The notes under the pieces: generated by a model
Database searches by the model: none
What the model was told of the DNA's origin: nothing
The model's input: the letters and a program-made list of their open reading frames with translations, nothing else
Position numbers and translations under genes: made by a program
Shown here: positions 1 to 64,000 of the stretch, in pieces
Layout: the number at the start of each line of letters is the position of its first letter
Numbering within the stretch: the stretch's first letter is position 1
Assembly (NCBI GenBank): GCA_018396955.1
Contig: JAGTQI010000001.1
Coordinates: forward strand, 6,467 to 70,466
Length of the DNA stretch: 64,000 nt
Reading direction: 5' to 3'
Source of the DNA: Candidatus Bathyarchaeota archaeon
GTDB taxonomy: Archaea; Thermoproteota; Bathyarchaeia; Bathyarchaeales; Bathycorpusculaceae

Positions 1-364
1 CGAAGCCTTGTTTCTCGAACTCCTCTTTTAGGCGTTTGCCTGGGGCGTCAGAGATGAATATGCTTGGAATCTTCTTTTCTGAGAGGATTTCCATAGCTTT
101 TCTGGGTCCTTGAACTGCTGGATTTGGCGAAATGAAAATTATAAAGTCTGGGCTAAAATCGAAGATTTTAGGTAGGGCCTCTGCGACTTCTTCTGCGAGC
201 ATTTTCGCCCCTGTCGTTATTGTTCGAACGCTTATATCTTCTCTATCAGCCAATTCGTCAAAAAGAAGTTCAAGCAAGGGTGCGGTTCCTATGTTGCCAC
301 ATTTGAAGACGCCGATCTTGATCTTCTTCAAGGGTTGCACCTTGATATATCGACTAGAAGCCAT
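1..364 (-). CDS. mtd: F420-dependent methylene-tetrahydromethanopterin dehydrogenase (Mtd), N-terminal part; C-terminus lies outside the window
   Basis: Own minus-strand translation from ATG (362-364): MASSRYIKVQPLKKIKIGVFKCGNIGTAPLLELLFDELADRED..DFIIFISPNPAVQGPRKA. The KCGNIG and ISPNP patterns match the Mtd N-terminus as I recall it. Not in the ORF track because no stop lies in the window. Confidence 0.75.
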   Translation of the reverse strand, partial: MASSRYIKVQPLKKIKIGVFKCGNIGTAPLLELLFDELADREDISVRTITTGAKMLAEEVAEALPKIFDFSPDFIIFISPNPAVQGPRKAMEILSEKKIPSIFISDAPGKRLKEEFEKQGF

Positions 365-416
365 ATTTAGGAAACAATCTTTATAAGTATTTCAGAAAAG
401 TGTGCAGTAGCCTTCC

Positions 417-1475
417 CTATTTTGCCACTTCCTTAGCTGCAGTCCTTTTTTTCCCTGAAAGCTTAGTTAGCAAGTTTAGGGCGTTTGTTTCAGCGCTTGC
501 CTCTTTTGTGATGATGGCTCCAGCTTTTTCTGCGTTAGAAAATAGTTCTTCGCCCTGCCCTGTGCGTATAATCACAAAGGTCCATCCTTCAAGTCCAAGC
601 CCACCAACAGAGATATCCGCTAACTCTGAGCTGAAGTCTTCGCATAATCTGCAGTTTTTTCTCGCATACTGTTTTGCCTCCGTAAGCGGTATTGCCACCG
701 TTTCAGATTCCAGCGTCAACAGCATCTTGCCTTTAATGTTGACTTTCTTGATGCAGTTGGGGTCTACTCCCAGCTTTCCGATAATGTGCTGTTTCATGAG
801 TCCATCGTAAATGAAACATTCGGAGCATGCTAATCCAATTAAAAACTTTAATGGGGTGACATATTTCTTAAGCCCGGCAAACTGCATTTTTCTTACGGCG
901 CGAATTTGGCATGGTGTTCCAACGAAAGCCACCTTTCCAATTTTTTGTTCCAAAGCTTTTGCTATAGCAAGAATGTTAGGCGAGTAAAAGTACTTTGTTC
1001 CAGCCGCCTGCAAGATATTATCGGTTGTTGTGGCGAGCGTGGGATGCGGATAAAATGGCTTTTCCCGCTCACTTTTTGCAACAATTGCTCCGTCAATAAT
1101 GCCATTTCTTAGGGCGAATAAAAGTAAAGTCGTTACAGCTCCACCATCTTGACATTTTTCTAAAATTTGTTTGTCTGTAGCCCTTGCCAAGGCAAGTCTT
1201 CTATAGATCCCAAAAGCCTCATCAGGCTTCCGTTCTCTTCCAAACACAAAATTCTCAATTTTTGATAATGGAAAATCGTATTGTGGGCATGCTTGTGCGC
1301 ATATGCCGCAAACTTTACATTCCTTTACTAGGTTTGGCCTTTCTTCACCATATTCGAGGCAGCTGAAAGGACATACAAGCACGCATGTACCGCATCCAAC
1401 GCATTTCCCGGTTTTGATTACAGCTTCTGCTATGGACTCTTCAAAGCTTACCTTGCCAGCTTTCATGGTTAGCAT
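417..1475 (-). CDS. FrhB/FdhB-family coenzyme F420 hydrogenase/dehydrogenase beta subunit with N-terminal 2x[4Fe-4S] ferredoxin domain
   Basis: Two CxxCxxCxxxCP motifs (CVGCGTCVLVCP, CKVCGICAQACP) followed by an FrhB-like body. Sits between mtd and ftr. Confidence 0.7.
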   Translation of the reverse strand: MLTMKAGKVSFEESIAEAVIKTGKCVGCGTCVLVCPFSCLEYGEERPNLVKECKVCGICAQACPQYDFPLSKIENFVFGRERKPDEAFGIYRRLALARATDKQILEKCQDGGAVTTLLLFALRNGIIDGAIVAKSEREKPFYPHPTLATTTDNILQAAGTKYFYSPNILAIAKALEQKIGKVAFVGTPCQIRAVRKMQFAGLKKYVTPLKFLIGLACSECFIYDGLMKQHIIGKLGVDPNCIKKVNIKGKMLLTLESETVAIPLTEAKQYARKNCRLCEDFSSELADISVGGLGLEGWTFVIIRTGQGEELFSNAEKAGAIITKEASAETNALNLLTKLSGKKRTAAKEVAK

Positions 1476-1597
1476 CTTTTAGAGTTAAGGAATAAATAGT
1501 TTAGCTTTTAAGGCTTATTTGGCGGCTCATTAATTTTGGGTTGTTATTAATTGCACTGTTAACATGGCATTTCGCCGCTTGTAGCGGAAAGTCTTAA

Positions 1598-2617
1598 ATG
1601 AGATTATTTCTATCCTCAAAGCTAGGTTTGAATATGCTACAAAGCGAAGCCAAGCTTGAAATAGTTGGCTACGATGAAAAGGACAAGTTTGGACCATGCT
1701 TCATAGTGAAGCCTATGGCGGGGCATATAGTGAAAGTTGCAGACACCTTCGCCGAAATGTTCCCGATGTGGGCTGGAAGAGTACTCATAACGGCTGATAG
1801 CGAAAAATGGGCTTTAACCGCTGCTGAGGTGGCAACAGGTTTTGCCACCAGTGTTATTATGGCTCCCGCCGAGGCTGGATTTGAGGGACTTGTTTCTAAA
1901 GAGAAAACGCCAGATGGACGGGTAGGCGCTTTAATTCAGATTTATAATCGGAACCGTTTTGACTTAAAGAATCAGATGGTTCTACGCATTGGACAGTGCA
2001 TAATGACTTGTCCGACAACGGCGGCTTTTGACGCTCTTCAAGAGGCGAAAAGAAGGATGAAGGTTGGGCGTAGTCTCCGCTATTTTGGTGACGGCTTCCA
2101 GAGGAAAGGAATTGTTGGCGGCAGAAAGGTTTGGAGAATCCCAGTAATGGAAGGCGAATTCATAGTTGAAGATTCATTTGGTGTTGTGGAGGCTGTAGCT
2201 GGAGGGAACTTTCTCATACTAGCAAAGGACAAAAACTCGGGACTAAAAGCCGCAGAAGAAGCTGTAAAAGCAATAAAAAATGGAGCAAGCGGGGTTATAA
2301 TGCCCTTCCCAGGCGGGGTCTGCCGGTCTGGCTCTAAGGCTGGCTCCCTAAAATACAAACTTAAGGCTTCAACAAACCATCCTTTTTGCCCAACACTGAA
2401 AAAAGTTGTGGAAGACTCCCAACTGCCAGAAGACGTTAACTCCGTTTATGAAATAGTCATTAACGGCTTAACAGTTGAGGCTGTCAAGAAGGCTATGGGA
2501 GAAGGCATAAAAGCAGCCATAAATGTCCCCGGCGTTCTGCGAATTTCCGCTGGCAACTATGGCGGAAAACTTGGACCATATAAGGCTTTTCTGAAAGAAG
2601 TTTTAGGCTTGTCCTAA
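1598..2617 (+). CDS. ftr: Formylmethanofuran:tetrahydromethanopterin N-formyltransferase (Ftr)
   Basis: DTFAEMFPMWAGRVLITA...WALTAA...GFATSVI is the typical Ftr N-terminal signature. The true start is probably Met13 (1634). Confidence 0.85.
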   Translation: MRLFLSSKLGLNMLQSEAKLEIVGYDEKDKFGPCFIVKPMAGHIVKVADTFAEMFPMWAGRVLITADSEKWALTAAEVATGFATSVIMAPAEAGFEGLVSKEKTPDGRVGALIQIYNRNRFDLKNQMVLRIGQCIMTCPTTAAFDALQEAKRRMKVGRSLRYFGDGFQRKGIVGGRKVWRIPVMEGEFIVEDSFGVVEAVAGGNFLILAKDKNSGLKAAEEAVKAIKNGASGVIMPFPGGVCRSGSKAGSLKYKLKASTNHPFCPTLKKVVEDSQLPEDVNSVYEIVINGLTVEAVKKAMGEGIKAAINVPGVLRISAGNYGGKLGPYKAFLKEVLGLS

Positions 2618-2682
2618 CCTTTATTCTGTCCAATATTTTTATTTGGCTCGTTGCTATGTAGCCTCATAGCATTAAACTTTGA

Positions 2683-3957
2683 GTGAAAAATTTGAGCGCC
2701 CCTAAAAAAAGGACGTCCCTCGAACTCTTCCGGTTAAAAAAGATACTGAACACGCTGGCTGATAAAGAGGGACGGGGAACAGAGCTTATTTCGCTTTACA
2801 TTCCGCCGGGAAAACAGATCAGCGAAGTTATGAACATGCTTAGAGAGGAGTATGGCACTGCTTCAAACATAAAATCCACAACAACCCGAAAAAACGTTCA
2901 AGACGCCATTGTAAAGGTTCAACAGCGCCTAAAACTTTTCAAAGAAACCCCAGAAAACGGACTTGTCATATTTTGCGGGGCCGTGCCCCAAAATGGTGCT
3001 GGAAGCGAAAAAATTGAAACATACGTGATTATACCGCCGGAGCCCATAAACATATACCTTTACAGATGCGACTCTCGCTTTCATACAGAACATTTGCAAG
3101 AGCTTTTGAGGGAAAAAGAGACTTATGGCATACTCCTCATAGATGCAACGGCCGCAACCCTCGCAACTCTTCAGGGTAGAAGACTCGAAATAGTTCAAGA
3201 AGTGACATCTGGTGTTCCGGGGAAAACTCGTGCTGGGGGACAATCCGCCAGAAGGTTTGAAAGGCTTAGGGAAATGCGCCTCCAAGAGTATTTTAGGCGT
3301 GTGGGCGAACACGCAAACGATGTGTTCCTCTCTATAGAGAATTTAAAAGGCATAATAATCGGTGGACCTGGACCCACTAAATATGACTTTGAAAAGGGTG
3401 ATTACCTAAACTACCAGCTGAAGGAGAAAATCATCGACACTGTTGATACTGCTTATGTTGACGAGCAGGGAGTAAAAGAAATAGTTGACAAGGCACCAGA
3501 GATTATGAGAAAAATCCGCTATATTGAAGAGAGGCAAATAATGCAGCAATTCCTATACGAGATTGGTCATGATACTGGTCTCGCCACTTATGGGGAAGAA
3601 GCCGTTAGAAAAGCCCTAGAAGCAGGCGCCGTTAAAACCCTGCTACTTTCAGAAGGTCTTGACATTGCTCGCGTAAAAGTCAAGTGTAACGCATGCGGCT
3701 ATGAAGAGCAACAAACCGTTAAGGGCTCAATGCTAACGAGTTTTGAACAAAGTCTAGTCGGAAAACCATGCCCAAAATGCAAGGCCCCATCATTAAGCAT
3801 AATTGAAAAGCAAGAGTTGATAGAAAACTTCGCCCAACTGGCCGAGTACACAAACACAGAAGTTGAAATAATTTCCGACGAAACAGAAGAGGGACAAATG
3901 CTCAAAAACTCCTTCGGCGGAATAGCCGCCATCCTACGCTTCAAACTACAAGAATAA
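2683..3957 (+). CDS. prf1: Peptide chain release factor aRF1
   Basis: NIKS motif (TASNIKSTTTRKN) and GGQ motif (RAGGQSARRF); length is typical. The C-terminal domain carries a CxxC..CxxC insertion. Confidence 0.9.
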   Translation: MKNLSAPKKRTSLELFRLKKILNTLADKEGRGTELISLYIPPGKQISEVMNMLREEYGTASNIKSTTTRKNVQDAIVKVQQRLKLFKETPENGLVIFCGAVPQNGAGSEKIETYVIIPPEPINIYLYRCDSRFHTEHLQELLREKETYGILLIDATAATLATLQGRRLEIVQEVTSGVPGKTRAGGQSARRFERLREMRLQEYFRRVGEHANDVFLSIENLKGIIIGGPGPTKYDFEKGDYLNYQLKEKIIDTVDTAYVDEQGVKEIVDKAPEIMRKIRYIEERQIMQQFLYEIGHDTGLATYGEEAVRKALEAGAVKTLLLSEGLDIARVKVKCNACGYEEQQTVKGSMLTSFEQSLVGKPCPKCKAPSLSIIEKQELIENFAQLAEYTNTEVEIISDETEEGQMLKNSFGGIAAILRFKLQE

Positions 3958-3983
3958 AGCATGCGTTCACTTAGGCTTTGAAG

Positions 3984-4442
3984 TTAGTAACTATAACTTG
4001 TATAGTTCCAAAGTATAATGGCATGATGTCCAAGTCTTCCGAGAATATATTTATCACATGCTTCTGGACCCAAGTTCCATGCTCCCTTTTCCCAGTAATA
4101 CCACATCCACGCCTTTCCGCTAGTTAAGTCTCCAATGTTTCTTACTCCGTTTATTTCTGTGATGAGTATACCAAGGGACGGGTAGACATCATACTTCACG
4201 TTTTTAGTAACAGATAATAAAGCTTCAAAGACTGTTGAGATTGCAAAAAGTACAGTTCCATTATACCAGCTCTTACTTCCATTCCCATAGTCAAGTAAAA
4301 CATCAACTCTGACTGGTGTTCCGCCAATAGTATTCATAAGATCTTGAAAAGCGAGATAGTAATAAGATGCGAAGCCTGTAGCAACTAGTGCCCAAACAAG
4401 CGTCGCTAAAACTATTAAGGTTAGGTTTCTTTTTTCAACCAT
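3984..4442 (-). CDS. DUF4430-like secreted/anchored protein
   Basis: N-terminal TM helix, then a pattern resembling DUF4430 (..LGILITEINGVRN..GKAWMWYYWEKG..W..). Overlaps the upstream membrane gene by 8 nt. Confidence 0.4.
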   Translation of the reverse strand: MVEKRNLTLIVLATLVWALVATGFASYYYLAFQDLMNTIGGTPVRVDVLLDYGNGSKSWYNGTVLFAISTVFEALLSVTKNVKYDVYPSLGILITEINGVRNIGDLTSGKAWMWYYWEKGAWNLGPEACDKYILGRLGHHAIILWNYTSYSY

Positions 4443-5016
4443 ATTTGTCCACCATCAACGTTTTTTTTGCGGCCTTAATCATGGGGAAAAATGCAATTCC
4501 AAATATTGCTGCATTTGATACAACATGAATTACGGAGAAGGGCGTACCATATGCCAGTGCAATTATTAGGGCCACATGAAAGGGCACTCCCATAATTGTC
4601 TGGAAAATTGCATATCCAAAATTTGTAATGAAGTCATAGAGCGCTGTTAAAAAGGCTCCTAAGACGGCTAATTCAACACAGAATTCTGTTGAAAAACGTT
4701 CATAAGCAAATCTTCTATAAAAACCTCCGACTGAACCCATTAAACCCATACCAGCCATTTGAAAGGGCATATTCAAACCAGCAAAACCCCACGGGGAAAG
4801 AAAGCCATTGATAAACATCACAAATGCTCCAAATAGCCCCCCAATAACAGAGCCGAAAATGAAGCCTACGGCAAACGTGAAAAGTGAAGTAAATTCCACG
4901 TTGGGTGGTCTAGGGGATATCTGTATGGCTAAGCAAAGAACTATTAAAACGCTTATGAGGGCTACTGTCAGCGTTGAGTTATTGTTATTGCGTTTCACAT
5001 TGGATGGATAATCCAT
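4435..5016 (-). CDS. Polytopic membrane protein, possibly an ECF-transporter S component
   Basis: Five or six hydrophobic segments; coupled to a DUF4430-like gene, a pairing known for ECF S components. Confidence 0.35.
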   Translation of the reverse strand: MDYPSNVKRNNNNSTLTVALISVLIVLCLAIQISPRPPNVEFTSLFTFAVGFIFGSVIGGLFGAFVMFINGFLSPWGFAGLNMPFQMAGMGLMGSVGGFYRRFAYERFSTEFCVELAVLGAFLTALYDFITNFGYAIFQTIMGVPFHVALIIALAYGTPFSVIHVVSNAAIFGIAFFPMIKAAKKTLMVDKYG

Positions 5017-5072
5017 CCAAGAATATAAAATTTGCGCCGTAAAATTTCTGTAACGACGGAGAAGTAATTATG

Positions 5073-5085
5073 GTGGACCGGGCGG
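5073..5085. repeat. Direct repeat of the tRNA-Ala 3' end (att-like distal boundary of the accessory region)
   Basis: gtggaccgggcgg is identical to 61054-61066, same orientation. It lies exactly where core-like genes end and AT-rich accessory DNA starts. Confidence 0.5.
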
Positions 5086-5248
5086 TATGCAATTAAATAA
5101 TTAAGTGAGTCCAAATTAAACATAAACATTTTATTTCCTAGTGAAATTCCGTGGAATGGAGAATATATTCATAATAGTTAAATAACGAAGTATCCTTTAT
5201 ATACATGAATAAACAATAAAAACTTCCCACGTCAACAAGGGAAGAACC

Positions 5249-5770
5249 TTGGAAAAAAAGGATAATTTCACAGTTCTAATTGAAAAATTGGAGAGAATGG
5301 AACAACTCCAGAAGATAGATGCTTCCGTAGTTAAAATCTTAGACGAACTTATAGAAAATTGTAAGGAAGCGGAGCGTTTCTGGGTTGAAAGTGAAAGAAC
5401 ACCAGTTGATATCTCATTTTTGTTGTACCACTCAACGAGAAATTCTCGCCTCGTTTTAGAAAAAATGAAAAATCGATTTATTACAGCAACAAAAAAGAAT
5501 GAGAACCCTCATGTTATAGCTGACTCTATAGAAATTGTTCCAATTCTCAGCGAGTTGTATGAAGCTACTTTATCGCTTAAAGAGCGGCCAATTACACCCG
5601 AAATTTTATCATTTATATCAAATAGACTAAAGTTGCTGAGAAATATGGCACATAAAGTTTCAATGATGCCATCGCCTGAGGAGGAAATCGCAGAAATAGA
5701 TAAGGCAAAATTTAAAAAACGCTTCAGTCACTTCGCTGAAACTCTTCAGGCGATGTTCATTGAAGCATAA
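5249..5770 (+). CDS. Hypothetical helical protein (upstream partner of the PIN-like gene)
   Basis: ORF of 173 aa overlapping the next gene by 11 nt. Confidence 0.35.
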   Translation: MEKKDNFTVLIEKLERMEQLQKIDASVVKILDELIENCKEAERFWVESERTPVDISFLLYHSTRNSRLVLEKMKNRFITATKKNENPHVIADSIEIVPILSELYEATLSLKERPITPEILSFISNRLKLLRNMAHKVSMMPSPEEEIAEIDKAKFKKRFSHFAETLQAMFIEA

Positions 5771-6530
5771 GGTTCTATTTGACACCAGCGTTTTAATTGC
5801 CGCTTCAACATTCATGGTTTCAAAGGAATTATCAGTCAGTATAAAGCACCCTTTTTTCGATCAATCAATGAGCTTGATTGGATTTGTAAAGAAGCATCTT
5901 ACAAAACGCATTGGCATAGTGACCACAACGATAGAAGAGCAGGCATACCGCGTACTTGAGCAAGCCGTTAGACAAGAATTACAAAAAAGGACAACTGAAA
6001 GAGCTATAGATTTTGAAATTTTTTCCATAATCCTTAACTACTGCGAAAATAGATTGAGAGAAATTCTTTCTTTCATGCTACGTGAACCAGTGGATCCGCT
6101 AGAAGTTTCCAAAAATTTTGTTAAAGTAACAGAGATGTATGAAAACTTAAAAGAGAAAGCAAGGAATCTTCCAAAACCTGCAACTTTACTAACCGAAGCG
6201 GTTCCCAAGGGCTTTAAAAAATTAGCTTTCGACATTTATAGAACACAAGACGAAATTATCAACTCACAACTTACGAATCTTTTAAGGAAACCAGCAGAAA
6301 CAACGGATAAAACAATACTAGCTGAGGCGATTTATTTATTCAATGTTTACAAGCAAGTTGAAGGAAAAAATATAGCCTTCTACATAACATCGACAGACCA
6401 TCACTTCTCTCCTGTAAGGAAAAAGGGGTTGGAATCAAGGGGGATAACAGATACTATTAGGGATCTTTTTGGAATAACCTGCGACTGGCCGCATCAAATC
6501 GAACAAATATTGAAAAATGAAATGAAATAG
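5760..6530 (+). CDS. PIN-like nuclease domain protein
   Basis: N-terminal VLFDTSVLIAAS and C-terminal FYITSTDHHF resemble the first and last acidic motifs of PIN domains. Confidence 0.4.
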   Translation: MKHKVLFDTSVLIAASTFMVSKELSVSIKHPFFDQSMSLIGFVKKHLTKRIGIVTTTIEEQAYRVLEQAVRQELQKRTTERAIDFEIFSIILNYCENRLREILSFMLREPVDPLEVSKNFVKVTEMYENLKEKARNLPKPATLLTEAVPKGFKKLAFDIYRTQDEIINSQLTNLLRKPAETTDKTILAEAIYLFNVYKQVEGKNIAFYITSTDHHFSPVRKKGLESRGITDTIRDLFGITCDWPHQIEQILKNEMK

Positions 6531-6740
6531 TCCAAAACTAACATTATAAAACGAATAAACTTTTGGTATATTATCCATGTAGAAAATTTGCTGGGAGAAT
6601 TTTATTTTCTCTTATTTGATATCTTTTCACTTTAATCACTTTAACTTATCTCTCTCCACTATTCAAAAGAGTCGATTCGCCGCTGCCCTTTTATACCCTT
6701 TTCCATGAACCGCTAAATTTGCGGTTGGAGGCTGAGCTCT

Positions 6741-7001
6741 GTGCTCTCCGAAGCTTTGGGCTTGGAGCTTGAGGGCTTGTCGGTTCTCGAGCGTAAGCTT
6801 CTCCTAGAACTCGTGCACAGGTATCCGCATTATTGGGGCAAATTTACAAGCCGTGAGTGCGACTGGCAAAGCCAGAAAGAAGCTCTTGAAGAGTTCCTGC
6901 AAACCCATGAGGCTGAGCTTGTTAAAGAGTTTGCCAAAGCCGGCTTGCATGGTAACGGCTGGAAAACAGTAAGGAGGATTGGAACACGTGTCAAGGGCTG
7001 A
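6741..7001 (+). CDS. Hypothetical protein (first gene of the GC-richer element)
   Basis: ORF with GTG start directly after the composition shift. Confidence 0.3.
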   Translation: MLSEALGLELEGLSVLERKLLLELVHRYPHYWGKFTSRECDWQSQKEALEEFLQTHEAELVKEFAKAGLHGNGWKTVRRIGTRVKG

Positions 7002-7173
7002 ACATTGTAGGAACCCATGGAATGGAAAATGCAGAAACACCGACATTGAAGTGTTCATACTCTATAAAGGCGTTAGGCTTCCGATTTGCAGGCGTTGCTG
7101 GAGCAAAATAGCAGACACCAACATAGAGTGGGGCGAACACACGCACTCAAGGGAAGATCGGCCATGGAGCTAG
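6979..7173 (+). CDS. Small Cys-rich (zinc-binding?) protein
   Basis: HCRNPWNGKC ... CRRCW motifs. Its end overlaps the radA start. Confidence 0.3.
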   Translation: MEHVSRAEHCRNPWNGKCRNTDIEVFILYKGVRLPICRRCWSKIADTNIEWGEHTHSREDRPWS

Positions 7174-8150
7174 AGCAGATTCCAGGCGTAGGCAAATCCA
7201 TAGCCAAAAGGCTTAGGGACGCCGGCTTCGTAAACGTTGAAACTTTGGCTGTCACTCCAGCCCGGGAGGTTAAGGAGAAGGCTGGCTATGAGAAGCTTGA
7301 GGCTGCCCAGCGTATAGTGGAGGCTGCGAGGCAAGCCTTAGGCTGCAGTTTCATAACAGCCTACGAACACTGGGAAATGACAAAGAGAAGGCTGAGATGC
7401 ACAACTGGAAGCAAGGCTCTAGACAGCCTTTTAGGCGGCGGAATAGAAACACAGGCCATTACAGAGTTTGTGGGGCAGTATGGTTCAGGAAAAACCCAGC
7501 TTTGCCTGACGCTATGCGTTACAGCCCAGCTTAAACCAGAGCAGGGCGGGTTAGGCGGAAACGTATTATACTTTGACACTGAGGGCACGTTCAGCTCCAA
7601 CCGCGTGTATCAAATAGCGGCTGAAAACGGCTTGGATCCAGGCCAAACACTCCACAACATAACACTTTCAAGGATTTACACCTCAGACCATCAAATGTTC
7701 CTTTTGGACAATGCTTTTGAAAAATGCGCAGAGGAAAACGTAAAACTCGTAATCGTAGACTCCGTTATATCCCATTTTAGAGGCGAATACCTGGGAAGGG
7801 AAACACTGGCGGACAGACAGCAGAAGCTAAACCTTTACATGCACAAGCTCTTGAGGCTGGCTGAAATCCTAAATTTGGCTGTGGTGGTCACAAACCAAGC
7901 GCAGTCGGATCCAACACCTCAATGGGGAAACCGCCAGCCAGAAGACAGGCCGGCTGGAGGCAACATCCTAGCCCACGCATCCACCACCAGAGTTTGGCTA
8001 CGGCGGGCCAAGGGCGAAGGAAAACGCATAGCAAGGGTCTTTGACTCCCCATGCCTGCCAGAGGGCGAATGTGTCTTCCGCATAACAGCCAAGGGCATAG
8101 AGGACGCCCCAGAAGAAGAAAAAGCTGAGAAAGCCGAAAGCCAGGAATAA
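7164..8150 (+). CDS. radA: RadA recombinase (full length, HhH N-domain plus RecA core), copy 1
   Basis: MELEQIPGVGKSIAKRLRDAGF (HhH), Walker A GQYGSGKTQ, Walker B KLVIVDS. The start was chosen at internal Met27 of track ORF 7086..8150. Confidence 0.85.
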   Translation: MELEQIPGVGKSIAKRLRDAGFVNVETLAVTPAREVKEKAGYEKLEAAQRIVEAARQALGCSFITAYEHWEMTKRRLRCTTGSKALDSLLGGGIETQAITEFVGQYGSGKTQLCLTLCVTAQLKPEQGGLGGNVLYFDTEGTFSSNRVYQIAAENGLDPGQTLHNITLSRIYTSDHQMFLLDNAFEKCAEENVKLVIVDSVISHFRGEYLGRETLADRQQKLNLYMHKLLRLAEILNLAVVVTNQAQSDPTPQWGNRQPEDRPAGGNILAHASTTRVWLRRAKGEGKRIARVFDSPCLPEGECVFRITAKGIEDAPEEEKAEKAESQE

Positions 8151-8173
8151 GCGAACTTTAGAGGCGGAGAGTT

Positions 8174-8458
8174 TTGGTTAGGATTCAGCGCAGACTCTCG
8201 AGAAAGCGTTATCTTGGCGGCAAATACGCCTACGAGTATGAACGCCTATCGCTGGACATTCCAAGCAGATTCCACAAAATGGTTAAGCCTTTTACTGGGC
8301 ATGATTTAGACATTGAAATAAGCGTTAAGGGTAGCTACCTAATAATAACGCTTAGCCCTAGGAAAACGTTTCTGCAAGCAGAAAACCCACGGGAAAAATT
8401 AAGAGTTGAAAGGCTTACTGAGGCGGGATTTTTACATGGAAATGCAAATTCGACTTAA
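8174..8458 (+). CDS. Hypothetical small protein (possibly AbrB/SpoVT-like)
   Basis: 94-aa ORF directly downstream of radA; the beta-rich LSLDIP..DLDIEISVKGSYLIITLS segment is only weakly suggestive. Confidence 0.3.
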   Translation: MVRIQRRLSRKRYLGGKYAYEYERLSLDIPSRFHKMVKPFTGHDLDIEISVKGSYLIITLSPRKTFLQAENPREKLRVERLTEAGFLHGNANST

Positions 8459-8610
8459 ATATGGGCAGGCAGAAAAATTTTCGCCTATAGACGTTTCAGC
8501 CCGCAGAAAGGTTCTCCCCAGAGAGGCGACATACAAAAACCTGTGTATTAATTTAATTAGCAACCGGTTTGCAAAATTTCGTTTTAGCCAGCAACGGTCT
8601 GTGAATTGAG

Positions 8611-8796
8611 ATGACGGAAAAGAAACAGGTTTTAGATGTCCAAATTATTTTGAAAGGGAGGGAAAAAGACAGGTTTCTTAAAATTAAGAGGTTTGTGGGG
8701 TTGTCGGATGTTGAAGCCTTGCGATTGATGATCAATGAATACTTTGAGAAGAAATTGGCTGGAGAAGAGGCGCAGGATAAGCCATGTAAACGCTAA
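8611..8796 (+). CDS. Ribbon-helix-helix (CopG-like) DNA-binding protein
   Basis: VLDVQIILKGREKDRFLKIKRFVGLSDVEALRLMINEYF; paralog of 9352..9519. Confidence 0.6.
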   Translation: MTEKKQVLDVQIILKGREKDRFLKIKRFVGLSDVEALRLMINEYFEKKLAGEEAQDKPCKR

Positions 8797-8993
8797 CCCT
8801 TCCTTGACGATTTTAGGCTTTTTCTTATCTCCTCCTGGTGTTCTCTCCAGTAATCGTTTATTAGGGCGCGGATAACCTCCGTGTAGTTTTTGAGGCCTAA
8901 ATGCTCCCTGATTTTCATGAGGCGTTCTGCTATTTCGCCATCCGCCCTCAAATAGACCTTCAATACTTCGCCTTCCTTTGAGCCTTTCGCCAT
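8793..8993 (-). CDS. Ribbon-helix-helix DNA-binding protein
   Basis: LKVYLRADGEIAERLMKIREHLGLKNYTEVIRALINDYW fits the beta-alpha-alpha pattern. Confidence 0.55.
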   Translation of the reverse strand: MAKGSKEGEVLKVYLRADGEIAERLMKIREHLGLKNYTEVIRALINDYWREHQEEIRKSLKSSRKG

Positions 8994-9088
8994 TTAAAAC
9001 TCCTCCATTCTGTTGCAAAATGTGTACATTTGACACACGCCTTTAAAGGTATAGCCCACTCCATATTTAAGGGTTGTTGGTGCTATGC

Positions 9089-9235
9089 TCATTTGGTCTT
9101 CTCCATCCTAATCCAGCTCTTAACGGCTTCGCGGATAAGCGTTGATAGGCTGCGGCCTGTTTCGCTGTTCTTCTTCTTTAGGAACTTGATGTCTGCAGGG
9201 TCGAGGAATACGGTTACTCCCCTCTTTTTTGCCAT
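9089..9235 (-). CDS. Ribbon-helix-helix (CopG) protein, 48 aa, not in the ORF track
   Basis: Own translation: MAKKRGVTVFLDPADIKFLKKKNSETGRSLSTLIREAVKSWIRMEKTK. Confidence 0.6.
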   Translation of the reverse strand: MAKKRGVTVFLDPADIKFLKKKNSETGRSLSTLIREAVKSWIRMEKTK

Positions 9236-9310
9236 ATGCTCCACCTTCAATATATGTAGTTGAAGCTATTTGTTTATAAGTTTTTCCACTTTTTGTAACT
9301 ATCAAAAGTC

Positions 9311-9333
9311 TTATATGGCTAAAAGCCACAAAA
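9311..9333 (+). promoter_or_regulatory. Conserved TATA-box plus operator-like motif, copy 1
   Basis: ttatatggctaaaagccacaaaa matches 39372-39394 at 22 of 23 positions. It lies about 40 nt upstream of an ATG and contains the palindrome tggct-aaa-agcca. Confidence 0.45.
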
Positions 9334-9351
9334 AATGGATTGGTGAGGAAA

Positions 9352-9519
9352 ATGTCCCAGGCCAAAAAGGTTTTAGACATACGCCTTAGACTGACGGGCG
9401 AAGTTAGAACACGCTTTCTAGAGATTAAGCGTGCCAAGGGGTTAACAAACAGCACAGAAGTTCTACGGCTCATCATCAACGAATACTTTGAGAAACACCT
9501 TGCCAAGGAGGCCCAATAA
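9352..9519 (+). CDS. Ribbon-helix-helix protein, 55 aa, not in the ORF track
   Basis: Own translation: MSQAKKVLDIRLRLTGEVRTRFLEIKRAKGLTNSTEVLRLIINEYFEKHLAKEAQ. SD ggtgagg lies upstream; paralog of 8611..8796. Confidence 0.65.
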   Translation: MSQAKKVLDIRLRLTGEVRTRFLEIKRAKGLTNSTEVLRLIINEYFEKHLAKEAQ

Positions 9520-9520
9520 C

Positions 9521-9685
9521 ATGACGGGAAGCCTACCAAGAAGGATCACTGTTTCCAGCGAAGACCGTGAGTTTATCCGCGATGAGCTGGCTTGGCTTGC
9601 CGAACGGATTCACAGAAGGTATCGGAAGCTCAACTTTGCAGACATCCGCCGGCTACTGCTGGAAATGGTTCCTGTAAGCGTCTAA
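9521..9685 (+). CDS. Small protein, possibly RHH-like
   Basis: MTGSLPRRITVSSEDREFIRDELAWLAERI..; ATG follows immediately after the previous stop. Confidence 0.35.
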   Translation: MTGSLPRRITVSSEDREFIRDELAWLAERIHRRYRKLNFADIRRLLLEMVPVSV

Positions 9686-9699
9686 GGAGGGTTGTTTCT

Positions 9700-9861
9700 T
9701 TGGCACGTAAGGTGAAGATTTCAGTTTCCATCGAGCCTGAATGTCTTGAAAGGCTTGAGGACTTAAGCCGTGAAGCGGGCAAGTCGATAGGCTCTCTGAT
9801 TCGTGTGGCTGTTAAGGAGTTTTTGGATGGGAGAAACGCGCATGAACGAAGCTTTAGGTGA
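9700..9861 (+). CDS. Ribbon-helix-helix protein
   Basis: KVKISVSIEPECLERLEDLSREAGKSIGSLIRVAVKEFL. SD aggagg lies 10 nt upstream of the TTG start (start uncertain). Confidence 0.5.
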   Translation: MARKVKISVSIEPECLERLEDLSREAGKSIGSLIRVAVKEFLDGRNAHERSFR

Positions 9862-10843
9862 AATGGTTGAAGGCGGGTTTGAGGAGTTTAGGGATCCTCT
9901 TCTGAAGCTTAAGGGCGTGACGCCTGAGTTTGCCGCGTTGCTTAAGGAGGCTGGATACTACACTATTGAATCGATTGCCACTGAGGTTCCCCACTTCCTC
10001 TTTCAAAGGATTGGGGAGAGGATGGGTTTTAGCCTCGATAAGGCTGAAGCCCTCATAAGGGACGCTAGGGGCAAGCTTGACATCCGCATATTGTCGGCTA
10101 AGGAGCTTTACGAGGAGGAGGTGAAACGCCAAACAATTCCAACGGGCTCAAAAGCTTTAGACGAGATTCTGGACGGCGGGATAAGAACCCAAGAAATAAC
10201 TGAAGTCTGTGGGAGCTACGCCTGCGGCAAAACAGAGCTTGTCTACACCACAGCCGTCTTGGCGCCTAAAGCCTTAGGCGGGGGCGTCCTCATATTGGAC
10301 ACGGAGGCCACCCTAAGCGTAACCCGTATACGTCAAATAGCAAAGGCAAGGGAGCTTAACCCTGACGAGGCAATAGCCCACATCCACCTGCGGAAGGTTC
10401 CCTCATCCCCAGACCTTATAGCAACCCTTGAAACAGCCCACAAGTTCATAAAAGAAAAGGGCATACGCTACCTGGCCATTGACAGCTTCGTATCCCCCTT
10501 CAGAAGGGAATATCCCGGGCGCGAGCTCCTATGCCCAAGGCAGCAGAAGATAAACTACGCCATCGGCTTGCTGATAAAGCTGGCAAGAGCTTACGACATG
10601 GCTGTCCTCGTCACAAACCAGGTTCAGGCAACCCCAGTAGCCCAATACACAACGACAAGGCCAGAGTTTATGCGACCGCCGATAGGCGGATATGTTATGG
10701 CTTATGGAGCCAACAACCGCATATACCTGCAGGAAACCGACAAGCCCAACATAAGCATAGCCACGCTGATAGATTCAAGCTATCTTCCAAGACAAAGCAG
10801 AACCATAAGGATAACTGAAAGGGGAATAGAAGACGCAGGTTAG
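9842..10843 (+). CDS. RadA-family recombinase (full length with HhH N-domain), divergent copy 2
   Basis: LKLKGVTPEFAALLKEAGY (HhH), Walker A GSYACGKTE, Walker B YLAIDS, VLVTNQV. Start chosen at internal ATG 9842. Confidence 0.8.
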   Translation: MNEALGEMVEGGFEEFRDPLLKLKGVTPEFAALLKEAGYYTIESIATEVPHFLFQRIGERMGFSLDKAEALIRDARGKLDIRILSAKELYEEEVKRQTIPTGSKALDEILDGGIRTQEITEVCGSYACGKTELVYTTAVLAPKALGGGVLILDTEATLSVTRIRQIAKARELNPDEAIAHIHLRKVPSSPDLIATLETAHKFIKEKGIRYLAIDSFVSPFRREYPGRELLCPRQQKINYAIGLLIKLARAYDMAVLVTNQVQATPVAQYTTTRPEFMRPPIGGYVMAYGANNRIYLQETDKPNISIATLIDSSYLPRQSRTIRITERGIEDAG

Positions 10844-10928
10844 AAAAAGCCCGATTTTCTCCTCTTTTCGGAAAAGCGGCAAAACTTCAACATAAATTAG
10901 CACGCGAGAGTAAGGTGATGATTAAAAA

Positions 10929-11909
10929 ATGGCGGAAATTGAAAAAGAAGGCAGAATTGAGGTTATTCCAATAGAGCAGTTGAAGCCTCTACCAATGCAC
11001 TTCACGGTTATCGGCAGAGAAGAAGAGGACATGCTGAGGGAGGACATGAAAACCAGAGACTTGAACAGCATAGACCCAATCCTGGCAAGAAGGATGACGC
11101 CTGAAGAAATGGCGGAAGCCAAAGAGAAATATCCATTTGCCAAATACGAGATAATTGACGGACACACAAGATGGGAAATTGCTAAACTTCTAAAGTGGGC
11201 TGAGATTAGAGCTATAATAATAGAATGCAACCGCGACGAAGCCTACATTCTAAACTACAAGCGAAACAGGGAGAGAGGCATTGTTGATCCGATGCTTGAA
11301 GCATTATGCTTCAACCACTTTTACCAGAAGGGCTACACTGCCTCTCAGTTGGCTGAACTGTTTGGGGTAAGCGAACGGCGTGTGTGGGAAATACTAAAGC
11401 GTTTAAGGGTTGGAAGGGAAGCTAGGCGCAAAATAGTCCAGCAAGCCTTCATGGGAAAACCGCTGACCGGAAAACATATAGAAGTCGTAGCCGCACTTCC
11501 AGAGGATAAACAGCCAAAACTTGTTGAAACAATAGCTGACAAAGGGTTAAGCGTCAAAGAAACCAGAAAAGTCGCTAAAGCGCTTGCCACAAAACCCGAA
11601 GTGGTTGAACGAATTCTTGAACTCCCAAAGCCCAAGCTTGTTGAAGAAGCTGAAAGGATAGTTTCTCCACCCATGCAGAAAACGCTGGAAGAACTGGCCT
11701 ACGAAAGGGCCATGGAAATGAAGCAGTACTACCCAGCAACAATGGTCAGCACCATCTATGAACGGTATAAGGGCGAATATTTCCAAGACGTTTTGAAGGC
11801 TGCAACTTGGCTGTTATGGAGCAGACTGACAGAAGGGGAGAGGGAGAAAACAGCAGCCGAGGCAATAAAGCTTGGAGGCAGAGGCTTCAAAGAGCCAATA
11901 TCTGGCTGA
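10929..11909 (+). CDS. ParB/Srx N-terminal domain protein with HTH
   Basis: YEIIDGHTRWEIAK (ParB-like DGHxR box) and an HTH-like YTASQLAELFGVSERRVWEIL. Confidence 0.6.
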   Translation: MAEIEKEGRIEVIPIEQLKPLPMHFTVIGREEEDMLREDMKTRDLNSIDPILARRMTPEEMAEAKEKYPFAKYEIIDGHTRWEIAKLLKWAEIRAIIIECNRDEAYILNYKRNRERGIVDPMLEALCFNHFYQKGYTASQLAELFGVSERRVWEILKRLRVGREARRKIVQQAFMGKPLTGKHIEVVAALPEDKQPKLVETIADKGLSVKETRKVAKALATKPEVVERILELPKPKLVEEAERIVSPPMQKTLEELAYERAMEMKQYYPATMVSTIYERYKGEYFQDVLKAATWLLWSRLTEGEREKTAAEAIKLGGRGFKEPISG

Positions 11910-12534
11910 AAGGCTTCACAGCCTTTTTGTCGCCCGCACCGACGTCTACGGAGTGGAAGACAAGCATGGATGGAGAACCGAAAGGGGAAAACTCACCATA
12001 AACCACATTGAAAACCACCTGAAGGGAGAGTTCACCCTAGGCGTTTACCCCTTCAACAGGAAAGGCGTCATCAAATGGCTCCTCATAGACATAGACTACA
12101 AGGTTGGAGAACTATTCTACGATTACATGTGCAGAAAGTTCAGCAGGGAAAGCGTAATCCTCGAAGAGACAGGAGGAAAAGGCACCCATGTATGGGCGTT
12201 TCTGCAGCCAACACCCCTATGGCAAATAGCCCACAAAATAGACGAGATGGAAAATGAAACCAAACACAGAATATTCCCAAAACAGCGAGAATGGAAAAGC
12301 GACATAATAGGCAATTTTGTCCGCCTACCACTGGGCAAACATCACAAGACCGGAAACTGGAGCAAAATAGTCAAAGGCGACATATGGACAGCCAAGCCAT
12401 ACATTACCTGTGTTCACCGTGTTTACGACCAGTTTGGAGATGGAAACTGCCCAGCCATCGACGGCACAGCAGGCCACTGCCAAGAAAACCTATGTCCCCA
12501 CATGCTGAAAAGGAGTCAACGTTATGGACGTTAA
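11872..12534 (+). CDS. Primase-polymerase (AEP superfamily PrimPol domain)
   Basis: LLIDIDYK (DxD), GGKGTHVWAF (sGxGxH) and FVRLPLGKHHKTG motifs in the canonical order. Overlaps the end of parB-like. Confidence 0.65.
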   Translation: MEAEASKSQYLAERLHSLFVARTDVYGVEDKHGWRTERGKLTINHIENHLKGEFTLGVYPFNRKGVIKWLLIDIDYKVGELFYDYMCRKFSRESVILEETGGKGTHVWAFLQPTPLWQIAHKIDEMENETKHRIFPKQREWKSDIIGNFVRLPLGKHHKTGNWSKIVKGDIWTAKPYITCVHRVYDQFGDGNCPAIDGTAGHCQENLCPHMLKRSQRYGR

Positions 12535-12685
12535 TACGAGGCTTTTAGCCCTTGCGGAGAGGCTTGAGAGGATGGCTTTAGACCTGGAAGCCTACTCCGC
12601 CCTAATCGAGAAATACAACCGAATAATCAGGGAAGGGCTGAAGCGGTTCCGCACGCCAATCATTCAAACATTGAGGGGAGGTTGA
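12524..12685 (+). CDS. Small coiled-coil protein, 53 aa, not in the ORF track
   Basis: Own translation MDVNTRLLALAERLERMALDLEAYSALIEKYNRIIREGLKRFRTPIIQTLRGG; fills the gap between flanking genes. Confidence 0.3.
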   Translation: MDVNTRLLALAERLERMALDLEAYSALIEKYNRIIREGLKRFRTPIIQTLRGG

Positions 12686-12889
12686 GTGGGAAGGGTAAAA
12701 ACCATAGTTAAAGTTCCAATAGAGGAGACGCGATGCTGGAGTTGTAGCCTTCTCGAAAAAACAGTGGGGGGCGACTCAACTACTGGGCAAATAGTTAAAC
12801 GCTACAGGTGTCCAAGAAACGCTGTCCTGCCAGACCAGCTTCCGCCCTACTTTGCGGAGAAATGCGAACTATACAGGCGGAAGGTATGA
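12686..12889 (+). CDS. Small Cys-containing protein
   Basis: 67-aa ORF with CWSC ... C motifs; abuts the previous ORF. Confidence 0.3.
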   Translation: MGRVKTIVKVPIEETRCWSCSLLEKTVGGDSTTGQIVKRYRCPRNAVLPDQLPPYFAEKCELYRRKV

Positions 12890-12936
12890 TTGGATCGGTT
12901 TGCTAGTAGCGGATTTCACCCCAATGTAGAAAAAGG

Positions 12937-13152
12937 TCATGTGAACCTTTCGAGGTCGTTGCCGTGGTTTTTGAACCATTCCTCGAGGGCTTCATGCACT
13001 ATCCTGGTTTTTAACCCTTGGGGTATGCGTCCCATCTTGTTGGCTACCGCCAGAAGATAAGAGTTCATTTTCTCCATAAGCTCAGGAGTCAGCCTCACCG
13101 TCAGCCATTCCGGTCCTTTAGGCATACCAACACCATAAACCTCATACCACAA
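12937..13152 (-). CDS. RHH-like small protein
   Basis: LTVRLTPELMEKMNSYLLAVANKMGRIPQGLKTRIVHEALEEWF. Confidence 0.4.
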   Translation of the reverse strand: MWYEVYGVGMPKGPEWLTVRLTPELMEKMNSYLLAVANKMGRIPQGLKTRIVHEALEEWFKNHGNDLERFT

Positions 13153-13160
13153 GCTGGTAT

Positions 13161-13571
13161 TTATGATTTCCTATCCTCAACAAAAAGCTTCAGAGAAAAC
13201 TTGCTGCGGCTAATTATTGGAATTGGCTTCTTAGCCTCTTCAATCGGCAGGTATTGAAGGTTCAGGCAAGCCACAATCATCGTTAGAAGCCTCTTAGTTG
13301 AGGCTTCGTCGATTTTAGTATTTTCCAGATATTGTAGGCTGTATCCGTCTGGTCCCACACCAGCCATTACGCCGCAGTTAGCCATCGTGTTGAAAATCCA
13401 CATGGCTGCTCCAACAACGCCTATTGCGTTGTCAGCTAAATCCTCAGCCCTCTTAGCCTCGTTGAAGGCGTAAACATACCATTTCTCGCCTATAGCAGTC
13501 TTGTTCTTCTCAAGCCACTCATAAAAGGCTTTGAATAGGGATTCTCTGAACATTCTGACGAGGGATTCCAT
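13161..13571 (-). CDS. Hypothetical protein
   Basis: 136-aa ORF in a tightly packed minus-strand gene array. Confidence 0.35.
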   Translation of the reverse strand: MESLVRMFRESLFKAFYEWLEKNKTAIGEKWYVYAFNEAKRAEDLADNAIGVVGAAMWIFNTMANCGVMAGVGPDGYSLQYLENTKIDEASTKRLLTMIVACLNLQYLPIEEAKKPIPIISRSKFSLKLFVEDRKS

Positions 13572-13574
13572 GTT

Positions 13575-14030
13575 TTAACCCTTCAAGAAGGCCTTATAAT
13601 CTGTAAGCCGTCTATCGACCTTCTTTGAGAAGTCCTTCAGGGAGAAGCTTAATGCAGGCTTTTCTGAGCCTAGGAGACCTTTAAGCCATGCCAGGATTTT
13701 CTCGCTGTACGCCTTGTCGCTTGCCCCTTCATAGTGGATCTTTGTTATGTGGGGGCTGTCAACATAGTCTTTGGGCTCGACTGTGAAGGATAGCCATTCT
13801 CCCCAGGAGTCTGGCTTATCCCTCTTGTATAACGACACGTATATCTTCATTATCTCGCCTTTGACGCCGTAGCTGAACTCTAAGTCGACAACCATGTTTT
13901 CTGACCTAACATGTATCTCGTCTATCCTCTGCATCATGCCAGTAACTTCATGGGCGAACCGTTGCAGGGCAGCCTCAAACTGTTCGATGGAGTATTCGCT
14001 TCTTATGGTTCCCATAACGCCACCCCACAC
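13575..14030 (-). CDS. Hypothetical protein
   Basis: 151-aa ORF preceded by the recurrent GGGGTG SD motif. Confidence 0.35.
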   Translation of the reverse strand: MWGGVMGTIRSEYSIEQFEAALQRFAHEVTGMMQRIDEIHVRSENMVVDLEFSYGVKGEIMKIYVSLYKRDKPDSWGEWLSFTVEPKDYVDSPHITKIHYEGASDKAYSEKILAWLKGLLGSEKPALSFSLKDFSKKVDRRLTDYKAFLKG

Positions 14031-14042
14031 AGAAAAAGGGGG

Positions 14043-14981
14043 CTATTTACGCCTCAGTTTGATCCATTCGGCTAGGTTGAATTGGTCGGCTGTTATGGGC
14101 GGAGGCTTAACGTAGAATTTTGAAACGTCTGCTGGCGCCCATAGGTTTCCATAATCCCATAGGGGACTTGACGGCCCAGTATGATCTGGGTCTATTAATA
14201 GCGAGTTTGCGCAGACAATGCTGTATGGGTGTCTGCTGAACAGGGCCATGTTGACGAGGCAGGCTCTATACATCCAAACGTCTATGTCTATGCCGAACAG
14301 GATTAGGGGCTCGTCTGGATACATGAGGCTAGCTTCTATAAGGAAGCGACCAGTCCCAACCGCAGGGTCAAGAATTGTTTGAGGCTTCTTGAGGCTTTCA
14401 ACGTTTTTAGCGGCCCTTTCCAGGGCTTTGCTCGCCCATAGTGGTGGACCATGCCTAAGCGTGTAGTCTGCCGTCCAAAGCAGTGCTTCAGCGTCAACCC
14501 AGACCCCCTCCTTCTTGAGGAGGTAGTCCGTCATAACCATTTGAAGCATGAGCTGGACAACGCTTCTCGGCGTTAGCATTTGTCCAAGCCTGCTGTTGGC
14601 TAGGCGTTCCTCCATGAAGACTTCGCCGATGTAGTCCCATGGCTTAGCCCTTGCAGCCTCAACAAACTCCTCAATCAGCCCAGTCCGCCTAACCCTTTCA
14701 GCCAAATCCTTTGGAACCTCGCGTTTTGCAGGCTTAATTTCTCCCTTGAAAAGCCTGCTTTTGGGCAGTTCTGGAAGCGAGTAACGCCAAGGCTCTTCTA
14801 TAATGCCTAAATGGTCAGCCACAAGCTCTATGGCTGTTTCCCAGCAACGCCTAGTTGAATGTCCAGTGGCATGGTAAACCTCGTCCATAATGCCCATGAA
14901 AAGCTGTTTGGCATCGCTTTCTCTGGCTCTTTTAAGCCTAACCCTGTAAAGCAGCTCCTCTAAGTTGCTTCTTTTATCCAA
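14043..14981 (-). CDS. SAM-dependent N6-methyltransferase-like protein with atypical catalytic motif
   Basis: Motif I ILDPAVGTGRFLIEA, then CANSLLID. A KPPP tetrad (14097-14108) sits where (N/D)PP(Y/F) is expected, and the protein ends about 17 aa later. Confidence 0.55.
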   Translation of the reverse strand: MDKRSNLEELLYRVRLKRARESDAKQLFMGIMDEVYHATGHSTRRCWETAIELVADHLGIIEEPWRYSLPELPKSRLFKGEIKPAKREVPKDLAERVRRTGLIEEFVEAARAKPWDYIGEVFMEERLANSRLGQMLTPRSVVQLMLQMVMTDYLLKKEGVWVDAEALLWTADYTLRHGPPLWASKALERAAKNVESLKKPQTILDPAVGTGRFLIEASLMYPDEPLILFGIDIDVWMYRACLVNMALFSRHPYSIVCANSLLIDPDHTGPSSPLWDYGNLWAPADVSKFYVKPPPITADQFNLAEWIKLRRK

Positions 14982-15011
14982 AAGGCACCCCGAAAAAAGA
15001 GAAAAAGGGTT

Positions 15012-15800
15012 TTAGCTTGTTTGCTGTTGCTTCTTTTTCTTGGCTGTTGCCACTATAAGCTGGACTGGTGGAAGCCTCTCAAGGGTTGGAGCCTGTTTCA
15101 CGGGTATGGGAATCTTGGCCGGTGTCTCCATTAAATGGTTGAGCCTCATCTTGGTGTCTGTCAGCTTCAGAAGCCAGCCGAACTTTCCATCAGCCATAAT
15201 CGGGCATAGAAAGGCATAATAGCTTACGAAGCCTCTTCCGTGGCTGTAGGTGGCTACGCCAACCTTGTCCTCTTTGAGCATTTTCTCGGCGAGCTCCCAA
15301 AGCTTCACAACGTCCAGCTTCTTGTCCGTGTATAGTTCATAGACGGCTGTGATAACGAACTCGTCCACCACGGTTGATGGAACCCAGTTTTCAGGCGGAA
15401 TATCTAACAGCTGAGTTCTCTCGAATGGGCGGACAGTGTGTTCTTCGCCATTCTCGTCTATGTAATAGTATTCTATAAGCTCGCCTATTTCCTTCTCGTC
15501 CACAACGTTGCCCTTAGAATCCACAAGCTTGTAGCTGTAGTGGGATAGGATTTCGAGAGCTTCGCTGGAGGACACCTGCTTTCCAGTCTCAGGGTCTATA
15601 AGCCTTGTCTCTGTGGCTAGCTCCTTTCCATGTCCAATCCACAGAAAACGTCTGTCAGCCACAACCCTAACCTTCTCCAGAATGTCGCCCGTGTCGATTC
15701 TACGCATTTGGATATCTGGCTTTGGCACCATGATCTCGTTGCCCACAAGCTTCATTTTAACGTCAACTTCTATTCCAGCAGTCCTTATCCTTAGGGGCAT
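15012..15800 (-). CDS. Ku-like DNA end-binding protein (tentative)
   Basis: By eye the central and C-terminal part (WVPSTVVDEF..YELYTDKKLDVVKLWELAEKMLKEDKVGVATYSH..) aligns with the bacterial Ku core (FVP..VDP..Y.L.PD...Y.LL...L.......AI..F). Lies immediately next to an ATP-dependent ligase. Confidence 0.4.
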   Translation of the reverse strand: MPLRIRTAGIEVDVKMKLVGNEIMVPKPDIQMRRIDTGDILEKVRVVADRRFLWIGHGKELATETRLIDPETGKQVSSSEALEILSHYSYKLVDSKGNVVDEKEIGELIEYYYIDENGEEHTVRPFERTQLLDIPPENWVPSTVVDEFVITAVYELYTDKKLDVVKLWELAEKMLKEDKVGVATYSHGRGFVSYYAFLCPIMADGKFGWLLKLTDTKMRLNHLMETPAKIPIPVKQAPTLERLPPVQLIVATAKKKKQQQTS

Positions 15801-15829
15801 AGAAGCACCCCGTGAAAGAAAAAGGGAGG

Positions 15830-16730
15830 TCAGATGGTTTTGATGAACACCGGATGCCTTAAATGCCCATTCTCCGTGGTTTCATAGTATTTTACGAGAA
15901 CCTTTAGGTTGGCTTTGACGGCTATGTAGGGCTCGCCTACAACATTTTCGGGATAGGGCTTCTCGGCTGGCGGGCTACGGCTGAGGACATCCCATATCCT
16001 AGCCATTTCATAGTTGTTGAAGCCTGAGCCGACGCATCCCCTGAAGCTTCCGTCTTTAGGGTTAGCTAAGACGAGGCTTCCGAAATGTCTGCCCTTGCTG
16101 CTTGGACAGTAGCCCACGATGAGGCATTCTTCAGTCCGCCAGTTCTTAACCTTAAGCCAGCTCCATGAGCGTTCGCCTAAAACGTAGCGGCTGTTAAAGT
16201 CCTTAAGGATTAATCCTTCCCTCTGCTCAGAAACAGCCTCCATCCAAGCTTTTTCAACATCCCGCCTGTATGGAACAAACTGTATGGTGTTAGACTTGCC
16301 TATTAACGCCCTTAGAAGTGTCTTCCTTTTCCAGTAGGGCTTGTCCACAACATACTCGCCTTCAAGCTTTATAATGTCGAAAGCCTTGAAAGCCACGGGA
16401 TACCTGCGTATTAAGAGCGGGTCTGGGAACTGGGTGCTGCAACGCCTCTGGCATGGAGTGAACTCTTCCCGTCCCGTTTCCGGATTTATGTAAACCACTT
16501 CGCCGTCAATTATGAAGCTTCCTGGGATAGCCTTTGCCGCTTCAACAATCTCTGGAAGCCTAACAGTGTAGATTATGCCGTGGCGGTTCTGAAGGGTAAC
16601 TTCGCCTTTCTCCTTGATGACTAGGCATCTTGTCCCATCATATCTGCCGAGCTGGATTAAACCAGCTTTTCGGCTCAGCAACAAAACCCTGCCTTTTAAG
16701 GTCGCTTAAATCCCCTGTCTGACAAAGCAT
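15830..16730 (-). CDS. ATP-dependent DNA ligase (minimal, about 291 aa if joined), interrupted by a 25-nt intervening sequence in motif I
   Basis: Downstream part: YDGTRCLV, FIIDGEVV, FKAFDII, EGLILKD, WLKVK, which are ligase motifs I(second half)-V. The 21-codon upstream mini-ORF (16668-16730) ends in GFVAEPK. Joining gives FVAEPK|YDGTR, a canonical motif I. Confidence 0.75.
16643..16667 (-). other. 25-nt intervening sequence in the ligase gene with bulge-helix-bulge geometry (candidate mini-intron; alternatively a disabling insertion)
   Basis: RNA sense: GCCG-AAA-AGCUGG-UUUAAU-CCAGCU-CGGC-AGA. This gives a 4-bp helix flanked by two 3-nt bulges on opposite strands plus a 6-bp stem-loop. Confidence 0.45.
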
Positions 16731-16777
16731 CACCCTTATCAAAGAGAAAACACCCCAAAATAGAAAAAAGGATAAGA

Positions 16778-17119
16778 TTACGGTTGCTTTCCTTTCCAGC
16801 TTATGTAGGCTTTGAGTGAGAAGTCATCTTTGCAGCCTAGGTCTTTTCTGGCGTATTTGAATATGGCTTCAGCCAGCTCTTCGGGGAAATACTTCTCTAG
16901 GAACTCTTGAACCCTCAAGGTGTCGTTTTCAAACTCGCTTTTCCTAACTCCCAAAGAGTCTATTTCTGGGTTAACCTTCTTTATCATGTCTGAGTATATG
17001 GTGACTTGGGGTTCCTCGCCTAAGATGTTGATTACGTAGAAGGCTAAGCGCTCCTTGCCCTCATAGAAGCTTCTGAATGGGTAAGCCTTTCTGGTTATGA
17101 TCTTCAAGGTCTTCACCAC
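16778..17119 (-). CDS. Hypothetical protein
   Basis: 113-aa ORF preceded by the conserved intergenic motif. Confidence 0.35.
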   Translation of the reverse strand: MVKTLKIITRKAYPFRSFYEGKERLAFYVINILGEEPQVTIYSDMIKKVNPEIDSLGVRKSEFENDTLRVQEFLEKYFPEELAEAIFKYARKDLGCKDDFSLKAYISWKGKQP

Positions 17120-17295
17120 TGTTCGTTCACAATCTCAATGCATCTGAGCCCAACATCCAATAGGAGTTTAAGCCAGTCCTCGTCTATTTGCCTCTTCTCT
17201 AAAACGTTTACAGCTACGTCTAGGCTTTTCAGAATGCTAGCCGTAGACATTTCCCTCCAAACCTTAGCGTTAACCTCGTCCATAAAACACCCCAA
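17113..17295 (-). CDS. Hypothetical small protein
   Basis: 60-aa ORF overlapping the next gene by 7 nt; conserved SD motif upstream. Confidence 0.3.
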   Translation of the reverse strand: MGCFMDEVNAKVWREMSTASILKSLDVAVNVLEKRQIDEDWLKLLLDVGLRCIEIVNEQW

Positions 17296-17306
17296 ATAGA
17301 AAAAGT

Positions 17307-17879
17307 TTAGAGTATTCCCCAGCTGAAAAGCTCCTCGTTTGAAGTGAGGGGTGGAAGAGGGCTTTTCAAGTCCCAGTTTTCAAGAGCCAGGTAGAATTCT
17401 ATGGCTGTGTATAGCTCTTCTTCTATGATGGGTTCAGCCCACTTAGCCCTGTCAACTATGAATCTGATGGCTTCAGCGTGGTTTTCACCTGTCCAGTAAC
17501 TGCCCATGTCATAGTTTTCCACGGCTGGGCAGTCTGGAAAAACCTCGGGAAGGAAGTCTCCATCTAGAATGGAGACGTACCATACTCCGCTGTGGTTTCC
17601 GCCATACCTTACAACATCCAGGGCAAGCTCAAATTGGCAGTTCCTGCATTTTTGGATGTGCTTGCAAAAGTTAAGCTCGTCGCTTAACATGCAGAGCCTT
17701 TCAAGGGTTTTCTGAAGCATCATCCTACGCCATTCAGCAGCCTCAAGCCTCCCTATAAGAGCCGTCAAATAAGGCGAATCAGGAGGCTTTTCAACGGGCT
17801 TAACTTCTTCAGTTTTAGCGTTAATCCTCTCAAGCAAAGCCATAAGATTGCTGGACAAATAAAACACCCCCTTAAGCAC
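17307..17879 (-). CDS. Hypothetical protein (Cys cluster CKHIQKCRNC)
   Basis: 190-aa ORF; GTG start with an AGGGGGG SD. Confidence 0.35.
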   Translation of the reverse strand: MLKGVFYLSSNLMALLERINAKTEEVKPVEKPPDSPYLTALIGRLEAAEWRRMMLQKTLERLCMLSDELNFCKHIQKCRNCQFELALDVVRYGGNHSGVWYVSILDGDFLPEVFPDCPAVENYDMGSYWTGENHAEAIRFIVDRAKWAEPIIEEELYTAIEFYLALENWDLKSPLPPLTSNEELFSWGIL

Positions 17880-17939
17880 TTAACCCCCCTAAAACATATC
17901 AAACACCCCGAAAAGAAAGGGGGGAAGCCTTCTCCATTC

Positions 17940-18047
17940 TCACTTCAAATAGATTTTAAGCCTCTCAGCCAATTTTGGGTCTTCGTTGAGCATAGCTATG
18001 ACAATCTCAAATCGTATGTCTGTTAGGCTTCTGCCATGCTTTCCCAT
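17940..18047 (-). CDS. Very small ORF (35 aa), not in the ORF track
   Basis: Own translation MGKHGRSLTDIRFEIVIAMLNEDPKLAERLKIYLK; preceded by the same conserved intergenic motif as its neighbours. Confidence 0.3.
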   Translation of the reverse strand: MGKHGRSLTDIRFEIVIAMLNEDPKLAERLKIYLK

Positions 18048-18076
18048 AGCAAACCCCAAAATAGAAAAGGGGGGAT

Positions 18077-18379
18077 TTAGACATGGAACACTATTTCCGC
18101 CTTTATTTTTGAGACGGCTAGGACACGCAGCGCCATCAAAACCTCATTGTAAACGTAGCCTCTGTAGACAAGCATAACACTGTGTTCATGGCTGACCTTG
18201 TAGATTCTTGGCTGGTTGAAGCGGGCTAAAGCCCTCTCCGCCAACCTGACAGTTTCAACGAAGCCTTTGCCTTCGCAGACTCTACAAGTCTTTAAAGCGT
18301 TATTCTGGTAAACGTAGCCTTTTCCATGGCAGATTTTGCACTTCACTTTAGGCTTGCCCTTCAGTAAAATGCCAAACAT
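18077..18379 (-). CDS. Small protein with DnaJ-type CxxCxGxG zinc-finger repeats
   Basis: CKICHGKG and CRVCEGKG. Confidence 0.45.
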   Translation of the reverse strand: MFGILLKGKPKVKCKICHGKGYVYQNNALKTCRVCEGKGFVETVRLAERALARFNQPRIYKVSHEHSVMLVYRGYVYNEVLMALRVLAVSKIKAEIVFHV

Positions 18380-19069
18380 GGAGCACCCCAGAACAGGCTA
18401 ACAGGCTTTGTGAAGCCTCTGGGCTCCTCCCCCGATTTCCTACCCGCCTGTCGCCAGAGCGGGCTGGGTGCATCCAGCCTACCCGATTAGGGAGCGGCGT
18501 AGAAGCTTAATTGGGGGTGGTTCCACGCCGTATGCGGCTGGACGTAATCGGGGGTTCTGTTTTGTCTTTTACACCCTAAACCCTACGGCTTTGCTTCCCC
18601 GCCAATCGCTCATAAGCCGAAGGGCGGACACCAAAACCTCTAGGCTTTTACGCCTGACAGGTGGGTGTCCTTTCTAAGCGGTTACCTCCATAACGCCCTC
18701 ACTGGGGTGTTGCACAGCCCCATAAACTGTGCGTGGCGGTCAAGCGTCTGGAGTCCTTAAAAATCACAGCCCAAAGGCTTCCGTTAGAGGTTAGTCTCCA
18801 GCCCAGCCTACGCTAACCAAACGAAATAAAGAATAGCCACTAAAATAAATAAGCCCAAATGCCTGTTGTGGCATAAACCAGTTTTCCCGCACGGGCGGTT
18901 AGCCCTCGCAGGCTTGGGCTTATCTTAAGCCTTAATGTAAGCTGGGCTTTTGGAGAACCCTTACGCCACTCTCACAGCCTAACGTTTTTCGCTCAAACGG
19001 GTGGGGTTTCCACCCCGCCGCTGGGTTTCCCAAGCGGCTTTAGGGTAGAAAAATGTGGGGTAATGGCGG
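18380..19069. other. About 700-nt ORF-poor, helix-rich non-coding region (candidate large ncRNA or replication/packaging element)
   Basis: No credible ORF in a GC-rich stretch. Many nested helices are visible, e.g. 18380-18427, an 8-bp closed multi-branch at 18851-18921, and hairpins at 19003-19016 and 19017-19038. Confidence 0.4.
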
Positions 19070-19090
19070 ATAGGCTCCTAAAAAGCCTAT
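19070..19090 (-). terminator. Hairpin with T-rich loop and a downstream T-tract after the stop of 19090..19563
   Basis: ataggc/gcctat 6-bp stem overlapping the stop codon; T5 runs follow in the minus sense. Confidence 0.3.
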
Positions 19091-19563
19091 CACTTTCGCT
19101 TTTTGCTTTCAACAGCCTTCTTAATCCAGTCGGATAGGCTGAATGCAGGCTGAACCTTAACGCCTAACTGTTCGAGGCTCTGGGGGACAGCCACGTTATC
19201 AATGTATTTGATGGCTCTGCGTAATGGCGTTATTTTAGCCATGTGGGGCTTCCTAGCCTCCTTTAGGGCTTCACTCGCCTTTTTAACGTTTTCAACAGCC
19301 TGCTTATAGCCCTCATAATCCCCATTTTTGACGAAAACTTCAATGTTCTGCTTTAGATATTTGCGTGCCTCGTTAGAGGCTTTCCTCTGGTCGGCTGTTT
19401 CCTCTTTCATTTGAGCGTTTAGGGCTATGACGCCCAAGGCGTAGCCTGTCCTCTCCGCAACCAAGTCCCTGAAACCCCGCAGAAGCGTCAGCTCCTCCTC
19501 AACCTCTTTTGGCACTACAAGGGCGGTTTCAGCCTGCACCTGCCCAGCTTTCCCTTTCGCCAT
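19090..19563 (-). CDS. Hypothetical coiled-coil protein
   Basis: 157-aa ORF. Confidence 0.35.
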   Translation of the reverse strand: MAKGKAGQVQAETALVVPKEVEEELTLLRGFRDLVAERTGYALGVIALNAQMKEETADQRKASNEARKYLKQNIEVFVKNGDYEGYKQAVENVKKASEALKEARKPHMAKITPLRRAIKYIDNVAVPQSLEQLGVKVQPAFSLSDWIKKAVESKKRK

Positions 19564-19670
19564 AAAACCACCTTTCGCTTATTGTGGAGGCTAACCCGTT
19601 TGGCTACTATCGTTAGGCTTTTGCGGTGGCAAAACTCCCCGCTACGCCCCTCAAACAAAAAGGGGGAAGA

Positions 19671-19919
19671 TTATAGGCGTAGGCGTTTAGGGTTAGTTCT
19701 AATGGCTTTCCAAAAGGCTGGGCTTTTAGAAGCCATGTTAATGTCCCTTAACTGTTCATGGGTAACCCTTAGAATAACCCAACTGCAAAAGTCGAAGTCT
19801 TCGCTGTCGTAGGTTTTATGGCTCTCGCCGTCATGCCACTTCATTAGCATATTTAGGAAAGCCCTTGTGTAAGCCCATAGGATATAACCGCAACTGCGAC
19901 ATTTAGCCACAAAAGGCAT
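19671..19919 (-). CDS. Hypothetical small protein (CRSC motif)
   Basis: 82-aa ORF. Confidence 0.3.
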   Translation of the reverse strand: MPFVAKCRSCGYILWAYTRAFLNMLMKWHDGESHKTYDSEDFDFCSWVILRVTHEQLRDINMASKSPAFWKAIRTNPKRLRL

Positions 19920-20400
19920 GGGCTAAACCCCTTTTAATGTTTGGGCGTAGCGGTTTAGAGTGCCACTGTAAGCCCCTTATTCCTATGCACACAGCTTATG
20001 GCTGTGCTGGCGTGCCTCAAGCCTCAATATATTGAGGCACACACCCAAACCATACGCACCGCATTAGTGCCTTATGTATGGCTTGGGTGCGTCAAACCTT
20101 AAACCCTTAACCGTGCCTTAACCGTGTGAGGCTTCACGTTAAGGGCGGTTTAAGGTTAGGTTTTCACACGCCACACATACCAAAACCGCACAATTATTTA
20201 AATTTTCATGTCATGCCCGAAATATTCCACAAATATAAATTTGCAAAATACGCATTTAACCATTGATAAGAAAACGTCAAAATCAGCCTTTTCGTTTAAG
20301 GCTTCTGTTCAAAATTTCCATTGTTTTTGGCTCATTTTCGGTTAAAAACAATTAATAGAAACGAAAGAATACTATTCTTTCATTCCATATAAGGTTTTCG
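19920..20400. other. Non-coding region with perfect palindromes and iteron-like repeats next to the recombinase module (candidate ori or att/arm-site region)
   Basis: 18-nt perfect palindrome at 20021-20038; tandem ccttaaccgtg x2 at 20105-20126 with an inverted near-copy at 20135-20144; palindrome gaaagaata-c-tattctttc at 20363-20381; AT-rich tract at 20170-20400. Confidence 0.4.
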
Positions 20401-20496
20401 TTTTTGAAAAACAAAAAGAACGCATCCGGGGGGAGTTTAGATAAAAGTTTGGCGATTTGGGCTTCTTATATGGCTGGGTGGTCGACTGTCGAACAC

Positions 20497-20925
20497 CTAT
20501 ATGGCTTTAGTGCGGTATCTGGCTCTGAGGACTCTCCGCACTTCAATGGGTTTAATAGTCCAGTCTATGCTTGGATACATGGTTTGTCCTGGTCTCCTCC
20601 AAATGGGGGAGTTTTCCATTCCTGGAGTGATTGCGTAAAAGCTTTTCCTGAAGCCCCTAACAACCCTTTCCCTCCTAACAAGCCTGATAAGCCCCAGCCT
20701 CTTAAGGATCCACATATACCTTTTGAAGCATATGTATGTGCCGGGATTTATCCCTAAATAACGCGCGAATTGCATATAATCCTTCCACATTTCATAAGCG
20801 TAGCCTTCCTTGAATGTTAGGAGATAGCCCCTAACCCATTCGCCCTTCGGAGAGGCTGCAAATTTTCCACCTCTGCTGAACCTCTCCAAAATTTCCACCT
20901 CGAATGGGTAGGGCGTCCTTTCCAC
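20497..20925 (-). CDS. Winged-helix-like protein coupled to the recombinase gene
   Basis: FKRYMWILKRLGLIRLVRRE..KSFYAIT; its start overlaps the int stop by 1 nt. Confidence 0.4.
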   Translation of the reverse strand: MERTPYPFEVEILERFSRGGKFAASPKGEWVRGYLLTFKEGYAYEMWKDYMQFARYLGINPGTYICFKRYMWILKRLGLIRLVRRERVVRGFRKSFYAITPGMENSPIWRRPGQTMYPSIDWTIKPIEVRRVLRARYRTKAI

Positions 20926-21767
20926 TAGCCTGCACCTTTGAAGATTTCTTCGGCCTTTGGTATCGAAACCTTCTCTTGCTCGGTTATTCCGCGGTAGAAC
21001 TGGACTGTTGTGTCAAACCTCGAGTGCCTCGCCACATACTTGCTTACAAGGTCTAGGGGAACACCTCTGTTTCTTAGGCTTGTAATTCGCGAGTGCCTTA
21101 AGATATGAGGCCTTAAATCTCTGCCCCGGGATTCTATCCCGGCCCTGTTGCAGTCCCTCTTAAAAGCCATTTCAACAGCTCTCGCAGTTCTCTCGAAAAG
21201 CTTCTGTTTCCCGAGAATATTGTCGTATTTTAGCAGCATTTCCTTGATCCATGGCTCAAGCTTGTATGTAGCCTTCTCTTCCCTTTTCTTCTTCAAAATA
21301 TTGAAAGTGATTGTGTCTTTTTCGAGATCCAAATCTTTCCTTGTTAGGGCTAATACTTCGCCTAGACGGCGGGCGTAAGCGTAGCATAAAGCGTAGATAA
21401 TCCTGCGGATCGGCGAAGGCGTGTTGGTGATAAGCCTCGCAGCTTCATCATCAGTTAAGAAGTCAACCTCTCCAACATTGCGGGGCGGAATCCTCTTCTT
21501 CAAAAGCTTAAGCTTCTTCTCATCCACGTCTAGCATCATGATTTCAAAGTAGCTGAGAACATCATAGGTGTAGACGCCCAATGTGTTGCTGCTTAAACCA
21601 CGCTTCAGCAGCTCGTCAATCCAGAGGTTAAGCGACTCAAGGCCTGGCTGCAAACCATTCTTCTCGAGGAAACTGCCGTATTGTTTTAGGACTACTTCTT
21701 TCCGCTGTAAACATGATTTGGGATAGAGATCCTTAGCTCTAAACTTGAAGGTTTTAATGTCAAGCAC
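20925..21767 (-). CDS. Tyrosine recombinase (XerC/D-like integrase)
   Basis: ARRLGEVLAL (Arg box), HILRHSRITSL (HxxR), ARHSRFDTTVQFY (catalytic Tyr region). Confidence 0.8.
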   Translation of the reverse strand: MLDIKTFKFRAKDLYPKSCLQRKEVVLKQYGSFLEKNGLQPGLESLNLWIDELLKRGLSSNTLGVYTYDVLSYFEIMMLDVDEKKLKLLKKRIPPRNVGEVDFLTDDEAARLITNTPSPIRRIIYALCYAYARRLGEVLALTRKDLDLEKDTITFNILKKKREEKATYKLEPWIKEMLLKYDNILGKQKLFERTARAVEMAFKRDCNRAGIESRGRDLRPHILRHSRITSLRNRGVPLDLVSKYVARHSRFDTTVQFYRGITEQEKVSIPKAEEIFKGAG

Positions 21768-21802
21768 AATTATTAAAATTTAATAAAGGGAATATAAAAA
21801 TT

Positions 21803-22012
21803 TCAGCCCATGAGCCTCGCAAGCTCTTCCTTTAGAAGCTTTCGCTCTTCTTCTGTGAAGACCTTTCTGATTTCCTCTCGAACCTCATCCTTAACTGAGT
21901 CGCCTTGAACCAGAATCTTTGTTAGGAGCTCGACGCATATGGTTTTCTTGCTGTCCTCTTTTATGACGGCGCATACTTTGCGGGCTGTTTCGCGGGCCAT
22001 CAATTCAATCAC
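21803..22012 (-). CDS. Small helical protein, paralog of 22009..22218
   Basis: Shared pattern ..ARKVCAVI..C..LLTKILVQG.. versus ..VCEAV..C..VLHKILVEG.. Confidence 0.35.
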   Translation of the reverse strand: MIELMARETARKVCAVIKEDSKKTICVELLTKILVQGDSVKDEVREEIRKVFTEEERKLLKEELARLMG

Positions 22013-22218
22013 TCAACACCCAGCTCCCTCAACTTCTCCTTAACGGTTTTCCTGCAGTCTTCCGGAAGCTCGGCTAAGGCTTCAAAGCCTTTGCCTTCCA
22101 CGAGGATTTTGTGGAGAACCGCCCTGCACTTAGCCCTGTTCGCTTCTCCAACGGCTTCACAGACGTCCTCAACAATTTCCTTAGACATCAGAACCTTGAT
22201 CTCCTCCTCGTCGTTCAC
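22009..22218 (-). CDS. Small helical protein, paralog of 21803..22012
   Basis: See the paralog; 4-nt overlaps with both neighbours. Confidence 0.35.
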   Translation of the reverse strand: MNDEEEIKVLMSKEIVEDVCEAVGEANRAKCRAVLHKILVEGKGFEALAELPEDCRKTVKEKLRELGVE

Positions 22219-22613
22219 TCCAACACCTCCTTTAATATTTTTAATGCTTTACGCTTAAAAGCTTCCGGCGGAGTCAAATACTCCTCAAGCCTATCCATCT
22301 TCAACTTTTCAGCCCTAAGCAATGTTTCGCCTAGGACGGTTGCCTCGCTTCCACGCTTCATCCTCTCTAGGGCTGTGTTCAGGGATTCAGCAAAGCGGGT
22401 GCAGAAAGCCTCAGGCTTCTTTTCTGCCTCCCTTATAACCCTGTCAAAGAGTTTCAGGTAAACGTCATCCATGTTTTTTATGCTGGCATAATACATCAAG
22501 TCCGTAAGCCACCTGATGGCTTCGCTTGCACGATCCTTGGATAAGGCCTCAAGGATTTTTGCTGTGGCCTCTAACAAGACCTGCTTAGGCTCAGCCTCCA
22601 ACATGTTCACCAA
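22215..22613 (-). CDS. Hypothetical helical protein
   Basis: 132-aa ORF, first of a coupled three-gene run. Confidence 0.35.
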   Translation of the reverse strand: MVNMLEAEPKQVLLEATAKILEALSKDRASEAIRWLTDLMYYASIKNMDDVYLKLFDRVIREAEKKPEAFCTRFAESLNTALERMKRGSEATVLGETLLRAEKLKMDRLEEYLTPPEAFKRKALKILKEVLE

Positions 22614-22899
22614 ACAAGAATGGCGGAAACAAAAATAAAAATGCGTCGAAAATGGCTGTTAGGCGTAGCTTGGCAGAAAAAGAGGGGGATGCACCAGGCG
22701 CCAAGCAAGTCTTCTACATGGCTTCAAAGGCTGCCTTCATGTTCGAGAAAAGCTTCTCAAACACGCGCTCACACTTAGACTTGTCCACGCCTAGGTAACC
22801 GCAAACCTTGGCGCTATATTTTGCCTTGGCAATATCTTTAGCCATACCATCACCGTTCAAAAGAGAAGATTTAAAAATATTTTAATTTTTGTGAAACAA

Positions 22900-23082
22900 T
22901 CACATTTTCTCGTAGTATTCCCGCATTCCCTTAACCATCTGCACAATCATCCTAACGGACTTGGCGAGGTTCAAGTCGTGGCGCTTGCAGAAATTCAGGT
23001 AATATTTGACTCCGGCCTTCACCTGCTCTTCTGTCAGTCCTTTCTCTCTGAGGATTTTTTCAAGGCGCTGAACCTCTTCCAT
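22900..23082 (-). CDS. Hypothetical small protein
   Basis: 60-aa ORF. Confidence 0.25.
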   Translation of the reverse strand: MEEVQRLEKILREKGLTEEQVKAGVKYYLNFCKRHDLNLAKSVRMIVQMVKGMREYYEKM

Positions 23083-23363
23083 GCTTCCTCCTCCTCTTTC
23101 AGGTCTTCGTACCAGCCTTCCTTTTTGGCTTCTTCAATAACCTTTTCAGATGCTTGACGAAGGGCTTTCCCAACCTTATCCACGTCAACGGCCTCCAGCC
23201 CCAACGTTATACGGAACATGTTTATGGCAAGCCTCGTAGCCTCGCTCAGGCTAAGCCCTGTTTTCTCGCTTATCATTTGTATGAACTCAAGCTCCTCGTT
23301 TGTAAGCCTCAAATGAAGGGTTTCGGTAAGCCTTCCCCTGGATGGAGGTTTAGCCCTTCCCAT
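23034..23363 (-). CDS. Ribbon-helix-helix protein with charged C-terminal tail
   Basis: LHLRLTNEELEFIQMISEKTGLSLSEATRLAINMF. Confidence 0.5.
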   Translation of the reverse strand: MGRAKPPSRGRLTETLHLRLTNEELEFIQMISEKTGLSLSEATRLAINMFRITLGLEAVDVDKVGKALRQASEKVIEEAKKEGWYEDLKEEEEAWKRFSALKKSSERKD

Positions 23364-24173
23364 TCACTTCTCCCTTAGCTCGGTCAACATTTCCTTAACC
23401 CGCTGCATGGTGTATTCGAAGACTCCTAGGCGTTTCAGCTTTTCAGCCGACTCTGAAACCCGCTCTTTGCTGTCTGAAGCTAAACCATATATGGAGTCGA
23501 GGATTTCAGCCTCTTCAAACCCGAACCTGCTGGATATTTCGCGTGCGAGCGTCTCGCAGTAACTGCAGCGGCCATACTTTGAGTCGTAGTATTCAGCCGC
23601 CCTCCTGGTTGTTTCAACTATATCCTTCATGCGTGAAATAGCCTCCTTAAGCTTCGCGATATCCCTCTGGGTTGTTAGAAGCCTCTCAGTCCACGTCCAC
23701 TTCCTAAATTCTCTCTGCCTAGCCTTAATCTCGTCGATCATTTTAGCAAGCTCAGCATCCCTAATCTCTGTGCCGAGATCCTCCTCAGCCGTGACAATCT
23801 CCTTCAAGGCAGCCTCAACACGCTGTCTAGCCTCAGGCGTTATTTCACCCTTGCCGAGGCTGAACCTTTCAGCCTCTTCAAGAAGCCCATAAGCCTTCAG
23901 ATAGTGCTTTTCGAGGCACTCCAAACAGTAACTTTCTCTACTCTGTCCAGGATAGCTTGGCGATGCAACGTGTTCAGCTCTTCCAACGGGTTCTGGAAGC
24001 TTTGAAATTAAACGGCTGTCAGCTGATGCGAAAAGGTTGTCGAAGCTTTTAAGTGCTTTATCGATTTTCTGGATTGTTAGGTCGAAGTTCTCAATAAGCT
24101 TTATGGGGCCTTCTAGGATTTCACCTGGATTCTCAGGAATCTTTGGGAATGGAAGCTTCTTCCCCTCAGCCAT
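23364..24173 (-). CDS. Hypothetical protein with two Cys pairs (CLECLEKH, CSYCE)
   Basis: 269-aa ORF abutting its neighbours. Confidence 0.35.
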   Translation of the reverse strand: MAEGKKLPFPKIPENPGEILEGPIKLIENFDLTIQKIDKALKSFDNLFASADSRLISKLPEPVGRAEHVASPSYPGQSRESYCLECLEKHYLKAYGLLEEAERFSLGKGEITPEARQRVEAALKEIVTAEEDLGTEIRDAELAKMIDEIKARQREFRKWTWTERLLTTQRDIAKLKEAISRMKDIVETTRRAAEYYDSKYGRCSYCETLAREISSRFGFEEAEILDSIYGLASDSKERVSESAEKLKRLGVFEYTMQRVKEMLTELREK

Positions 24174-25475
24174 TTAACTTGTCCTCGTCTTCACTTTTGC
24201 GGCAGACTTAATGAGTTCGTCTTCAGCCTGAAGTATTTCCTCGCTTCTCTCCAGTTTCCGCCTTATCTCCTCGGCTTTCCTGGCTCTCTCTTCAGGAGTT
24301 CTTTTGACTTCGGGTTTCCATTCGCCGCCTGGAGCCGGAATCTTGTTCAGCAGCTGCGCAGCCCTCTGGTCAAGCCTCTCGGCAAGCGAGTCCAGCAGAT
24401 CCGCGGTTGTTCTGCCACCCTTTTGGAAGCCCAGCATGGGGGCAATTTCCTGAAAGGAGCGGAGCTCATCAAAGAAGCCAGGCCTCTTCTTCAGCTCTTC
24501 AAGGTCTCGTTGGAGCGCTTCAATCTCCTTCCTGTGCAGCTCCTCCCTAAGCTTTTCAATCTCCTTTTTGGAATCTTCGTCGCCCTTCAGATACAGCGGA
24601 GCCAAATAAGCTGGAATCTGAACTTCTCTGTCGCCAATTTTGATGGGGACTGTCGGCTCGTTCCTCTTCTCCGTTTCCTCGGCAATCTTCTTAATCTCAG
24701 CTTCAAGCTTCTTCATTGTGAGCTCGTGTTCCTGAGCCCTACGCTTGTCCTCCTCCTTTTCGCGTAAGAAGCGCTGCCAAGCCATAAAACCGCTCTCGTC
24801 AGTTTCAATTTCCTGCCCCTCAACAACAATCTTGTAGGTTTTTGGAGGCTTAGGCTGATATGCGAAATGAGGATAAGGCGGGGCATAAGTCGAAGGCGGA
24901 TAGAACGGATAATTCACCGGATAGGTTGGGGATGGAAGATAAAAGGTATAACCATAGGTCTGTTGAGGGCTAGGCGAATAAGTATAGGGTACTTGTTGAG
25001 GTTGAATTCCTCCCAAGTACTTATCTACAGCCTGGGCGAGGTTTGGAAACCGAACGTAAAGAGGCTTAATAACGCTTGTGGATAGATGCGCGTCATAAGC
25101 CCTTGGAGCCAAAGACTTAATAAACGCGTGGAGCAGGTTGCCATCCCTTAAAGGCGTCGGATCGTCCTCCAAGGCCTTAACAATTATCCTATCGTTCTTT
25201 CCAACACCGTAAACTTGGGCTAGACGCTCCTTTATGAAGGCGATTGCCTCCTCAATGGCTTCAACTTCAGGAGGCTTCGGGGCTTCAACCCCCACCCCCT
25301 CCTCCTCTTTCCTATGTTTCCAACGCATGTGCGCAGCATATTCCTGCATAGTTGCAAAGGACACTCCACACTCCTTACAAACGTATTGTGCTTGAACCCC
25401 TTCTTGCGTCAGCCGCTCAGATTCTTGCAAAGCCCTGTTTTCTTCTTCACCCTGCACAATATTTCCTTTGGTCAT
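24174..25475 (-). CDS. C2H2 zinc-finger protein with Pro/Tyr-rich low-complexity region and long coiled coil
   Basis: YVCKECGVSFATMQEYAAHMRWKH (C2H2); YPVNYPFYPPSTYAPPYPHFAYQPKPP. Confidence 0.5.
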   Translation of the reverse strand: MTKGNIVQGEEENRALQESERLTQEGVQAQYVCKECGVSFATMQEYAAHMRWKHRKEEEGVGVEAPKPPEVEAIEEAIAFIKERLAQVYGVGKNDRIIVKALEDDPTPLRDGNLLHAFIKSLAPRAYDAHLSTSVIKPLYVRFPNLAQAVDKYLGGIQPQQVPYTYSPSPQQTYGYTFYLPSPTYPVNYPFYPPSTYAPPYPHFAYQPKPPKTYKIVVEGQEIETDESGFMAWQRFLREKEEDKRRAQEHELTMKKLEAEIKKIAEETEKRNEPTVPIKIGDREVQIPAYLAPLYLKGDEDSKKEIEKLREELHRKEIEALQRDLEELKKRPGFFDELRSFQEIAPMLGFQKGGRTTADLLDSLAERLDQRAAQLLNKIPAPGGEWKPEVKRTPEERARKAEEIRRKLERSEEILQAEDELIKSAAKVKTRTS

Positions 25476-25660
25476 TTGTAACGCTCCGCCTCTATTGCTT
25501 TGAGGATTTCGTTAACTGTAAAGTGGAGGCAGACCCGAAGGGCGTCGCTGAGGGTTGGAGATTCAATTTTCCCAAGCTTATGAAGATAGTCTGCAAGCTT
25601 TTCAAGCATCTCCCGTTCCTCAGGTGCAAGTCGAACATAGACTGGTTGAGCTTGGCTCAC
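25472..25660 (-). CDS. RHH-like small protein
   Basis: VYVRLAPEEREMLEKLADYLHKLG..LSDALRVCLHF. Confidence 0.4.
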   Translation of the reverse strand: MSQAQPVYVRLAPEEREMLEKLADYLHKLGKIESPTLSDALRVCLHFTVNEILKAIEAERYK

Positions 25661-25711
25661 GAAACACCACTTTACAAAAAAATATTAAATCCTAACACTT
25701 TTATAAAGTTG

Positions 25712-26470
25712 ATGCTTATGAAGAGAATAGGAATCGTGAGCGGCAAAGGTGGTGTTGGCAAAAGCACCATAGCTGCAAGCATAGCCCTTGCCCTTGCATC
25801 CAAAGGATTCCAGGTGGGACTTGTAGATGTGGATGTCACGTGTCCCAACGTCCCAGATATTTTAGGAAAATCTGAGCTTGAAATAACAATGGATGATAGG
25901 TTCGCGCCGTCTATTGCTAGAGGTGTGAAATACGTATCAATAGGCCAGATTGCAAGAGAGGGCAACCCTATCCTCTGGGATCCTAAGGATCTTAGAAGCG
26001 CTGCCAAGCAGTTGTTGGAGCGGACTGAATGGGGAAGCCTTGACTATTTGGTCTGCGATTTTCCGCCAGGTTTTGAGGCTGAAACGTTGGAGTTGCTTCC
26101 CCTAATGGACTGTATTTTGATAGTTACAACGCCCTCAGCCCTTTCGCGGTCTAAGGTTGAGAGGATGGTTGAGGCAGCCCGCGAGTTTCAGATACCAGTT
26201 TTGGGCGTTGTTAAGAACATGAGCTACTTTGAATGTCCCTCATGCGGCTCCAGGCATAGAATATTCGCTGAGGACCACAGCTTCGAGGAGCTTGGTATTC
26301 CAACAATAGCCGAGTTTCCATTAAACTCCAAGATTGCGAATGAGAAGTGTATAAACGATTTTCCTGTTGAGGCCTTCCTGGAGGCTTTGAAGCATCCAGT
26401 TTTGTTGAAGAAAAGGCCTAAATCCTTGAGGAGGAAGCTGTTGGAGCTCATATTCAAGGTTAAAAGGTGA
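25712..26470 (+). CDS. Mrp/NBP35/ApbC-family P-loop ATPase (Fe-S cluster carrier type)
   Basis: Deviant Walker A SGKGGVGKST and MSYFECPSCGSRHRIF (the CPxC motif typical of Mrp/NBP35). Start set at ATG 25712; the track ORF extension overlaps minus-strand genes. Confidence 0.75.
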   Translation: MLMKRIGIVSGKGGVGKSTIAASIALALASKGFQVGLVDVDVTCPNVPDILGKSELEITMDDRFAPSIARGVKYVSIGQIAREGNPILWDPKDLRSAAKQLLERTEWGSLDYLVCDFPPGFEAETLELLPLMDCILIVTTPSALSRSKVERMVEAAREFQIPVLGVVKNMSYFECPSCGSRHRIFAEDHSFEELGIPTIAEFPLNSKIANEKCINDFPVEAFLEALKHPVLLKKRPKSLRRKLLELIFKVKR

Positions 26471-26474
26471 GCCT

Positions 26475-26867
26475 ATGCCCTACGTGAAAACCCTCATAGA
26501 TAGGCTTCTCTCAATCCAAGAGCGCTTCTATCCAGAGGCTAAGGAATACCTTAACATGGGAGAAGGGAAAGTTTCGTTGCTGAGGGTTGTCGGGATTGAC
26601 GGCGAAACCGTGCTCCTAAAATGTCAAGGCGGGCGAATACAGTATGCCCAAGGCAATGAAACTCCACTGCACATTTTCAGATGCACTTCTGACACTTTCC
26701 TTGATATTTTAAGCGGTGACGAAGACCTGCGGGAAGCGATAACAAAGGGACACTTCCTCATAGAAAGCGCCTCAACGGGGACCATCGACTTGGTGGAGAT
26801 GGAGAGGTGGTCAAAGGCCTTTGAAAGGCTTAGGGGGCTTGTGACAAAGTATGTTGCCCCTAAATGA
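26475..26867 (+). CDS. SCP2-like (sterol/lipid carrier) domain protein (tentative)
   Basis: ..FRCTSDTFLDILSGDEDLREAITKGHFLIES.. resembles the SCP2 C-terminal pattern. Confidence 0.35.
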   Translation: MPYVKTLIDRLLSIQERFYPEAKEYLNMGEGKVSLLRVVGIDGETVLLKCQGGRIQYAQGNETPLHIFRCTSDTFLDILSGDEDLREAITKGHFLIESASTGTIDLVEMERWSKAFERLRGLVTKYVAPK

Positions 26868-27159
26868 GCTTGTTGAAAAGACGGAGAGGGCTGTTGAAAC
26901 GGCGTTTTTGTGGCTTAGGATTTTGAAGGCTTTGAAGTGTAAGCCCATGTGTACGAGCGAGCTTAGAAGAAGCTTAAAACCCATGCCCCATAGGCCGACC
27001 ATGGAGGCAAGCCTCTTCCTTATGAGTGGCCTAGGGCTTGTTGAGAGGGTTGGGCAGGGCAGAGTTAAACCTTGGCGTTTAACAAGGAAGGGTGAAGAAA
27101 TCCTCGAAAGGGCTGGTGAACACCTTAAAAAACAGCTGAGGCTCCTCCTTGAGTCTTAA
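26851..27159 (+). CDS. Winged-helix transcription regulator
   Basis: LRILKALKCKPMCTSELRRSL...GLGLVERVGQGRVKPWRLTRKGEEIL. Confidence 0.45.
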   Translation: MLPLNELVEKTERAVETAFLWLRILKALKCKPMCTSELRRSLKPMPHRPTMEASLFLMSGLGLVERVGQGRVKPWRLTRKGEEILERAGEHLKKQLRLLLES

Positions 27160-27364
27160 GCTTCTCAAAAACCTTTTTAGGCTGAAGTGTGGCGGGCTAG
27201 CCATATTCGCCACGGTCTACGAGATTATGGATCATGAGTGGGCGGATGGAAAGCTCGCTTGTCCTCATGAAGGTTGCAAGCTGACGATCCAGCAGCATAT
27301 TAATGGAAAGCTTGTTGGAGAATTGAAGATTAAAACGTGTGCCGCCTGCGATCCGGGAGCCTAA
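27149..27364 (+). CDS. Hypothetical small Cys-containing protein
   Basis: 71-aa ORF. Confidence 0.25.
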   Translation: MSLKLLKNLFRLKCGGLAIFATVYEIMDHEWADGKLACPHEGCKLTIQQHINGKLVGELKIKTCAACDPGA

Positions 27365-28299
27365 ATGGAAGGCAACGTTGCTAAGCCGGCTATGACGGTT
27401 AGGGCTACAACTATGAAGGCTAGTATGGTGAAGCTGGCTAAAACTATTGACTTTCTCCCCTCTTCATCGTTGTGTAAGGCTGCCTGCTGGGCTATGAAGG
27501 ACAGTACTACGGCTAATGCTCCAAGCTTAAGGTTTGGCGGCAGCGTGAAATACAGTGTTAGGAAAGCAATGTAGAAGGGCAAATAGCAAATGTGCCTTAT
27601 AGCCTTCAAGCTTAAGCCTTTCCTGTAGAGGAAAACCGTCAAAGTGACTTTTGACTGTTTATTGTCTACTATGGTGTCTGGAAGGCTGTCGAGGGCTTTA
27701 ATTGAAATGAGGCTTATGAAGAGGGGGACACTTGCTGATACAATGAACGGGTCCAGAGCCTGCCTTTGGGAGTAGTAGCCGCAGTATAGGGCGAAGAGCA
27801 CTCCTATTTCCCACATGGTGTCTCCGAGGGCTGGTATTCTGTCTAGGCCGGCTGAATATGTTAGTGCGAGAAGCAAGCCGACCAAGGCTAGGGCAGAGTA
27901 AAGCCAGCCGATAAGAGTGGAAATGTGAAGCATGATTGAGACTCCGGTGATTGCGGATAGGGCCATGGCAGCTAAGTAATAATGTTTAGGGAGTATTGGG
28001 GCGTTTGGGATTTCGTATCCGAAGCCCCAGCGGGGGAGGTAACCGTCCTCCCTAAACCTTACAGAGTGAAGCTTCCTTCCCTCTTCATATTCCCCTTTGC
28101 GTATGTCCCAGTATGTGTCGTTTAAGTGGGCGGTGTAGAGGAAGCAGAAGGCGTTAAGCAAAACTAAACCCATGATTTTCCAGTTGAGATGTGGGCCGGC
28201 TGCGAAAAATCCTCCCAGCAGACATGTGAGAAGCATCAGGCTCATGGGCAATATCCTTACTTCAGCCATAAAGCCTCTAACAGCGCTCATGATGACCAT
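27361..28299 (-). CDS. UbiA-family prenyltransferase
   Basis: About 8 TM segments, first Asp-rich motif HLNDTYWDIRKGE, second ALDSLPDTIVDNKQSKVTLTVFLYRKG (D..D...G..TL.V.LG pattern). Confidence 0.6.
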   Translation of the reverse strand: MVIMSAVRGFMAEVRILPMSLMLLTCLLGGFFAAGPHLNWKIMGLVLLNAFCFLYTAHLNDTYWDIRKGEYEEGRKLHSVRFREDGYLPRWGFGYEIPNAPILPKHYYLAAMALSAITGVSIMLHISTLIGWLYSALALVGLLLALTYSAGLDRIPALGDTMWEIGVLFALYCGYYSQRQALDPFIVSASVPLFISLISIKALDSLPDTIVDNKQSKVTLTVFLYRKGLSLKAIRHICYLPFYIAFLTLYFTLPPNLKLGALAVVLSFIAQQAALHNDEEGRKSIVLASFTILAFIVVALTVIAGLATLPSI

Positions 28300-28357
28300 G
28301 CGGGCTTTTTAGAAATTATTTTATAAATGTTTGCCATGAATAGTAAATTGATGGCTG

Positions 28358-28597
28358 TTGTTTGAAGAATTTAGTGAACTGCTCAGTGTGGTGAAGGAGA
28401 TGAGTGAATTGGCAAACCTGTTTAGGGATTTGAGAGCCGACATGAAGAAGCTCATCGAAACATTAGCCGCCTTAAACAACCACATGTCAAAGCTTGAAAC
28501 CTTCGCGGAGTCCACCGCCAAACTTACAAGGGAGCTTGAGGAGGCGAACAGGAGCATCAAATCCTTAACTGATATGCTTAGGGAGCTGGGTAAATGA
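28358..28597 (+). CDS. Small coiled-coil protein
   Basis: 79-aa ORF overlapping the protease gene start by 4 nt. Confidence 0.35.
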   Translation: MFEEFSELLSVVKEMSELANLFRDLRADMKKLIETLAALNNHMSKLETFAESTAKLTRELEEANRSIKSLTDMLRELGK

Positions 28598-31206
28598 GCA
28601 CTGCACGAAGTGGGAAGGTTAACCCGTGGGCTGAAGAGGCCATTAAAAGGGTTGAAGCTAAAAGGAAGGAGCTTCAGGGCATACCCGCAGTTGTGGAGGT
28701 TGAGCCTGGAAAAGCCGAAATGGTTGCATCCCAGCTTAGAGGTTTAGGCTATAGTGTTGAAGGCGTTGTCAACGACTTTGTTTTCGTAGACCTTCCAGAA
28801 CCAGCAGACTTCGAGAGGGTTTCAAGGCTTCCATACGTAAGGATAGTTTCTGTCCAGAAGAGGATTTATCCGATGGCTCTTGGCGTTGACGAACTCTTTA
28901 AGAGGGTGGCCATAGCCACAGACCCGCTTCTCTCTAAGCTTGACGTTTCAGACCTTTACGCTTTAGGCGTCAGGGTTAAACCTGCAGCTGAAATCCCAAC
29001 ACCTTTCGGCGCCCTGGCAACTCTGGCAGCGGAGGCTTTCAAGTTTGCAGCCGACCCCCTTGGAAAGCTTATGGACTACGTTAGAGGCTTCCCGCCCGTA
29101 ATAGCAAGGGCTGACTGGAGGCTTGTCACGGATACAAGGAAGCTTATGGAGGCTCCAGACGACAACAGGCTTAACACAACATACGTTGGTAACATTGACA
29201 CGGGCATATACCTAAACCCTGCAATAGGCTTGCCTTTCATAAACTGGATATGCGACTCAATAACAGCCGAGCCTCCAATAGACACGATGGGGCATGGATG
29301 TCTAAGAAATGTTAATGTTTATACATCGTTCTGCGGTTTGGTAGCCCTCGAGGAGCTTTGGGGCTTAGTTGATGCGGAGCCAGTCCCCGTCAAAGATGGT
29401 GAGTTCAAACCCTTCACTAAAGAAGTCTCCACGATAGGACTGGAAGGCGTTTCTGGGGCGGGAGGCATTTTTAGAACAAGGGCTAGGGAGAAGGTTGTTA
29501 TAGAAACGTCCATGGGGGAAATCGAGGCAACTCCGTGGCACATGTTTCTTGTAGCGAATCCCAAGGTAGCCCCAAACTGCAAGAAAAGATGGTATGCAGG
29601 GTTCGAGTTGAAGGAGAAGAGGGCCGATGAGCTTAAGGCTAATGGGGAAAATAATGAGGGCGACTGGCTGGTTTTTAAGGCATACAACGGCGAATCATGG
29701 AGCAGCGGGCTGAACCCAAAAATAGCTTACATTGCCGGTTTAGTCAGGGGCGACGGAACAATAATTGATAAGAAATTTAAAGTTAAACGGAAGAATAGAC
29801 GTGGTAAGATATACCATACTACTACAAATAGGTATGAGGTAAGGATTGATGATAATTCAAGAGAGTTTCTAGAGAGGGTTAAAGAAATCGTTCAGAAAGG
29901 CTCTGTAAGGAAAAGAAATGAAAACGTGTATGAGCTAGCGTTCCTTGGAAAAGAACTTATTAAAGAGTTAGAGGCGTTACATGAACCCCCACTCAAGGAT
30001 CTAGAAGCTTTTAGAGCTTGGATAGCGGGATTCTTTGACGCTGAAGGATATGTTGATTTAAGAAACGATAGGTGGAGCTCACGTATAAGGATAGCGAACA
30101 CAGATGTAAAGCTACTAACACAGCTGAAAGACGCGTTAAACGCTATTGGAATACCGTGTACGCTTGTTGATGGCGGCGAAAGTAAAGGCAGTAAATCGTA
30201 TCACCTAACCATTCTAGTTCCCCAACTGTTTACGAGATTTGTGGAGCCCTACAGCATCAAGAAGATTGATGAGTTGAGGAAGGCGAACAGAACTGATAAC
30301 CCATCAATGCTTAGTAGGAAGATTAAATACGTCAACAATTACATCTTCGTCCCAGTAAAGAACGTTAAACTAGTTCAATGTGATGAATACTTCTACGATT
30401 TAGCGGATACAACATATGGCAACTATTCGGCCAGCGGTTTCATAGTTCATAATAGCTGGACCCATTCATGCGCCTTCGGTCAACCATGCCTCTCAAGATA
30501 TGGAACCTTCATTCCTGTGGCTTTGGCTCCATCCAGCTACCACGTTAAGGTGTTCACCGCGTTTGGTCCATGCTCAAGCTTCCAGATCATGAAGGCCATG
30601 GAAATGTGTGCAGTGAAAGGCTGTAAGGTTGTGAACATGAGTCTCGGCGGTCCATTGGAGGGAAGCGTTGAAGAGGATCCCGAATGTGTTTTGGCTGAGA
30701 AGCTTTACAGGCAGTATGGCACAAACTTCATAGTCGCGGCTGGAAACGACGGCGAGGAATGGAGCATAAACAGCCCGGGAGCCAGCCCATACGTTTTATG
30801 TGTGGCTGCCGTTGACTGGAAGACAATGGAAACGTCAAGCTATTCATCGCGTGGGCCGCAAGCAAGATGGTACAGGGATAACAAGGACGCCTATGACAGG
30901 GACTACCAAAAATACGGAGAAGACTTCTTGAAGCCAGATGTAGCCGGCATAGGCGGAGACAGAGAAAGCCAAATCGTAGCTGCGATGAGCCTATGGTACG
31001 ACGCCTTCTACGACTTGGTTCCAGACGGCTTCGACTTGATGATTGGCACGTCGATGGCTACACCCCATTGCTCAGGGCTTGCGGCTTTAGCCATAGACAG
31101 GGGCATACTCAGCAATATTGAAGATGTTAAGGCTAGAATGGCTCGCTTCGGAGAAAAATCTGCCGACAAAGGCTACGGGCTTTTAACATGGTCTAAGCTT
31201 CAATAA
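28594..31206 (+). CDS. Subtilisin-like (S8) serine protease precursor carrying an intein
   Basis: Catalytic motifs NIDTGI (Asp), MGHG|..|SWTH (His, split by the intein), AAGNDG (Asn), GTSMATPH (Ser); N-terminal propeptide-like domain. Confidence 0.85.
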   Translation: MSTARSGKVNPWAEEAIKRVEAKRKELQGIPAVVEVEPGKAEMVASQLRGLGYSVEGVVNDFVFVDLPEPADFERVSRLPYVRIVSVQKRIYPMALGVDELFKRVAIATDPLLSKLDVSDLYALGVRVKPAAEIPTPFGALATLAAEAFKFAADPLGKLMDYVRGFPPVIARADWRLVTDTRKLMEAPDDNRLNTTYVGNIDTGIYLNPAIGLPFINWICDSITAEPPIDTMGHGCLRNVNVYTSFCGLVALEELWGLVDAEPVPVKDGEFKPFTKEVSTIGLEGVSGAGGIFRTRAREKVVIETSMGEIEATPWHMFLVANPKVAPNCKKRWYAGFELKEKRADELKANGENNEGDWLVFKAYNGESWSSGLNPKIAYIAGLVRGDGTIIDKKFKVKRKNRRGKIYHTTTNRYEVRIDDNSREFLERVKEIVQKGSVRKRNENVYELAFLGKELIKELEALHEPPLKDLEAFRAWIAGFFDAEGYVDLRNDRWSSRIRIANTDVKLLTQLKDALNAIGIPCTLVDGGESKGSKSYHLTILVPQLFTRFVEPYSIKKIDELRKANRTDNPSMLSRKIKYVNNYIFVPVKNVKLVQCDEYFYDLADTTYGNYSASGFIVHNSWTHSCAFGQPCLSRYGTFIPVALAPSSYHVKVFTAFGPCSSFQIMKAMEMCAVKGCKVVNMSLGGPLEGSVEEDPECVLAEKLYRQYGTNFIVAAGNDGEEWSINSPGASPYVLCVAAVDWKTMETSSYSSRGPQARWYRDNKDAYDRDYQKYGEDFLKPDVAGIGGDRESQIVAAMSLWYDAFYDLVPDGFDLMIGTSMATPHCSGLAALAIDRGILSNIEDVKARMARFGEKSADKGYGLLTWSKLQ
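29299..30453 (+). mobile_element. Intein (385 aa) with LAGLIDADG homing-endonuclease domain
   Basis: Begins with Cys right after GHG, ends ..FIVHN followed by Ser+1. Two LAGLIDADG motifs (IAYIAGLVRGDGTI, WIAGFFDAEGYV). Confidence 0.85.
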
Positions 31207-31219
31207 GTAGGCTTGCGGT

Positions 31220-31522
31220 ATGCCCATAAAAATTTTGGAAAAGCTTAAAATTCCGCTTTTAGAGGTTGAGCTTCCAAGCGTTGAGCTCCCAGATTTTCCT
31301 CCGAAACCCATGCCAAAGCTTGATGATAGGCAGAGGGAGGTTCTCCGCTACGCTTTGATGGACGACCTCGCAGACGTCGTACCATTTGCTGGCGACGTGG
31401 CGTCGGATGTGGCTTACGCCGAGCTTAAGCGTTTAATGAAGCCTGAAGAGTATGAGCGCTTCGTTAAGGAGAATAAGTGGCTGCCCTCAGTTTTAGCTGC
31501 ATTAAAGGTTTTTGCGGAATAG
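31220..31522 (+). CDS. Hypothetical protein
   Basis: 100-aa ORF downstream of the protease. Confidence 0.35.
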   Translation: MPIKILEKLKIPLLEVELPSVELPDFPPKPMPKLDDRQREVLRYALMDDLADVVPFAGDVASDVAYAELKRLMKPEEYERFVKENKWLPSVLAALKVFAE

Positions 31523-31566
31523 AAAAAATTAAAAATATGAACGTTTATTATTGATTTGGTGGTTGA

Positions 31567-31818
31567 ATGCCCGAACTCCCCGATTTAACGGCTAAGCCTC
31601 CGCATAGGGTTGCGGACGATGTTTTAGACAGCCTAGTACGTGTTCCTAAAGAGTTGTCTGAATCTGTGTCTTCAGCCATAGATAAGGGGCCGTTGGGCTC
31701 TGCTGGTCCCCACAGGATGGCTGACAGCATTGCAAAGAGTATTGGAACTGCCATTGAAAACATAGGCGAGGGTATAGCCCAAGCCCTCGACGTGCCTACA
31801 AAGGCGGTGAAGAAGTAG
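31567..31818 (+). CDS. Hypothetical small protein
   Basis: 83-aa ORF abutting the next ORF. Confidence 0.3.
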   Translation: MPELPDLTAKPPHRVADDVLDSLVRVPKELSESVSSAIDKGPLGSAGPHRMADSIAKSIGTAIENIGEGIAQALDVPTKAVKK

Positions 31819-32157
31819 ATGCCTCCGCAGGAGCTTCCCAAAATATCATCCTTCACGCAGCTTTTGGCAGCGCCTGAAACCCAGTTTGAAAGCTTGGTTA
31901 AAGAAGCCTTGAAGGTGGAGCTGCCTCCAGGTCCGCAGTCAACCCTTCTGAAACTTCAAACTTCCCTTGAGGCTGGAAAGGCTCCGTCTTCTGAGGCTGT
32001 TGTTCCGAAGGCGCCTAAGCTGCCTGAGGTTCTCGGTAAACTCCCAACCCTGCCTAAGCTGGAGGATATCCTGCCCAGCGTAGAGAAGAGAGGCGAGTAC
32101 CAACTTTCTGGGGCTAAAGAGGAGAAACCGAAGACAGGTTACGTGATGAGCCGCTGA
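31819..32157 (+). CDS. Hypothetical Pro/Lys/Glu-rich protein
   Basis: 112-aa ORF with repeated PKLPE/LPKLE-like segments. Confidence 0.35.
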   Translation: MPPQELPKISSFTQLLAAPETQFESLVKEALKVELPPGPQSTLLKLQTSLEAGKAPSSEAVVPKAPKLPEVLGKLPTLPKLEDILPSVEKRGEYQLSGAKEEKPKTGYVMSR

Positions 32158-32216
32158 CCAATAAAATGGTCTTTGGCCGAATTTCGGTTAGCGGGAGCTT
32201 TGGTGGATGCTAGCTT

Positions 32217-32375
32217 TTACTCTGACAGCAGATAGCCCATCTTAAAGTGCCTTCTGAGAATCTGCTCGATTATTGCTGACCTGCTCATTCCAGTTTCCTC
32301 TGACAGCTTGTTAAGCCTTTCAAGCACTTCTCGAGTGAGAGCGATGCTGATGTTGACAGTCCTTTTCCTAGACAT
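32217..32375 (-). CDS. Ribbon-helix-helix (CopG) protein, 52 aa, not in the ORF track
   Basis: Own translation MSRKRTVNISIALTREVLERLNKLSEETGMSRSAIIEQILRRHFKMGYLLSE. Confidence 0.6.
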   Translation of the reverse strand: MSRKRTVNISIALTREVLERLNKLSEETGMSRSAIIEQILRRHFKMGYLLSE

Positions 32376-32449
32376 TGTTACTCCCTAATACAGACTGATA
32401 GTATCTTCTTATTAAAATTTAATTCCTTTTTGTAGATGGAGCTGGTTGT

Positions 32450-33148
32450 ATGGAGATTGAAGAGTTAAAGAGGTTGCTTGAGATAGATGCCAAGTCTGTT
32501 CTCAGCCGCAAGGTTGAGCCTTTTGGGACGGAATACGACATTGTGAAGCATGAGCTTGCGAAGATTAGGACGTTGAACATTTCGGAGAGAACCTTTGAGG
32601 TCCCGGGTTTGACGAGGAACCTTGAGCTTGTCTGCCAGGTCTTAGCCGAGTTTAAGGAGAAGGAGAAGCGTAACATCATGCCGCTTCAATATGCTAAGAG
32701 CGACGACATTGTTTTGATGCAGCTCCGACCAGAACACGTAGGCGAAAACTTCACGTATAAGAGGGATATAACGCTTGCAGCCGGCAAATACGTTGGAACC
32801 TTCAACGTTATTCCCCCAACAGCCGGCAAACTAACGGTTCCGACAAAGCAGATCTTCATCATCACGGACATAATAGAGCTTAGCCCCACAGCCCCCTTGA
32901 CGGCTGTTCAAGTTGTGGATGTGGATGGAGTCTCACAGTACCCAATTGAAGCCACCCTTATCACTAAGGCTACGGATATGCAGGTTTTCGAGTTCCCCCA
33001 CCCAGTTATCGCCGATGCAACGTTAGACATTGATGGAAAGGTTGAGTCGAAAACCGCAGGCGCAACCGTTACAACCTACGCGTTTCCAGTTGGCGTATGG
33101 ATAGGCTACGGCAAAGATGTGCCGGCACTAGCCAGACCAGGCGCATAG
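32450..33148 (+). CDS. Putative virion structural protein (beta-rich C-terminal two thirds)
   Basis: First gene of a same-strand run of tightly spaced genes with SDs; no recognisable family. Confidence 0.3.
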   Translation: MEIEELKRLLEIDAKSVLSRKVEPFGTEYDIVKHELAKIRTLNISERTFEVPGLTRNLELVCQVLAEFKEKEKRNIMPLQYAKSDDIVLMQLRPEHVGENFTYKRDITLAAGKYVGTFNVIPPTAGKLTVPTKQIFIITDIIELSPTAPLTAVQVVDVDGVSQYPIEATLITKATDMQVFEFPHPVIADATLDIDGKVESKTAGATVTTYAFPVGVWIGYGKDVPALARPGA

Positions 33149-33160
33149 GAGGCTGAATAA

Positions 33161-33334
33161 ATGCCAAAACCCGGATACCTTGCAGGGCACAGGCAACATA
33201 AACATTCAGTAACGGTTACTGTTGACCTGCCATCGCATACGCATGGGGGAGTTACAGCCGGAACAGATTCTACAGCTGCCTATGATTTCGCGCCAGTAAC
33301 AGTAACCGTGACCACCACTTCTGAGAAGGGCTAG
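33161..33334 (+). CDS. Small Thr/Val/His-rich protein, 57 aa, not in the ORF track
   Basis: SD aggagg lies 8 nt upstream of the ATG; MPKPGYLAGHRQHKHSVTVTVDLPSHTHGG.. Confidence 0.3.
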   Translation: MPKPGYLAGHRQHKHSVTVTVDLPSHTHGGVTAGTDSTAAYDFAPVTVTVTTTSEKG

Positions 33335-33404
33335 TTTCCCTTGCAGGGGGCTTGAACACAACAATGCGCTCCCGAAGTTTTTCTGAACGGAGGTTAAAAA
33401 CTGT

Positions 33405-34124
33405 ATGGTTGAGTTGAATAAGCCTATAGTTGAGTCTATCCTTGACGAGAACATGAACTTGGCCATTATCCTTCCAAAGGCTGTGGCTAAAGAGCCTGTA
33501 TTTGCCCTCTACTTTTTCCGTGTAATGCGAAGATACCCGCTCCACAGAACCTATGACGGCGAGCTTCCGGAAATTCCCGCAGGCGAAACGGTTGACTTCA
33601 AAATCATGGGAGAAACAGCCCTGGGAGGGGAGCCCGACATACTGGCCGTATGGGAGGAGAGGCCCTTCAGGATACTGCACTTCGCATTTGGCATTAGACC
33701 AAGCGAGATATGGCTTTACAGGAGCATTCCAGCGGGCACGCCGCAGACAGGCTGGGGCTACAAGGTTGAGCCTCCAAAAGTTGGAGACAAACGCGATTAT
33801 ATTCCGGGATGGCTAAGCCCCTATGACAATCCTACAGTGGCTACTGAATGCGTTCTATACCATAAGCTAAGCATAGAAATTGGGCTTAAAAACGACTCTG
33901 GAAGACCCATAAGGCCAAGCATGCGCATTCTTGGAGCAGGCTACGACACCATACAAATAACAAACAGAAACGTGATTGAGGGGATGCTGAGGCAGAAGCC
34001 TCCATGCAGGTTCCTAACCGTTGGAGGGCTTAGACATTTCACGTGGACAGTGCCAGAGGAGTGGGCTCCCCCAACAGAGGTTGACAAAGCCACAATAGAG
34101 AGAGTTTTGGCGGGAGGAAGCTGA
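33405..34124 (+). CDS. Putative structural protein
   Basis: 239-aa ORF with SD ggaggt; beta-rich. Confidence 0.3.
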   Translation: MVELNKPIVESILDENMNLAIILPKAVAKEPVFALYFFRVMRRYPLHRTYDGELPEIPAGETVDFKIMGETALGGEPDILAVWEERPFRILHFAFGIRPSEIWLYRSIPAGTPQTGWGYKVEPPKVGDKRDYIPGWLSPYDNPTVATECVLYHKLSIEIGLKNDSGRPIRPSMRILGAGYDTIQITNRNVIEGMLRQKPPCRFLTVGGLRHFTWTVPEEWAPPTEVDKATIERVLAGGS

Positions 34125-34125
34125 A

Positions 34126-34464
34126 TTGGCCAAGCCCGAAGACACTTTTGAAATGGAAGCTGAAGTTGGAACAAGCAAGGTTCCATTGACAAACAATACG
34201 GTTCCGCCTAACAAGTTTGCACGAAAAGTATATGGTATGCTGATACATAACAACGCGGCGACTGCAAACACGCTGACGCTTACAGTTGAACGGGAAGCAA
34301 CGGTTGAGAGGACACTTCCACCCATAACTTTAGACGCCTATGCCAGCATGGACATTTACAGGTCTGTGGATTCGCCTCTTTTCACCATGAATCCTGGACA
34401 AAACATCAAGGCATTAGCCAGCGCAAACACTATTTCAGTAATGCTTCAAGCCTACGACTTGTAA
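34126..34464 (+). CDS. Putative structural protein
   Basis: 112-aa ORF starting 2 nt after the previous stop. Confidence 0.3.
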   Translation: MAKPEDTFEMEAEVGTSKVPLTNNTVPPNKFARKVYGMLIHNNAATANTLTLTVEREATVERTLPPITLDAYASMDIYRSVDSPLFTMNPGQNIKALASANTISVMLQAYDL

Positions 34465-34489
34465 AGCGCTTTAAACTGGTAAGTTTGGA

Positions 34490-35068
34490 ATGGAGATCCC
34501 CATTCAAAGGCTTTTAGATGTTCTCACAAGGGTGGACGAGCTACTCGTTTTGCTTCTTAGGGTTGAGGAGCAGCAGTTAAAGCTTTTGCAGGCAATATCC
34601 GAGAAAATTGGCGCTCCAGCCGCGCCAGCGGTTCCGCACGAAAAAATTGAGGAGCTTGTCAGGGAGTTTAGAATACCCGAAGTTGTGGTTAGGCAGATAA
34701 TTGAGAGGGTTGCGCCGCCACCAGCAACCGTTGGACTTACAGCCGAAAGCGTTAATGAGCTGGCTAGAAAGTTGGCGGAACGCCTTCCACAGCTGCCTAA
34801 CAGGGCTGGCAAAATCGAGTTTGACACTTCAATTACAGTGTGGAAAAGCATGAGGGAGGCGAAGAAGCTTAAGCCCGCAGTAGCCCTTGGCTTTTGGGTT
34901 GAGGAGGTTGGAGGAGGATTCGAGTACACCATCGCTAAGGGAGAGATCCTTTCAGACGCAAAAAGGGCTGAGGTTGGCGACAGATGGGACATAGAATTCG
35001 ATGACATACAAATCAGGGGATTGGGAGCCGAAGGGACTGCCCGGATATGGTATTGGTGGCGGGAATAG
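34490..35068 (+). CDS. Hypothetical protein
   Basis: 192-aa ORF in the same gene run. Confidence 0.3.
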   Translation: MEIPIQRLLDVLTRVDELLVLLLRVEEQQLKLLQAISEKIGAPAAPAVPHEKIEELVREFRIPEVVVRQIIERVAPPPATVGLTAESVNELARKLAERLPQLPNRAGKIEFDTSITVWKSMREAKKLKPAVALGFWVEEVGGGFEYTIAKGEILSDAKRAEVGDRWDIEFDDIQIRGLGAEGTARIWYWWRE

Positions 35069-35071
35069 CCC

Positions 35072-35401
35072 GTGCCCGGCTTGAGTTCCCCTGGGAGGCT
35101 GATCCGCGAGCTTCCCCGCATGGCCCGAGACTTGACCGTGGCGAAAATTGACCTTGGAGTTGCAAGGCCTAACCCTGTTGAGCTAAATGAGCTTTCGCCA
35201 GCCGTTAGCCTAACGATATTTAGGCTTACCGGAACCATGGAGCTATACCTTCAAAGGGCCGATGAAAAGCGTAAGATCACTTTTGAACCTATTGCCTATC
35301 CGCAGATGTTCCTCATAGACTGGTTCAGGGTTGAGCATGTTTACGTTGCAAACGTGGCTCAGCCCGGGAAGGAAGCCGTCATAATCGCTTGGAAAAGCTG
35401 A
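35072..35401 (+). CDS. Hypothetical protein
   Basis: 109-aa ORF. Confidence 0.3.
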   Translation: MPGLSSPGRLIRELPRMARDLTVAKIDLGVARPNPVELNELSPAVSLTIFRLTGTMELYLQRADEKRKITFEPIAYPQMFLIDWFRVEHVYVANVAQPGKEAVIIAWKS

Positions 35402-35411
35402 GGGATGAACG

Positions 35412-35783
35412 GTGCCGGGCTTATTGTCTTATGGGGCTCCACCTCCATCGCCTCCAGCAGCCCTGGAAGTTGTCAAGGAGGGTGTTTTAACCGCTGACGG
35501 TACGGAGCAGGAGTTAGTTGCTGTTGCGGGTCTGGCGGAATATTATGGTTTAATCAGCCTTGACAGGATGACTGTTGGCGACAAGGTGGCTGTAAGCCTC
35601 TACGTGAAAATGACGGCGGAGGGCGAATGGAAACGCTACCGCCGAATGGAATACGCAGGCCCCCAGGAGGATCCTGTCCTCCATTTGCTGGTGAAGGTGG
35701 CGAGACACGGCTTTCGCGTGACGCTCCACCAGTTTGAAGGCGTACCCAAAACATTTGAATACTGCTTTTATAAAAAATTATAA
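35412..35783 (+). CDS. Hypothetical protein
   Basis: 123-aa ORF. Confidence 0.3.
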   Translation: MPGLLSYGAPPPSPPAALEVVKEGVLTADGTEQELVAVAGLAEYYGLISLDRMTVGDKVAVSLYVKMTAEGEWKRYRRMEYAGPQEDPVLHLLVKVARHGFRVTLHQFEGVPKTFEYCFYKKL

Positions 35784-35793
35784 AGGGAAGCAT

Positions 35794-36078
35794 ATGCCTG
35801 AATACCCAACCTTCACCGAGATAAAAACCGTTGTGATGCCCATAGGCGTTTGGGTTTCCGAAGGGTTGCCGCTTAACGCCAAGCCCGCATATATTACGCC
35901 CATAGACGTAAGAGATGTGAAGGAGTTAACCCTGCAACCAACGTATATTACGCCGACAGATACGAAGGACGTGGAAGCGCTTACGCTACAACCCACATAC
36001 TCAGTTTCTGTTGACTTGGAAGACGCGAAAGTGTTGTCCGCAGCCCCAACATACACGTATACCGTTAAGGTGAGCTAG
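35794..36078 (+). CDS. Small protein with tandem peptide repeats
   Basis: AYITPIDVRDVKELTLQPTY / ITPTDTKDVEALTLQPTY / SVSVDLEDAKVLSAAPTY. Start set at ATG 35794. Confidence 0.35.
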   Translation: MPEYPTFTEIKTVVMPIGVWVSEGLPLNAKPAYITPIDVRDVKELTLQPTYITPTDTKDVEALTLQPTYSVSVDLEDAKVLSAAPTYTYTVKVS

Positions 36079-36079
36079 C

Positions 36080-36640
36080 ATGACTGTAAAAATAAACGTT
36101 GAGTACGAGGTTAAAGTGATAGACAAAACAGGCAAAATTGTTAAGACAGTTAAAGGGAGAAGCAGAACCTTCAACATGAACTTCGCAAGGCTGTTGGGCT
36201 TACTCTTCCAGAGAGGTGATGTAGGCGCAAGCATTTCAGCCACAGACATAGGCGGAGTGGGGAGAACATTTGCCAACAACACTTCAGCCAATCCCCTCAA
36301 TGTCAGCACCTCCGCAGGTAACAAGCTGAGGCTCCACATAGGGTCAAGCAATGCGCCATTCGACAGGTCCCATTACGAAATGCAAGCTTTAATCGCCACG
36401 TTCGACTATTCAACATGGAGCCTAACAGATGACGGCACAAAAGTTAAAGTGGACATTTCGGGAAGCTGGATCAACCCTGGAGCGGCAGTAACCGTGAGGG
36501 AGATAGGCTTTGATGTGGTTTACTACGACACCAGCGCCTATTTAAGGAGGGTTCTGCTCGCCAGAGACGTCATTCCAGACACCATTGTAGACACTGGCAG
36601 GACAATAGCGGTTGCTTACTCCATAACAATACCCTTCTAG
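36080..36640 (+). CDS. Putative structural protein (beta-rich)
   Basis: 186-aa ORF starting 2 nt after the previous stop. Confidence 0.3.
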   Translation: MTVKINVEYEVKVIDKTGKIVKTVKGRSRTFNMNFARLLGLLFQRGDVGASISATDIGGVGRTFANNTSANPLNVSTSAGNKLRLHIGSSNAPFDRSHYEMQALIATFDYSTWSLTDDGTKVKVDISGSWINPGAAVTVREIGFDVVYYDTSAYLRRVLLARDVIPDTIVDTGRTIAVAYSITIPF

Positions 36641-36655
36641 AAGGATTGAGCAAGC

Positions 36656-36778
36656 ATGAGCACACCAACAGAGATTAAATGCTCCAAATGCGGCAAAACA
36701 AACGCAAGAATCGCCAAATTCACAACTGGAACAAGCGGAGAAGAATACATCTGCGAAGAATGCGCCAAAACACGTTAA
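36656..36778 (+). CDS. Zinc-ribbon mini-protein, 40 aa, not in the ORF track
   Basis: MSTPTEIKCSKCGKTNARIAKFTTGTSGEEYICEECAKTR (CxxC..CxxC). Confidence 0.35.
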   Translation: MSTPTEIKCSKCGKTNARIAKFTTGTSGEEYICEECAKTR

Positions 36779-36981
36779 ATAAGCATCTTCCAAACTGTGA
36801 GGATAATAGTCAGAACTACGGTGACCAGAACAGCCCACAAACGATTATCCAAACTTTTAACTCTGTCCTTTATGTCCGCCAAAACATTATCCACACCGTC
36901 CAATCGAGCCTCAACCCTGGCTAAACGCTCTCGAATTTCCGCCACTAACGGGTTATCCTCTTTGTTGCCCATTGTAAGCAC
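36775..36981 (-). CDS. XhlA-like protein (coiled coil plus C-terminal TM helix)
   Basis: IRERLARVEARLDGVDNVLADIKDRVKSLDNRLWAVLVTVVLTIILTVW. Confidence 0.4.
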   Translation of the reverse strand: MLTMGNKEDNPLVAEIRERLARVEARLDGVDNVLADIKDRVKSLDNRLWAVLVTVVLTIILTVWKMLI

Positions 36982-36985
36982 GAAC

Positions 36986-37264
36986 CTATTCTTTCCCCTT
37001 TAACAGCTTTGAGGCGGTTCTCACAACGTCAAGAACAGCCGTTACGGCAACGGCTCCCTCAACGCCAAACCCCGGATACTGGCTTATCAACACGAGGAAG
37101 GTTTCCCACCACATGAGGGTTTCACCAAACCTGCCAACGTCAAACTTTTCCATGCTGTTCCTAAACCTGTTGCCCAAGTAGCCTAAAACGACCCTGAGGA
37201 CAGCTATGACAAAAGCCAGCAGAACTGGGTTCTCAACAGCGGCTAACGTGAGGTTTTCAAACAT
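36986..37264 (-). CDS. Holin-like small membrane protein
   Basis: 92 aa, two or three TM segments, charged C-terminus (SKLLKGKE). Adjacent to the XhlA-like gene. Confidence 0.35.
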   Translation of the reverse strand: MFENLTLAAVENPVLLAFVIAVLRVVLGYLGNRFRNSMEKFDVGRFGETLMWWETFLVLISQYPGFGVEGAVAVTAVLDVVRTASKLLKGKE

Positions 37265-37451
37265 TTCAAATCAAATAAAATTTAAATAAAGGTATTTTAA
37301 AAACTTTACAGTAGGGAATGATGAAAACACACGCCGAAAATGAAACTCTCCTTTCTCCCCTCTGCAGCATTCTGGAAAATGAGCTGACCCTTGGTTTTGC
37401 TAGAGTTTACGTATGTATATGATGAACAGTAAATAATAAATAGTTAATAAA

Positions 37452-37481
37452 TAGTATAGTATAGTAATATAGTATAGTATA
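37452..37481. repeat. AT-rich direct repeat tagtatagtata x2 in a divergent intergenic region
   Basis: Copies at 37452-37463 and 37470-37481 within an AT-rich spacer of about 250 nt. Confidence 0.5.
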
Positions 37482-37513
37482 CTTATTAAATTTGTTTAAG
37501 AGGTGACCAAGGG

Positions 37514-37888
37514 TTGACGAGGCTTCCCAACGTGAACGTTGGGAAATCCCTGACGGTTCACGCTAAAACGCCTGAAGAAGAGGAGAAAATCCGCGCTTTT
37601 AAAGAGCTTCATTCCCGTAACCCTGACTTGACTATCCACGACACCATAATGGAATGTGTCCGCCAATTTCTTGCGAAGCATAACTATCCGCCGGGAAACA
37701 GTCAAACTGTCTTAACCGCGTTCGTTGGCCAGCCAGTTGAAAAATGTTTTCGATGCGGGAACACTTTTCATTCTCTAATTAAAGTCCAGTTTGTCAGCGG
37801 GTTGCGGGCTGGCTTATGCCGAAAATGTTTCGAGATGGAAAAGGCGAAAGGCCCTTATTGCACGATAAAAAAGGTTTTGGGAGGTTGA
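37514..37888 (+). CDS. Hypothetical protein with C-terminal CxxC..CxxC
   Basis: 124-aa ORF; CFRCG ... CRKCF. Confidence 0.35.
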   Translation: MTRLPNVNVGKSLTVHAKTPEEEEKIRAFKELHSRNPDLTIHDTIMECVRQFLAKHNYPPGNSQTVLTAFVGQPVEKCFRCGNTFHSLIKVQFVSGLRAGLCRKCFEMEKAKGPYCTIKKVLGG

Positions 37889-37895
37889 TAGCCGA

Positions 37896-38318
37896 ATGAA
37901 ATGTTTCTTTTGTGGAGAAGAAAACGAGATAGTTCTCGAAAATCATCATTTAGTCCCTCGACGATTAAACGAGGCGATGTTCCCCAAGAGTGCGGCCAAA
38001 ACCATAGCTTTATGTCGAAACTGTCACAGAAAACTCCATCATATTTTGAACCCGCTGATTGGCAATTACATTAAGATAACTAAAGTATCAGAGGTTAACG
38101 TAAAGAAACCGGAACGTGTCAAATGGCAAAGAGCAACGCAAAAATTCCTTTCCGCCCTAACTGAACTTGAAGAAAACATGGGTTCTGTTCCCAAAGAGAA
38201 ATTGTTCAGCGTTTTGGGCCCAAAAGTTGAAGGGGTTGAAACAGAAAAAGTGATGGAGAGCTTACTCAGGGAAGGCGCAATATACATGCCGCGGATGGGG
38301 TTCTTACGGAAGACATAA
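37896..38318 (+). CDS. HNH endonuclease
   Basis: CFFCGEENEIVLENHHLVPR....CRNCHRKLHH. Confidence 0.7.
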   Translation: MKCFFCGEENEIVLENHHLVPRRLNEAMFPKSAAKTIALCRNCHRKLHHILNPLIGNYIKITKVSEVNVKKPERVKWQRATQKFLSALTELEENMGSVPKEKLFSVLGPKVEGVETEKVMESLLREGAIYMPRMGFLRKT

Positions 38319-38441
38319 AATGGCTGAACAACTTTGTTATGCTTCAACTGTTCAAATGGATTGCCGGAGAGCTTTACGAAGTTATATGAAAGCGACGGAT
38401 TGCAATAAACGTTAACTTCCTACGCCAACTTTAGGCGCAAT

Positions 38442-39272
38442 TTATTCTCCCACTATGCTTTTAACATGGTCGATAATAACCTTTTTCGCGTATTCAGCCA
38501 CGTCCATGCCCCTCTCCTGGGCCAGCCTCTGCAAAGCCTCATAGTATCTGCGTTCCTCCTCGCTTCTCTTGTCAAAAATAGACCTAACCACAATGTATAC
38601 GCCCGCAGGGATTCCCCTCTTTCCTTTTCCAGCCATAAGCCTCGCCAACGCGCGCTTAAAAGCTTCAACGCCCTGCTTTTCCGCAGCCTCAGCCAGCTCA
38701 GCCTGCTCTTTACCGCTTAATCCAAGCCTGGCAACTGCAAGCGCATCCCTAAATGGAATCACACCCTTTTGAATGGCGTTTTGCATTTCAGGGCTGAGTT
38801 CAAGGATTTTGAGGTACTCGCTTAAAGTGCTGTGGGAAATGCCCCAAGCCCTCGCAAGCCCGCGCAGCCCTGTCGGCAGCCTATCTAAATAAGCCTTTAT
38901 GGCTTTAGCCCTCGTTACAGGATCGGGCGTCTTGTGGAACTCTTCAAGGTTCTCTTTAAGGCTGGCGTCCAAAGCCTCCTCATCGCTCATCTCCTCAATC
39001 CAAACATGCTGCCCGACAACGGCTTCCTTAACGCCAGCCGCTTTAAGGGCTAAGAAGCGCCTGCGTCCAACAACGACGCCGTAACCTTCACCTTCAGGCC
39101 TAGCCTTGAAGGGCTGGACAACAGAGGAGCGGCGGAAATGCTCCACCAGCATTTTATCCTCCTCGCTTTCTCCGAAGGGCTCGTCAACCCTCATGTTCAT
39201 CTTGCTGACAAAGAACTTTTCAATGGGGATTTTATCGCCTACTTTGGGCAGAGCGCGCTTCATTATTTTCAC
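38442..39272 (-). CDS. ParB-like N-terminal domain protein with HTH
   Basis: VVVGRRRFLALKAAG (ParB GxRRxxA box), HSTLSEYLKIL HTH. Confidence 0.7.
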   Translation of the reverse strand: MKIMKRALPKVGDKIPIEKFFVSKMNMRVDEPFGESEEDKMLVEHFRRSSVVQPFKARPEGEGYGVVVGRRRFLALKAAGVKEAVVGQHVWIEEMSDEEALDASLKENLEEFHKTPDPVTRAKAIKAYLDRLPTGLRGLARAWGISHSTLSEYLKILELSPEMQNAIQKGVIPFRDALAVARLGLSGKEQAELAEAAEKQGVEAFKRALARLMAGKGKRGIPAGVYIVVRSIFDKRSEEERRYYEALQRLAQERGMDVAEYAKKVIIDHVKSIVGE

Positions 39273-39371
39273 CAGCCACCTATTATTATAGATTTAGCTA
39301 TAAAAATTTTGTGTCAAAAAAGCACGGAGAGTGTTCGACAGTCGACCACCGTGGCGCATAAACAATAAAAT

Positions 39372-39394
39372 TTATATGGCTAAAAACCACAAAA
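39372..39394 (+). promoter_or_regulatory. Conserved TATA-box plus operator-like motif, copy 2
   Basis: ttatatggctaaaaaccacaaaa matches 9311-9333 at 22 of 23 positions. Lies about 40 nt upstream of ATG 39417. Confidence 0.45.
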
Positions 39395-39416
39395 TGTTGC
39401 TTTAAGTGGCATACAA

Positions 39417-39752
39417 ATGTCCAAGAAGACAAACGAGCTTCAACCGGTACTGGAGAAAGAGCTCCAAAGATTAACAGCAAAGCTTGGGCTTAACTTGGAT
39501 CTTAAAGTTGTCTGGGTGCATAACAAAGCAGCCGGCCTATCCGGCGAAGTTAAAGAAGGCTCCATATACATTTACGAAGTCGAGGAGGAAAAAGCCATAC
39601 AAACTCTCAAACATGAATTGATAGATTACATGATAACATCCAGGATTGTTAGGCCCTTAGTCAGCCTGGTGAACATGCTGATAAAGGCTAGAGAGGCTGA
39701 AATCTACGAAGAAAAGGAGAAGCTTGTTGAAATCTTCTCAAAAATCATTTGA
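39417..39752 (+). CDS. Hypothetical protein (last gene of the GC-richer element)
   Basis: 111-aa ORF downstream of the conserved promoter-like motif. Confidence 0.35.
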   Translation: MSKKTNELQPVLEKELQRLTAKLGLNLDLKVVWVHNKAAGLSGEVKEGSIYIYEVEEEKAIQTLKHELIDYMITSRIVRPLVSLVNMLIKAREAEIYEEKEKLVEIFSKII

Positions 39753-40182
39753 CACCAATAGTCCTACGTGTTTAGGATAATTGTTCGGTTACACGTTACT
39801 AACATTTATGAAAGGCTTTTCGCCTACACTGAAACCTAAAAAGCTAGCCAGTTAAGCGTCAATGCCCAGAAAGCCAATTTGGCTTATCGCCGTATAAACG
39901 TTTATACTTAATTTCGCATCCCTTATTCTGGCTAACTTCAGGCTACAAACACCATTCGAACGCAAGCCCACTTCTTTGGCAGTCAAAACACGGCCGAGTT
40001 AGAACGCAGTCGAAGAAACCAGTTCAGTCACTACACCAGCGAGCCTCCCCCGAACACTACGCTTTCATAAAGAGAATAATGATGTAAGTCTAGGCATCTG
40101 TGGTATCATCATTTAATTTGGACAGTATTTTAGTTTTTAGCTGCATGGCTTTACGTTTAAGCTCTAGTAATGTTTCGCCGCC

Positions 40183-40995
40183 ATGCTTTTTGCTTCTACC
40201 TTGCGTGAGAGGAAATCTTATTTAGCCTATGTAAAACATTTAATGAAGAGTTCTGGAGGGAAAGGAATGGGAGAAGACACCTACATTTTGGATATCTTTA
40301 GCGCTATGAAAAAGAATTTAGAATTTTTAAAGCAAAATGCTGAACGCTTTTACGATGAGATACTTGAGTTAGTTAACGATCCCATTAAATGTCTCGAGGA
40401 TATTGCGGATGCATTCGGAATAAAAGTGGATAAAAAGGACTTCAACGATGTGATCAGAGCCGCCGAGACCGACTTCATGATCTTCTACATACATAACGTA
40501 CTCTATCCAACAACCATTTCTGCACATATCAACATTCTTATCGGTAATCTTCCAGGCTTCTGTAGGGATTTAAGATTTTTAATAGAGTCCTTAGCTAAAA
40601 GCTACTGGGCTGATATTAAGCATGCCGGTAAACATCTTTTCGAAAAATGGAAGATTATTGATGAGAGCAAGATGCGTGATCATGAATTTGTTAAAGAATT
40701 AGACCGGGAATTAGGAATGAAGCGCGCTACTAAATTGTGGGGCAAGCTATCCGAAGAAATACATTTTAAAGGCTATATCAAGAGAGTTGAAAAAAGCTTT
40801 TCCACAATCGGTATGCCACCCTCTTGGGCATTAACAATCCCTTGTGAATATTGGGAGGGGGATATGGATGAGATATTCGAGACATTTAAAGGCTATCACG
40901 AATTCGTATGCGAATTCAGAGAAATTTTCCAGATCATCTGGAAAAAATACATAGAAAAATTAAAAAATAACAGTCAACTGCAACTTTCCACTTAA
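40183..40995 (+). CDS. Hypothetical helical protein
   Basis: 270-aa ORF in the AT-rich segment; start uncertain (internal Met at about 40264). Confidence 0.3.
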   Translation: MLFASTLRERKSYLAYVKHLMKSSGGKGMGEDTYILDIFSAMKKNLEFLKQNAERFYDEILELVNDPIKCLEDIADAFGIKVDKKDFNDVIRAAETDFMIFYIHNVLYPTTISAHINILIGNLPGFCRDLRFLIESLAKSYWADIKHAGKHLFEKWKIIDESKMRDHEFVKELDRELGMKRATKLWGKLSEEIHFKGYIKRVEKSFSTIGMPPSWALTIPCEYWEGDMDEIFETFKGYHEFVCEFREIFQIIWKKYIEKLKNNSQLQLST

Positions 40996-41550
40996 AATTA
41001 ACATATAAGACAAAAAACCACCCTTTAAAAAGAGTATCCATGCAAATAAACATTCATTAAACTTTCGGCTAATCATGTTATTTCTGTGCATTTCTCTAAA
41101 GATGTTAGGCAAAAGAAATATTGCATCTGTTCCGTTTGTGTTGCTGGCTGGAAATTTTCAATAACATTAAAGCTAATGGGCTTTCTTAGCGCGATTAATT
41201 AATCGTCTGTCTTCAACGTTTTCGGCAGACAGTTCATAAAAGCTAATTTTTCTTATACATAATACAACTAAAACAAAGTCGAAACCAAAAGGAACAAGAT
41301 GTTCCTTTAAACGTTACTAATAGAATAAACATTGAAACGTCCTTAAACATCTTAAAATTAAGCCAAAACCTTTGGAAATAGGATATAAAGTATGCGCCCT
41401 AAAATGCTCTAGTTTTCAAAATGTTGGAAGGTAAATGTTGCAGTGTAAGAAATTGGCTATTGTTGTAGGGAGCAATGCAAAAGTTTGAGTGAATAAAATA
41501 AAAAAAACATTTAAACAATATGATTAGCATCTAAATTTGAGTTGGTGCCT

Positions 41551-42405
41551 ATGAAATTTAGAGTTGCGTGTTTACAGATGGAAACCGAGTTGGGAAACAA
41601 GGAGGCAAATCTTTCAAAAATGATGGACATGATAGATAAAGTTGCCAAACAAAATGTAAAATTAGCGGTTTTCCCAGAACTTTCTCTCACTGGATTTAAT
41701 TGTGGTGAGAGTTTTTTGGAGTTAAGCGAACCTATTCCTGGGCCAACAACGAAGGTTCTTTGTGAAAAGGCAAAAGAAAATGAAATATTTATAGTTGCTG
41801 GACTACCAGAGAAGGGAGATATACCCGGGGTTCTCTATAACTCGGTGGTACTTATAGATTCTAAAGGGACAATAGTTGGTAAGTATAGAAAAACTCATTT
41901 AGCTCTATATTTACATTGGGAGATAATAAGCGAGGAGCCAGAAATATTTCGCAGAGGGAACGAGCTTTCTGTATTTAAAACGGAACTAGGTTCTATAGGA
42001 ATGCTTATTTGTCAAGATAGTGATTTTCCTGAGACTTGGAGAACCCTTGCATTGAAAGGCGCTGAAATTGTCACGTTTTCAAGTGCTTCACCAACGAGCT
42101 TTAGGTACATGTGGTATAATGAACTTACTGCCATGGCCTTCCAGAATGGTTTTTATGTTATAGCTACAAATAAGGTTGGAAAGGAGACGTTTGATTTTCA
42201 AGGTAAGAAGGTTGTGGAGGAAGCTTTTGGAGGAAGTCTTATAATTGACCCCTTAGGACGAATAGTTCAAAAGGCTAAGGAATTTGAAGAAGACATCATA
42301 GTAGCTGAGATAGACACCGATGAGGTTGTTAAAGCCCGTTGGGCTACTAAATTATTGAGGGATCGAAGACCGGAACTTTATAAAATAATTTGTGAAATGG
42401 AATAG
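41551..42405 (+). CDS. Carbon-nitrogen hydrolase (nitrilase superfamily)
   Basis: FPELSLTGF (Glu), YRKTHL (Lys), GMLICQDSDFPE (Cys): the E-K-C triad in canonical spacing. Confidence 0.8.
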   Translation: MKFRVACLQMETELGNKEANLSKMMDMIDKVAKQNVKLAVFPELSLTGFNCGESFLELSEPIPGPTTKVLCEKAKENEIFIVAGLPEKGDIPGVLYNSVVLIDSKGTIVGKYRKTHLALYLHWEIISEEPEIFRRGNELSVFKTELGSIGMLICQDSDFPETWRTLALKGAEIVTFSSASPTSFRYMWYNELTAMAFQNGFYVIATNKVGKETFDFQGKKVVEEAFGGSLIIDPLGRIVQKAKEFEEDIIVAEIDTDEVVKARWATKLLRDRRPELYKIICEME

Positions 42406-42416
42406 GCGAAAAGTTC

Positions 42417-43565
42417 ATGGAAATTAAAGAGATCAGAGTCTTCAAAATGAACCTCGCATTGAACGAGTCCTTCTCGATATCTTTTAAAACCTATACTCAG
42501 GCGCAAAACGTGCTTGTGATTATAGAGACAGATGAAGGAATAGAAGGTTATGGAGAGGGATCTCCTGATAAATCAATAACTGGCGATTCTCAAGAGGAGG
42601 CGTTATCATTTCTTAGAGTTGTTGCAAAGCGACTTGTAGGTAAACCTGTTGATATAGATTTGATCCATGAAAATTTGAAAACTATTGAGAGTAATCTAGG
42701 TTTTAAAAGTCAAACAGGGAAAGCAGCGATCGACATGGCTTGTTACGACATAATTGGTAAAAAATTGGAAAAACCTGTTTATAGGATTCTCGGTTTGGCA
42801 AAACCAAACCTTGTACCGACAAGCTTGACTATTGGCATTAAGACGCTTGAAGAAACTGTCAGGTCTGCTAGAAAATATATGGAAGCGTTTGAAAAAAACG
42901 GCCTCAAACGTATAAAACTTAAATTATCTGGGAATCCCGAAGAAGACATACGTAGGGTTATGAAATTATCAGAGGTATTTCCCGGAGAAATTACCTTAGA
43001 TGCAAACCAGGGGTATAAAAATCCAGAGGTAGCCGTTAAAGTTTTTAATAAACTTTATAAGTCAATAGGCTCTCGCATTCTTTTTGTAGAAGAACCGTGT
43101 CCAAAAGGAGATTTAGCAATGATGAAATACGTTAATGATAATTCCCCTATTCCTGTAATTGCTGATGAAAGCGTCACATCTATTGAAGATGCTGAGAAGG
43201 TAATTCGGCAGAAAAGCGCTTCAGGAATAAATATTAAACTTCAAAAGTCTGGAGGAATTTATTACGCTTCAATAATTGCTAAGTTAGCTGGTGAGAAAGG
43301 ATTTAAATTAATGGTGGGATGCAATGAGGAAACCCACCTCGCGATTTCTGCTTCTGTAAATTTTGTGGCAGGCACTCCATATATTTCGAGCGCAGACTTA
43401 GACAGTGATATTTTATTAAATCTTAACATAACAAACGAAAATCCCGTAGACTCATTTAAAGAAGGATGTAGGGTACCGGCTGAAAAACCAGGACTTGGGG
43501 TAAGAATTGCTGATTGGCTAAAGGCAATAATAAATGGGCAAATATTTTTGGCTCCGATGGCTTAA
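42417..43565 (+). CDS. Enolase-superfamily enzyme (dipeptide epimerase / muconate-cycloisomerase-like)
   Basis: N-terminal capping domain ..GYGEGSP.., KLKLSG, TLDANQGY, FVEEP, ADES metal-ligand pattern. Confidence 0.7.
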   Translation: MEIKEIRVFKMNLALNESFSISFKTYTQAQNVLVIIETDEGIEGYGEGSPDKSITGDSQEEALSFLRVVAKRLVGKPVDIDLIHENLKTIESNLGFKSQTGKAAIDMACYDIIGKKLEKPVYRILGLAKPNLVPTSLTIGIKTLEETVRSARKYMEAFEKNGLKRIKLKLSGNPEEDIRRVMKLSEVFPGEITLDANQGYKNPEVAVKVFNKLYKSIGSRILFVEEPCPKGDLAMMKYVNDNSPIPVIADESVTSIEDAEKVIRQKSASGINIKLQKSGGIYYASIIAKLAGEKGFKLMVGCNEETHLAISASVNFVAGTPYISSADLDSDILLNLNITNENPVDSFKEGCRVPAEKPGLGVRIADWLKAIINGQIFLAPMA

Positions 43566-43671
43566 TAGACGTGATGTCTATTTACCGCGTTCCTTTAGGC
43601 GTTATCACCATTAAACTTATTAGTATCTTAATCTCAAAAATTGAATTTAAATTTAATTAGAAGGGGAAAAT

Positions 43672-45255
43672 ATGACTGAAAAAGTTTACGCCAGAAAAAC
43701 GTCAGGCTTAGTAAGGGAAATATCTCTTGCTGACGCGCTAATGTACAACATTGCTTGCATGGGAATTCTCTTCGTCCTTGTATATACTACGTGGGGGTTA
43801 GCTCTTTACCCAGGAGCGCACCTGCCTACAACCGCATTGTTGGCTATACCCCTTGGCTTGCCATTAGCCTTTTGTTATGCTTTTCTATCTGCTTCGATGC
43901 CAAGATCTGGTGGAGACTATATTTGGGTTAGCAGAATACTGCACCCGGCGGTAGGATTCATGATAAGCTTTTCCTTAGTGTTTATGTTGCTTGTAGCGAT
44001 AGGCGTAGAACCACATTGGTGCATTCAATACGGAATATATCCAATGTTGCAAGGTTTAGGAATAGCAATGAATAACTCTGGTCTAATCAGCTTAGCCGAA
44101 GCGATATCTTCTCCTGTTGTAATACAAATTTTGGGCCTCGCATACTTCATTTTGATAGGTCTAGTAATTGCTAGAGGTGTTAGAACCGCGATGAGAATAC
44201 AATGGATACTTTTCGCGATAAGCGCCATAGGTGCTTTCACATACATTATTACACTTTTGGCGGTAGGACCAACAAACTTTAAGCTCAACTTCAATACGCT
44301 TTCTGGAATGAACTATGATGCTGTTATAGAAGCAGCACGGCAAGCAGGGTATTCAACAACGTTTACTCTTTCAGCTACATTAATTGGAGTAGTCTACACA
44401 TTCCTTAACCTCATAGGATACGTCTTTTCTTCTTATGTTGCGGGCGAAATAAAAGAAGTTAGCAAGACGCAACTAATTGCAACAACATGCTCACTTATTA
44501 TGCTTGCTCTATTAATGTTCGGAGTCTATCAGGTTACCTTTTACACGATGGGGGCAGAATTCACCGCGGCAATATCATATCTAGGTGTAAGTGGCGATCC
44601 AGCATATCGTTTGCCTTTCCCAGAACCATTTCCACATGCGATGATGCCATATATCACAAGTAATCCGATCCCCATAATACTTGTAAACTTAGGTTTCGCC
44701 GTCACTCCATTATTAGCAGGCTTGGCCTACATTTTCCTTATAGTAAGAAATATCTTTGCGTGGTCCTTTGACAGAGTTGTGCCAACAGCGCTATCAAAAG
44801 TTGATGACCGTTTCCACTCACCATATGTTTCCACAATTGTAGTGATTATTCTTGCAATGATTTTTCAAGCTTTATGGATATACACAACAGTTTTCCAGTT
44901 CGTGCTATATTTAACAACCGTAATCTTTACCATATACATAATCGTTGGCATAGCAGCAATAATATTTCCATACAAGAAAAAAGACATTTTCGAAGCTTCA
45001 CCGTCTTTTGTTAAGGCAAAAATCAGATCAATTCCTGTGATTACAATAATCGGAGCGCTAACAACAATAATTTCAGCCTTCATAGTCTACGCTACATTAG
45101 TACCTACATTTGGAGGGTTCCTAGAACCGTACACTCTTGCTTTGAATTTATTACCATTCCCTACGGCAATTGCGATATACGCTGTAGCATCACTCTATCG
45201 TAAAAAGACAGGCATACCTCTCGAATATGCCTTCAAAGAAATTCCGCCGATGTGA
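43672..45255 (+). CDS. APC-superfamily amino-acid/polyamine permease
   Basis: About 12-14 TM segments; ..MPRSGGDYIWVSR.. is typical of APC transporters. Confidence 0.7.
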   Translation: MTEKVYARKTSGLVREISLADALMYNIACMGILFVLVYTTWGLALYPGAHLPTTALLAIPLGLPLAFCYAFLSASMPRSGGDYIWVSRILHPAVGFMISFSLVFMLLVAIGVEPHWCIQYGIYPMLQGLGIAMNNSGLISLAEAISSPVVIQILGLAYFILIGLVIARGVRTAMRIQWILFAISAIGAFTYIITLLAVGPTNFKLNFNTLSGMNYDAVIEAARQAGYSTTFTLSATLIGVVYTFLNLIGYVFSSYVAGEIKEVSKTQLIATTCSLIMLALLMFGVYQVTFYTMGAEFTAAISYLGVSGDPAYRLPFPEPFPHAMMPYITSNPIPIILVNLGFAVTPLLAGLAYIFLIVRNIFAWSFDRVVPTALSKVDDRFHSPYVSTIVVIILAMIFQALWIYTTVFQFVLYLTTVIFTIYIIVGIAAIIFPYKKKDIFEASPSFVKAKIRSIPVITIIGALTTIISAFIVYATLVPTFGGFLEPYTLALNLLPFPTAIAIYAVASLYRKKTGIPLEYAFKEIPPM

Positions 45256-46220
45256 GAAAAATAATGCCCAAAACCCGGATTTTTTTCACTACAGATATTC
45301 ACGGCTCAGAGCAATGTTTCATCAAATTTCTGAACGCGGCAAAATTTTATAAAGCTGATATTTTAATCCTCGGAGGAGATATAACTGGAAAGGCCATAGT
45401 ACCGATAATACAGCAAGGTTCAGATCTTTTTTCTGCATACTTTCTAGGTCAAAAACATGTTTTAAAGGGCTTTAAAAAACTCGATGAACTCGAGGAAAAA
45501 ATAAAAGTGGTAGGATTCTATCCCTATCGTACAAATGCTAAAGAATGGGATGATATAACTGCTAATTCTCAGAAATTCAATGAATTATTTATAAGGCTAC
45601 AAATTGAAACTTTAAAAAAATGGATCAAGTTAGCAGAGGAACGATTAAAGCAACAAAAGATAAAAGTTTTTATCTGCCCTGGTAATGACGATACATTTGA
45701 AATCGACGACATTTTAAATGAATCCGACTATGTAGTGAACCCTGACGGACGAATAGTTGAAATTGATGATTATCATACTATGATTGCCATAGGTAACTCT
45801 AACATAACGCCTTGGAATTGCCCAAGAGATATTCCAGAAGATAGGCTTTATGAGAAGCTGGAATCACTTGCATCTAAAATTGGAAAACTTGACCACACAA
45901 TCTTTTGCGTTCACGTCCCACCCTACGGCTCAGGATTAGATGTAGCACCGCAACTTAACAATAAGTTAAAACCCGTCCTAGGACCTGGAGGTGCTCCTGT
46001 AATGATTCCAGTAGGATCTACAGCAGTTAAACAAGCCATCGAGAAGTATCAACCATTCCTAAGCCTTCACGGTCACATACACGAATCTAGAGGAGTTACT
46101 AAAATAGGTCGAACTTTATGTCTAAATCCTGGAAGCGAATATGCAGAAGGCATTTTAAGAGGTGCGTTAATAGACATTGAGAAAGGCAAAGTTAAAGATT
46201 ATCTATTAACTGCCGGCTAG
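45252..46220 (+). CDS. Calcineurin-like metallophosphoesterase
   Basis: TTDIHGS, LGGDITGK, PGNDD, VHVPPYG, HGHIHES motifs. Confidence 0.7.
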   Translation: MRKIMPKTRIFFTTDIHGSEQCFIKFLNAAKFYKADILILGGDITGKAIVPIIQQGSDLFSAYFLGQKHVLKGFKKLDELEEKIKVVGFYPYRTNAKEWDDITANSQKFNELFIRLQIETLKKWIKLAEERLKQQKIKVFICPGNDDTFEIDDILNESDYVVNPDGRIVEIDDYHTMIAIGNSNITPWNCPRDIPEDRLYEKLESLASKIGKLDHTIFCVHVPPYGSGLDVAPQLNNKLKPVLGPGGAPVMIPVGSTAVKQAIEKYQPFLSLHGHIHESRGVTKIGRTLCLNPGSEYAEGILRGALIDIEKGKVKDYLLTAG

Positions 46221-46297
46221 TTGCTTTATCCTTAGATATAATTTTATATATTTAAAAATCGTTTTGAGTAAAGAACTTTAATTAGCGAGGCAATGCT

Positions 46298-47119
46298 ATG
46301 CCAAGCTATGGAGAGCAATTATCAGATAGTTTTTTCATAGAAGAAGCTACGAAGATCTTAAATGAAGCAAGAAAACGCAATATTGTCCTTAGAGTTATAG
46401 GCGCATTAGCTGTAAAATTGCATAGCCCAGGATATGAAGATTTATATGCAAAATTGAAAAGGCTTGGAGAAAATAATCCGACATTTACCGATATAGATTT
46501 TGTTGCTTACGGTAAACAACGCAAGGAACTAGTTAAACTCTTTAACGAAATGAGATACATCCCCGATATGTACATAATGGCTTTTTTCGGCTCCAAAAGA
46601 CTCCTATATTACCATCCGCAAAGATTATACCATGTAGATATTTTTCTAGATAAACTGGAGTTTAGTCACGAGATATTCTTTGGCAACGAGCCTGGGAAGG
46701 GGAGACTCGAAATAGAAGAATTCACAATATCTCTTGCGGATTTAGTACTTGAGAAAGTGCAAATTCACGAAATCAACGAGAAAGACATAAAAGATCTTAT
46801 TATTTTATTCAGTGCTCACAATTTAGCAGAAACAGATAAACCTGAAGCTATCAACATTAAATACGTAGCCAAAGTATTAGCTGGCGATTGGGGATTCTGG
46901 TTTGATGCAAAAGAAAACTTGAAAAAAGTTCTCGTTTTTGCTAAAAAATACCATGAAGAGGGATTAATAACCGCAACAATTTTTGAGGATGTTAACCGCA
47001 AAATAGGTCAGCTTTTAACAGCTATTGATCAAGAGCCTAAAACAAAGGCTTGGGAAAAAAGGGCAAAAATTGGTACAAACAAGAAATGGTATAGAGATGT
47101 TGAAGAATTAGTCCGATAA
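46298..47119 (+). CDS. Hypothetical protein, possibly nucleotidyltransferase-fold
   Basis: LRVIGALAVKLH....FTDIDFVAY weakly resembles NTase (AbiEii-like) motifs. Confidence 0.25.
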   Translation: MPSYGEQLSDSFFIEEATKILNEARKRNIVLRVIGALAVKLHSPGYEDLYAKLKRLGENNPTFTDIDFVAYGKQRKELVKLFNEMRYIPDMYIMAFFGSKRLLYYHPQRLYHVDIFLDKLEFSHEIFFGNEPGKGRLEIEEFTISLADLVLEKVQIHEINEKDIKDLIILFSAHNLAETDKPEAINIKYVAKVLAGDWGFWFDAKENLKKVLVFAKKYHEEGLITATIFEDVNRKIGQLLTAIDQEPKTKAWEKRAKIGTNKKWYRDVEELVR

Positions 47120-47219
47120 CCCTAGTAGTGACCTACGTTCTAAAAGTCTGATGCATTTTATTTGTATAACCTCTTCTATTAGTGTCTCCTAACAGAATAT
47201 ATGAAATCAACCGATGTAA

Positions 47220-48124
47220 TCATGGACATAGTTGGACCTTTTCTCTATTATCTCTGCGAATTTGTTGAACGACATTTTGAAATTGAATGATTTCATTCTT
47301 GAAATGATCCTTAATCGTATCCTTAATAGTCACGATAAGCCAGGGATTGAGCCTAAAAAAGTTGTTTCGGACGCCTATTCGAAGGTATTCTGCAATACCC
47401 AAATGATATAATTCCCAGCAAGCCCAATCTGGATGCTTGATTTGCAGGTTAAGCGCTTCGGATAATTTAATTCCAAATTCTCTGACCTTTTGTTGCGACA
47501 AAAATTTCTGTAGAGAGTAGACTTCAGTTTGTGAAAGGAAAAGAATAAGAAATGCAATTTTTCTCCTTTTTGTCAATTTGCTTTTTATGACATCCCAAAT
47601 CTTGCTATAATAAGTTTCCGAATATTCTTTTCCATAAAGCAGATCATCAAAATGTTTGGAGAGTTGATTGATTGCATTTTGATCAGGATTAGCGTTTAAG
47701 CTAGCTTTAACTGCAGCAACTTTTGTTGGAAAAATTCGTGAAATCGGTAAAACCCCAATGTCTCTAAACCTTCTCCCTCTAACTTCCTGGGCGACTGGCA
47801 CATCTTCAGCTGGAATGCCTAAGAAAACCGCATGAACCTCACCTTTTATTCTATCGGCTTGCTTAAAAACTTGCTCGAAAGCTCCAGGCCAGTATTTTAC
47901 CTCAATTCCAAAATATCTTTCTGGTGTCCATAGCGTGAAACCAAGTCAACCCTGACAAAACTTTTCTTCCCACCAATCTGAACTTCTTTAACGGCACCAT
48001 CATTTTCGGGAAAAACTTTCTCACTTAATATGTGCATGTAAAGGATATCTGTATAGCTTCCCTCAGCCTCAGCATAAAGCATTTTCCTTTGGGACAAGAG
48101 CACACCCCACAATGTATTTAACAC
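47220..48124 (-). pseudogene. Frameshifted PD-(D/E)XK nuclease-like gene
   Basis: ORF 47897..48124 (..VRVDLVSRYGHQKD..) and the frame of 47220..47801 overlap around 47897-47938. That frame extends upstream as ..YFGIEVKYWPGAFEQ.., so one frameshift joins them and yields a D..(E)xK motif. Confidence 0.4.
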
Positions 48125-48161
48125 AAAATATTATATGTCTTTCATTAAGTAAACTTAAGAA

Positions 48162-48554
48162 TTGATGGTTTTGCTAACCTCAGCCGTAGAGGCAATGTCA
48201 ATTATCAGATACTATGATTTGAGATCAGATAGAATAGGTCTGGATAACCTTGGGGGAGTTTTAAGTTGCTTAAAAAGAATAGAGGAAATTCGTCGACAGA
48301 CCGACCACGATGAGTTAAGAGAATATGCCCTAGAGAGGGAAAAAGTGGTGTTCGGGGCATTCTTAGAATTAGCCAAACATAAGAATATTGGTCTAGGTGA
48401 AATAGTTAGCCTTTACCTAGAAGAGTTTGGAAAGGATGCCTTACGCGAAATTGTTCGTATAGAGGATGTTTTAACCGCCTTTAGAACAGATGAAGCACTT
48501 AGATGGAAACACCTTCTTGATTATAAAAATAGCCATTACGAAAATAACCTTTAA
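48162..48554 (+). CDS. Hypothetical protein
   Basis: 130-aa ORF. Confidence 0.3.
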   Translation: MMVLLTSAVEAMSIIRYYDLRSDRIGLDNLGGVLSCLKRIEEIRRQTDHDELREYALEREKVVFGAFLELAKHKNIGLGEIVSLYLEEFGKDALREIVRIEDVLTAFRTDEALRWKHLLDYKNSHYENNL

Positions 48555-48613
48555 TCACTAACGTAAGTGAATTGATGGCCTCAGTTTTAAGAGTTGTATT
48601 ATTGAACCTTTCC

Positions 48614-49051
48614 TTAAGATTTTCTGGTTGTAACATACTGTATTAAATCCCATTTTTGCTTAAATGAGGCTATTCGATCTTTCGATATGTAATACCATAT
48701 GCTTCCTGTCTTAGCCTTTTGTTTCTCAACGTTCTTCGCAACAAACTGAGCTGGCACTATATAAAAATCGTGAGCCTTATCCCTATTAAGTTTGACGAAC
48801 ACGTAGATAAAATTATGTGGCTTCTTTTGACGGTCTCTCGCACTGAGGAGCCAGAAGCTATCCGAAGTAGAGATGCCACATGTTTTTACTTCTATAGCCA
48901 CGCTCACACCTGTTTTATCATTCATAGCAATAATGTCCGCAGCCTTCGTGTTGCGGGTCGTTACGAGGGCTATGTAACCCAGCTTGGACAATTCTGCAGC
49001 CACATAATAAACACCAGACATGCCAGATAATTGACGATTGCTCATATCCAT
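48614..49051 (-). CDS. Small PD-(D/E)XK nuclease-fold protein
   Basis: GVYYVAAELSKLGY...KAADIIAM....VAIEVKT (D..ExK). Confidence 0.45.
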   Translation of the reverse strand: MDMSNRQLSGMSGVYYVAAELSKLGYIALVTTRNTKAADIIAMNDKTGVSVAIEVKTCGISTSDSFWLLSARDRQKKPHNFIYVFVKLNRDKAHDFYIVPAQFVAKNVEKQKAKTGSIWYYISKDRIASFKQKWDLIQYVTTRKS

Positions 49052-49166
49052 GCACTATACAGTCTTTTCATTAGAATTAGATTTAAATTTTAAAATTCCC
49101 TTAATCATCGCTAACGGTAGGTATTATTAAAAGCATAATTAACAGAACAAATCGTTCAAAGACTTG

Positions 49167-49826
49167 TCATTCATATTTAGACTTGTCAAGGGTCCAATGG
49201 ATTTCTTCGAGCAGAACCCCTTTTCTATTAATTTTTAGATCTATTGCATGATTTAAAGAACGCCCTATTCTTTCGCTGATTACGTATTTTCTTTCTTCAC
49301 TCGGAAGAAGATTAGGTAAATCGTAGAACCTTATTTTTTCTTTCTCTTTGAGTTTAAATTCAGTAATCTTTAGAGACGCACCAAGGTGGTCCAAAATCAC
49401 ATTTAAAGCATTCTTCATTACCAAGGAGATTTCTATCTTGTAACCAAGGAATATGTTATAATAAACTTCCAGTTTTGCATATATTTTTGGTGCATTTTTC
49501 TGAATTTCCATTTCTTCCCATGGAGTTGGTGGTGATGGAATTGTGGTAGCCCATGGCCTATCTTTCCAACTACGATAACCGAGTCCAGCGATGTATGTTG
49601 CGATAAACCCTATAAAAGAACATATGAGAAAGTTGAGTAATACTTCTAAGGAGTAGCCATATGCATAGAAACTCACTCCTGTAAAAGCTACAATGATTGT
49701 TCCAAACGCGGATATTGCAATTTGCTTGATCCTCACTTCTTTAGAAACCCCACTAACTAACCCAAATGTTATTCCGAGCAATCCTCCCGCCAATGGAAGT
49801 GCTGTTCCCAAATCTGAAAAAGCCAT
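49167..49826 (-). CDS. Membrane protein (three or four N-terminal TM helices plus soluble C-domain)
   Basis: Hydrophobic N-terminal 100 aa, then a charged domain. Confidence 0.4.
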   Translation of the reverse strand: MAFSDLGTALPLAGGLLGITFGLVSGVSKEVRIKQIAISAFGTIIVAFTGVSFYAYGYSLEVLLNFLICSFIGFIATYIAGLGYRSWKDRPWATTIPSPPTPWEEMEIQKNAPKIYAKLEVYYNIFLGYKIEISLVMKNALNVILDHLGASLKITEFKLKEKEKIRFYDLPNLLPSEERKYVISERIGRSLNHAIDLKINRKGVLLEEIHWTLDKSKYE

Positions 49827-50048
49827 AATTTCACAATTTTAGGTTAATTCCATCGTTCCAGCTATAAGTTTTACGAACCTGACGAATCACACGAAGCTAA
49901 GTAATCGTCGAATTCGCCAAAAATCTGTTAGTCGCTGTTAAACGACTATTAAAATAATGTACGTTAAAATGCCTTGAATACCTTCAATTCTCTTTGAGTT
50001 TTCAGTTTGTCTTTTATTGTTTTGTAATGTTTAAATCGCACTTATGCG

Positions 50049-51725
50049 CTATGTAAGTAGCTCGTCTAATGATAGTCCCTTTGGTAGAACAGCTACTCCT
50101 TGTGGTGTTTTTCCCGTGTCAAACAAGGTTTTCCAGTAATCGTAACTTTGTTTGCCTCCGAAAATTGCTGAGGATAATCCTGTATCCCTGTTGATCCACA
50201 AGGGCATATTTGCAATATTTTGGATGACCTTGCGAATGTGACCCCAAAGTTGCTCGGGGAATTTGTATTGGAATAGCTCCTTATCCTCGACGGATTTCCC
50301 CATGGCTAATAGGAAATATCTCTTTATGCAATCCCTAACATAACGGAGGATATTGTATAACACTTCTTCTCTTGTCAATCTAATTGCTCTGAGATGATTG
50401 TCTGGAATATTTTCGCCTTTTCTTAGTTTTTCTTCTATTTTAGCGCTTCCGATATCAACGTCGTATTTTCCAATGAGGATTTCTTCAGCAAACATATTCA
50501 TAAGTTTTATAAGTTGTTCTTTTTCTAACTGGCGGGGGTTTTCCCCCACTTCAAGTTTATATGATAATGGGGTTTCTAAAGGTTCCTTGTTTATGAAGAA
50601 AGTGAAGAAAGTTTTCTCGATTGTGCTATAAGATAATGGCTTTTCAGCTGCCCGTCCACCAAATTCAATGTAATCTTTCAACTTATTTTCTGGAGAGTGT
50701 ATGACGTAGGTTCTGACATCATCAATAATGTATTTCTTCAGTTCCCTATGCTCTCCTTTAAAAAACGTAATTAAATCTTTCTCTGAGAAACTCAAGTCGT
50801 TTTCTTCGAGACCTTTGAGTTGTCGATATTGATCAATTTTCTCCCAATAAATTTGGCTCCCGAGAAAGCGCTGGACGGACATGTCAAATGCGACTTGGCG
50901 CAGAACCGTACCAGCTCGAGTGTTTGTCACGAGTAAGAGATCAAGATCTTTCTCATTATTTACCAAGAAAACGCGTAAAGGGAACTCTCTAACACCCAAG
51001 AGTAACTGTGCGGCAATTTTGTGTTGTCCGTCGAAAACCTTTACCTCCGCTTTACCATGCTCTATTTTAGTCCACGCCAAACTTACATGAAGCTGAGGTC
51101 TCCCATGCAAGAACTCTTCAATTAAACCTTTGACCCTAGAGCCGATGGCCCTCGGATTTATCCTGTCATCATGGTAAATATATTCAATCGGCAAGCTAAT
51201 AAAGGAGTAATTTAATCCAGACAAGGCATCTTTATACAAGTTACTTTTGTCGCTTTTAATTGTAGAAATGTGCCAAAATTCATATTCAATTTCATCGTTA
51301 ATTTTGCTAATCTTTAAAGGATATTTTGCACCACCGAATTCCTCAAGAAAATCCCCAAGGTTAGGATGGTTAAACCCTCTCTTTCCATATTTTTCTTTCA
51401 TCTCTTCATACTTGAACATACATCTGGCAACGCGAAGGTCTGAGTCCAGTTTCTTTTTATTGCATATTTCATGTGTAAGAGCAAAATTTTGTGGCTCGTC
51501 TTTTCCTCCAGCTGCTCTTGGGACAATATGATCTATCTGCCAATCCCCTGAGTTCAAGTCTATTGGCCTACCGCATATAAAGCATTTTTTGCCTTGGATT
51601 TCGTGTAGCCTCTCAGCTATTTCCGTTCGCGACACATTTTGTTCCTCACAGTGGCAAGTGACCATTTCCTTCTTTACAGTAAAATGCTTTTTAAATTTTC
51701 GAAAGTGCTTTGGGCATATTAGCAC
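50049..51725 (-). CDS. HNH nuclease fused to a DGQHR/DndB-like (ParB-fold) domain
   Basis: N-terminus: CFICGRPIDLNSGDWQIDHIVPRAAGGKDEPQNFALTHEICNKKK (HNH). Middle: VKVFDGQHKIAAQLLLG (DGQHR-type motif). Confidence 0.6.
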   Translation of the reverse strand: MLICPKHFRKFKKHFTVKKEMVTCHCEEQNVSRTEIAERLHEIQGKKCFICGRPIDLNSGDWQIDHIVPRAAGGKDEPQNFALTHEICNKKKLDSDLRVARCMFKYEEMKEKYGKRGFNHPNLGDFLEEFGGAKYPLKISKINDEIEYEFWHISTIKSDKSNLYKDALSGLNYSFISLPIEYIYHDDRINPRAIGSRVKGLIEEFLHGRPQLHVSLAWTKIEHGKAEVKVFDGQHKIAAQLLLGVREFPLRVFLVNNEKDLDLLLVTNTRAGTVLRQVAFDMSVQRFLGSQIYWEKIDQYRQLKGLEENDLSFSEKDLITFFKGEHRELKKYIIDDVRTYVIHSPENKLKDYIEFGGRAAEKPLSYSTIEKTFFTFFINKEPLETPLSYKLEVGENPRQLEKEQLIKLMNMFAEEILIGKYDVDIGSAKIEEKLRKGENIPDNHLRAIRLTREEVLYNILRYVRDCIKRYFLLAMGKSVEDKELFQYKFPEQLWGHIRKVIQNIANMPLWINRDTGLSSAIFGGKQSYDYWKTLFDTGKTPQGVAVLPKGLSLDELLT

Positions 51726-51960
51726 TAAGTTTGAGATAAAAAAATTAATCTAAATGGTAAACACGATTAAGAACTAGTGAAATAAATGGTTATACCTAAC
51801 GTCATTAGCAAAGAGATTTTTAGAGACTTTAATTGAATGTCAAAGAGCTTCAGGTGTAGCCTTTAAAATTGAATTTCTCTGTTCGGAAATTGGTAAAGTA
51901 AACATATGTGCTAACACAAATGCAAAAATATTTAAACAATAATGACGACAATTAATTAAA

Positions 51961-52170
51961 ATGTCAAAAAATCGTAATGAGCTGATTATTAAACTGATAG
52001 AACTTTTAGAGAAAGATCCGGGACAGACTGTAAAACAGTTAGCTAAGCAGTTAAATGTTAATAGAACTTTCTTATCAGGTTATCTCGAAGCATTAGAATT
52101 TGAGGGTTATGTAAGATCAAAGAAAATTGGACCAGCTAAGGTGTATTTTAAAGAAAACTTGAGGAGGTAA
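51961..52170 (+). CDS. Winged-helix DNA-binding protein, first gene of the RM-like operon
   Basis: TVKQLAKQLNVNRTFLSGYLEALEFEGYVRSKKIGPAKVY. Confidence 0.55.
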   Translation: MSKNRNELIIKLIELLEKDPGQTVKQLAKQLNVNRTFLSGYLEALEFEGYVRSKKIGPAKVYFKENLRR

Positions 52171-52172
52171 GT

Positions 52173-54086
52173 ATGGGAAAACAAGTTACTTTAAATGGTA
52201 AAGTTGCTGAAGAAACCATCCCACTTGGCAAAATTAAATGTTTTATATCTGGAAAATTGCGTAACGATACTCCTGAAGAACAAGTACGACAGGAAATAGC
52301 AAAAAGCCTGGTTGAAGAGTATGGTTACAAGAAAGAGGACATTGAGCTTGGTTTTCCAATAAGAGCTGGGAGACGTGTGAAATTCGCAGATATCGTAATT
52401 TTTTACGATGACCGGGTACATAAACAGGAGAATATTTACATTATTGCTGAAACAAAATCAGAAAATGTCAAGCCCTCTCACAAGGAAAGCGGGATTGATC
52501 AATTAAAATCATATCTGTCGGTTTGTTTGAACGCCAAGTTTGGTCTATGGGTTGGTAGTGAAAGAATCGCTTTAGAAGTCGTGGAAAAAGAGGGAATAAG
52601 AGAGTTTGTCGATATTCCTGATTTACCGAGGCGAGGTGAAACAACCCCGCCAAAACCCACCAGGGGCTGGTTGGTTCCTGCAATTAACTTAAAATCTGTG
52701 TTCAAAAGAATTCATAATTACATTTATGCAAACCAAGGCTTACAGAAGGACAAGGCATTCGAAGAGTTGTTAAAACTGATTTTCATAAAAGTTTACGATG
52801 AGAGATTTAATCCGTCCATCAGGTTTTATATAATGCCGAAGGAAAGCATCCACGATGTTAGAAATCGCTTATTAGAGGTTTTTCAAAAGGTAAAAGATAG
52901 ATGGAAATACATTTTCAAGCCTGAAGAAACAATTGAACTGAATGATCAAGTTTTGAAATATGCGGTTTCGGAACTTCAGAGATTTACTCTTGGGGAAACA
53001 GACGTAGACATTAAAGGTGAAGCATATGAAGAAATAGTTGGGCCAAATCTAAGAGGAGACAGAGGAGAGTTCTTTACACCAAGAAACCTCTGCAGAATGA
53101 CAATAGATATGCTGTTTTCACTTGTTCCCGAGGACAAATTGCTGACTCCTGGAGGGTTCAGAATTCTGGATCCAGCTGTTGGAACAGGGGGCTTTCTCAT
53201 TGTTGGTATACAGAGGATAAGGCAAATGCTTTCCCAGAAAGGATATAATTATGACAGGTTGAGAGATGCTGTTAAGGAAATCGCTGAAACAAACTTTTTT
53301 GGAATAGACTTTAATCCGTTTCTTGTTAAAGTTGCCCAAATGAATATGGTCGTACATGGAGATGGTTCTATAAACATGGTTCACGCTAATTCCCTGGCTC
53401 ATCCTTCCACGTGGTCTGACGAAGTACTTGAAAGACTCTTTCCTGACGATGTAAGGAGAAATGAAGGCGTCGTGAATCTCAGAAATAATCTTAAAACACT
53501 AGAAAGGCCCTCAGAGGTAGAACATTTTCTCTCAAAATTCGATGTTGTAGTTACTAATCCGCCTTTCGGTACAAAAGCCCTTATTGACGATCCTGCAATA
53601 CTTTCCCAATTTGAAATTTGGACTTTTGAATCTGCGTCGAGAAGAAAGTCGCTACCCCCTGAACAGCTTTTCATTGAAAGGTGCCTACAGTTCCTGAAGC
53701 CTGGCGGTGTGCTTGGAATAGTATTGCCAGATAGCATTTTAAGCAATCCTGGGCTATTGTGGATAAGAAAATGGATACTGTTTAAGGCTTATGTTTTGGC
53801 AAGTGTGGACATGCCAACAGAAACGTTTGAACCGCATACTGGGACTCAAACAAGCATATTGATTCTAAGGAAGAAACACGTTGAGGAACAAAAACTGAAA
53901 AAGAATTATGAAATTTTTATGGCTATTCCTGAAAAAGTTGGACATGATAGACGGGGAAATCCTGTATACAAACTCACGTCTGAGGGGAAAATAGCCTTAG
54001 ATGAAAAGGGGCAACCAATTATAGAAGACCATCTTCCACTGGTGTCTAAACTTTTTAGAGAATGGGTAGGTCAAAAATTTGGTTAG
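52173..54086 (+). CDS. N6-adenine DNA methyltransferase (type I HsdM-like, gamma class) with N-terminal HsdR_N-type PD-(D/E)XK domain
   Basis: N-terminus: FADIVIF...IYIIAETKS (D..ExK). Motif I ILDPAVGTGGFLI, motif IV VVTNPPFG. Confidence 0.8.
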   Translation: MGKQVTLNGKVAEETIPLGKIKCFISGKLRNDTPEEQVRQEIAKSLVEEYGYKKEDIELGFPIRAGRRVKFADIVIFYDDRVHKQENIYIIAETKSENVKPSHKESGIDQLKSYLSVCLNAKFGLWVGSERIALEVVEKEGIREFVDIPDLPRRGETTPPKPTRGWLVPAINLKSVFKRIHNYIYANQGLQKDKAFEELLKLIFIKVYDERFNPSIRFYIMPKESIHDVRNRLLEVFQKVKDRWKYIFKPEETIELNDQVLKYAVSELQRFTLGETDVDIKGEAYEEIVGPNLRGDRGEFFTPRNLCRMTIDMLFSLVPEDKLLTPGGFRILDPAVGTGGFLIVGIQRIRQMLSQKGYNYDRLRDAVKEIAETNFFGIDFNPFLVKVAQMNMVVHGDGSINMVHANSLAHPSTWSDEVLERLFPDDVRRNEGVVNLRNNLKTLERPSEVEHFLSKFDVVVTNPPFGTKALIDDPAILSQFEIWTFESASRRKSLPPEQLFIERCLQFLKPGGVLGIVLPDSILSNPGLLWIRKWILFKAYVLASVDMPTETFEPHTGTQTSILILRKKHVEEQKLKKNYEIFMAIPEKVGHDRRGNPVYKLTSEGKIALDEKGQPIIEDHLPLVSKLFREWVGQKFG

Positions 54087-55530
54087 TGATTCGATAACCC
54101 CCTTCCATTGGAATGTTATAAAAAGCGAATGGATTTGTTCCGAGCCATCTCAAAGATTAGATGCGAATTTCTATGCTAAAGACATTGTAGAAGCCAGAAT
54201 TCTACTTAACAGGATGAAAGAAAAAGGCGTAAAATTAAAAACTTTAAATGATCCTTCTTTTGTTAGCCAGATCTTTTGGCCTGCACGATTTAAAAGAAAG
54301 TATGCTGCGGATGAAAATGGAAGGCCGTTCTTAACACCAAAAGAGATTTTCCAATTTCTAATCAAACCAAGCAAGTTTATAGTAGATCCCCCTGAAAATT
54401 TACTAATAAAAGAGAAGTGGATCTTAGTAACAAGATCAGGTAGCATAGGAAGGTGCCTAATCGCAAACACAATTTTATCAAACTATGTGGTTTCTGATGA
54501 TTTGATAAGAATAATTTTGAATGATGAAAAATATTTGGGGTATATCTATGCTTTTTTAAATACATGGATAGGCCAGGCGTTTCTAACAAAAACACCTTAT
54601 GGAGAAACCGTTAAACACATAGAGCCTGAGCACATAGCGAACATTCCATTACCATTACTCTCCGAATCTGACTTGAAAGAGATTAATGAAAAAATATTGG
54701 AAGCCTACAAGCTTAGAGAAGAAGCCCAAAAATTACTACTTGAGGCTGAAAAAATATTCCGTAAAGAATTAGAGCTACCTCTATTACATGATAATTCCAT
54801 TGACTATTTTGGCGGGGAAAATGGCAAGCTAATCAAGGCGTTTACTCTGAATTCAGATGAATTCTTCACATCCCAAATTAGGCTCAATGCCTATTCTTAT
54901 ATGCCAATTTCTAGGTACACGAGAAAAACTCTTAATGAAAGAAAAGGGAAGTACAATTTGAAAAAATTGGGGGATCCTGAAGTCTCGCGGAAAGTTTTCA
55001 CGCCTCCAAGATTTAAAAGAATTTACGTGAAGAATGAAAAAGAGGGGATTCCCTTACTGCAAGGCTCGCACATTCCTATGCTGAAATATTTTGACATCAA
55101 GTTGATTTGGAATAAAATGGAAAATCTAAACGAGTACATCATTAAAAGGAATTGGATATTGGTAACGTGTTCAGGGACTATTGGAAGGGTTTTTCTTGTA
55201 AGTAAGCTTTGTGAAGGATGGGCCGCGACTAATCACATGACAAGAATTATACCTTCCGAAAAAATAAATGCAGGGTATCTCACAATATTCTTACAATCTC
55301 CCTATGGCTTATCACAACTTCAAACATTAATTTATGGCGGGGTTGTAGAGGAATTGGGTGAAGCAGGCGAATTACTTAGTGAAATATTAGTTCCTATACC
55401 CTCCGATACAGCACAAGAGAAAATTGGAAATTTGGTTATTGAAGCATATGAGAAGAAAGATCAAGCGAATATGCTTGAAAACAAGGCTGTTAAAGCCTTG
55501 GAAGAAAAGTTGGTTGAGGCTGCGAAATGA
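54079..55530 (+). CDS. Type I restriction-modification specificity subunit (HsdS-like, two TRDs)
   Basis: Internal duplication (WILVTRSGSIGRCLIAN / WILVTCSGTIGRVFLVS) separated and followed by conserved helical spacers. 8-nt overlap with the MTase gene. Confidence 0.65.
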   Translation: MVSDSITPFHWNVIKSEWICSEPSQRLDANFYAKDIVEARILLNRMKEKGVKLKTLNDPSFVSQIFWPARFKRKYAADENGRPFLTPKEIFQFLIKPSKFIVDPPENLLIKEKWILVTRSGSIGRCLIANTILSNYVVSDDLIRIILNDEKYLGYIYAFLNTWIGQAFLTKTPYGETVKHIEPEHIANIPLPLLSESDLKEINEKILEAYKLREEAQKLLLEAEKIFRKELELPLLHDNSIDYFGGENGKLIKAFTLNSDEFFTSQIRLNAYSYMPISRYTRKTLNERKGKYNLKKLGDPEVSRKVFTPPRFKRIYVKNEKEGIPLLQGSHIPMLKYFDIKLIWNKMENLNEYIIKRNWILVTCSGTIGRVFLVSKLCEGWAATNHMTRIIPSEKINAGYLTIFLQSPYGLSQLQTLIYGGVVEELGEAGELLSEILVPIPSDTAQEKIGNLVIEAYEKKDQANMLENKAVKALEEKLVEAAK

Positions 55531-56687
55531 AAGAAAATGCAAGTTTGGGCGCGGTTGACGTAAAAGAAATTAAAAATCAATTTAAAGCTATCGTCGAATG
55601 CGTTAAAAAACATGGAAAGCTCATAAAGAATCCTCTTCTAGAGCCAGCAGAAGAAGAATTGCCAATAGATCTAGAGAAAAGAGAAGATGATGAAAAATTT
55701 AGGAAAAGAGAATGTTTTAACATTGAAGTTCCAGAGAATTATGAAAGGCCATATGTACCGCTTGGTGAACCTCTTCATCGCGAAAAGAAGCATCTTTTCA
55801 GATTTTTCTTGGATGGCAGCCTAAAAACTTATTACTTAGGCGAATACATAATTCCAGCCCTTTCTTTTCCATTCATGGCTGGAGAAATCGCGGCTGCATG
55901 CCTATTTAGAAATAACAACGGGACTCTTTCTGTTCCTCTAAATGGCTTTAAAAGGAGAATTTGCTTGCTTTTTCCAAATAAATCTCTTCTTCCGGACAGC
56001 TTACAAATAGAACTTGAGGAAACAACCAAAAAACTTGAGAGTTATAGTGGTTTAAAGGTCGAACCTCAATATACAGAGGAAACGGAATCAAAAGATTGGA
56101 GATCCTCTTTAAGAGCTAAAGGAATTTCGGAAATGCACGAAACCGAGGTTCAATTGGCCAAATCTGTAAGAGAAAATTCAGCTACAGGATGGCTAGTTAT
56201 TGATGGTGCTATAAGAAAAAAAATGTTTTTAGACTTGGAAAATGTAATCGGTCTGGCAAAATCTTTCAGCAGACTACCAATTTTTGAGATAGAAAATCGA
56301 ACAACGTTGGACATAGTAAAGCTTCTAGCAAGATTAGGAGAAGGGGAAAGAACAATCATTTTCAAGCAAGGGATCGCAGAAGGAGACGCTGAGAGCAGCG
56401 TTAAAAAAGTTCTGGGTTTTTGGTACCTTAGATTAAGAACAGGTGAATGGTTAGAAAATCCTCTACAAGGTGTTGTAAAAGTGGAGATGAAAATTGAAAA
56501 AGATGTTGTGGACTCTAAAACAATAGATGTTGTTAACGAGGTTTCAAAAGCTTTGCTAGCGGAAAGAACTGTATCGCCTTATCCAACTCCCAGATGGCAC
56601 GCCCATATCTACCCTATTTACGTGGCTGAAAACTATATTAAAAGTAATTTTCTATCACAATATTATTTTAGAGGGTTATTGGCATGA
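55527..56687 (+). CDS. NurA-like nuclease
   Basis: RFFLDGSLKTYY and GWLVIDGAI resemble NurA Asp motifs. 4-nt overlaps with the hsdS-like and herA-like genes. Confidence 0.5.
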   Translation: MKENASLGAVDVKEIKNQFKAIVECVKKHGKLIKNPLLEPAEEELPIDLEKREDDEKFRKRECFNIEVPENYERPYVPLGEPLHREKKHLFRFFLDGSLKTYYLGEYIIPALSFPFMAGEIAAACLFRNNNGTLSVPLNGFKRRICLLFPNKSLLPDSLQIELEETTKKLESYSGLKVEPQYTEETESKDWRSSLRAKGISEMHETEVQLAKSVRENSATGWLVIDGAIRKKMFLDLENVIGLAKSFSRLPIFEIENRTTLDIVKLLARLGEGERTIIFKQGIAEGDAESSVKKVLGFWYLRLRTGEWLENPLQGVVKVEMKIEKDVVDSKTIDVVNEVSKALLAERTVSPYPTPRWHAHIYPIYVAENYIKSNFLSQYYFRGLLA

Positions 56688-58384
56688 GCAACAAAAAAGA
56701 AGAAAAAGGGGAAATCATCGGGAAAACAACAGCCACAGAGAGATTCCCAAACACAGTGGAGGAATTCTATTTCTGGGTTGAACCAGGGAAAATTATAAAT
56801 CCTTTCGATTTTGTGTCCGTTGAACATGTTAAAGATACTACTACAATTGGTTTAGTTTCCTCAATGAAGTTAATAACCGACGCTAAATCACAATTAGCTG
56901 ATTATGTAAGCAGCGAATTCGGCAAAGTAGAATCGGTGCCTCAAACTCCTAGAATAGAGACAACAGTCGCAAAGGCAAAGGTTATGTCTAATATTTCTGC
57001 CGAGCTTCCAATCGAAGTGCTGATGCCGGTTAGCGCAAATAAAATTGTAAGGTTCGCTGTAGAAGACGAGGTTCGAGCCGGATTAGGTCTTCTATTAGTT
57101 CCAGAAGAAAAAAGAATTCCAATAGGAGTTATAGAAATGAGTAACGGCACTCAAGTGCTTGTTTTTGTTGACTCTGAATATTTACTAGGCCCTCAAGGTG
57201 CCCATTTGAATATTTCAGGCATAACGGGTTTGGCAACGAAAACCTCGTATTTAATGTTCTTGATTCAAACAATTTACCAGAAGATGAAAGATAGTGTTGC
57301 GATCATTATTTTTAATGTAAAACAAGATGATCTATTACACTTAAATGAAGAACCAACTGATATCACTAAGGATGACGAAGAAATGTATGAAATCGTTAGG
57401 ATTGACAAGCACACATTCCCCATTAACGATCCTCAAAAAGAGGTGAGAGGAATAAAATACTTCTTACCTCGCGGTTTTCGGGGACAACCAAACTCAGCTT
57501 ATATCCCGCAAACAGGATACTACATTTACGCTTATGCCCTTTCGGATGTTCATAATAGACTTGATCTGCTTTTCCATGGCGTGCCTGATCCTTACCTAAC
57601 AATGCGCGGTATAATTGATTTTATAATGGAAAGATATGGCCAGCTTCGATTTAGAAACAACGTAACAGATCCTATCACTGGACAAATAGTGAGAAGAGCG
57701 GGATCTCCAGTTGTCACATGGGAGGACCTAAAACTTTTCGAAGATTATCCAAGAGAGGTCGTACGGTACGAGCGGACAGCGTGGAGATTTAGAGGGTTAT
57801 TAAGACAATTTACAACCTCGCACCTATTTGTCAATCAACGCTCTCAAACTGAAGTTTATCTAGGCGAGGAAATTAAAAAAGTCAAAGCTGGAGAAATCTA
57901 CGTTATTGATATTGCAAAAATAACTGATGAAAGGGAGCAAGCATTCATAATAGGAGATGTTATGAGATCCCTTGATGAAATGTATGGTGAAAGAGCAAGC
58001 GAAGAAATACCATCAAAAATCATCATTCTAATTGACGAGTTAAACAGATACGCGCCTAAGGCTGGAGGATTTGAAGAAGTATCGCCAGTAACAGAGCAAA
58101 TACGAGAAATAGCAAGAACAGGAAGATCGAGAGGAACTATTCTGTTTACTGCCGAACAGTTCAAAAGCTCCGTTGATAGGCAAATAATAGAAAATTCCGC
58201 CATGCAAGTTGTCGGTAGAACTGGAAGCTCTGAACTGACATCAGATGTTTATAGGTTTCTTGATCCGGATATAAAAGATATAGCTACTCGACTTGAAAAA
58301 GGCGAACTTATAATTTCACATCCAACATTTAGAAAGGCAATAAAAATAAGGTTCCCTAAACCCTACTACAAAAGAATAGGCTGA
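56684..58384 (+). CDS. HerA-like (FtsK-HerA superfamily, DUF87-type) ATPase
   Basis: N-terminal barrel-like segment (GEIIGKTTATE..FYFWV..FDFVSVEH..TIGLVSSM), P-loop region ISGITGLATKTS (deviant), Walker B KIIILIDELNRYAP, RSRGTILFTAEQ. Confidence 0.6.
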   Translation: MSNKKEEKGEIIGKTTATERFPNTVEEFYFWVEPGKIINPFDFVSVEHVKDTTTIGLVSSMKLITDAKSQLADYVSSEFGKVESVPQTPRIETTVAKAKVMSNISAELPIEVLMPVSANKIVRFAVEDEVRAGLGLLLVPEEKRIPIGVIEMSNGTQVLVFVDSEYLLGPQGAHLNISGITGLATKTSYLMFLIQTIYQKMKDSVAIIIFNVKQDDLLHLNEEPTDITKDDEEMYEIVRIDKHTFPINDPQKEVRGIKYFLPRGFRGQPNSAYIPQTGYYIYAYALSDVHNRLDLLFHGVPDPYLTMRGIIDFIMERYGQLRFRNNVTDPITGQIVRRAGSPVVTWEDLKLFEDYPREVVRYERTAWRFRGLLRQFTTSHLFVNQRSQTEVYLGEEIKKVKAGEIYVIDIAKITDEREQAFIIGDVMRSLDEMYGERASEEIPSKIIILIDELNRYAPKAGGFEEVSPVTEQIREIARTGRSRGTILFTAEQFKSSVDRQIIENSAMQVVGRTGSSELTSDVYRFLDPDIKDIATRLEKGELIISHPTFRKAIKIRFPKPYYKRIG

Positions 58385-58425
58385 TAGAATTCATATACTA
58401 TTGCTAGCAAAATATCTTAATAACC

Positions 58426-59619
58426 ATGAAAATATTGCTCGTTCAACCAGATTTCCCTCGCTCTCCTAAAAGTGAATATTTCAATCTATTTTTACCCATT
58501 GGGTTGCTTAAATTAGCGTCCTATTATCGTGACAAGGGGCATCAAGTAAGATTAGTTATGGGTAACAAAATTCTTGAAAACTTTTATCCTGACAAGATTA
58601 TGATTACATCCTTATTTACCTACTGGGCAGAGCACACCAAAAAATGCGTCGAATTTTACAAAGCCAACTTCCCCAATGCCAAAATTATTGTCGGTGGAAT
58701 TTATGCATCTCTCTTGCCTAAACATTGTAAAGAATTCACAGGCTGCGACCAGGTATTCATAGGTATTCATAAATCTGCTGAAAAATGTAAACCAGCTTAC
58801 GATTTACTGTTTAATCCAAATCCCCCATACCAAATAATTCATACATCAAGGGGATGCATAAGGAAATGTCCTTTCTGTGGCGTATGGAGAATTGAAAATG
58901 AGCTAACATTTAAGAAATCAATTAAAAAAGAGATATGCTCAAATAAACTCATTTTTTTCGATAATAACCTGTTAGCAAATCCTTACATAAAGAATATCCT
59001 TAATGAAATCGCAAATTCAAACTTCAACGGAAAACCAATAAGATGTGAAGCTGTCTGCGGAATTGATTATAGAATACTACTTAAAAACCCTGAGCTCGCA
59101 ACCCTTTTGAAAAAAGCTAGATTTGAAAAAATTAGAATCGCCTGGGATTGGCATTACATCGAACATGAAGAAATTGAAAAGGCGCTCAGAACACTGATGA
59201 CCGCGGGATATAGGAATAAAGACATTTATGTATTTATGATATATAATTGGGAAATACCTTTTCAAGAGATGGAACAGAAGCGAATAAAATGCTGGCAATG
59301 GAAAGTTCAAATCGCCGACTGTAGATATAGACCTATAGATCAGATATATGACAATTATAACTCTGGCAGACGGCAAACAGCAGAAGATTACTATATTCAC
59401 CCAAAGTGGACCGACGACGAGGTGAAACAATTTAGAAAAAACGTACGTAGGCAAAATATCTGTATAAGATTTAACCTATTATACTACTCAAGGACTTTAG
59501 AGAAGCGACTGCTTTCTCCAGATGAAACTCTTAAACTCAAAAAATTATCTCCAGAAGAGGCAAAGAAGAAATTAAAAGATGTATGGGATCCCTCTCATAT
59601 ATCATACCCTCCCTCATAG
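58426..59619 (+). CDS. Radical SAM enzyme with N-terminal B12-binding-like domain
   Basis: MKILLVQPDF..LPIGLLKLASYYRDKGHQVRL (cobalamin-binding-domain-like), then SRGCIRKCPFCGVW (CxxxCxxC). Confidence 0.6.
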   Translation: MKILLVQPDFPRSPKSEYFNLFLPIGLLKLASYYRDKGHQVRLVMGNKILENFYPDKIMITSLFTYWAEHTKKCVEFYKANFPNAKIIVGGIYASLLPKHCKEFTGCDQVFIGIHKSAEKCKPAYDLLFNPNPPYQIIHTSRGCIRKCPFCGVWRIENELTFKKSIKKEICSNKLIFFDNNLLANPYIKNILNEIANSNFNGKPIRCEAVCGIDYRILLKNPELATLLKKARFEKIRIAWDWHYIEHEEIEKALRTLMTAGYRNKDIYVFMIYNWEIPFQEMEQKRIKCWQWKVQIADCRYRPIDQIYDNYNSGRRQTAEDYYIHPKWTDDEVKQFRKNVRRQNICIRFNLLYYSRTLEKRLLSPDETLKLKKLSPEEAKKKLKDVWDPSHISYPPS

Positions 59620-59687
59620 GCTTAAACTATTAAAGGTCACGAAAACGAACGCATTAAAAGCGCATAGGGAAATAGAGATGATTGTTG

Positions 59688-60995
59688 TTAGTATTTTTTG
59701 ATTAGTATTTTTTGTGATGGTAGTATGCTTACAAACTGCCATCCTTCCGCCAAGTATTTCTCAAGCTCCTTCTCGTGGATTATCCTTTGCGGGTTATGTT
59801 TTCCTTCTCTAAGTTTTTTCAGTTCCCTCTCGTAAAGCTCAAGTTCCTCATCCTTGCTAAGCTCCCTTCCAATTTGCCTTTCCTTTGCAACCTTAACGTC
59901 TAGCAAGTCTATTCCTAGGAGGCTTTTAGCCATACTTTTCAAGGCTTCAATTTTGGCTTCCTTGATTATGCTCGACTGCTCTAGGGGCTGGGTTGCCGTG
60001 CTTAGGAAGGGCTCGCATTCGCGGTAGCATTTGCGCATGCCTTCAATCATGTCTGACGGTAATACGCCTTTATTCGTGCTGTATCTTGCTTCTATGTCGC
60101 CCTTATGCCCCATAATAAACTGCAAGTATGGGTGGCTTATCTTGCCCTTAGACTCTGCTATAATCATGTTTGTGTCACAGTAAGCCCGTAGCACATAAGG
60201 CCTCCAATTGAAGCCAGCCCTCAAAATGGCTTCGCGAATATCCCTCGTCACAAGCGTAGTCCTCAAAAACCTGTTCTTTTTAACTCCCCTAGGGTCAAAG
60301 CCCAGCAACGGAGAATCTTTGCTTAACTCTTCACCCTGCTTAACCCTTTCCTCCAAATACTCTTCAATGTAGGTTATTGTCTGTTGCGGCACAAAGGTGA
60401 AGTATTGGTGTCTAGCCTTGCTTAATCCTCTTCTAACCACGAGCATGGTTGGAACTTTGGTGAATGTTATGCCTTCTTCATTCACTTCGGCTTCTACGAA
60501 ATCTCCAAGCCTTATACCATCTGTGCCCGTATAGTTGCCTAGGCTTTGTGGTCTTATGCCGCTGAAGGCCATGAGGGCTATTGAAACCCTTGCTCTCGGA
60601 GTTGCCATTCTTAGGATTCTGTCAAGCTCCTCTTTGCTTGGAACCCTCTCATTGGCTATGGTTGGTGTTTCATGCTCCCCTCTAACATTAACCTTAAGCC
60701 TTACATCCAAGCCGTTGTAGCTGAACCAGGAATGCAAGGTCTTCTTAAACCTGGCAATGTAGGAGCCTGCCTTGCCCTCACGCTCAAGCCTTCGCACAAA
60801 ATCTGTGAAGCCATCCCTGAAAGCCTTGGTCTTGGCAACTTTAAGAATCGCCTTTGGATCAGTCCTGTTAAGCTCGCAATAAAATCCGAGATTTCTAAGG
60901 TAAACAGTTGCCGTCAAATAAGACTTAGCCGCCAGATTATCAAACCAGCGTCGGACATCCTCATCCTCAAGGAGATACGCGTACTTAGCCCTCAA
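59688..60995 (-). CDS. Tyrosine integrase (phage-integrase family) adjacent to tRNA-Ala
   Basis: ALMAFSGIRPQSL (Arg), LRAYCDT, FIMGHKGDIEARY (His..Tyr). Its start faces the 3' end of the tRNA gene. Confidence 0.8.
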   Translation of the reverse strand: MRAKYAYLLEDEDVRRWFDNLAAKSYLTATVYLRNLGFYCELNRTDPKAILKVAKTKAFRDGFTDFVRRLEREGKAGSYIARFKKTLHSWFSYNGLDVRLKVNVRGEHETPTIANERVPSKEELDRILRMATPRARVSIALMAFSGIRPQSLGNYTGTDGIRLGDFVEAEVNEEGITFTKVPTMLVVRRGLSKARHQYFTFVPQQTITYIEEYLEERVKQGEELSKDSPLLGFDPRGVKKNRFLRTTLVTRDIREAILRAGFNWRPYVLRAYCDTNMIIAESKGKISHPYLQFIMGHKGDIEARYSTNKGVLPSDMIEGMRKCYRECEPFLSTATQPLEQSSIIKEAKIEALKSMAKSLLGIDLLDVKVAKERQIGRELSKDEELELYERELKKLREGKHNPQRIIHEKELEKYLAEGWQFVSILPSQKILIKKY

Positions 60996-61053
60996 CCCTC
61001 ATCAAATAATGGAATGCTTGACGTTATATTTAAGGATTCGCTTAAAAAATTAA

Positions 61054-61066
61054 GTGGACCGGGCGG
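61054..61066. repeat. Proximal copy of the 13-nt att-like repeat (3' end of tRNA-Ala)
   Basis: gtggaccgggcgg is identical to 5073-5085. Confidence 0.5.
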
Positions 61067-61129
61067 GATTTGAACCCGCGACCTCAGCGATGCCAACGCT
61101 GCGATCGTTCCAGGCTGATCTACCGGCCC
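61055..61129 (-). tRNA. tRNA-Ala (anticodon GGC)
   Basis: Manual cloverleaf: acceptor GGGCCGG/CCGGTCC with G3:U70 (the Ala identity pair), D-stem GATC/GATC, anticodon stem CAGCG/CGCTG, loop TTGGCAT, T-arm GCGGG-TTCAAAT-CCCGC, discriminator A; CCA not encoded. Confidence 0.85.
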
Positions 61130-61203
61130 CAAGATGTAAACGTTGCGAGACGTTTATTAAGGATTTTGCTATCAGAATAGTTTAATACTCTTGCGAATAT
61201 CCT

Positions 61204-61662
61204 TTGTTTTGTTGGAGGCTGCTGAGTTTGGCTGGAATTGTTCTTGTTAGGGATGTCATGTCGAAGAATGTTCGTGTTGTGCGTCCCGACTCGAGCGCTA
61301 AAGAAGTTGTTGCTACAATGAACAAGTTTGATATAGGTTCTGTTGTGGTTGTTCAGGGTGAGAGACCGGTTGGGATAATTACTGAGCGGGATATTTTAAG
61401 GAGGATTGTTGAGCCTTGTTTGGCACCGGAAACTTTGACGGCTAGGCAGATTATGACAAGCCCTGTAGTAACAATTGATGAGAACGCAAGCATAAATGAG
61501 GCTGCCAAGCTAATGGCAAAAAAAGGCATTAAACGCCTCCTTGTCACAAGAAATAACGATGAACTTGTAGGTATTATCACGTTCACCGACATTGTAACAA
61601 AGGTCCCAGACATGCTGAGTATATTAGAAGAGCTTGTAAGACCTCACAGTCGCAAGTACTAG
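61204..61662 (+). CDS. CBS-domain pair protein
   Basis: VRDVMSKNVRVVRPDSS..., IGSVVVV, GIITERDILR, and a second CBS with IKRLLVT, GIITFTDIV. Start uncertain. Confidence 0.75.
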   Translation: MFCWRLLSLAGIVLVRDVMSKNVRVVRPDSSAKEVVATMNKFDIGSVVVVQGERPVGIITERDILRRIVEPCLAPETLTARQIMTSPVVTIDENASINEAAKLMAKKGIKRLLVTRNNDELVGIITFTDIVTKVPDMLSILEELVRPHSRKY

Positions 61663-61708
61663 TTTAGCTTAGTTGGCAGAAGAGGAAAATCTGTTGCAGA
61701 TTCTGGAA

Positions 61709-62782
61709 ATGAACCTTAAAAAGGGCTTTGTAAAAGTTATTCCAGAAACTTATGATGATTTGTGGCATCTCTACAACATTATTTATAAGGGCGACGAGGT
61801 TTACGCCTACACATCACGAGAAATAAAACAGGACGAGAAATACTTCAGAGGGAAGCGGGGCGAAAGAGTTTCAGTGTTCCTAGGTGTTAAAGTGGGAAAA
61901 GTTGCTTGGGACAAGATCCTTGGAAGGCTTAGGGTTCATGGAACAATATGCCACGCACCAGAAATAATTCCGATGGGCGCACATCACACATTAAATATTA
62001 CACTGAATTCGCCGGTAACTGTTGTGAAAGAGAAGTGGGCAAGCCACCAGCTTGAAAGATTGGAAGCTGCTAGAAAAACTTCAAGAAAACCCATAATTAT
62101 ATTGGCGATAGATGATGAGGGCTTTGCAATAGCCACAACAACCCAATACGGTGTTGAAGTAAAAGTAGAGGAGCGGACAAGGCTTCCAGGAAAGCTTGAG
62201 GCTGACAAAAGGAGTGCCGCTATCAAAGAGTTCTTCCAAAACGCATTAAACAATTTGCGCCAAATCTGGAGCGAAGCCCACAACCCAATCGCCATAATCG
62301 GTGTAGGCTTCATAAAAAATGACTTCGCAAATTTTTTGGAGAAAGAAGCCCCGGAAATGGCTAAATCAGTCGCTGACGTTAAAAGCGTAAACAATAGTGG
62401 CGTCGCAGGCATTTATGAGGCTATACGCTCGGGGGTTCTCACAAAAACCGTGAGGCATCTGAGAATCGCTGAGGAAACTGAAGTTGTCGAGGAGATTCTG
62501 AAAAGGCTCGGTAAGGGCGAGCGAACAGTGGTTTATGGCTTGGACGAGGTTCGTAAAGCATCAGAGTATGGAGCTGTTAATGTACTTGTTTTAGCTGACA
62601 CCGTGTTGCGTGGGGCGGAAGATGAGGAACGCTTATCTCTGGAGCGTTTGATGAAAGACGTGGAGCAGAAGGGAGGAAAAATCATGGTTATAAGCACAGA
62701 ACACGAGGCAGGAGTGAAACTTGTCGCTTTGGGCGGTATAGCCGCCCTCTTAAGGTTTGCACCGCCAACGCAGCCGGCTTAA
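61709..62782 (+). CDS. pelA: Pelota (aDom34) mRNA surveillance factor
   Basis: MNLKKGFVKVIPETYDDLWHLYNIIYKGDEVYA is a typical Pelota N-terminus, and the C-terminal domain is eRF1-like. Start chosen at internal ATG of track ORF 61673. Confidence 0.85.
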   Translation: MNLKKGFVKVIPETYDDLWHLYNIIYKGDEVYAYTSREIKQDEKYFRGKRGERVSVFLGVKVGKVAWDKILGRLRVHGTICHAPEIIPMGAHHTLNITLNSPVTVVKEKWASHQLERLEAARKTSRKPIIILAIDDEGFAIATTTQYGVEVKVEERTRLPGKLEADKRSAAIKEFFQNALNNLRQIWSEAHNPIAIIGVGFIKNDFANFLEKEAPEMAKSVADVKSVNNSGVAGIYEAIRSGVLTKTVRHLRIAEETEVVEEILKRLGKGERTVVYGLDEVRKASEYGAVNVLVLADTVLRGAEDEERLSLERLMKDVEQKGGKIMVISTEHEAGVKLVALGGIAALLRFAPPTQPA

Positions 62783-63495
62783 ACAGTTTTTAGTCTTCTT
62801 CGAACGGCTGGATTTTCTTCAGCCAATTCCTTTAAAACCAACTCGAAGGTTTCGCCTTCAGCTAACTCTCTTTCAATAAAGACACCTGTTCTGCCAACTT
62901 CGTCCCTCCTCAGAAGGGCGCGGATCCTATCAAGAACTGTTTCCACAGAAATCTTCAACATTTTGGCAACATGCTCCTCTCGACCAACTACTCCGCTTTC
63001 CCTGTGGCCTCTTTCTGTGGGTTCAATAAGCATTAAGCGTTTATCCACACCAGCAACCCGCACTCCAGCTTTTAAAGCCTCAAACGTTGCTTCACCGCCG
63101 AACTTGTAAAACTCCCTTTCAGTCTTGCGCATATTCATTAATGGAAATGAAACGCTGGTCCTCTCGTCAATTTCTATGTAGCCTTTCATGGCGTACGCGG
63201 GTGTTGCTTGCACAATAAGTCGCCTGTTTATCGGTATTTGTGCCTGTTCAAGGGCTGTTTCGATTAAGAAAGATGATGGAGGATGCGGTATGAAAACATC
63301 AACATCGCTTTTCTTCGTGACATCTCCTCTTGCAATGCTGCCGTGGGTTATGGTCTGTATATTAAAGTTTGCAAGTGCCTCCATCAGCCACAAAGCCTTT
63401 GCCCTGAGCTTCTTAAGCAGCATCCAATGTTCGACGCTGTAAACGACTTCCAGAAACTCCGGAAGCCTTAAAGGTTTCTTAGCCATGGTATTCAA
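62779..63495 (-). CDS. Pol-beta-superfamily nucleotidyltransferase domain protein
   Basis: HGSIARGDVTKKSDVDVFI (GS..D.D motif). Confidence 0.6.
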   Translation of the reverse strand: MNTMAKKPLRLPEFLEVVYSVEHWMLLKKLRAKALWLMEALANFNIQTITHGSIARGDVTKKSDVDVFIPHPPSSFLIETALEQAQIPINRRLIVQATPAYAMKGYIEIDERTSVSFPLMNMRKTEREFYKFGGEATFEALKAGVRVAGVDKRLMLIEPTERGHRESGVVGREEHVAKMLKISVETVLDRIRALLRRDEVGRTGVFIERELAEGETFELVLKELAEENPAVRRRLKTV

Positions 63496-63608
63496 CCATT
63501 AGGTGTTTCATCTACCCTTGAAAACTCTTCTGTGTTTTTAAGAAGCGTTAAATTTTGCCTTGGAAAGTATTTCCATAGCCAACTTACAGTGCTCGGAAGA
63601 ATGATTAA

Positions 63609-64000
63609 ATGGGGAACGTTAGGGAAGAAACGCTTTGCAGCATTTGCAAGCGGAAGGAAGCCTTTTTCTTTAGGCCATACTCTGGCGAGAGGCTATGTAA
63701 TGGCTGCTTTGTTAAATCAATTGAAAACAAAGTTAAAGCAACTATAGCCAAATATGGCATGTTTGAGTTTGACGATAGAATCGCTGTGGCTGTTTCAGGT
63801 GGAAAAGACAGCGTAAGCCTCTTGCACATTTTGTTCAAAATAGAGCGAGGCTACCCAAAAGCTTCGCTTGTTGCGGTTTCTGTGGATGAAGGAATCGCCA
63901 GATACAGAGACGAAGCCCTAAAAATTGCCGAAGAAAACTGTAGAAAGCTCGGCGTGGAACACCATACAATATCCTTCAAAAAACTTTACGGTTTTACACT
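63609..64000 (+). CDS. PP-loop ATPase, TtuA/NcsA-like tRNA thiolation enzyme, N-terminal part (continues beyond the window)
   Basis: Own translation: MGNVREETLCSICKRKEAFFFRPYSGERLCNGCF...IAVAVSGGKDSVSLLHIL (CxxC..CxxC zinc finger plus the SGGKDS PP-loop). Confidence 0.75.
   Translation, partial: MGNVREETLCSICKRKEAFFFRPYSGERLCNGCFVKSIENKVKATIAKYGMFEFDDRIAVAVSGGKDSVSLLHILFKIERGYPKASLVAVSVDEGIARYRDEALKIAEENCRKLGVEHHTISFKKLYGFT

Follow-up and report, generated by a model that had tools for sequence, protein, structure and literature searches.

The ligase gene on the minus strand of the window, by which we mean the whole 64-kb stretch of DNA analyzed, encodes a minimal (291-295 aa) ATP-dependent DNA ligase on a putative integrated element of a Bathyarchaeia-like archaeon, with 25 nt that very probably form a bulge-helix-bulge (BHB) intron in the codon of its adenylated Lys. 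The best reading of these 25 nt is an ORF-less BHB intron that is predicted to be removed by the splicing endonuclease and an RNA ligase of the host. As the initial annotation had pointed out, the ligase ORF (15830-16684, minus strand) reads ...LGRYDGTR and its motif I has no Lys. That annotation also described a 21-codon mini-ORF ending in ...EPK. An upstream frame, starting at ATG 16730 or TTG 16742 (minus strand) and reading MLCQTGDLSDLKRQGFVAEPK, is indeed present, but it does not end there and continues for 9 codons past EPK to a stop. Deletion of 16643-16667 (minus strand) fuses the 21-codon exon to the ligase ORF and, as proposed, restores a KxDG motif I (EPK/YDGTR, the slash marking the junction) within a 291-aa protein. 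We placed the end of exon 1 after the second A of the Lys codon according to the EndA cut rule, which gives an intron at 16644-16668 that is sequence-equivalent to the bounds of the first reading, 16643-16667. With 16644-16668 removed, the predicted spliced junction is ...GAGCCGAA joined directly to AUAUGAUGG... The parts of the gene and of the insertion are as follows.

16752..16767, minus strand: intergenic motif UUUUCUAUUUUGGGGU with SD-like GGGGU, upstream of the ligase start
16669..16742, minus strand: exon 1, encoding (MIRV)MLCQTGDLSDLKRQGFVAEP and the AA of Lys; start TTG 16742 or ATG 16730
16671..16674, minus strand: H5, exon strand of the central 4-bp helix, GCCG (last base of the Glu codon and the Pro codon CCG)
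16668..16670, minus strand: 5' bulge AAA, the motif-I Lys codon; predicted 5' splice site between 16669 and 16668
16644..16668, minus strand: predicted 25-nt intron, by the "cut after bulge nucleotide 2" rule (PMC2738675)
16650..16667, minus strand: inner helix h', AGCUGG/CCAGCU, 6 bp (strands 16667-16662 and 16655-16650), loop UUUAAU
16646..16649, minus strand: H3, intron strand of the central helix, CGGC, pairing with GCCG
16643..16645, minus strand: 3' bulge/loop triplet AGA; predicted 3' splice site between 16644 and 16643, the retained A completing AAA
15830..16643, minus strand: exon 2, with the third A of the Lys codon, YDGTR..., those motifs of the adenylation domain that follow motif I, and the OB domain; stop UGA 15832-15830

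The ligase matches Pfam families DNA_ligase_A_M (PF01068, 1e-34) and DNA_ligase_A_C (PF04679, 2e-8), and the in-silico spliced product aligns end to end with the ligase domain of M. tuberculosis LigD (PDB 1VS0), with Lys21 on the KxDG lysine. Only without the 25 nt does the gene combine motif I KxDGxR, here KYDGTR at residues 21-26, with the adenylation and OB domains of an ATP-dependent DNA ligase. Alignment of 29 ligase family members shows K21, D23, G24 and R26 to be invariant. Many homologs initiate 4 codons upstream (MIKPMLC/LIKVMLC), and the UUUUCUAUUUUGGGGU repeat precedes four minus-strand genes of the block.

The 4-bp helix H, the AAA and AGA bulges on opposite strands, the 6-bp stem and the UUUAAU loop that had been described for the insertion are all present in the sequence. 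The MFE fold of the window copy recovers the helix, the 3-nt bulge and the hairpin, with AGA in a 5x6 internal loop (z = -2.6), and an independent blastn gap analysis against intron-less relatives returned a 25-nt indel at exactly 16643-16667. The outer helix h consists in the window only of A-U and C-G around two mismatches, so that the motif is a relaxed one, in agreement with the initial annotation. In the family, h is made up of A-U, a mismatch and then 2 pairs (71% of cells paired), and one of the family's outer-helix pairs is U.U in the window copy. The stable outer helix that closes the 3' bulge of a strict canonical hBHBh' motif is thus absent from the window, and cutting by a strict-specificity endonuclease would not be expected. 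The idea that any symmetric cut in the bulges restores the Lys codon did not hold, as cuts after bulge nucleotide 0 or 1 give AGA (Arg) and those after nucleotide 2 or 3 give AAA (Lys). The known EndA cut position is after bulge nucleotide 2 (PMC2738675). Chance often produces the bare BHB shape (~2,500 hits per strand over 146 lengths), so that the window copy taken by itself would be weak evidence. A naive whole-window scan for BHB-shaped ORF-joining insertions, which served only as a chance-rate control and is useless for discovery, returned 5,035 raw hits, of which 334 passed a loose ORF filter. When site and length are set independently by the protein alignment, the chance probability is 4.8e-4 for an inner stem of at least 4 bp and 4.3e-5 for at least 6 bp, the window case.

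The reading as a relaxed BHB intron in the motif-I Lys codon is supported by comparison with related loci, through covariation of H and h' and a synonymous-codon constraint on the exon side of H, and every computable check suggested in the initial annotation favoured it. An insertion at exactly the motif-I Lys codon, in the same phase-0 site, is carried by ~38 of ~83 scorable related ligase loci, which are mostly metagenomic, the named MAGs belonging to Bathyarchaeia/Nitrososphaerota. Insertion lengths are 18, 21, 24, 25, 26, 28, 31, 69-72, 86-95, 146 and 580 nt, with all three frame classes represented, and near-identical variants of the window intron occur in two other loci (L001 and L010). 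All 33 distinct short junctions share one register, comprising the 4-bp helix, the AAA bulge, the inner hairpin and a 3' triplet NNA. With the pairing register fixed by coding boundaries only, H has all four pairs in 30 of these junctions and lacks one pair in the remaining 3 (97% of cells paired), with double-sided, compensatory changes at three of the four pairs. The inner helix h' has at least 4 bp in 33/33 junctions (95% of cells paired) and shows compensatory changes at all 5 pairs tested. For H and h' together, 96% of cells are paired compared with 31-40% in slid controls, 8 of the 9 pairs have compensatory changes, and the covariation score is 0.84 against 0.06-0.12, a value reached by 0 of 500 shuffles. 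The 5' bulge between H and h' is AAA in 33/33 junctions, and MFE folds recover it in 5 of 6 variants. The 3' triplet directly follows H3 in every junction; its third base is invariably A while the first two vary (AG, AA, AU, CA), as predicted for a cut after bulge nucleotide 2 (PMC2738675). In a consistency test on the sequences, this rule gives AA + A = AAA (Lys) in 33/33 junctions. An Rfam search with the long, 94-nt intron returned sub-threshold snoRNA noise only and no family. Some of the 28-nt introns resemble a tRNA T-arm (GUGGG-UUCAAAU-CCCAC), and other variants are without this resemblance.

The coding sequence around the insertion is constrained as well. G is the last base of the codon preceding Lys in 31/31 interrupted alleles compared with 5/29 uninterrupted ones (p = 3e-12), and where this residue is Pro it is encoded by CCG in 13/13 interrupted and 0/6 uninterrupted alleles. 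In-silico splicing yields intact CDSs of 287-324 aa at 28 interrupted loci, all of which keep a conserved, undamaged exon 1 of 21-25 codons that is not continuous with the ORF of exon 2. Homologous ligases uninterrupted at the Lys codon, which the initial annotation had suggested looking for, do exist; the first 32 residues of one of them (P0003) are identical to those of the predicted spliced product. Intron-less alleles are nested among intron-bearing ones, and loci L017 and L027 are 96.9% identical. No spliced transcript or cDNA-like copy, that is, an uninterrupted protein nearly identical to the spliced one, was found above 96.9% in the searched protein and contig collections.

These observations bear on several alternatives. 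The insertion could mark a decaying pseudogene, a random insertion having inactivated a ligase that is merely carried along. The gene caller's product does lack the catalytic Lys, one related locus (L005) has an additional frameshift downstream, and another (L065) has the intron 3' end and exon 2 with no recognizable exon 1, although its contig is short and either exon loss or a longer intron could account for this. Nevertheless, neither the relaxed selection (dN/dS near 1) nor the frequent extra lesions of decay, raised at the outset as a sign of a pseudogene, are seen in interrupted copies. Median dN/dS among them is 0.10 with the insertion in place, at dS up to ~1, exon 1 is maintained and the insertion itself is under structural constraint, making decay highly improbable. 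We give hardly any credence to the related idea that the unspliced, Lys-less 284-aa protein (Arg for Lys) has a non-catalytic or altered role and that the upstream peptide is irrelevant. This ORF is open and has a TTG start; however, all interrupted loci conserve the protein sequence of exon 1, with its own SD and start, the residue that the unspliced frame places ahead of YDG shows no conservation as a coding feature, the downstream ORF of long-intron alleles begins well inside the domain, and Lys21 is invariant among the 29 aligned family members. A sequencing or assembly artefact in the window, a concern of the initial annotation, is next to impossible. Beyond the general possibility in metagenome assemblies nothing speaks for it. 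Many independent samples and assemblers yielded interruptions of this site, in 33 distinct sequences, and near-identical variants of the window intron occur in the two loci mentioned above. Across dozens of independently obtained metagenome contigs and MAGs, the insertion varies in sequence and keeps its geometry.

Programmed translational bypassing would require peptidyl-tRNA-Lys to leave AAA, with the ribosome sliding over the hairpin to land on the triplet before UAU. A stable hairpin directly 3' of the take-off codon would suit such a mechanism, as would a 3' triplet identical to the take-off codon, which 14/33 junctions have. The landing triplet is instead AGA in 17/33 (the window included), AUA in one and CAA in one, which departs from the matched codons expected of bypassing; at site 2 of the family (see below) ACA would need to land on AAA, and the gaps reach 146 and 580 nt. 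Nor does bypassing require a 4-bp helix between exon and gap end at fixed 3-nt offsets, yet this helix co-varies. We know of no archaeal precedent and consider bypassing extremely improbable. Very unlikely, too, is a DNA-level hairpin element (MITE/PATE-like or similar) that is excised from DNA or tolerated. Its body is palindromic, in 14/33 junctions the short AAA...A(G/A)A flank could pass for a 3-bp target duplication, and single-strand transposons use 4-nt guide pairing near hairpins. On the other hand, two transposon ends cannot fit in a single hairpin of 18-28 nt, the geometry is exactly that of an EndA substrate, and the large allele carries a homing endonuclease and no transposase. Complementarity between exon codons and insertion is also kept through codon changes at one orthologous site, as expected of pairing that is required for expression in every generation and not once for insertion. 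A group I or group II self-splicing intron was rejected, since 18-31 nt is far too short and all but 43 nt of the 580-nt insertion belong to its ORF, with no match in Rfam at E <= 1.

Splicing of a BHB intron would proceed as follows. In the pre-mRNA, GCCG, the four exon bases immediately ahead of AAA, would pair with intron CGGC, leaving AAA as a 3-nt bulge beside the intron hairpin and AGA as the opposite bulge or loop beside the weak exon-exon helix. The tRNA-splicing endonuclease of the host, presumably of the broad-specificity (alpha-beta)2 type found in TACK, would cut after the second base of each bulge, and an RtcB-type RNA ligase would join ...GCCGAA to A-UAUGAU..., forming AAA (Lys) and motif I KYDGTR. 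Without splicing, only the Lys-less 284-aa fragment would be possible.

Two more intron sites in the ligase family fit the same register. With cuts after bulge nucleotide 2, site 2 (loci L004 and L050) restores the conserved motif YT/IR and site 3 (L028) restores CQ/RRC. At site 1, locus L086 has the 580-nt insertion, whose BHB ends are the same as those of the 31-nt intron of L072; the latter is an exact ORF-less derivative of the 580-nt intron. The L086 insertion encodes a 179-aa ORF that a family profile identifies as a LAGLIDADG homing endonuclease. The ORF alone gave no match by Pfam or word-indexed protein search, and the identification came from an exhaustive HMMER search and a profile, which hits over 100 LAGLIDADG endonucleases of solved structure (best E = 1.5e-24); 13 of 16 relatives of the ORF match Pfam LAGLIDADG_1. 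The single-sequence AlphaFold model of the putative homing endonuclease P0121 has a pLDDT of 47, too poor for a fold search, and its intron-less target would be ...GCCGAACGGAAATGGGATGG... An intron with a putative homing-endonuclease gene is found in L086, and the 25-nt window copy has no ORF. The intron family probably has its origin in a mobile BHB intron with a LAGLIDADG homing-endonuclease gene, or exchanges with one. For the window copy this descent is something we infer, because homology between its inner stem AGCUGG and the stem of the endonuclease-bearing intron (GCUAUUUAGGA) could not be demonstrated. Such an origin would explain the position in the most conserved codon, the patchy distribution and the length range of 18-580 nt. 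There may be about an even chance that Bathyarchaeia-like archaea and their integrated elements host mobile BHB introns more generally, which would invade protein-coding genes, home into the most conserved (catalytic) codons by means of LAGLIDADG endonucleases and decay to minimal 18-30-nt hairpins that persist because a broad-specificity EndA of the host removes them. If so, the ligase with its three independent sites would be the visible tip only, annotations would systematically conceal such mRNA introns as 5'-truncated or split genes, and the introns may act as a host-dependent switch, with no active ligase where there is no EndA-competent host.

The ligase lies on a putative integrated element, the genes of which were assigned by Pfam:

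10929..21767: putative integrated element carrying the ligase
10929-11909: ParB-like HTH protein
11872-12534: AEP primase
14043-14981: methylase-like gene
18077-18379: Zn-finger protein
20925-21767: tyrosine integrase

About 10.5-19.8 kb of the window is common to many contigs at 80-91% identity; element boundaries and att repeats were sought in the window and not found. Host assignment is based on similarity to MAG contigs. Hot-spring and sediment samples are the source of the related contigs, among them the DRTY-6 site and JGI Ga0080004, Ga0207433, Ga0272449 and Ga0315280. Neither EndA nor RtcB is encoded in the 64-kb window, and an Rfam search of the window found one tRNA-Ala and no other match. 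(alpha-beta)2 EndA with an L1 loop is reported throughout TACK (PMC5829648). At the related locus L069, a tRNA-Met gene contains two non-canonical introns, which provides indirect support for a broad-specificity host endonuclease. A presence/absence indel scan against the 80-91% identical elements revealed no further BHB-like introns in other genes of the window, the other indels being intergenic or in variable regions.

In the literature searched, cbf5 is the only archaeal gene for which protein-independent recognition of a BHB within coding sequence is described; according to a 2023 review (PMC10485636), further mRNA substrates "remain to be discovered". The ligase would add a second gene with a coding-sequence BHB intron, one from another phylum-level lineage and located on a mobile element, and a gene family with several intron sites. 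The series of lengths, which descends from 580 nt in the allele with a homing-endonuclease gene to 18 nt, would link mRNA mini-introns to mobile rRNA-type BHB introns, and this homing-endonuclease link is the missing piece sought by the cbf5 authors. The family may serve as an experimental system for asking how relaxed an EndA substrate can be outside tRNA, and it bears on the homing of BHB introns into protein genes and on intron gain and loss in the archaeal relatives of eukaryotes. A practical consequence is that gene callers truncate interrupted genes, leaving 264-284-aa "ligases" without catalytic Lys in public databases.

The closest known system is the cbf5 pre-mRNA intron of Desulfurococcales and Sulfolobales (Watanabe 2002; Yoshinari 2006; Yokobori 2009), a relaxed BHB in the codon of a catalytic residue that is patchily present with inferred secondary loss (PMC2738675). 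Like it, the ligase introns are short, BHB-type, located in protein-coding sequence and patchy. The relaxed cbf5 motif is cut by a hetero-oligomeric EndA between bulge residues 2 and 3, and the ligase sequences would present the same geometry. The ligase differs from cbf5 in being another gene, in a Bathyarchaeia-like lineage and on an integrated mobile element, and in having three distinct intron sites, a length range of 18-580 nt and a homing-endonuclease allele, of which the cbf5 authors explicitly had found none (PMC2738675). Splicing of cbf5 was shown experimentally, whereas that of the ligase is a prediction from sequence.

Archaeal rRNA BHB introns with LAGLIDADG homing endonucleases include those of I-DmoI and I-PorI. 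The L086 insertion resembles such introns, for example that of Vulcanisaeta ("rRNA intron-encoded endonuclease", PDB 3E54), in being BHB-bounded with an I-CreI-size ORF in the inner-stem loop, and both groups share insertion at a highly conserved site and ORF-less mini derivatives. In contrast to the rRNA introns, the host gene here is protein-coding, the window copy has no ORF, and endonuclease activity and homing of L086 are putative. The non-canonical tRNA introns of Thermoproteota/TACK archaea, relaxed BHBs according to Marck and Grosjean (2003) as cited in PMC7714728, match the ligase introns in recognition geometry and size range and presumably share their enzymes, and locus L069 has such a tRNA gene; unlike them, the ligase substrate would be an mRNA, with no tRNA body to assist recognition. 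The BHB intron of HVO_1309 in Haloferax volcanii (PMC7714728) is also in an mRNA, one that the splicing endonuclease processes at the BHB, but it lies in the 5'UTR and interrupts no codon, and the H. volcanii endonuclease is of the strict type. With respect to the protein, bacterial LigD-type or minimal ligases (M. tuberculosis Rv0938 domain, 1VS0) also consist of adenylation and OB domains only, with ~290 aa and KxDGxR near the N-terminus. They are only ~30-34% identical to the ligase described here, and phage and plasmid collections contained only distant bacterial LigD-type relatives, whereas the present family is archaeal and resides on Bathyarchaeia-like MAGs and elements.

The ligase gene lies on the minus strand of the window, with the following parts:

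15830-16684, minus strand: ligase-body ORF (exon 2 being its part downstream of the insertion), with motif I reading GRYDGTR
16643-16667, minus strand: 25-nt insertion at the motif-I Lys codon (site 1)
16730 (ATG) or 16742 (TTG, preceded by an SD-like GGGGU), minus strand: start of the upstream frame (exon 1), which encodes MLCQTGDLSDLKRQGFVAEPK and then reaches a stop

The initial annotation had proposed that removing these 25 nt joins the two frames into motif I. Removal in silico does yield a 291-aa protein in which EPK is joined to YDGTR, and an independent DNA alignment with intron-less relatives places the 25-nt indel at exactly 16643-16667. The RNA elements it described are all present where it placed them, and the upstream exon is indeed found in another frame, but that frame does not end as claimed and continues on to a stop. 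The spliced protein matches Pfam DNA_ligase_A_M (1e-34) and the OB C-terminal domain, and over its whole length it aligns with the ligase domain of M. tuberculosis LigD, Lys21 falling on the adenylated lysine. Comparison with related loci supports the prediction that the 25 nt are a bulge-helix-bulge (BHB) intron spliced from the ligase mRNA.

We identified >200 relatives of the spliced protein, nearly all metagenomic, the few named ones being from Bathyarchaeia or related MAGs. On the question, also raised initially, of whether homologous ligases are uninterrupted at the Lys codon, many are, and one of them (P0003) has the same residues 1-32 as predicted for the spliced protein; others are cut off at this codon by gene callers. 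Among the loci examined (80 metagenome, 6 genome and the window), ~38 carry an insertion precisely at the boundary of the Lys and [YWF]DGTR codons, and ~45 lack one. Insertion lengths are 18, 21, 24, 25, 26, 28, 31, 69, 70, 72, 86, 90, 91, 94, 95, 146 and 580 nt. Alleles that lack the intron nest among those that bear it (L017 and L027, one of each, share 96.9% identity), which indicates repeated precise loss or gain of the presumed intron. In the homologue P0100 (355 aa) the motif-I Lys is followed at once by 37 extra in-frame residues (…VAERK-GLATLYEW…SPRK-WDGTR), probably a stop-free 111-nt intron read through by the gene caller. Locus L065, whose contig begins 151 nt before exon 2, shows a long-type intron 3' end and exon 2 (L065:1-151) and no recognisable exon 1, which would mean a lost exon 1 or a longer intron.

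With the register set by coding boundaries alone, all 33 distinct short junctions compared have four exon bases, AAA, an immediate inner stem, four bases that can pair with those of the exon, and a triplet NNA. The central helix is variously GCCG/CGGC, ACGG/CCGU, GAGG/CCUC, GGAG/CUCC, GACG/CGUC, GUGG/CCAU, GCAG/CUGC or GCGG/CUGC. In this register-fixed pseudo-alignment 96% of cells are paired, against 31-40% with the partner slid, and double-sided changes occur at 8/9 pairs; covariation scores 0.84 against 0.06-0.12, and the observed values were not reached by any shuffle. The outer exon-exon helix consists of an invariant A-U, a mismatch and two more pairs (71% of cells paired), one of which covaries at synonymous sites in the family and is U.U in the window. 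Given this weak outer helix the motif is best described as a predicted relaxed BHB, in agreement with the initial annotation. Every 3' triplet ends in A, whereas its first two bases differ among junctions (AG, AA, AU, CA), the pattern to be expected were the last base alone retained. The tRNA splicing endonuclease EndA is known to cleave after the second bulge residue (PMC2738675), which would give AA + A = Lys. The codon preceding Lys has G as its third base in 31/31 interrupted versus 5/29 uninterrupted alleles (p = 3e-12), and a Pro at this position is CCG in 13/13 versus 0/6.

The minimum-free-energy fold of the window copy recovers the hairpin, the 3-nt A bulge and the central helix but assigns AGA to a 5x6 internal loop. 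A shape defined simply by a 4-bp helix, 3 nt and a stem of >=4 bp has ~2,500 matches per strand in a scan of the window, and its chance probability at a site and length preset by the protein alignment is 4.8e-4 (4.3e-5 with a 6-bp stem); this copy on its own is thus suggestive, and the case for the predicted intron is made by the comparative data.

Several 28-nt introns (L026, L005, L011, L015-L025) resemble a tRNA T-arm plus acceptor-like strand (GUGGG-UUCAAAU-CCCAC-GCCGGCA), which may reflect tRNA-derived origin or convergence. The 86-95-nt introns (L047, L048, L054, L058, L067, L074, L075) share a conserved hairpin, GAGGGCU-AACCGCAUAAG-AGCCCUC, whose loop could possibly pair with the 5' UUGCGG as a pseudoknot. 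They matched no Rfam family and may be functional excised RNAs or remnants of a decayed ORF.

Further sites that fit the BHB register occur in the same ligase gene within the family. L004 (L004:10004+, about 10080-10125; 45 nt) and L050 (about 485-520; shorter) carry a second insertion between GVIYT and RLPEIV, with central helix CUAC/GUAG, bulges ACA and AAA and stem GCAUA/UAUGC; standard cuts give YTIR, and the insertion is in frame yet has three stop codons. A 27-nt insertion in L028, beginning ~193 nt after the exon-2 start (L028:3082), splits the near-invariant CQRRC after CQ, with central helix UGCC/GGCA and bulges AAG and AGA. Standard cuts restore CQRRC; being in frame and stop-free, it could instead be translated, adding 9 residues to the protein.

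The longest site-1 insertion, 580 nt in L086 (L086:2421-3000, between exon 1, up to 2420, and exon 2, from 3001), has the same central helix, bulges and inner stem as the 31-nt intron of L072, which is 100% identical to the first 11 and last 23 nt of the L086 insertion joined together. Its loop holds a 179-aa ORF (P0121, L086:2453-2989) beginning MEPDYIAGLFDGEG. A Pfam search with this ORF alone gave no match, but an exhaustive search found 21 relatives, whose profile matches >100 LAGLIDADG endonucleases of solved structure (best E = 1.5e-24), among them an rRNA-intron enzyme from an archaeon (1.6e-13); 13/16 relatives match Pfam LAGLIDADG_1. The ORF is a predicted LAGLIDADG homing endonuclease. 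Group I and II intron models did not match the insertion, whose non-coding part is only 43 nt.

Bypassing, a pseudogene, a DNA hairpin element, an artefact and a Lys-less protein each fail as alternative explanations against specific observations among those described here. Site-1 insertions fall in all three frame classes and those that are multiples of three contain in-frame stops, making it impossible to obtain a ligase from these alleles by read-through. The decaying gene considered in the initial annotation would show further lesions; instead, 28 complete interrupted loci give intact CDSs (287-324 aa) when spliced in silico, with median dN/dS 0.10 (83 pairs, dS 0.05-1.5), 0.10-0.14 for the window versus its relatives and 0.17 for uninterrupted genes. 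By these measures the interrupted genes are not pseudogenes. In L005, a contig of a Bathyarchaeia MAG, exon 2 of the ligase is frameshifted after ~140 codons (about position 1590), through an assembly error or because this copy is a genuine pseudogene.

The surrounding segment is archaeal chromosome (aRF1, RadA, formylmethanofuran:H4MPT formyltransferase and Pelota are encoded) with an element block of ParB-like protein, AEP primase, methylase-like gene, ligase and tyrosine integrase. The block is common to many contigs at 80-91%, among them one from a Bathyarchaeia MAG in which the similarity takes in the RadA flank as well. Other features are:

12918-12933, 16752-16767, 17288-17303 and 18053-18068: 16-nt motif (RNA sense UUUUCUAUUUUGGGGU) upstream of four minus-strand element genes, probably a shared promoter/RBS module
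7086-8150 and 9803-10843: pair of RadA/Rad51-family ORFs at the putative element's edge, separated by 1.6 kb; the second scores far below the first
28594-31206, plus strand: 870-aa subtilase (Peptidase_S8), a predicted intein-bearing protease given its intein-splicing and LAGLIDADG_3 domains

No EndA or RtcB (RNA ligase) gene was seen directly in the window; a broad-specificity (alpha-beta)2 EndA is reported for TACK archaea (PMC5829648). About 2 kb from the uninterrupted ligase of L069 is a tRNA-Met(CAT) gene with encoded CCA (L069:5645-5769), recognised by ARAGORN only after removal of two insertions at non-canonical positions, one of 18 nt that follows the anticodon loop and one of 30 nt within the T-loop, the latter a BHB with an AAA bulge; a 155-aa LAGLIDADG_1 ORF follows immediately (L069:5770-6237).

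The ligase insertion would be removed by the same mechanism as in cbf5 pre-mRNA splicing, and the cbf5 intron, like that predicted here, lies in a catalytic-residue codon within a relaxed BHB. The archaeal mRNA substrates named in the literature searched are only cbf5 (coding sequence) and HVO_1309 of Haloferax volcanii (5'UTR). Archaeal rRNA genes are known to harbour BHB introns with endonuclease ORFs (PMC6125680), and our literature search turned up no such case for a protein gene. Relative to these systems, what is new is the gene, the lineage, the mobile-element setting, the several sites within a single gene family and the endonuclease-bearing allele.

Follow-up and report, generated by a model that had tools for sequence, protein, structure and literature searches.

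Within the window, by which we mean the whole stretch of 64,000 nucleotides of archaeal DNA that was analysed, one plus-strand gene encodes the precursor of an S8 (subtilisin-family) pro-protease that is interrupted by an intein, and an entry identical to this 870-aa precursor exists in NCBI nr. The gene and its parts are arranged as follows, in window coordinates (in amino acid and nucleotide sequences throughout, a slash marks the insertion point).

28594-31206, plus strand: precursor gene of the S8 pro-protease with its intein, 870 aa plus stop (open reading frame listing; Pfam Peptidase_S8, Intein_splicing and LAGLIDADG_3)
28594-29298, plus strand: N-extein, aa 1-235, containing two catalytic residues, Asp202 (29197-29199) and His234 (29293-29295), from alignment to the subtilisin-like proteases 9ues and 3afg
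29287-29298, plus strand: presumed homing site, left half, ATGGGGCATGGA; in the intein-free sequences L001 and L002 it runs directly into AGCTGGACCCATTCATGCGCC (window 30454-30474)
29299-30453, plus strand: intein of 385 aa, predicted to consist of a class-1 HINT splicing domain into which a LAGLIDADG homing endonuclease is inserted (Pfam, AF2/Foldseek, clean removal)
29299-29361, plus strand: block A, CLRNVNVYTSFCGLVALEELW, including Cys1 (29299-29301), read from the sequence and conserved in the intein lineage
29530-29541, plus strand: block B with the TxxH motif, here TPWH (lineage alignment)
29722-29763, plus strand: LAGLIDADG motif 1, IAYIAGLVRGDGTI, its Asp aligned with the D of I-DmoI GLIIGDG (phmmer, chains 2vs8/1b24)
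30010-30054, plus strand: LAGLIDADG motif 2, FRAWIAGFFDAEGYV, its Glu aligned with the E of I-DmoI GLYVAEG (phmmer)
30385-30453, plus strand: blocks F and G, EYFYDLADTTYGNYSA and SGFIVHN, with His as the penultimate and Asn as the last residue
30454-31203, plus strand: C-extein, aa 621-870, carrying Ser+1 as nucleophile (30454-30456), Asn718 as oxyanion residue (30745-30747) and, within GTSMATPH, the catalytic Ser820 (31051-31053)

The junctions read IDTMGHG/CLRNV...GFIVHN/SWTHSCAFG, and the in-frame insert of 1155 nt (385 aa) opens with TGT for Cys at codon 236 (29299-29301) and closes with CAT AAT for His-Asn at codons 619-620 (30448-30453), followed by AGC for Ser at codon 621. The open reading frame, the codons and the junctions show that the insert, Cys1, His-Asn and Ser+1 had been placed correctly to the base by a sequence-only reading of this DNA, which had called it a canonical LAGLIDADG intein in an S8 protease, an assignment with which the sequence blocks, the Pfam thresholds, the predicted fold and the exact restoration of an intein-free allele all agree. 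Blocks A, B, F and G are all present, with T-x-W-H conserved in every member of the intein lineage whose sequence spans block B and with YFYDLA..SGFIVHN/S in blocks F and G up to the +1 residue, and the acidic residues of the two LAGLIDADG motifs (GDG and AEG) align to the corresponding D and E of I-DmoI. Pfam scores the insert at 40.6 bits against PF14890 Intein_splicing (gathering cut-off 35.8) and at 58.9 bits against PF14528 LAGLIDADG_3 (cut-off 22.5; intein aa 239-316), and these sequence-profile matches are far above what chance would yield.

The insert is also predicted to adopt the HINT fold. In a Foldseek search of the PDB with the AF2 model of the precursor (pLDDT 85), the TliVMA intein 7qsu ranks at the top (E 8.7e-20), followed by PI-PfuI (1dq3), PhoVMA (7qst) and PI-SceI (1vde), the intein matches ranging from E 1e-13 to 9e-20, with subtilisins next. 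With these solved inteins (TliVMA and PhoVMA being represented by 7qsu, 7qss and 7qst) the S8 intein has in common the architecture of a HINT domain with a LAGLIDADG nuclease, the class-1 chemistry (Cys1, TxxH, HN and a +1 nucleophile) and insertion into an active-site motif, whereas the sequence identity is only 12-18% and their hosts are ribonucleotide reductase and the V-type ATPase rather than a protease.

Once the intein is deleted, what remains is an S8 protease of 485 aa in which the D-H-N-S set is complete. The spliced sequence scores 76.7 bits against PF00082 Peptidase_S8 and matches solved subtilisins with E near 1e-11, and 32 intein-free relatives all share its residues D202, H234, N333 and S435 (numbered as in the spliced protein); the AF2 model resembles subtilisins structurally as well (Foldseek, TMt about 0.6). 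The alignments to subtilisins put GHG/S onto the HGT motif of the catalytic His, and the insertion is located one Gly after this His. Upstream of the catalytic core, DSSP on the AF2 model assigns to aa 30-88 (28681-28857) a beta-alpha-beta-beta-alpha-beta arrangement that has the look of a propeptide, with no match to Pfam I9. Considered as a possible counterpart, the defence-system subtilase IetS of IetAS shows weak, generic S8 similarity only (E 3.5e-6, 23.6 bits), and there is no IetA-like neighbour.

The protease gene lies on a putative integrated mobile element, as had also been suggested, the features of which relevant here are the following.

9311-39394, no strand assigned: putative integrated mobile element bearing the protease, boundaries tentative (Pfam, GC, direct repeat, synteny)
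20925-21767, minus strand: tyrosine integrase (Phage_integrase, Pfam)
38442-39272: ParB (Pfam)

In addition to the integrase and the S8 protease, this region encodes a RadA-like protein, a ParB-HTH protein, an AEP primase, a methyltransferase and an ATP-dependent ligase (all by Pfam), as well as a ParA/Mrp-like ATPase and a UbiA prenyltransferase, and its GC content of 0.479 compares with 0.427 and 0.387 in the flanks. The chromosome is archaeal, with relatives labelled Bathyarchaeia or Thermoproteota. The block of genes recurs in synteny in L001-L006, and window positions 19093-35117 are syntenic with L001 and L002 at 84-89% nucleotide identity. Taken together, the integrase, the replication and partition genes, the GC break and the syntenic recurrence point to an integrated mobile element. 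A 23-nt direct repeat at 9311-9333 and 39372-39394 may be an att site or, alternatively, a shared promoter, and a search for att repeats with a 14-nt seed between 17 and 42 kb found none. With conserved synteny as the basis, the protease probably processes proteins of the element.

Intein-free alleles of the protease, which the sequence-only reading had proposed to seek as a means to define the homing site, were found in syntenic elements. When the intein is removed, the resulting 1458-nt allele aligns without gaps across the junction to L001 (87.7% nucleotide identity) and L002 (86.8%), which come from samples GCA_038874495.1 and SRR24425230; in L001, the intein-free site (allele at 8937-10394) reads ...GACACGATGGGGCATGGA/AGCTGGACCCATTCATGCGCC... 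The intein-free 485-aa proteins P0001-P0003 are 89-92% identical to the exteins at the amino acid level, their alleles share the gene order, and further intein-free partial sequences are represented by P0015, P0125 and P0017. The closest extein relatives are either intein-free or carry a different intein five codons upstream (P0004, extein 92% identical). A search for co-conversion tracts in the extein DNA beside the junction gave no clear signal. From the conserved sequence features, we infer that the intein would cleave the intein-less allele site-specifically and home into it.

The distribution of the intein among related proteases is broad and patchy. In at least 22 representative S8 clusters, the same lineage occupies the identical HG/C...N/[S/T] site, and its members (P0162, P0163, P0164, P0070 and others, all public metagenome proteins) show 30-56% intein identity. 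This breadth comes from an exhaustive HMMER search; a word-indexed homologue search with the intein returned 3 matches and missed P0070. The copy in the window is the only member of this lineage found in its clade of 89-92% extein identity, and the nearest intein is just about 55% identical, so that a recent homing event in this element cannot be demonstrated. Intein and extein identities are discordant: P0163 is 55.6% identical in the intein against 35% in the extein, and P0168 is 36% identical against 48%. Other intein lineages in the same protease family, with insert positions placed by pairwise alignment with cheap gap extension, have inserted at the Asp of the triad, at a point four residues ahead of the His, and at the catalytic Ser, which in some relatives doubles as the +1 nucleophile; two relatives contain double inteins, and mini-inteins are present in the family as well. 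A scan of genomes with patterns taken from the family alignment returned actinomycete subtilases and nothing informative on this family because the patterns amounted to generic S8 motifs.

How, then, is the presence of this intein in the active site of a protease best explained? We consider it highly probable that it is a canonical class-1 homing intein, lodged between Gly235 and Ser236 of an S8 pro-protease on an integrated archaeal mobile element, and that it is a selfish passenger. The conserved residues suggest both splicing and endonuclease activity, which would combine as follows. Upon translation of the precursor (calculated mass 97.0 kDa), Cys1 would begin an N-S acyl shift, the hydroxyl of Ser+1 would attack the resulting thioester, and cyclisation of Asn385 would then ligate ..GHG to SWTH.., rebuilding the HG[S/T] motif of the catalytic His in the spliced pro-protease (53.1 kDa) and setting free the intein (43.9 kDa). 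When related elements share a cell, the LAGLIDADG nuclease of the free intein would cut ATGGGGCATGGA/AGCTGGACC in the intein-less alleles, and recombinational repair of the cut allele would copy the intein in. Residence in an active-site motif that is indispensable and strongly conserved would account for the persistence of such a selfish intein. This interpretation as ordinary selfish homing draws on the patchy distribution, the discordance between the intein and extein phylogenies and the GC content of the intein, which is lower (0.432) than that of the exteins (0.505 and 0.510), with the caveat that the low GC could in part stem from the Lys-rich endonuclease rather than from a foreign origin.

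Could the intein instead have been put to use by its host gene? Through conditional protein splicing, a co-opted intein would act as a regulatory latch, keeping the protease inactive until a redox, temperature or life-cycle cue. Given that the insertion breaks the catalytic-His motif, the precursor should be inactive, and it is reasonable to suppose that protease activity depends on splicing. The idea is also compatible with the drop of AF2 pLDDT below 50 at aa 227-234, directly ahead of the junction, with a second Cys, at intein position 12, that most members of the lineage retain and that might in principle form a pair with Cys1, and with the recurrent invasion of all three catalytic motifs of the protease family. 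However, sister elements at 89-92% identity manage without any intein, so a latch is not required, and these intein-free sisters, together with the patchy distribution that conflicts with the extein tree and the intact homing endonuclease motifs, are hallmarks of selfish elements. Furthermore, inteins as a rule insert into catalytic motifs, which makes regulation needless as an explanation. We therefore regard such co-option as unlikely, and the timing switch envisaged in the sequence-only reading is left unsupported, the patchy and phylogenetically discordant distribution being what a selfish homing element would produce. A more specific conjecture, under which the intein would be a zymogen-style safety latch, perhaps gated by Cys1/Cys12 or by temperature, that times a potentially self-damaging protease within the life cycle of the element, with the repeated entry of unrelated inteins at the motifs of Asp, His and Ser reflecting selection for latches rather than mere conservation of homing sites, appears to be a long shot.

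Another possibility, that splicing is slow or dead and the protease is effectively inactivated within a decaying integrated element, would fit the chromosomal integration of the element and the fact that close relatives of the intein are not known; nevertheless, it strikes us as very improbable, considering that all class-1 residues are kept (Cys1, TxxH, the Asp of block F, His-Asn and Ser+1), that the exteins retain every catalytic residue, that the 2.6 kb are free of frameshifts and stops, and that the syntenic neighbour genes are intact and collinear with L001 and L002. It is scarcely credible that the insert is a non-intein domain, a BIL/Hint domain that does not ligate or an assembly chimera: the sole point in favour is that the contig was assembled from a metagenome, whereas the junctions are codon-exact, removal gives a gap-free allele, the Pfam intein models match above threshold, the predicted fold resembles those of solved inteins, and homologous inteins sit at the same site in independent assemblies of other samples. 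Ser+1 and the terminal Asn set the insert apart from BIL domains.

Proteases are already on record as intein hosts, namely ClpP of the Chlamydomonas eugametos chloroplast, archaeal LonB and the Lon proteins of Nucleocytoviricota and Anaeramoeba (PMC4760082, PMC10710043). These hosts, ClpP (S14) and Lon (S16), belong to protease families other than S8. In Lon, the inteins are located in the ATPase part. An S8 or subtilase host is absent from both of these surveys, and in literature on inteins or exteins together with subtilisins, subtilases, peptidase S8 or serine proteases we found no report of a natural intein in a subtilase; the Salmacisia genome paper, considered as a precedent, handles inteins and subtilisins separately, and a paper on Bathyarchaeia viruses likewise describes no such intein. 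The description of the host as uncommon, part of the sequence-only reading, therefore holds for the literature, where the surveys name ClpP and LonB/Lon and no subtilase, but not for sequence space, given the spread of the lineage across S8 clusters. Subtilisin proteases are apparently undescribed and repeatedly invaded intein hosts.

A parallel to such repeated invasion may be found in the MCM of Haloarchaea, with four intein sites in one gene (PMC10643990). As in that case, several independent sites lie in the catalytic core, and empty and occupied alleles coexist among close relatives; unlike MCM, which is a cellular replisome protein, the S8 host is a protease of mobile elements, and the sites coincide with the triad motifs of Asp, His and Ser. 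Mechanistically this is intein biology of the ordinary kind and changes nothing fundamental; what is added is a new class of intein host, the subtilisin-family proteases, which are unrelated to nucleic acids or ATP and in this case are encoded on otherwise uncharacterised archaeal mobile elements. One small enzyme thus offers a natural series of alleles (empty, occupied at the Asp, before the His, at the His or at the Ser, with a mini-intein or with two inteins) that lends itself to asking how homing sites are chosen, how neighbouring inteins interfere with one another and how inteins decay. The pattern of inteins implies that the elements meet and recombine frequently, so that the intein could be used to trace gene flow between them, and inteins from thermophiles that rebuild the active site of a protease could serve in switchable proteases.

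A further comparison is with the inteins of viruses and phages, in the large terminase subunit and similar proteins, for which co-infection supplies intein-less homing targets (PMC4760082). Like these, the S8 intein travels on a mobile genome, whereas its host gene encodes a protease rather than a packaging or replication protein, and the element matches no catalogued phage or archaeal virus. A tblastn search of INPHARED phages and archaeal viruses with the intein-free protease gave no match, and none of PHROGs, NCBIfam, PADLOC and Pfam had an informative match for the element-specific neighbour proteins. In IMG/VR, a close-pattern scan for the protease found nothing, and an alignment-based scan retrieved one distant relative, L007, at 33% identity. 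Genes next to the protease at 31220-32157 and 32450-33148 encode small proteins, and the element has conserved proteins of 232 and 239 aa. Of these, the 232-aa neighbour of the protease matches capsid proteins weakly, through a jelly-roll (TMq about 0.3).

The protease gene of the window and the ends of its insert can be read directly:

28594..31206, + strand, precursor open reading frame, 870 codons, uninterrupted in the ORF listing

Counted from the ATG, codon 236 is TGT (29299-29301, Cys), codons 619-620, ending at 30453, are CAT AAT (His-Asn), and codon 621 encodes Ser; the junction sequence, IDTMGHG|CLRNVNVY...SGFIVHN|SWTHSCAFG, agrees exactly, coordinates included, with that proposed in the sequence-only reading. 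The calculated sizes are 385 aa and 43.9 kDa for the intein, 485 aa and 53.1 kDa for the ligated exteins, and 97.0 kDa for the precursor.

The interpretation of the insert as an intein is supported by profile scores, motifs and a structural model. The insert alone scores 40.6 bits against Pfam Intein_splicing (cut-off 35.8), 58.9 bits against LAGLIDADG_3 (cut-off 22.5) and 25.4 bits against LAGLIDADG_1, and all the class-1 splicing blocks, A, B, F and G, the absence of which had been named as a sign of a non-intein domain, are readable in it, along with the Cys1, terminal His-Asn, Ser+1 and both LAGLIDADG motifs originally noticed:

block A, contains Cys1
block B, TPWH
two LAGLIDADG motifs, IAYIAGLVRGDGTI and FRAWIAGFFDAEGYV
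block F, YFYDLA, contains Asp
block G, FIVHN, then Ser+1

In a phmmer alignment with I-DmoI, the Asp of GDG in the insert falls on the D of GLIIGDG and the Glu of AEG on the E of GLYVAEG, which we take to be the metal-binding catalytic residues; this correspondence argues that the endonuclease is probably still functional. When the whole precursor was modeled with AlphaFold2 from 38 aligned sequences (mean pLDDT 85), the top PDB matches of the model were inteins that carry an endonuclease, namely TliVMA (7qsu, E 8.7e-20), PI-PfuI (1dq3), PhoVMA (7qst) and PI-SceI, with subtilisins ranking after them. The insert has the architecture and mechanism of an ordinary archaeal LAGLIDADG intein, of the kind represented by PI-PfuI and the VMA inteins.

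That the host is an S8 protease interrupted at its catalytic His motif is borne out by the ligated exteins, which match Peptidase_S8 at 76.7 bits and solved subtilisin-like proteases with E near 1e-11. Aligned to solved subtilisins, NIDTG, GHG|S, AAGNDG and GTSMATPH fall on the motifs of the Asp, the His, the oxyanion Asn and the Ser, and 32 aligned intein-free relatives show no variation at D202, H234, N333 and S435. The intein therefore lies between the Gly after the catalytic His and the residue that stands where the classical HGT motif has its Thr. The N-extein carries Asp and His, the C-extein carries Asn and Ser, and the unspliced precursor can reasonably be expected to be inactive as a protease; the only poorly predicted protease part of the precursor model is aa 227-234, just before the junction. 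Residues 30-88 are modeled as a beta-alpha-beta-beta-alpha-beta unit that resembles a subtilase propeptide, with no Pfam I9 match, and inspection of the precursor N-terminus by eye reveals no signal-peptide-like hydrophobic stretch.

Are there intein-free alleles of this protease, for which the sequence-only reading had suggested a search? The search with the ligated exteins recovered three intein-free proteins, P0001, P0002 and P0003, of exactly 485 aa each (92, 91 and 89% identity to the ligated exteins); P0015, P0125 and P0017 are further, partial sequences that lack the intein. Two encoding contigs were taken, L001 (NCBI GCA_038874495.1) and L002 (a Logan assembly), and the window shares with both a gene order of integrase, unknown proteins of ~435 and ~270 aa, ParA-like ATPase, UbiA prenyltransferase, 79-aa ORF, protease, and ORFs of 100, 83, 112 and 232 aa. 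From 19093/20269 to 35117, the window is 84-89% identical to L001/L002 at the nucleotide level, and the one large gap is 29299-30453. Deletion of these 1155 nt leaves a 1458-nt gene that is 87.7% (L001) and 86.8% (L002) identical to its intein-free counterparts, with no gap in either alignment; the sequence of the empty site is ATGGG[G/T/C]CATGGA|AGCTGGAC[C/G/A]CATTCATGCGCC. In L002, the protease is separated from the 100-aa ORF by an extra 281-aa gene (11472-12317), missing from the window and L001, which makes the position directly downstream of the protease a variable spot.

A selfish homing intein accounts for these observations, and we consider this reading very probable, because the nearest extein relatives lack the window's intein and one of them, P0004 (exteins 92% identical), has an unrelated Ser1 intein five codons upstream of the window site (PPID|S...HHN|TMGHG); because intein and extein similarities disagree (55.6% for the intein vs 35% for the exteins in the related protein P0163, 36% vs 48% in P0168); because the GC content of the intein (0.432) is below that of the exteins (0.505 and 0.510); and because the endonuclease motifs are intact. 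Under this scenario, the precursor would be translated, class-1 splicing would restore GHG-SWTH and set the nuclease free, and, when related elements occupy one cell, empty alleles would be cut and the intein copied in by repair. Could splicing instead time the activation of the protease, as had been proposed? A Cys at intein position 12, kept in most of the lineage, is a candidate for a disulfide with Cys1 and, as such, a lead only; however, the intein-free sister elements are functional, and insertion into a catalytic motif is the expected outcome of homing endonucleases aimed at conserved DNA. Nothing supports a timing switch, and we regard such regulation as quite improbable.

The intein belongs to a wider lineage: with it as query, HMMER was run exhaustively against 1.84 billion representative proteins and yielded 41 matches at E <= 1e-3. 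The parsed junctions show that at least 22 representatives are S8 proteases in which a homologous intein occupies the same HG|C...N|[S/T] junction, including classical HG|THVAG subtilisins (P0177, P0186) and giant proteins of >2000 aa; mini-inteins occupy this site in P0173 and P0176. Other sites of the protease family are invaded as well: P0168 and P0176 each have another intein in the motif of the catalytic Ser (G|C...HN|TSMATPH), P0060 has one directly after the catalytic Asp (VLD|S...LHN|TG), and in P0009, P0040, P0044 and P0050 the junction is GT|C...VHN|SMATPH, such that the +1 nucleophile is the catalytic Ser itself. One intein of the two double-intein proteins is only 98 aa long, the intein of P0004/P0010 precedes the catalytic His by four residues, and the inteins at the Asp, pre-His and Ser sites are unrelated to the window's intein. 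In the extein search, about 7 of the 67 protease-family clusters contain an intein, the window's own copy being left out of the count. The lineage is also found in an uncharacterised protein that is not a protease (P0121, L090 208-2172; P0167); the intein there, 44% identical, is of the closest lineage, and the likeness of its junction (NG|C...SN|SWAI) to the S8 His site suggests that it moved ectopically into a look-alike target. The element on contig L088, which has a His-site S8 intein (P0070), also encodes a free-standing LAGLIDADG_3 + NUMOD3 endonuclease (911-1780).

The observation is thus confirmed, and the question is how unusual it is. Protease hosts of inteins are already known, namely chloroplast ClpP, archaeal LonB, and Lon of giant viruses and Anaeramoeba (PMC4760082; PMC10710043); no natural intein in a subtilase was found with intein/extein and subtilase terms, in a literature coverage that is incomplete and hence offers absence of evidence only; the papers listed, as judged by title and abstract, deal with protein engineering, gene editing or unrelated genomes. 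The Peptidase_S8 + Intein_splicing architecture is already present in database annotations. The claim of an uncommon host stands for the literature but not for sequence space, given the same-site S8 carriers. Haloarchaeal MCM (PMC10643990) is an earlier example of a single gene invaded at more than one site, a case that the several intein sites of this S8 family resemble. The mechanism itself is not unusual, and we attach moderate significance to the finding mainly because inteins turn out to have entered the subtilases of archaeal mobile elements at several sites, a class of host that seems not to have been described before.

The genomic setting is as follows:

genes at 0.4-8.2 kb, left flank, GC 0.427 (for 1-9310): cellular, FrhB, formylmethanofuran-H4MPT formyltransferase, aRF1, RadA
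~9.3-39.4 kb, middle block, GC 0.479: RadA-like protein, ParB-HTH, AEP primase, ATP-dependent ligase, second ParB
~9.3-39.4 kb, same block, continued: methyltransferase, tyrosine integrase, ParA/Mrp-like ATPase, UbiA prenyltransferase, protease
from ~40 kb, right flank, GC 0.387 (for 39395-64000): metabolic genes and a restriction/defence cluster

The protease-bearing element is mobile, as originally suspected, judging from the integrase, ParA/ParB, primase, the GC break and the recurrence of the protease module in more distantly related contigs of 55-61 kb (L003-L006, L088). A 23-nt direct repeat, TTATATGGCTAAAA[G/A]CCACAAAA, flanks the higher-GC block at 9311-9333 and 39372-39394; the copies agree at 22 of 23 bases, each lies 20-40 nt upstream of an ATG, and the repeat could represent either an att site or a shared promoter. 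The window proteins are present in NCBI nr on a 71,338-bp contig, and their close relatives there are labelled Bathyarchaeia or Thermoproteota; nothing in INPHARED matches the element, IMG/VR contains a single distant match, and the proteins specific to the element have no PHROG or NCBIfam matches.

Several neighbouring genes deserve mention. The element apparently encodes a Rad51/RadA-like recombinase (9803-10843), beside the cellular RadA (7086-8150), that could help intein homing, as well as the AEP primase (11872-12534), the ATP-dependent DNA ligase (15830-16684) and the two ParB-like proteins. The highly conserved 232-aa neighbour (32450-33148; 39 near-identical database members) is modeled as a helical N-terminus and a beta-sandwich (pLDDT 89) with weak matches (TMq about 0.3) to the jelly-roll capsid proteins birnavirus VP2, PCV2 and SPV1, and is only possibly a virion protein. 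The UbiA-family gene (27361-28299, - strand) adjoins the protease, an arrangement kept in several relatives (L001-L004, L088), and in L088 (1-875 and 6195-7088) occurs together with a geranylgeranyl-reductase-like gene and glycosyltransferases, which hints that the element modifies lipids or an envelope. The only tRNA gene of the window, tRNA-Ala (61054-61129), is far from the presumed element ends, and eRF1-family genes, aRF1-like and Pelota-like, lie near both window ends (2683-3957, 61673-62782). Finally, a low-GC cluster (50049-59619) that encodes a 557-aa HNH-domain protein, the type I restriction-modification subunits HsdM and HsdS, a 386-aa unknown protein, a HerA/HAS-barrel ATPase (weak PADLOC mad8 match) and a B12-binding-domain protein looks like a defence island.

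Follow-up and report, generated by a model that had tools for sequence, protein, structure and literature searches.

The window analysed here is a 64,000-nucleotide stretch of a Candidatus Bathyarchaeota archaeon contig. It contains five closely packed genes on the forward strand, and an ORF check found them exactly at the coordinates given in the first-pass annotation (Table 1). As read from the sequence, a 2-nt gap separates the wHTH and methyltransferase (MTase) genes, the MTase and S genes overlap by 8 nt, and the S/nurA and nurA/herA junctions are ATGA stop/start overlaps of 4 nt; both the coordinates and the tight spacing of the five same-strand genes are thus confirmed. A radical-SAM gene starts 41 nt after herA on the same strand and is the sixth member of the operon unit. 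The original inventory therefore holds for its five genes; however, it overlooked this sixth gene and the nuclease domain at the N terminus of the MTase. The labels wHTH, MTase and HsdS-like were upheld by Pfam matches to HTH_24, to N6_Mtase and to Methylase_S, the latter in two stretches.

Table 1. Features of the operon and the adjoining tRNA gene (positions within the window).
Feature	Position	Strand	Description
wHTH gene	51961-52170	+	69 aa; MarR/ArsR/HTH_24-type; Pfam HTH_24
Bifunctional R-M-type protein (MTase)	52173-54086	+	637 aa; HSDR_N_2 + N6_Mtase; MAD2 family
Putative PD-(D/E)xK nuclease domain of MTase	52272-52619	+	aa 34-149; D73...E93-x-K95
Methyltransferase catalytic region of MTase	53004-53900	+	aa 278-576
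S subunit	54079-55530	+	483 aa; TTG start; two TRDs; MAD5 family
NurA-family RNase H-fold nuclease	55527-56687	+	386 aa
TdtA-type HerA/FtsK-superfamily hexameric translocase	56684-58384	+	566 aa
Cobalamin-binding-domain radical-SAM enzyme	58426-59619	+	397 aa; class-B rSAM methylase-like fold
tRNA-Ala	61054-61129		adjoins ORF 59688-60995

The GC content is 0.32-0.39 over 39.4-59.6 kb and 0.44-0.47 outside, so the GC profile bears out the AT-rich island described earlier. The claim that this island is integrase-bounded was not sustained: the only hint is that ORF 59688-60995 weakly resembles a tyrosine integrase (E 0.02); this ORF has no Pfam match, and a search of 36-64 kb revealed no att repeats. 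Genes for conjugation, pili or competence were not seen in the island. Elsewhere in the window, RadA paralogs are present. The neighbouring genes are R-M, DndB-like, Mrr and MORC-like ones, and the DndB-like and Mrr genes are found at sister loci.

The wHTH protein, which matches Pfam HTH_24 with an E-value of 2.3e-7 and PADLOC mad1 weakly (E 0.004), is probably a DNA-binding regulator of the operon. A wHTH gene 5' of the MTase gene is also found in loci L007 and L009, with 87-88% identity. In the MTase, the N6_Mtase domain (4.8e-31) is preceded by an N-terminal HSDR_N_2 domain of the PD-(D/E)xK type (2.7e-19). An alignment of 15 diverse homologs from bacteria and archaea, sharing 64-83% identity, indicated that D73, E93 and K95 of the nuclease domain are invariant, as are the SAM motif DPAVGTGGF (aa 333-341) and the catalytic NPPF (aa 462-465). 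The best PDB match, RM.BsaXI (3.5e-22), covers the methyltransferase region only (aa 177-573). Judging by sequence, the protein is a gamma-class N6-adenine methyltransferase with a fused putative nuclease.

The S subunit contains an internal duplication (D1) as well as its two Methylase_S stretches. PADLOC labels the M+S pair as MTase_II (1.8e-114 for the MTase) and Specificity_II. The pair looks like a bifunctional enzyme of the BcgI/BsaXI type. In these Type IIB enzymes, a PD-(D/E)xK endonuclease and a gamma-N6-MTase share one chain, and the S subunit with two TRDs is separate; likewise, the putative endonuclease and the gamma-class N6-MTase of the window lie on one chain beside a separate two-TRD S. 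We know of no linkage between classical IIB enzymes and NurA-HerA. When S is compared between L007 and L008, mosaicism can be noted: TRD2 is shared at 80-97% identity, whereas TRD1 is shared at 10-57% only, and the genes around S in these close relatives are about 90% identical. This TRD-wise mosaicism is the mark of a specificity that is actively diversifying.

Compared with type I R-M systems, M and S are present, whereas the SF2 HsdR is absent: no HsdR or SF2 helicase was detected among the Pfam-scanned ORFs of the window, as had been noted before, nor beside M+S in four other contexts sampled (L095-L098). In these four contexts, M+S stands alone or before unrelated downstream genes; it is alone in L096 and L097, and in L098, S overlaps the gene of another RNase H-fold protein, which is RNase HII-like. 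The latter suggests that the position downstream of S is a general slot for effectors. The first-pass annotation regarded NurA-HerA as a substitute for the lacking restriction nuclease. This view is not supported, since the MTase carries its own PD-(D/E)xK domain and M+S also exists alone; given the nuclease domain fused to M, NurA-HerA would be an addition to restriction, not its replacement.

A PDB sequence search with the fourth protein gave a weak match (7f6d_H, E 0.022). Its AF2 model (pLDDT 86.3, pTM 0.86) was matched by Foldseek to D. radiodurans NurA (7f6d_G, 3.4e-10) and TM1739 (1zup_A, 9.8e-10), both with a probability of 1.0, while the E-values of the matches that follow exceed 0.02. 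PF09376 is precomputed on several homologs. In an alignment of 39 sequences, D96, E207 and D226 never vary, and the conservation of H360 is 90% or more; from published NurA structures, we take these to be catalytic or metal-binding residues. In essentially all surveyed loci, this NurA adjoins a HerA-type ATPase. The window HerA matches PDB 7f6d_B (3.6e-32), and its Walker A SGITGLATKTS (K186), Walker B IILIDE, Arg-finger GRSRG and sensor AEQF motifs are conserved family-wide; the N-terminal HAS-barrel match is weak (21.2 bits, just under the cut-off of 25.2). Relative to the tdtA-like cluster of T. scotoductus, NurA shows 34% identity, and HerA shows 42% identity to the TdtA-like protein over the full length (E 6e-152). 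Fold, sequence and motif evidence agree with the previous assignment: genes 4 and 5 encode a genuine NurA and a genuine HerA, and the catalytic motifs of both are intact.

The earlier contrast with mre11/rad50-linked pairs stands, as neither gene adjoins nurA-herA and both are absent from the window as a whole. The chromosomes of Bathyarchaeia contain a canonical nurA-herA-mre11-rad50 operon as a separate locus; in Bathyarchaeia and relatives, the NurA of such operons is 44-48% and the HerA about 50% identical to the window copies. The same pair, overlapping genes and intact active sites are common to both, whereas the window pair is joined to R-M and radical-SAM genes, lies in a low-GC block and is mobile between phyla. 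A copy from Thermoplasmatota that adjoins a transposase is 70-73% identical to that of the window, which implies lateral transfer. The window pair could be housekeeping machinery for the resection of double-strand-break ends that came to lie beside an R-M system by chance, as the canonical operons belong to the same family (44-50% identity), bacterial relatives, such as HerA-NurA of D. radiodurans, have been investigated for their part in repair, and RadA paralogs are encoded in the window. However, this is highly improbable in view of the missing mre11/rad50, the low GC, the lateral transfer, the distinct canonical operon of Bathyarchaeia and the R-M, DndB-like, Mrr and MORC-like neighbours.

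The sixth protein matches Pfam B12-binding (35.3 bits, over the cut-off of 32.1). Its radical-SAM CxxxCxxC motif is CIRKCPFC (aa 144-151), and its three cysteines (C144, C148, C151) are invariant across 31 sequences. No characterised protein is closely related to it: a PDB sequence search with the sixth protein gave no match, and its NCBIfam matches are weak only. The top Foldseek match of its AF2 model (pLDDT 92) is TokK (3e-8, probability 1.0), spanning both domains, and on the basis of this model, it is predicted to be a cobalamin-dependent (class B) enzyme of the methylase type. Its homologs adjoin NurA-HerA in 25 of the surveyed loci, L001, L003, L013 and L017 among them; the ancestral partner of the NurA-HerA lineage to which the window pair belongs is this radical-SAM enzyme. 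A cobalamin radical-SAM partner also occurs with MORC-like ATPases. It should be mentioned that PADLOC offers models for neither NurA nor the radical-SAM enzyme.

A survey of gene neighbourhoods indicated that the arrangement is not unique to the window and recurs in related contigs. The order HTH-MT-S-NurA-HerA-rSAM was also found in L007, L008, L009 and L015, and partial copies in L011 and L012; these relatives come from different metagenomes and MAGs. The 4-nt ATGA overlap of S and nurA is kept in every relative having both genes. The exact six-gene order is limited to a narrow archaeal clade with a NurA identity of at least 79%, and its recurrence may partly be due to shared ancestry. The closest outgroups, L001 and L013, contain NurA-HerA-rSAM without M+S, L017 and L021 have the order rSAM-NurA-HerA, and in the tree, M+S is a late addition to NurA-HerA-rSAM. 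In L010, M and most of S have been lost and nurA-herA is intact. The six-gene unit is built from two cassettes, each also found separately.

The bacterial arrangement prevails in the survey: an R-M enzyme of Type IIG, or its equivalent, is encoded on the same strand in 34 of the 47 well-flanked loci, and some SAM-dependent enzyme in 43 of them. NurA-HerA sits between the Type IIG enzyme and a companion methylase in most bacterial loci. According to the tree, the R-M linkage of this NurA-HerA family arose independently in bacteria and in the window lineage. The tdtA-type operon is distributed over many bacterial phyla; defence-type ATPases, AriA/HEC-01A/Mad3-like and BrxD-like, are found inside some of the bacterial operons, and integrases and transposases recur near the bacterial loci.

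The modular history raises the question of whether two independent systems lie side by side here, a self-sufficient type IIB-like HTH-M-S unit having been inserted upstream of a mobile NurA-HerA-rSAM unit that has a trigger and a function of its own, with incidental co-transcription. Defence genes are known to cluster in defence islands without functional coupling, and the separate occurrence of both cassettes, the late arrival of M+S and the loss in L010 are in line with such an origin. Nevertheless, we regard it as unlikely: the S/nurA overlap persists wherever both genes occur, an R-M enzyme of a different type was linked independently, with NurA-HerA between it and the methylase in most bacterial loci, and the overlap of S with the RNase HII-like gene in L098 suggests an effector slot. 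In addition, the corresponding four genes of Thermus form one transcription unit, and a single phenotype is common to the R-M enzyme, NurA and the ATPase (PMC5365140).

The first-pass annotation knew of no characterised system with this gene order, but two clear relatives exist. One is the tdtA operon of ICETh1 in T. thermophilus HB27, which consists of the Tth111II/TthHB27I Type IIG enzyme, NurA, TdtA and an N4/N6 methylase and is called the 'DNA secretion system' that serves transjugation (PMC5365140, PMC7767461). The Tth111II, NurA and TdtA genes are each needed for DNA donation, and the T. scotoductus cluster was cited by the ICETh1 authors as homologous (PMC5365140). Both operons have a bifunctional R-M enzyme directly upstream of NurA and a TdtA-family HerA ATPase, a SAM-dependent enzyme in the last position, packed co-directional genes and a lower-GC segment beside a tRNA gene. 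They differ in the R-M component, which is M(nuclease)+S of the MAD2/MAD5 family in the window and a single-chain Type IIG enzyme (TspDTI/Tth111II-type) in ICETh1, and in the last gene, which encodes a B12 radical-SAM enzyme in the former and an N4/N6 methylase in the latter. The leading wHTH gene, the archaeal host and the independently arisen R-M linkage also set the window operon apart. Carriage on an integrative element, with an integrase, a tRNA att site and direct repeats, is a further trait of the tdtA-type operon; for this, the window offers the low-GC block, tRNA-Ala and the weak integrase similarity described above. It is a variant of an arrangement that has been studied only once, in Thermus.

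The operon could accordingly be an archaeal counterpart of the ICETh1 module, in which the R-M enzyme introduces nicks or cuts at its sites in the chromosome or in the DNA of a newly invaded host, and HerA, aided by NurA, pumps DNA out of the cell with these breaks as origins, promoting generalised horizontal transfer or DNA capture for the mobile element carrying the module. The parallel architecture, the full-length similarity of HerA to the T. scotoductus TdtA-like protein, the requirement for Tth111II, NurA and TdtA in donation, the low-GC block beside a tRNA gene and the integrases and transposases recurring near bacterial loci all speak for this function. Still, it seems doubtful. The island has no visible conjugation, pilus or competence genes; transjugation demands a naturally competent recipient, and we know of none among Bathyarchaeia, nor of any reported transjugation for the many bacterial phyla having tdtA-type operons. 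An arms race would better explain the TRD shuffling of S and the embedded defence-type ATPases, and the function is not simply transferable to a lineage in which the R-M association arose independently.

The second relative is MADS (mad1-8), a methylation-associated defence system of Pseudomonas aeruginosa, and characterised MAD2/MAD5 members work alongside a HerA-like ATPase in defence against phages (bioRxiv 10.1101/2023.03.30.534895). The window operon resembles it in the leading HTH gene, which has the same position as Mad1, in the MTase architecture (N-terminal HSDR_N-type plus N6-MTase) and the MAD5-family S, and in the HerA-like ATPase as the terminal effector-side gene; MADS distinguishes self from non-self by methylation. 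However, M and S belong to the same families but stay below the NCBIfam equivalog cut-offs (498 bits against 720 for MADS2 and 360 against 400 for MADS5), and Mad3 (AAA_21/OLD-like), Mad4 (DUF4276), Mad6 (kinase) and Mad7 (DptG-like triple wHTH) are missing. The Mad6 kinase and the Mad7 DptG-like protein are mandatory in the MacSyFinder model of the MADS authors; DptG/DndG is a triple-wHTH protein. Searches with Pfam, PADLOC and NCBIfam revealed no kinase or DptG-like gene in the operon, where protein 4 is NurA. Genes 1, 4 and 5 have no NCBIfam MADS matches (for HerA, none at E up to 0.1). HerA matches PADLOC mad8 at 6.9e-9 only in aa 289-556, the C-terminal ATPase part, and its matches to D. 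radiodurans and TdtA-type HerA are far better.

In SIR2-HerA, DUF4297-HerA and the 'HerA/FtsK capture' of DndFGH, a HerA/FtsK ATPase acts with a nuclease or other effector against invaders (PMC10853773). The window HerA belongs to another clade, its effector is NurA, and discrimination is presumably provided by the attached R-M enzyme. Its matches to PADLOC HerA models are weak (2e-5), and the best defence-HerA match in the PDB, 8xau, has an E-value of only 0.005.

Taken together, we favour, with a probability of about 0.5, a horizontally acquired six-gene system in which methylation-discriminating restriction is followed by processive NurA-HerA degradation of foreign DNA. The first cassette (wHTH, R-M protein and S) would provide a type I/IIB-like enzyme: the two TRDs of S would direct the N6-methylation of adenines in host DNA at a bipartite site, and the PD-(D/E)xK domain on M would nick or cut unmethylated sites of incoming DNA. 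From the second cassette (NurA, TdtA-type HerA and the B12 radical-SAM enzyme), HerA as a hexameric dsDNA translocase would load on the resulting ends and feed the DNA into a NurA dimer, the processive degradation turning a repairable break into irreversible destruction. RecBCD performs such post-restriction degradation in E. coli. HsdR would in effect be split, with its nuclease domain on M and its SF2 motor replaced by HerA and the NurA exonuclease. The radical-SAM enzyme may be accessory, possibly carrying out a second, cobalamin-dependent methylation. We infer the cleavage by M, the loading of HerA-NurA at breaks, a contact between M.S and HerA, the defence outcome and the radical-SAM role; that the proteins form one complex, as suggested initially, is pure conjecture.

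Several observations count for restriction followed by degradation: the ATGA-overlap packing, the same order in four other loci, the conserved catalytic motifs of the MTase, nuclease domain, NurA, HerA and radical-SAM enzyme, the TRD mosaicism of S, the independent R-M linkage in bacteria with embedded defence-type ATPases, the MAD2/MAD5 membership of M and S, the DndB-like and Mrr genes at sister loci, the separate canonical operon in the host lineage, and the low GC with the adjoining tRNA gene. The HerA-NurA of T. kodakarensis, which digests both strands and for which an antiviral role was proposed (PMC12977600), counts likewise. On the other hand, DNA donation is the sole experimental phenotype of an R-M+NurA+HerA operon, which weighs against defence. 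The separately found cassettes and the loss in L010 weigh against coupling, as does the nuclease of M.S, which may need no NurA-HerA, and the confinement of the exact order to a narrow clade also speaks against this reading.

A broader view, which we offer tentatively and consider rather less probable, is that R-M-coupled NurA-HerA forms a widespread, unnamed anti-invader class in both domains, with the Thermus tdtA operon as a member and the B12 radical-SAM enzyme modifying or sensing nucleic acid. Self would then be marked and foreign DNA opened by a bifunctional R-M enzyme of any kind, be it Type IIG as in bacteria or MAD2/MAD5-type M+S as in archaea, and NurA-HerA would destroy the opened DNA. 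If so, Thermus transjugation would be a by-product of DNA fragmentation, and the cobalamin radical-SAM partner would install or sense a new nucleic-acid modification. The operon bears on the question of whether NurA-HerA acts against foreign DNA or only in repair.

All five ORFs of the operon were read from the sequence on the forward strand, in exact agreement with the coordinates of the first-pass annotation, and the tight packing that it described is present: the HTH and MTase genes are separated by 2 nt, the MTase and S genes overlap by 8 nt, and ATGA stop/start overlaps join S to nurA and nurA to herA. The AT-rich setting was confirmed as well, with a GC content of 0.32–0.39 over the operon genes and the 39.4–59.6 kb region versus 0.44–0.47 outside. 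The window has no mre11/rad50 genes, and the ORFs scanned in it include no SF2 HsdR, as had been noted. The features of the operon and its surroundings are collected in the table.

Table. Features of the operon region and of the rest of the window.
Feature	Coordinates	Strand	Remarks
eRF1-family proteins (two)	2683–3957; 61673–62782		latter without eRF1_2 domain match
RadA/Rad51 paralog pair, then ParB-HTH protein	7086–8150; 9803–10843; 10929–11909		pair close together
Subtilase (Peptidase_S8), 870 aa	28594–31206		split by intein with LAGLIDADG homing-endonuclease domain
Second ParB-like gene	38442–39272		edge of AT-rich block
CN-hydrolase, enolase-superfamily enzyme, amino-acid permease, metallophosphoesterase	40183–47119		within AT-rich block
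558-aa HNH protein	50049–51725	-	divergent to operon; N-terminal HNH nuclease domain, PtuB/Cas9-HNH-like in PADLOC
wHTH protein, small	51961–52170	+	gene 1; Pfam HTH_24, 2.3e-7
MTase (M)	52173–54086	+	gene 2
S	54079–55530	+	gene 3
NurA	55527–56687	+	protein 4
Acidic N-terminal segment of NurA	55527–55800		aa 1–90
HerA	56684–58384	+	protein 5
rSAM enzyme	58426–59619	+	starts 41 nt past herA; B12-binding domain above Pfam cut-off; CxxxCxxC motif
435-aa ORF	59688–60995	-	between rSAM gene and tRNA-Ala(GGC); no Pfam match; weakly similar to tyrosine integrase (E 0.02)
tRNA-Ala(GGC)	61054–61129	-	

Defence genes are not the sole content of the AT-rich block, as its enzyme and permease genes indicate. 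The 435-aa ORF next to the tRNA gene was considered as an integrase and rejected, having neither Pfam nor PDB support and a single integrase match; its GC content (0.457) is already host-like, and it is 92% conserved in the related archaeal loci L007 and L009. A direct-repeat search for att sites near tRNA-Ala was negative, an internal duplication of S being the sole notable repeat. Sigma-70 promoters and intrinsic terminators at 51.5–60 kb did not rise above shuffled sequence, in a scan whose tool does not cover archaeal promoters. No homolog of the HNH protein was found upstream of the related operon in L007.

The core of gene 2 is an N6-adenine methyltransferase (Pfam N6_Mtase, 4.8e-31); its top PADLOC model is MTase_II (1.8e-114), and its closest solved structure is the type IIB enzyme RM.BsaXI (3.5e-22). 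The first-pass annotation took the nuclease to be missing from the M+S pair, which is wrong, since the N-terminus of gene 2 carries an HSDR_N_2 domain (Pfam, 2.7e-19) of the PD-(D/E)xK nuclease fold. Residues D73, E93, and K95 of this domain are invariant in 15 bacterial and archaeal homologs of 64–83% identity, and the same holds for DPAVGTGGF, the SAM motif, and for the catalytic motif NPPF. Gene 3 encodes an S subunit, as proposed: Methylase_S matches it in two stretches, and Specificity_II and mad5 are about equal as its top PADLOC models. The function of HsdR looks split, with the nuclease domain placed on M and the motor replaced by HerA.

The M+S pair belongs to a very large family with 62–72% identity across domains. 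It stands by itself in L096 and L097; in L095 it is accompanied by a DUF87 fragment, and in L098 an RNase HII-like gene goes with it. HsdR was never seen beside it in these loci. In L098 (9815–14181), S overlaps by 4 nt the gene of a 509-aa RNase HII-domain protein, which is followed by a 399-aa protein of no assigned family; this MAD2/MAD5-type pair adjoins Tn7-like TniQ/TniB genes, and the position held by NurA in the window operon is taken here by a different protein with an RNase H fold.

Protein 4 (100% identical to KEJ37_00470) has no Pfam or PADLOC match of its own, and for both it and the rSAM protein the PADLOC and NCBIfam scans were empty even at E up to 10. Its assignment to NurA is nevertheless upheld by weak sequence similarity to NurA in the D. 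radiodurans complex, by several homologs with precomputed PF09376, and by its fold: the AF2 model is confident (pLDDT 86) and Foldseek matches only NurA structures (7f6d_G, 3.4e-10; 1zup_A, 9.8e-10). D96, E207, and D226 are invariant, and H360 is nearly so. Protein 5 is indeed HerA (7f6d_B, 3.6e-32), with the motifs SGITGLATKTS (Walker A), IILIDE (Walker B), GRSRG, and AEQF kept across the family. An acidic N-terminal segment, PAEEELPxDxExxEDD, with invariant D48, D54, and E67, is common to the NurA family; such a segment is not known from classical NurA descriptions, and its role could be regulation or the docking of HerA. With 967 of 1.84 billion representative clusters matching at E up to 1e-3, NurA is a family of modest size. 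The viral contig collection yielded no NurA relatives and two distant MTase relatives (L104, L105) with no S or MADS genes downstream, and a tblastn search of plasmids with HerA gave only matches of ~25% identity.

The order HTH-MT-S-NurA-HerA-rSAM is kept in four archaeal loci (L007, L008, L009, L015) and is partly visible in L011 and L012, the NurA proteins being 79–94% identical to that of the window. S is only 45–81% identical there, versus ~81–93% for the neighbouring genes, and its divergence is mosaic by TRD, a pattern shown by specificity subunits under active diversification. M+S is absent from the nearest outgroups: in L013 (NurA 75%), a DndB-like gene comes after NurA-HerA-rSAM and an Mrr-like gene lies on the other strand, and in L001 (NurA 70%, Thermoplasmatota), NurA-HerA-rSAM adjoins a transposase. 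It is unlikely that M+S and NurA-HerA are two autonomous cassettes whose adjacency is incidental.

On a neighbour-joining HerA tree, the window clade lies inside the rSAM-linked archaeal lineage, and judging from this tree M+S was probably a late addition to a NurA-HerA-rSAM lineage. In L010 (1–270), S is reduced to its last ~20 codons (MLFSKNEAIKTLEEELAEAAK) ahead of intact nurA-herA; this remnant is preceded by AT-rich sequence with an inverted repeat (gggttctctccc...gggagagaacccc), and small ORFs and possibly a transposase-like ORF stand downstream in place of the rSAM gene. L010 thus shows a decayed version of the system, in which M+S was secondarily lost. Canonical nurA-herA-mre11-rad50 operons, at 44–48% identity, are found in L003 and in L102/L103 on a 3-Mb Bathyarchaeia contig. 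In view of L102/L103 and of the lack of mre11/rad50 in the window, the window pair was rejected as the host housekeeping copy. Housekeeping repair as the operon's function is very improbable.

All of the related archaeal contexts examined have a homolog of the sixth gene together with NurA-HerA, and so do several bacterial contexts. The model of its product (pLDDT 92) has the cobalamin-dependent radical-SAM methylase TokK as its top match. A 34% identical homolog (L003:8591–9760) lies directly upstream of the canonical operon in L003, so the rSAM link is not restricted to mobile copies. Closer homologs (58–61% identical) occur elsewhere. In L100 (1337–8173) and L101 (4589–8167), a MORC-like HATPase_c_3 protein and an unannotated ~280–330-aa protein precede the rSAM homolog, with an integrase gene nearby; a 950-aa N6-MTase is present in L100 and absent in L101. 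In L099 (7001–8344), the homolog lies among Dnd-associated, SMC-like, and DEAD-helicase genes. In PADLOC v2, the HATPase of L100/L101 has no convincing model match and the rSAM protein has none. This MORC-like HATPase/rSAM gene set may constitute a separate conflict module that has not been described.

When a genome collection was scanned with the NurA alignment, 80 loci emerged, mostly bacterial, which were processed by crude ORF calling and clustering, the clusters being annotated with Pfam, PADLOC, and NCBIfam. The dominant bacterial order is a ~1090-aa protein (a full-length PADLOC Type IIG REase-MTase match, 1227 bits), NurA, HerA, and a ~410-aa Type II N4/N6 methyltransferase. Since the sample is biased, having been picked by two peptide patterns and the best tblastn score, counts in the 47 non-redundant loci whose flanks reach 4 kb or more on either side are not population frequencies: such an R-M enzyme lies on the same strand within four genes in 34, the second methylase is present in 21, an rSAM gene in 11, at least one SAM-dependent enzyme in 43, and mre11/rad50 in one. 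Some bacterial variants add a MORC-like HATPase and an rSAM gene. In others (L048:8058–10022; L055, L076, L091; L029:6959–9204; L032, L082, L094), extra ATPases are inserted between the R-M gene and nurA. The insert is either an AAA_21/AAA_15 ATPase (AriA/HEC-01A/Mad3-like), in many cases with a ~200-aa ORF after it, or a set of three genes that includes a BrxD/NACHT-like ATPase, which suggests subtypes of the bacterial Type IIG/NurA/HerA system.

Experimental work exists on this dominant arrangement, which is that of the tdtA operon of ICETh1 in Thermus thermophilus HB27; there the genes of Tth111II (Type IIG), a NurA-like protein, TdtA, and an N4/N6 methylase are co-transcribed, and the low-GC element that carries them spans 14.8 kb and lies in a tRNA gene (PMC5365140). 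The T. scotoductus DSM 8553 cluster named as homologous by the ICETh1 authors (PMC5365140) corresponds to our locus L057. The window HerA is 42% identical over its full length to its TdtA-like ATPase (E 6e-152), whereas its match to the repair HerA of D. radiodurans is far weaker (114 bits); the NurA proteins are 34% identical. The main rival explanation of the operon's function is DNA donation of the ICETh1 type, which we regard as unlikely.

A second comparison is with MADS. M belongs to the MAD2 family (498 bits versus an equivalog cut-off of 720) and S to the MAD5 family (360 versus 400) in PADLOC and NCBIfam, and the two systems share a logic in which a HerA-class motor comes after a methylation module of the MAD2/MAD5 type. 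Eight genes make up MADS (HTH, MTase, AbiEii/OLD-like, DUF4276, S, kinase, DptG-like, HerA-like), and Mad6-8 are mandatory in its detection model (bioRxiv 10.1101/2023.03.30.534895). Mad3, Mad4, the kinase, and the DptG-like protein are missing from the window operon, which is therefore not a MADS member. Protein 4 was rejected as Mad7, since DptG/DndG is a triple-wHTH protein, not NurA.

We propose that M.S would methylate host sites and nick or cut unmethylated DNA via its fused PD-(D/E)xK domain; HerA would load at these breaks and feed the DNA to NurA, which would destroy it processively, the wHTH protein would regulate the operon, and the rSAM enzyme would be an accessory. The probability of this whole mechanism is about 0.5. 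It keeps the core of the first-pass proposal, methylation-discriminating action of NurA-HerA, with the missing-nuclease premise replaced by the domain on M. HerA-NurA of T. kodakarensis digests both strands, and its authors propose antiviral defence (PMC12977600), which supports NurA-HerA as a destroyer and not a resection factor.

In the literature library searched, work on NurA/HerA with methyltransferase, R-M, Type IIG, anti-phage, and radical SAM included the ICETh1 papers. No account turned up there of an operon with R-M, NurA, and HerA genes in archaea, of NurA-HerA linked to M+S of the MAD2/MAD5 type, or of a cobalamin radical-SAM enzyme as a partner of NurA-HerA. Since MADS and the Type IIG/NurA/TdtA operon of bacteria have both been published, the archaeal arrangement is not a new category. 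The R-M linkage of NurA-HerA arose independently at least twice, in archaea (the window) and in many bacterial phyla (the Thermus tdtA type).

The locus provides genomic evidence on whether HerA-NurA serves end resection or the destruction of foreign DNA, a question on which the 2026 T. kodakarensis study sides with the latter (PMC12977600). As one NurA-HerA family spans both canonical mre11/rad50-linked and R-M-linked copies, the question is testable with a compact six-gene cassette. The findings also suggest that the Thermus "DNA secretion" operon is worth re-examining as a possible defence system. In addition, they carry the MADS idea of a MAD2/MAD5 methylation module with a HerA-type motor over to archaea in a minimal form, and they single out a cobalamin radical-SAM enzyme, so far uncharacterised, as a partner conserved with DNA-processing and MORC-like modules.
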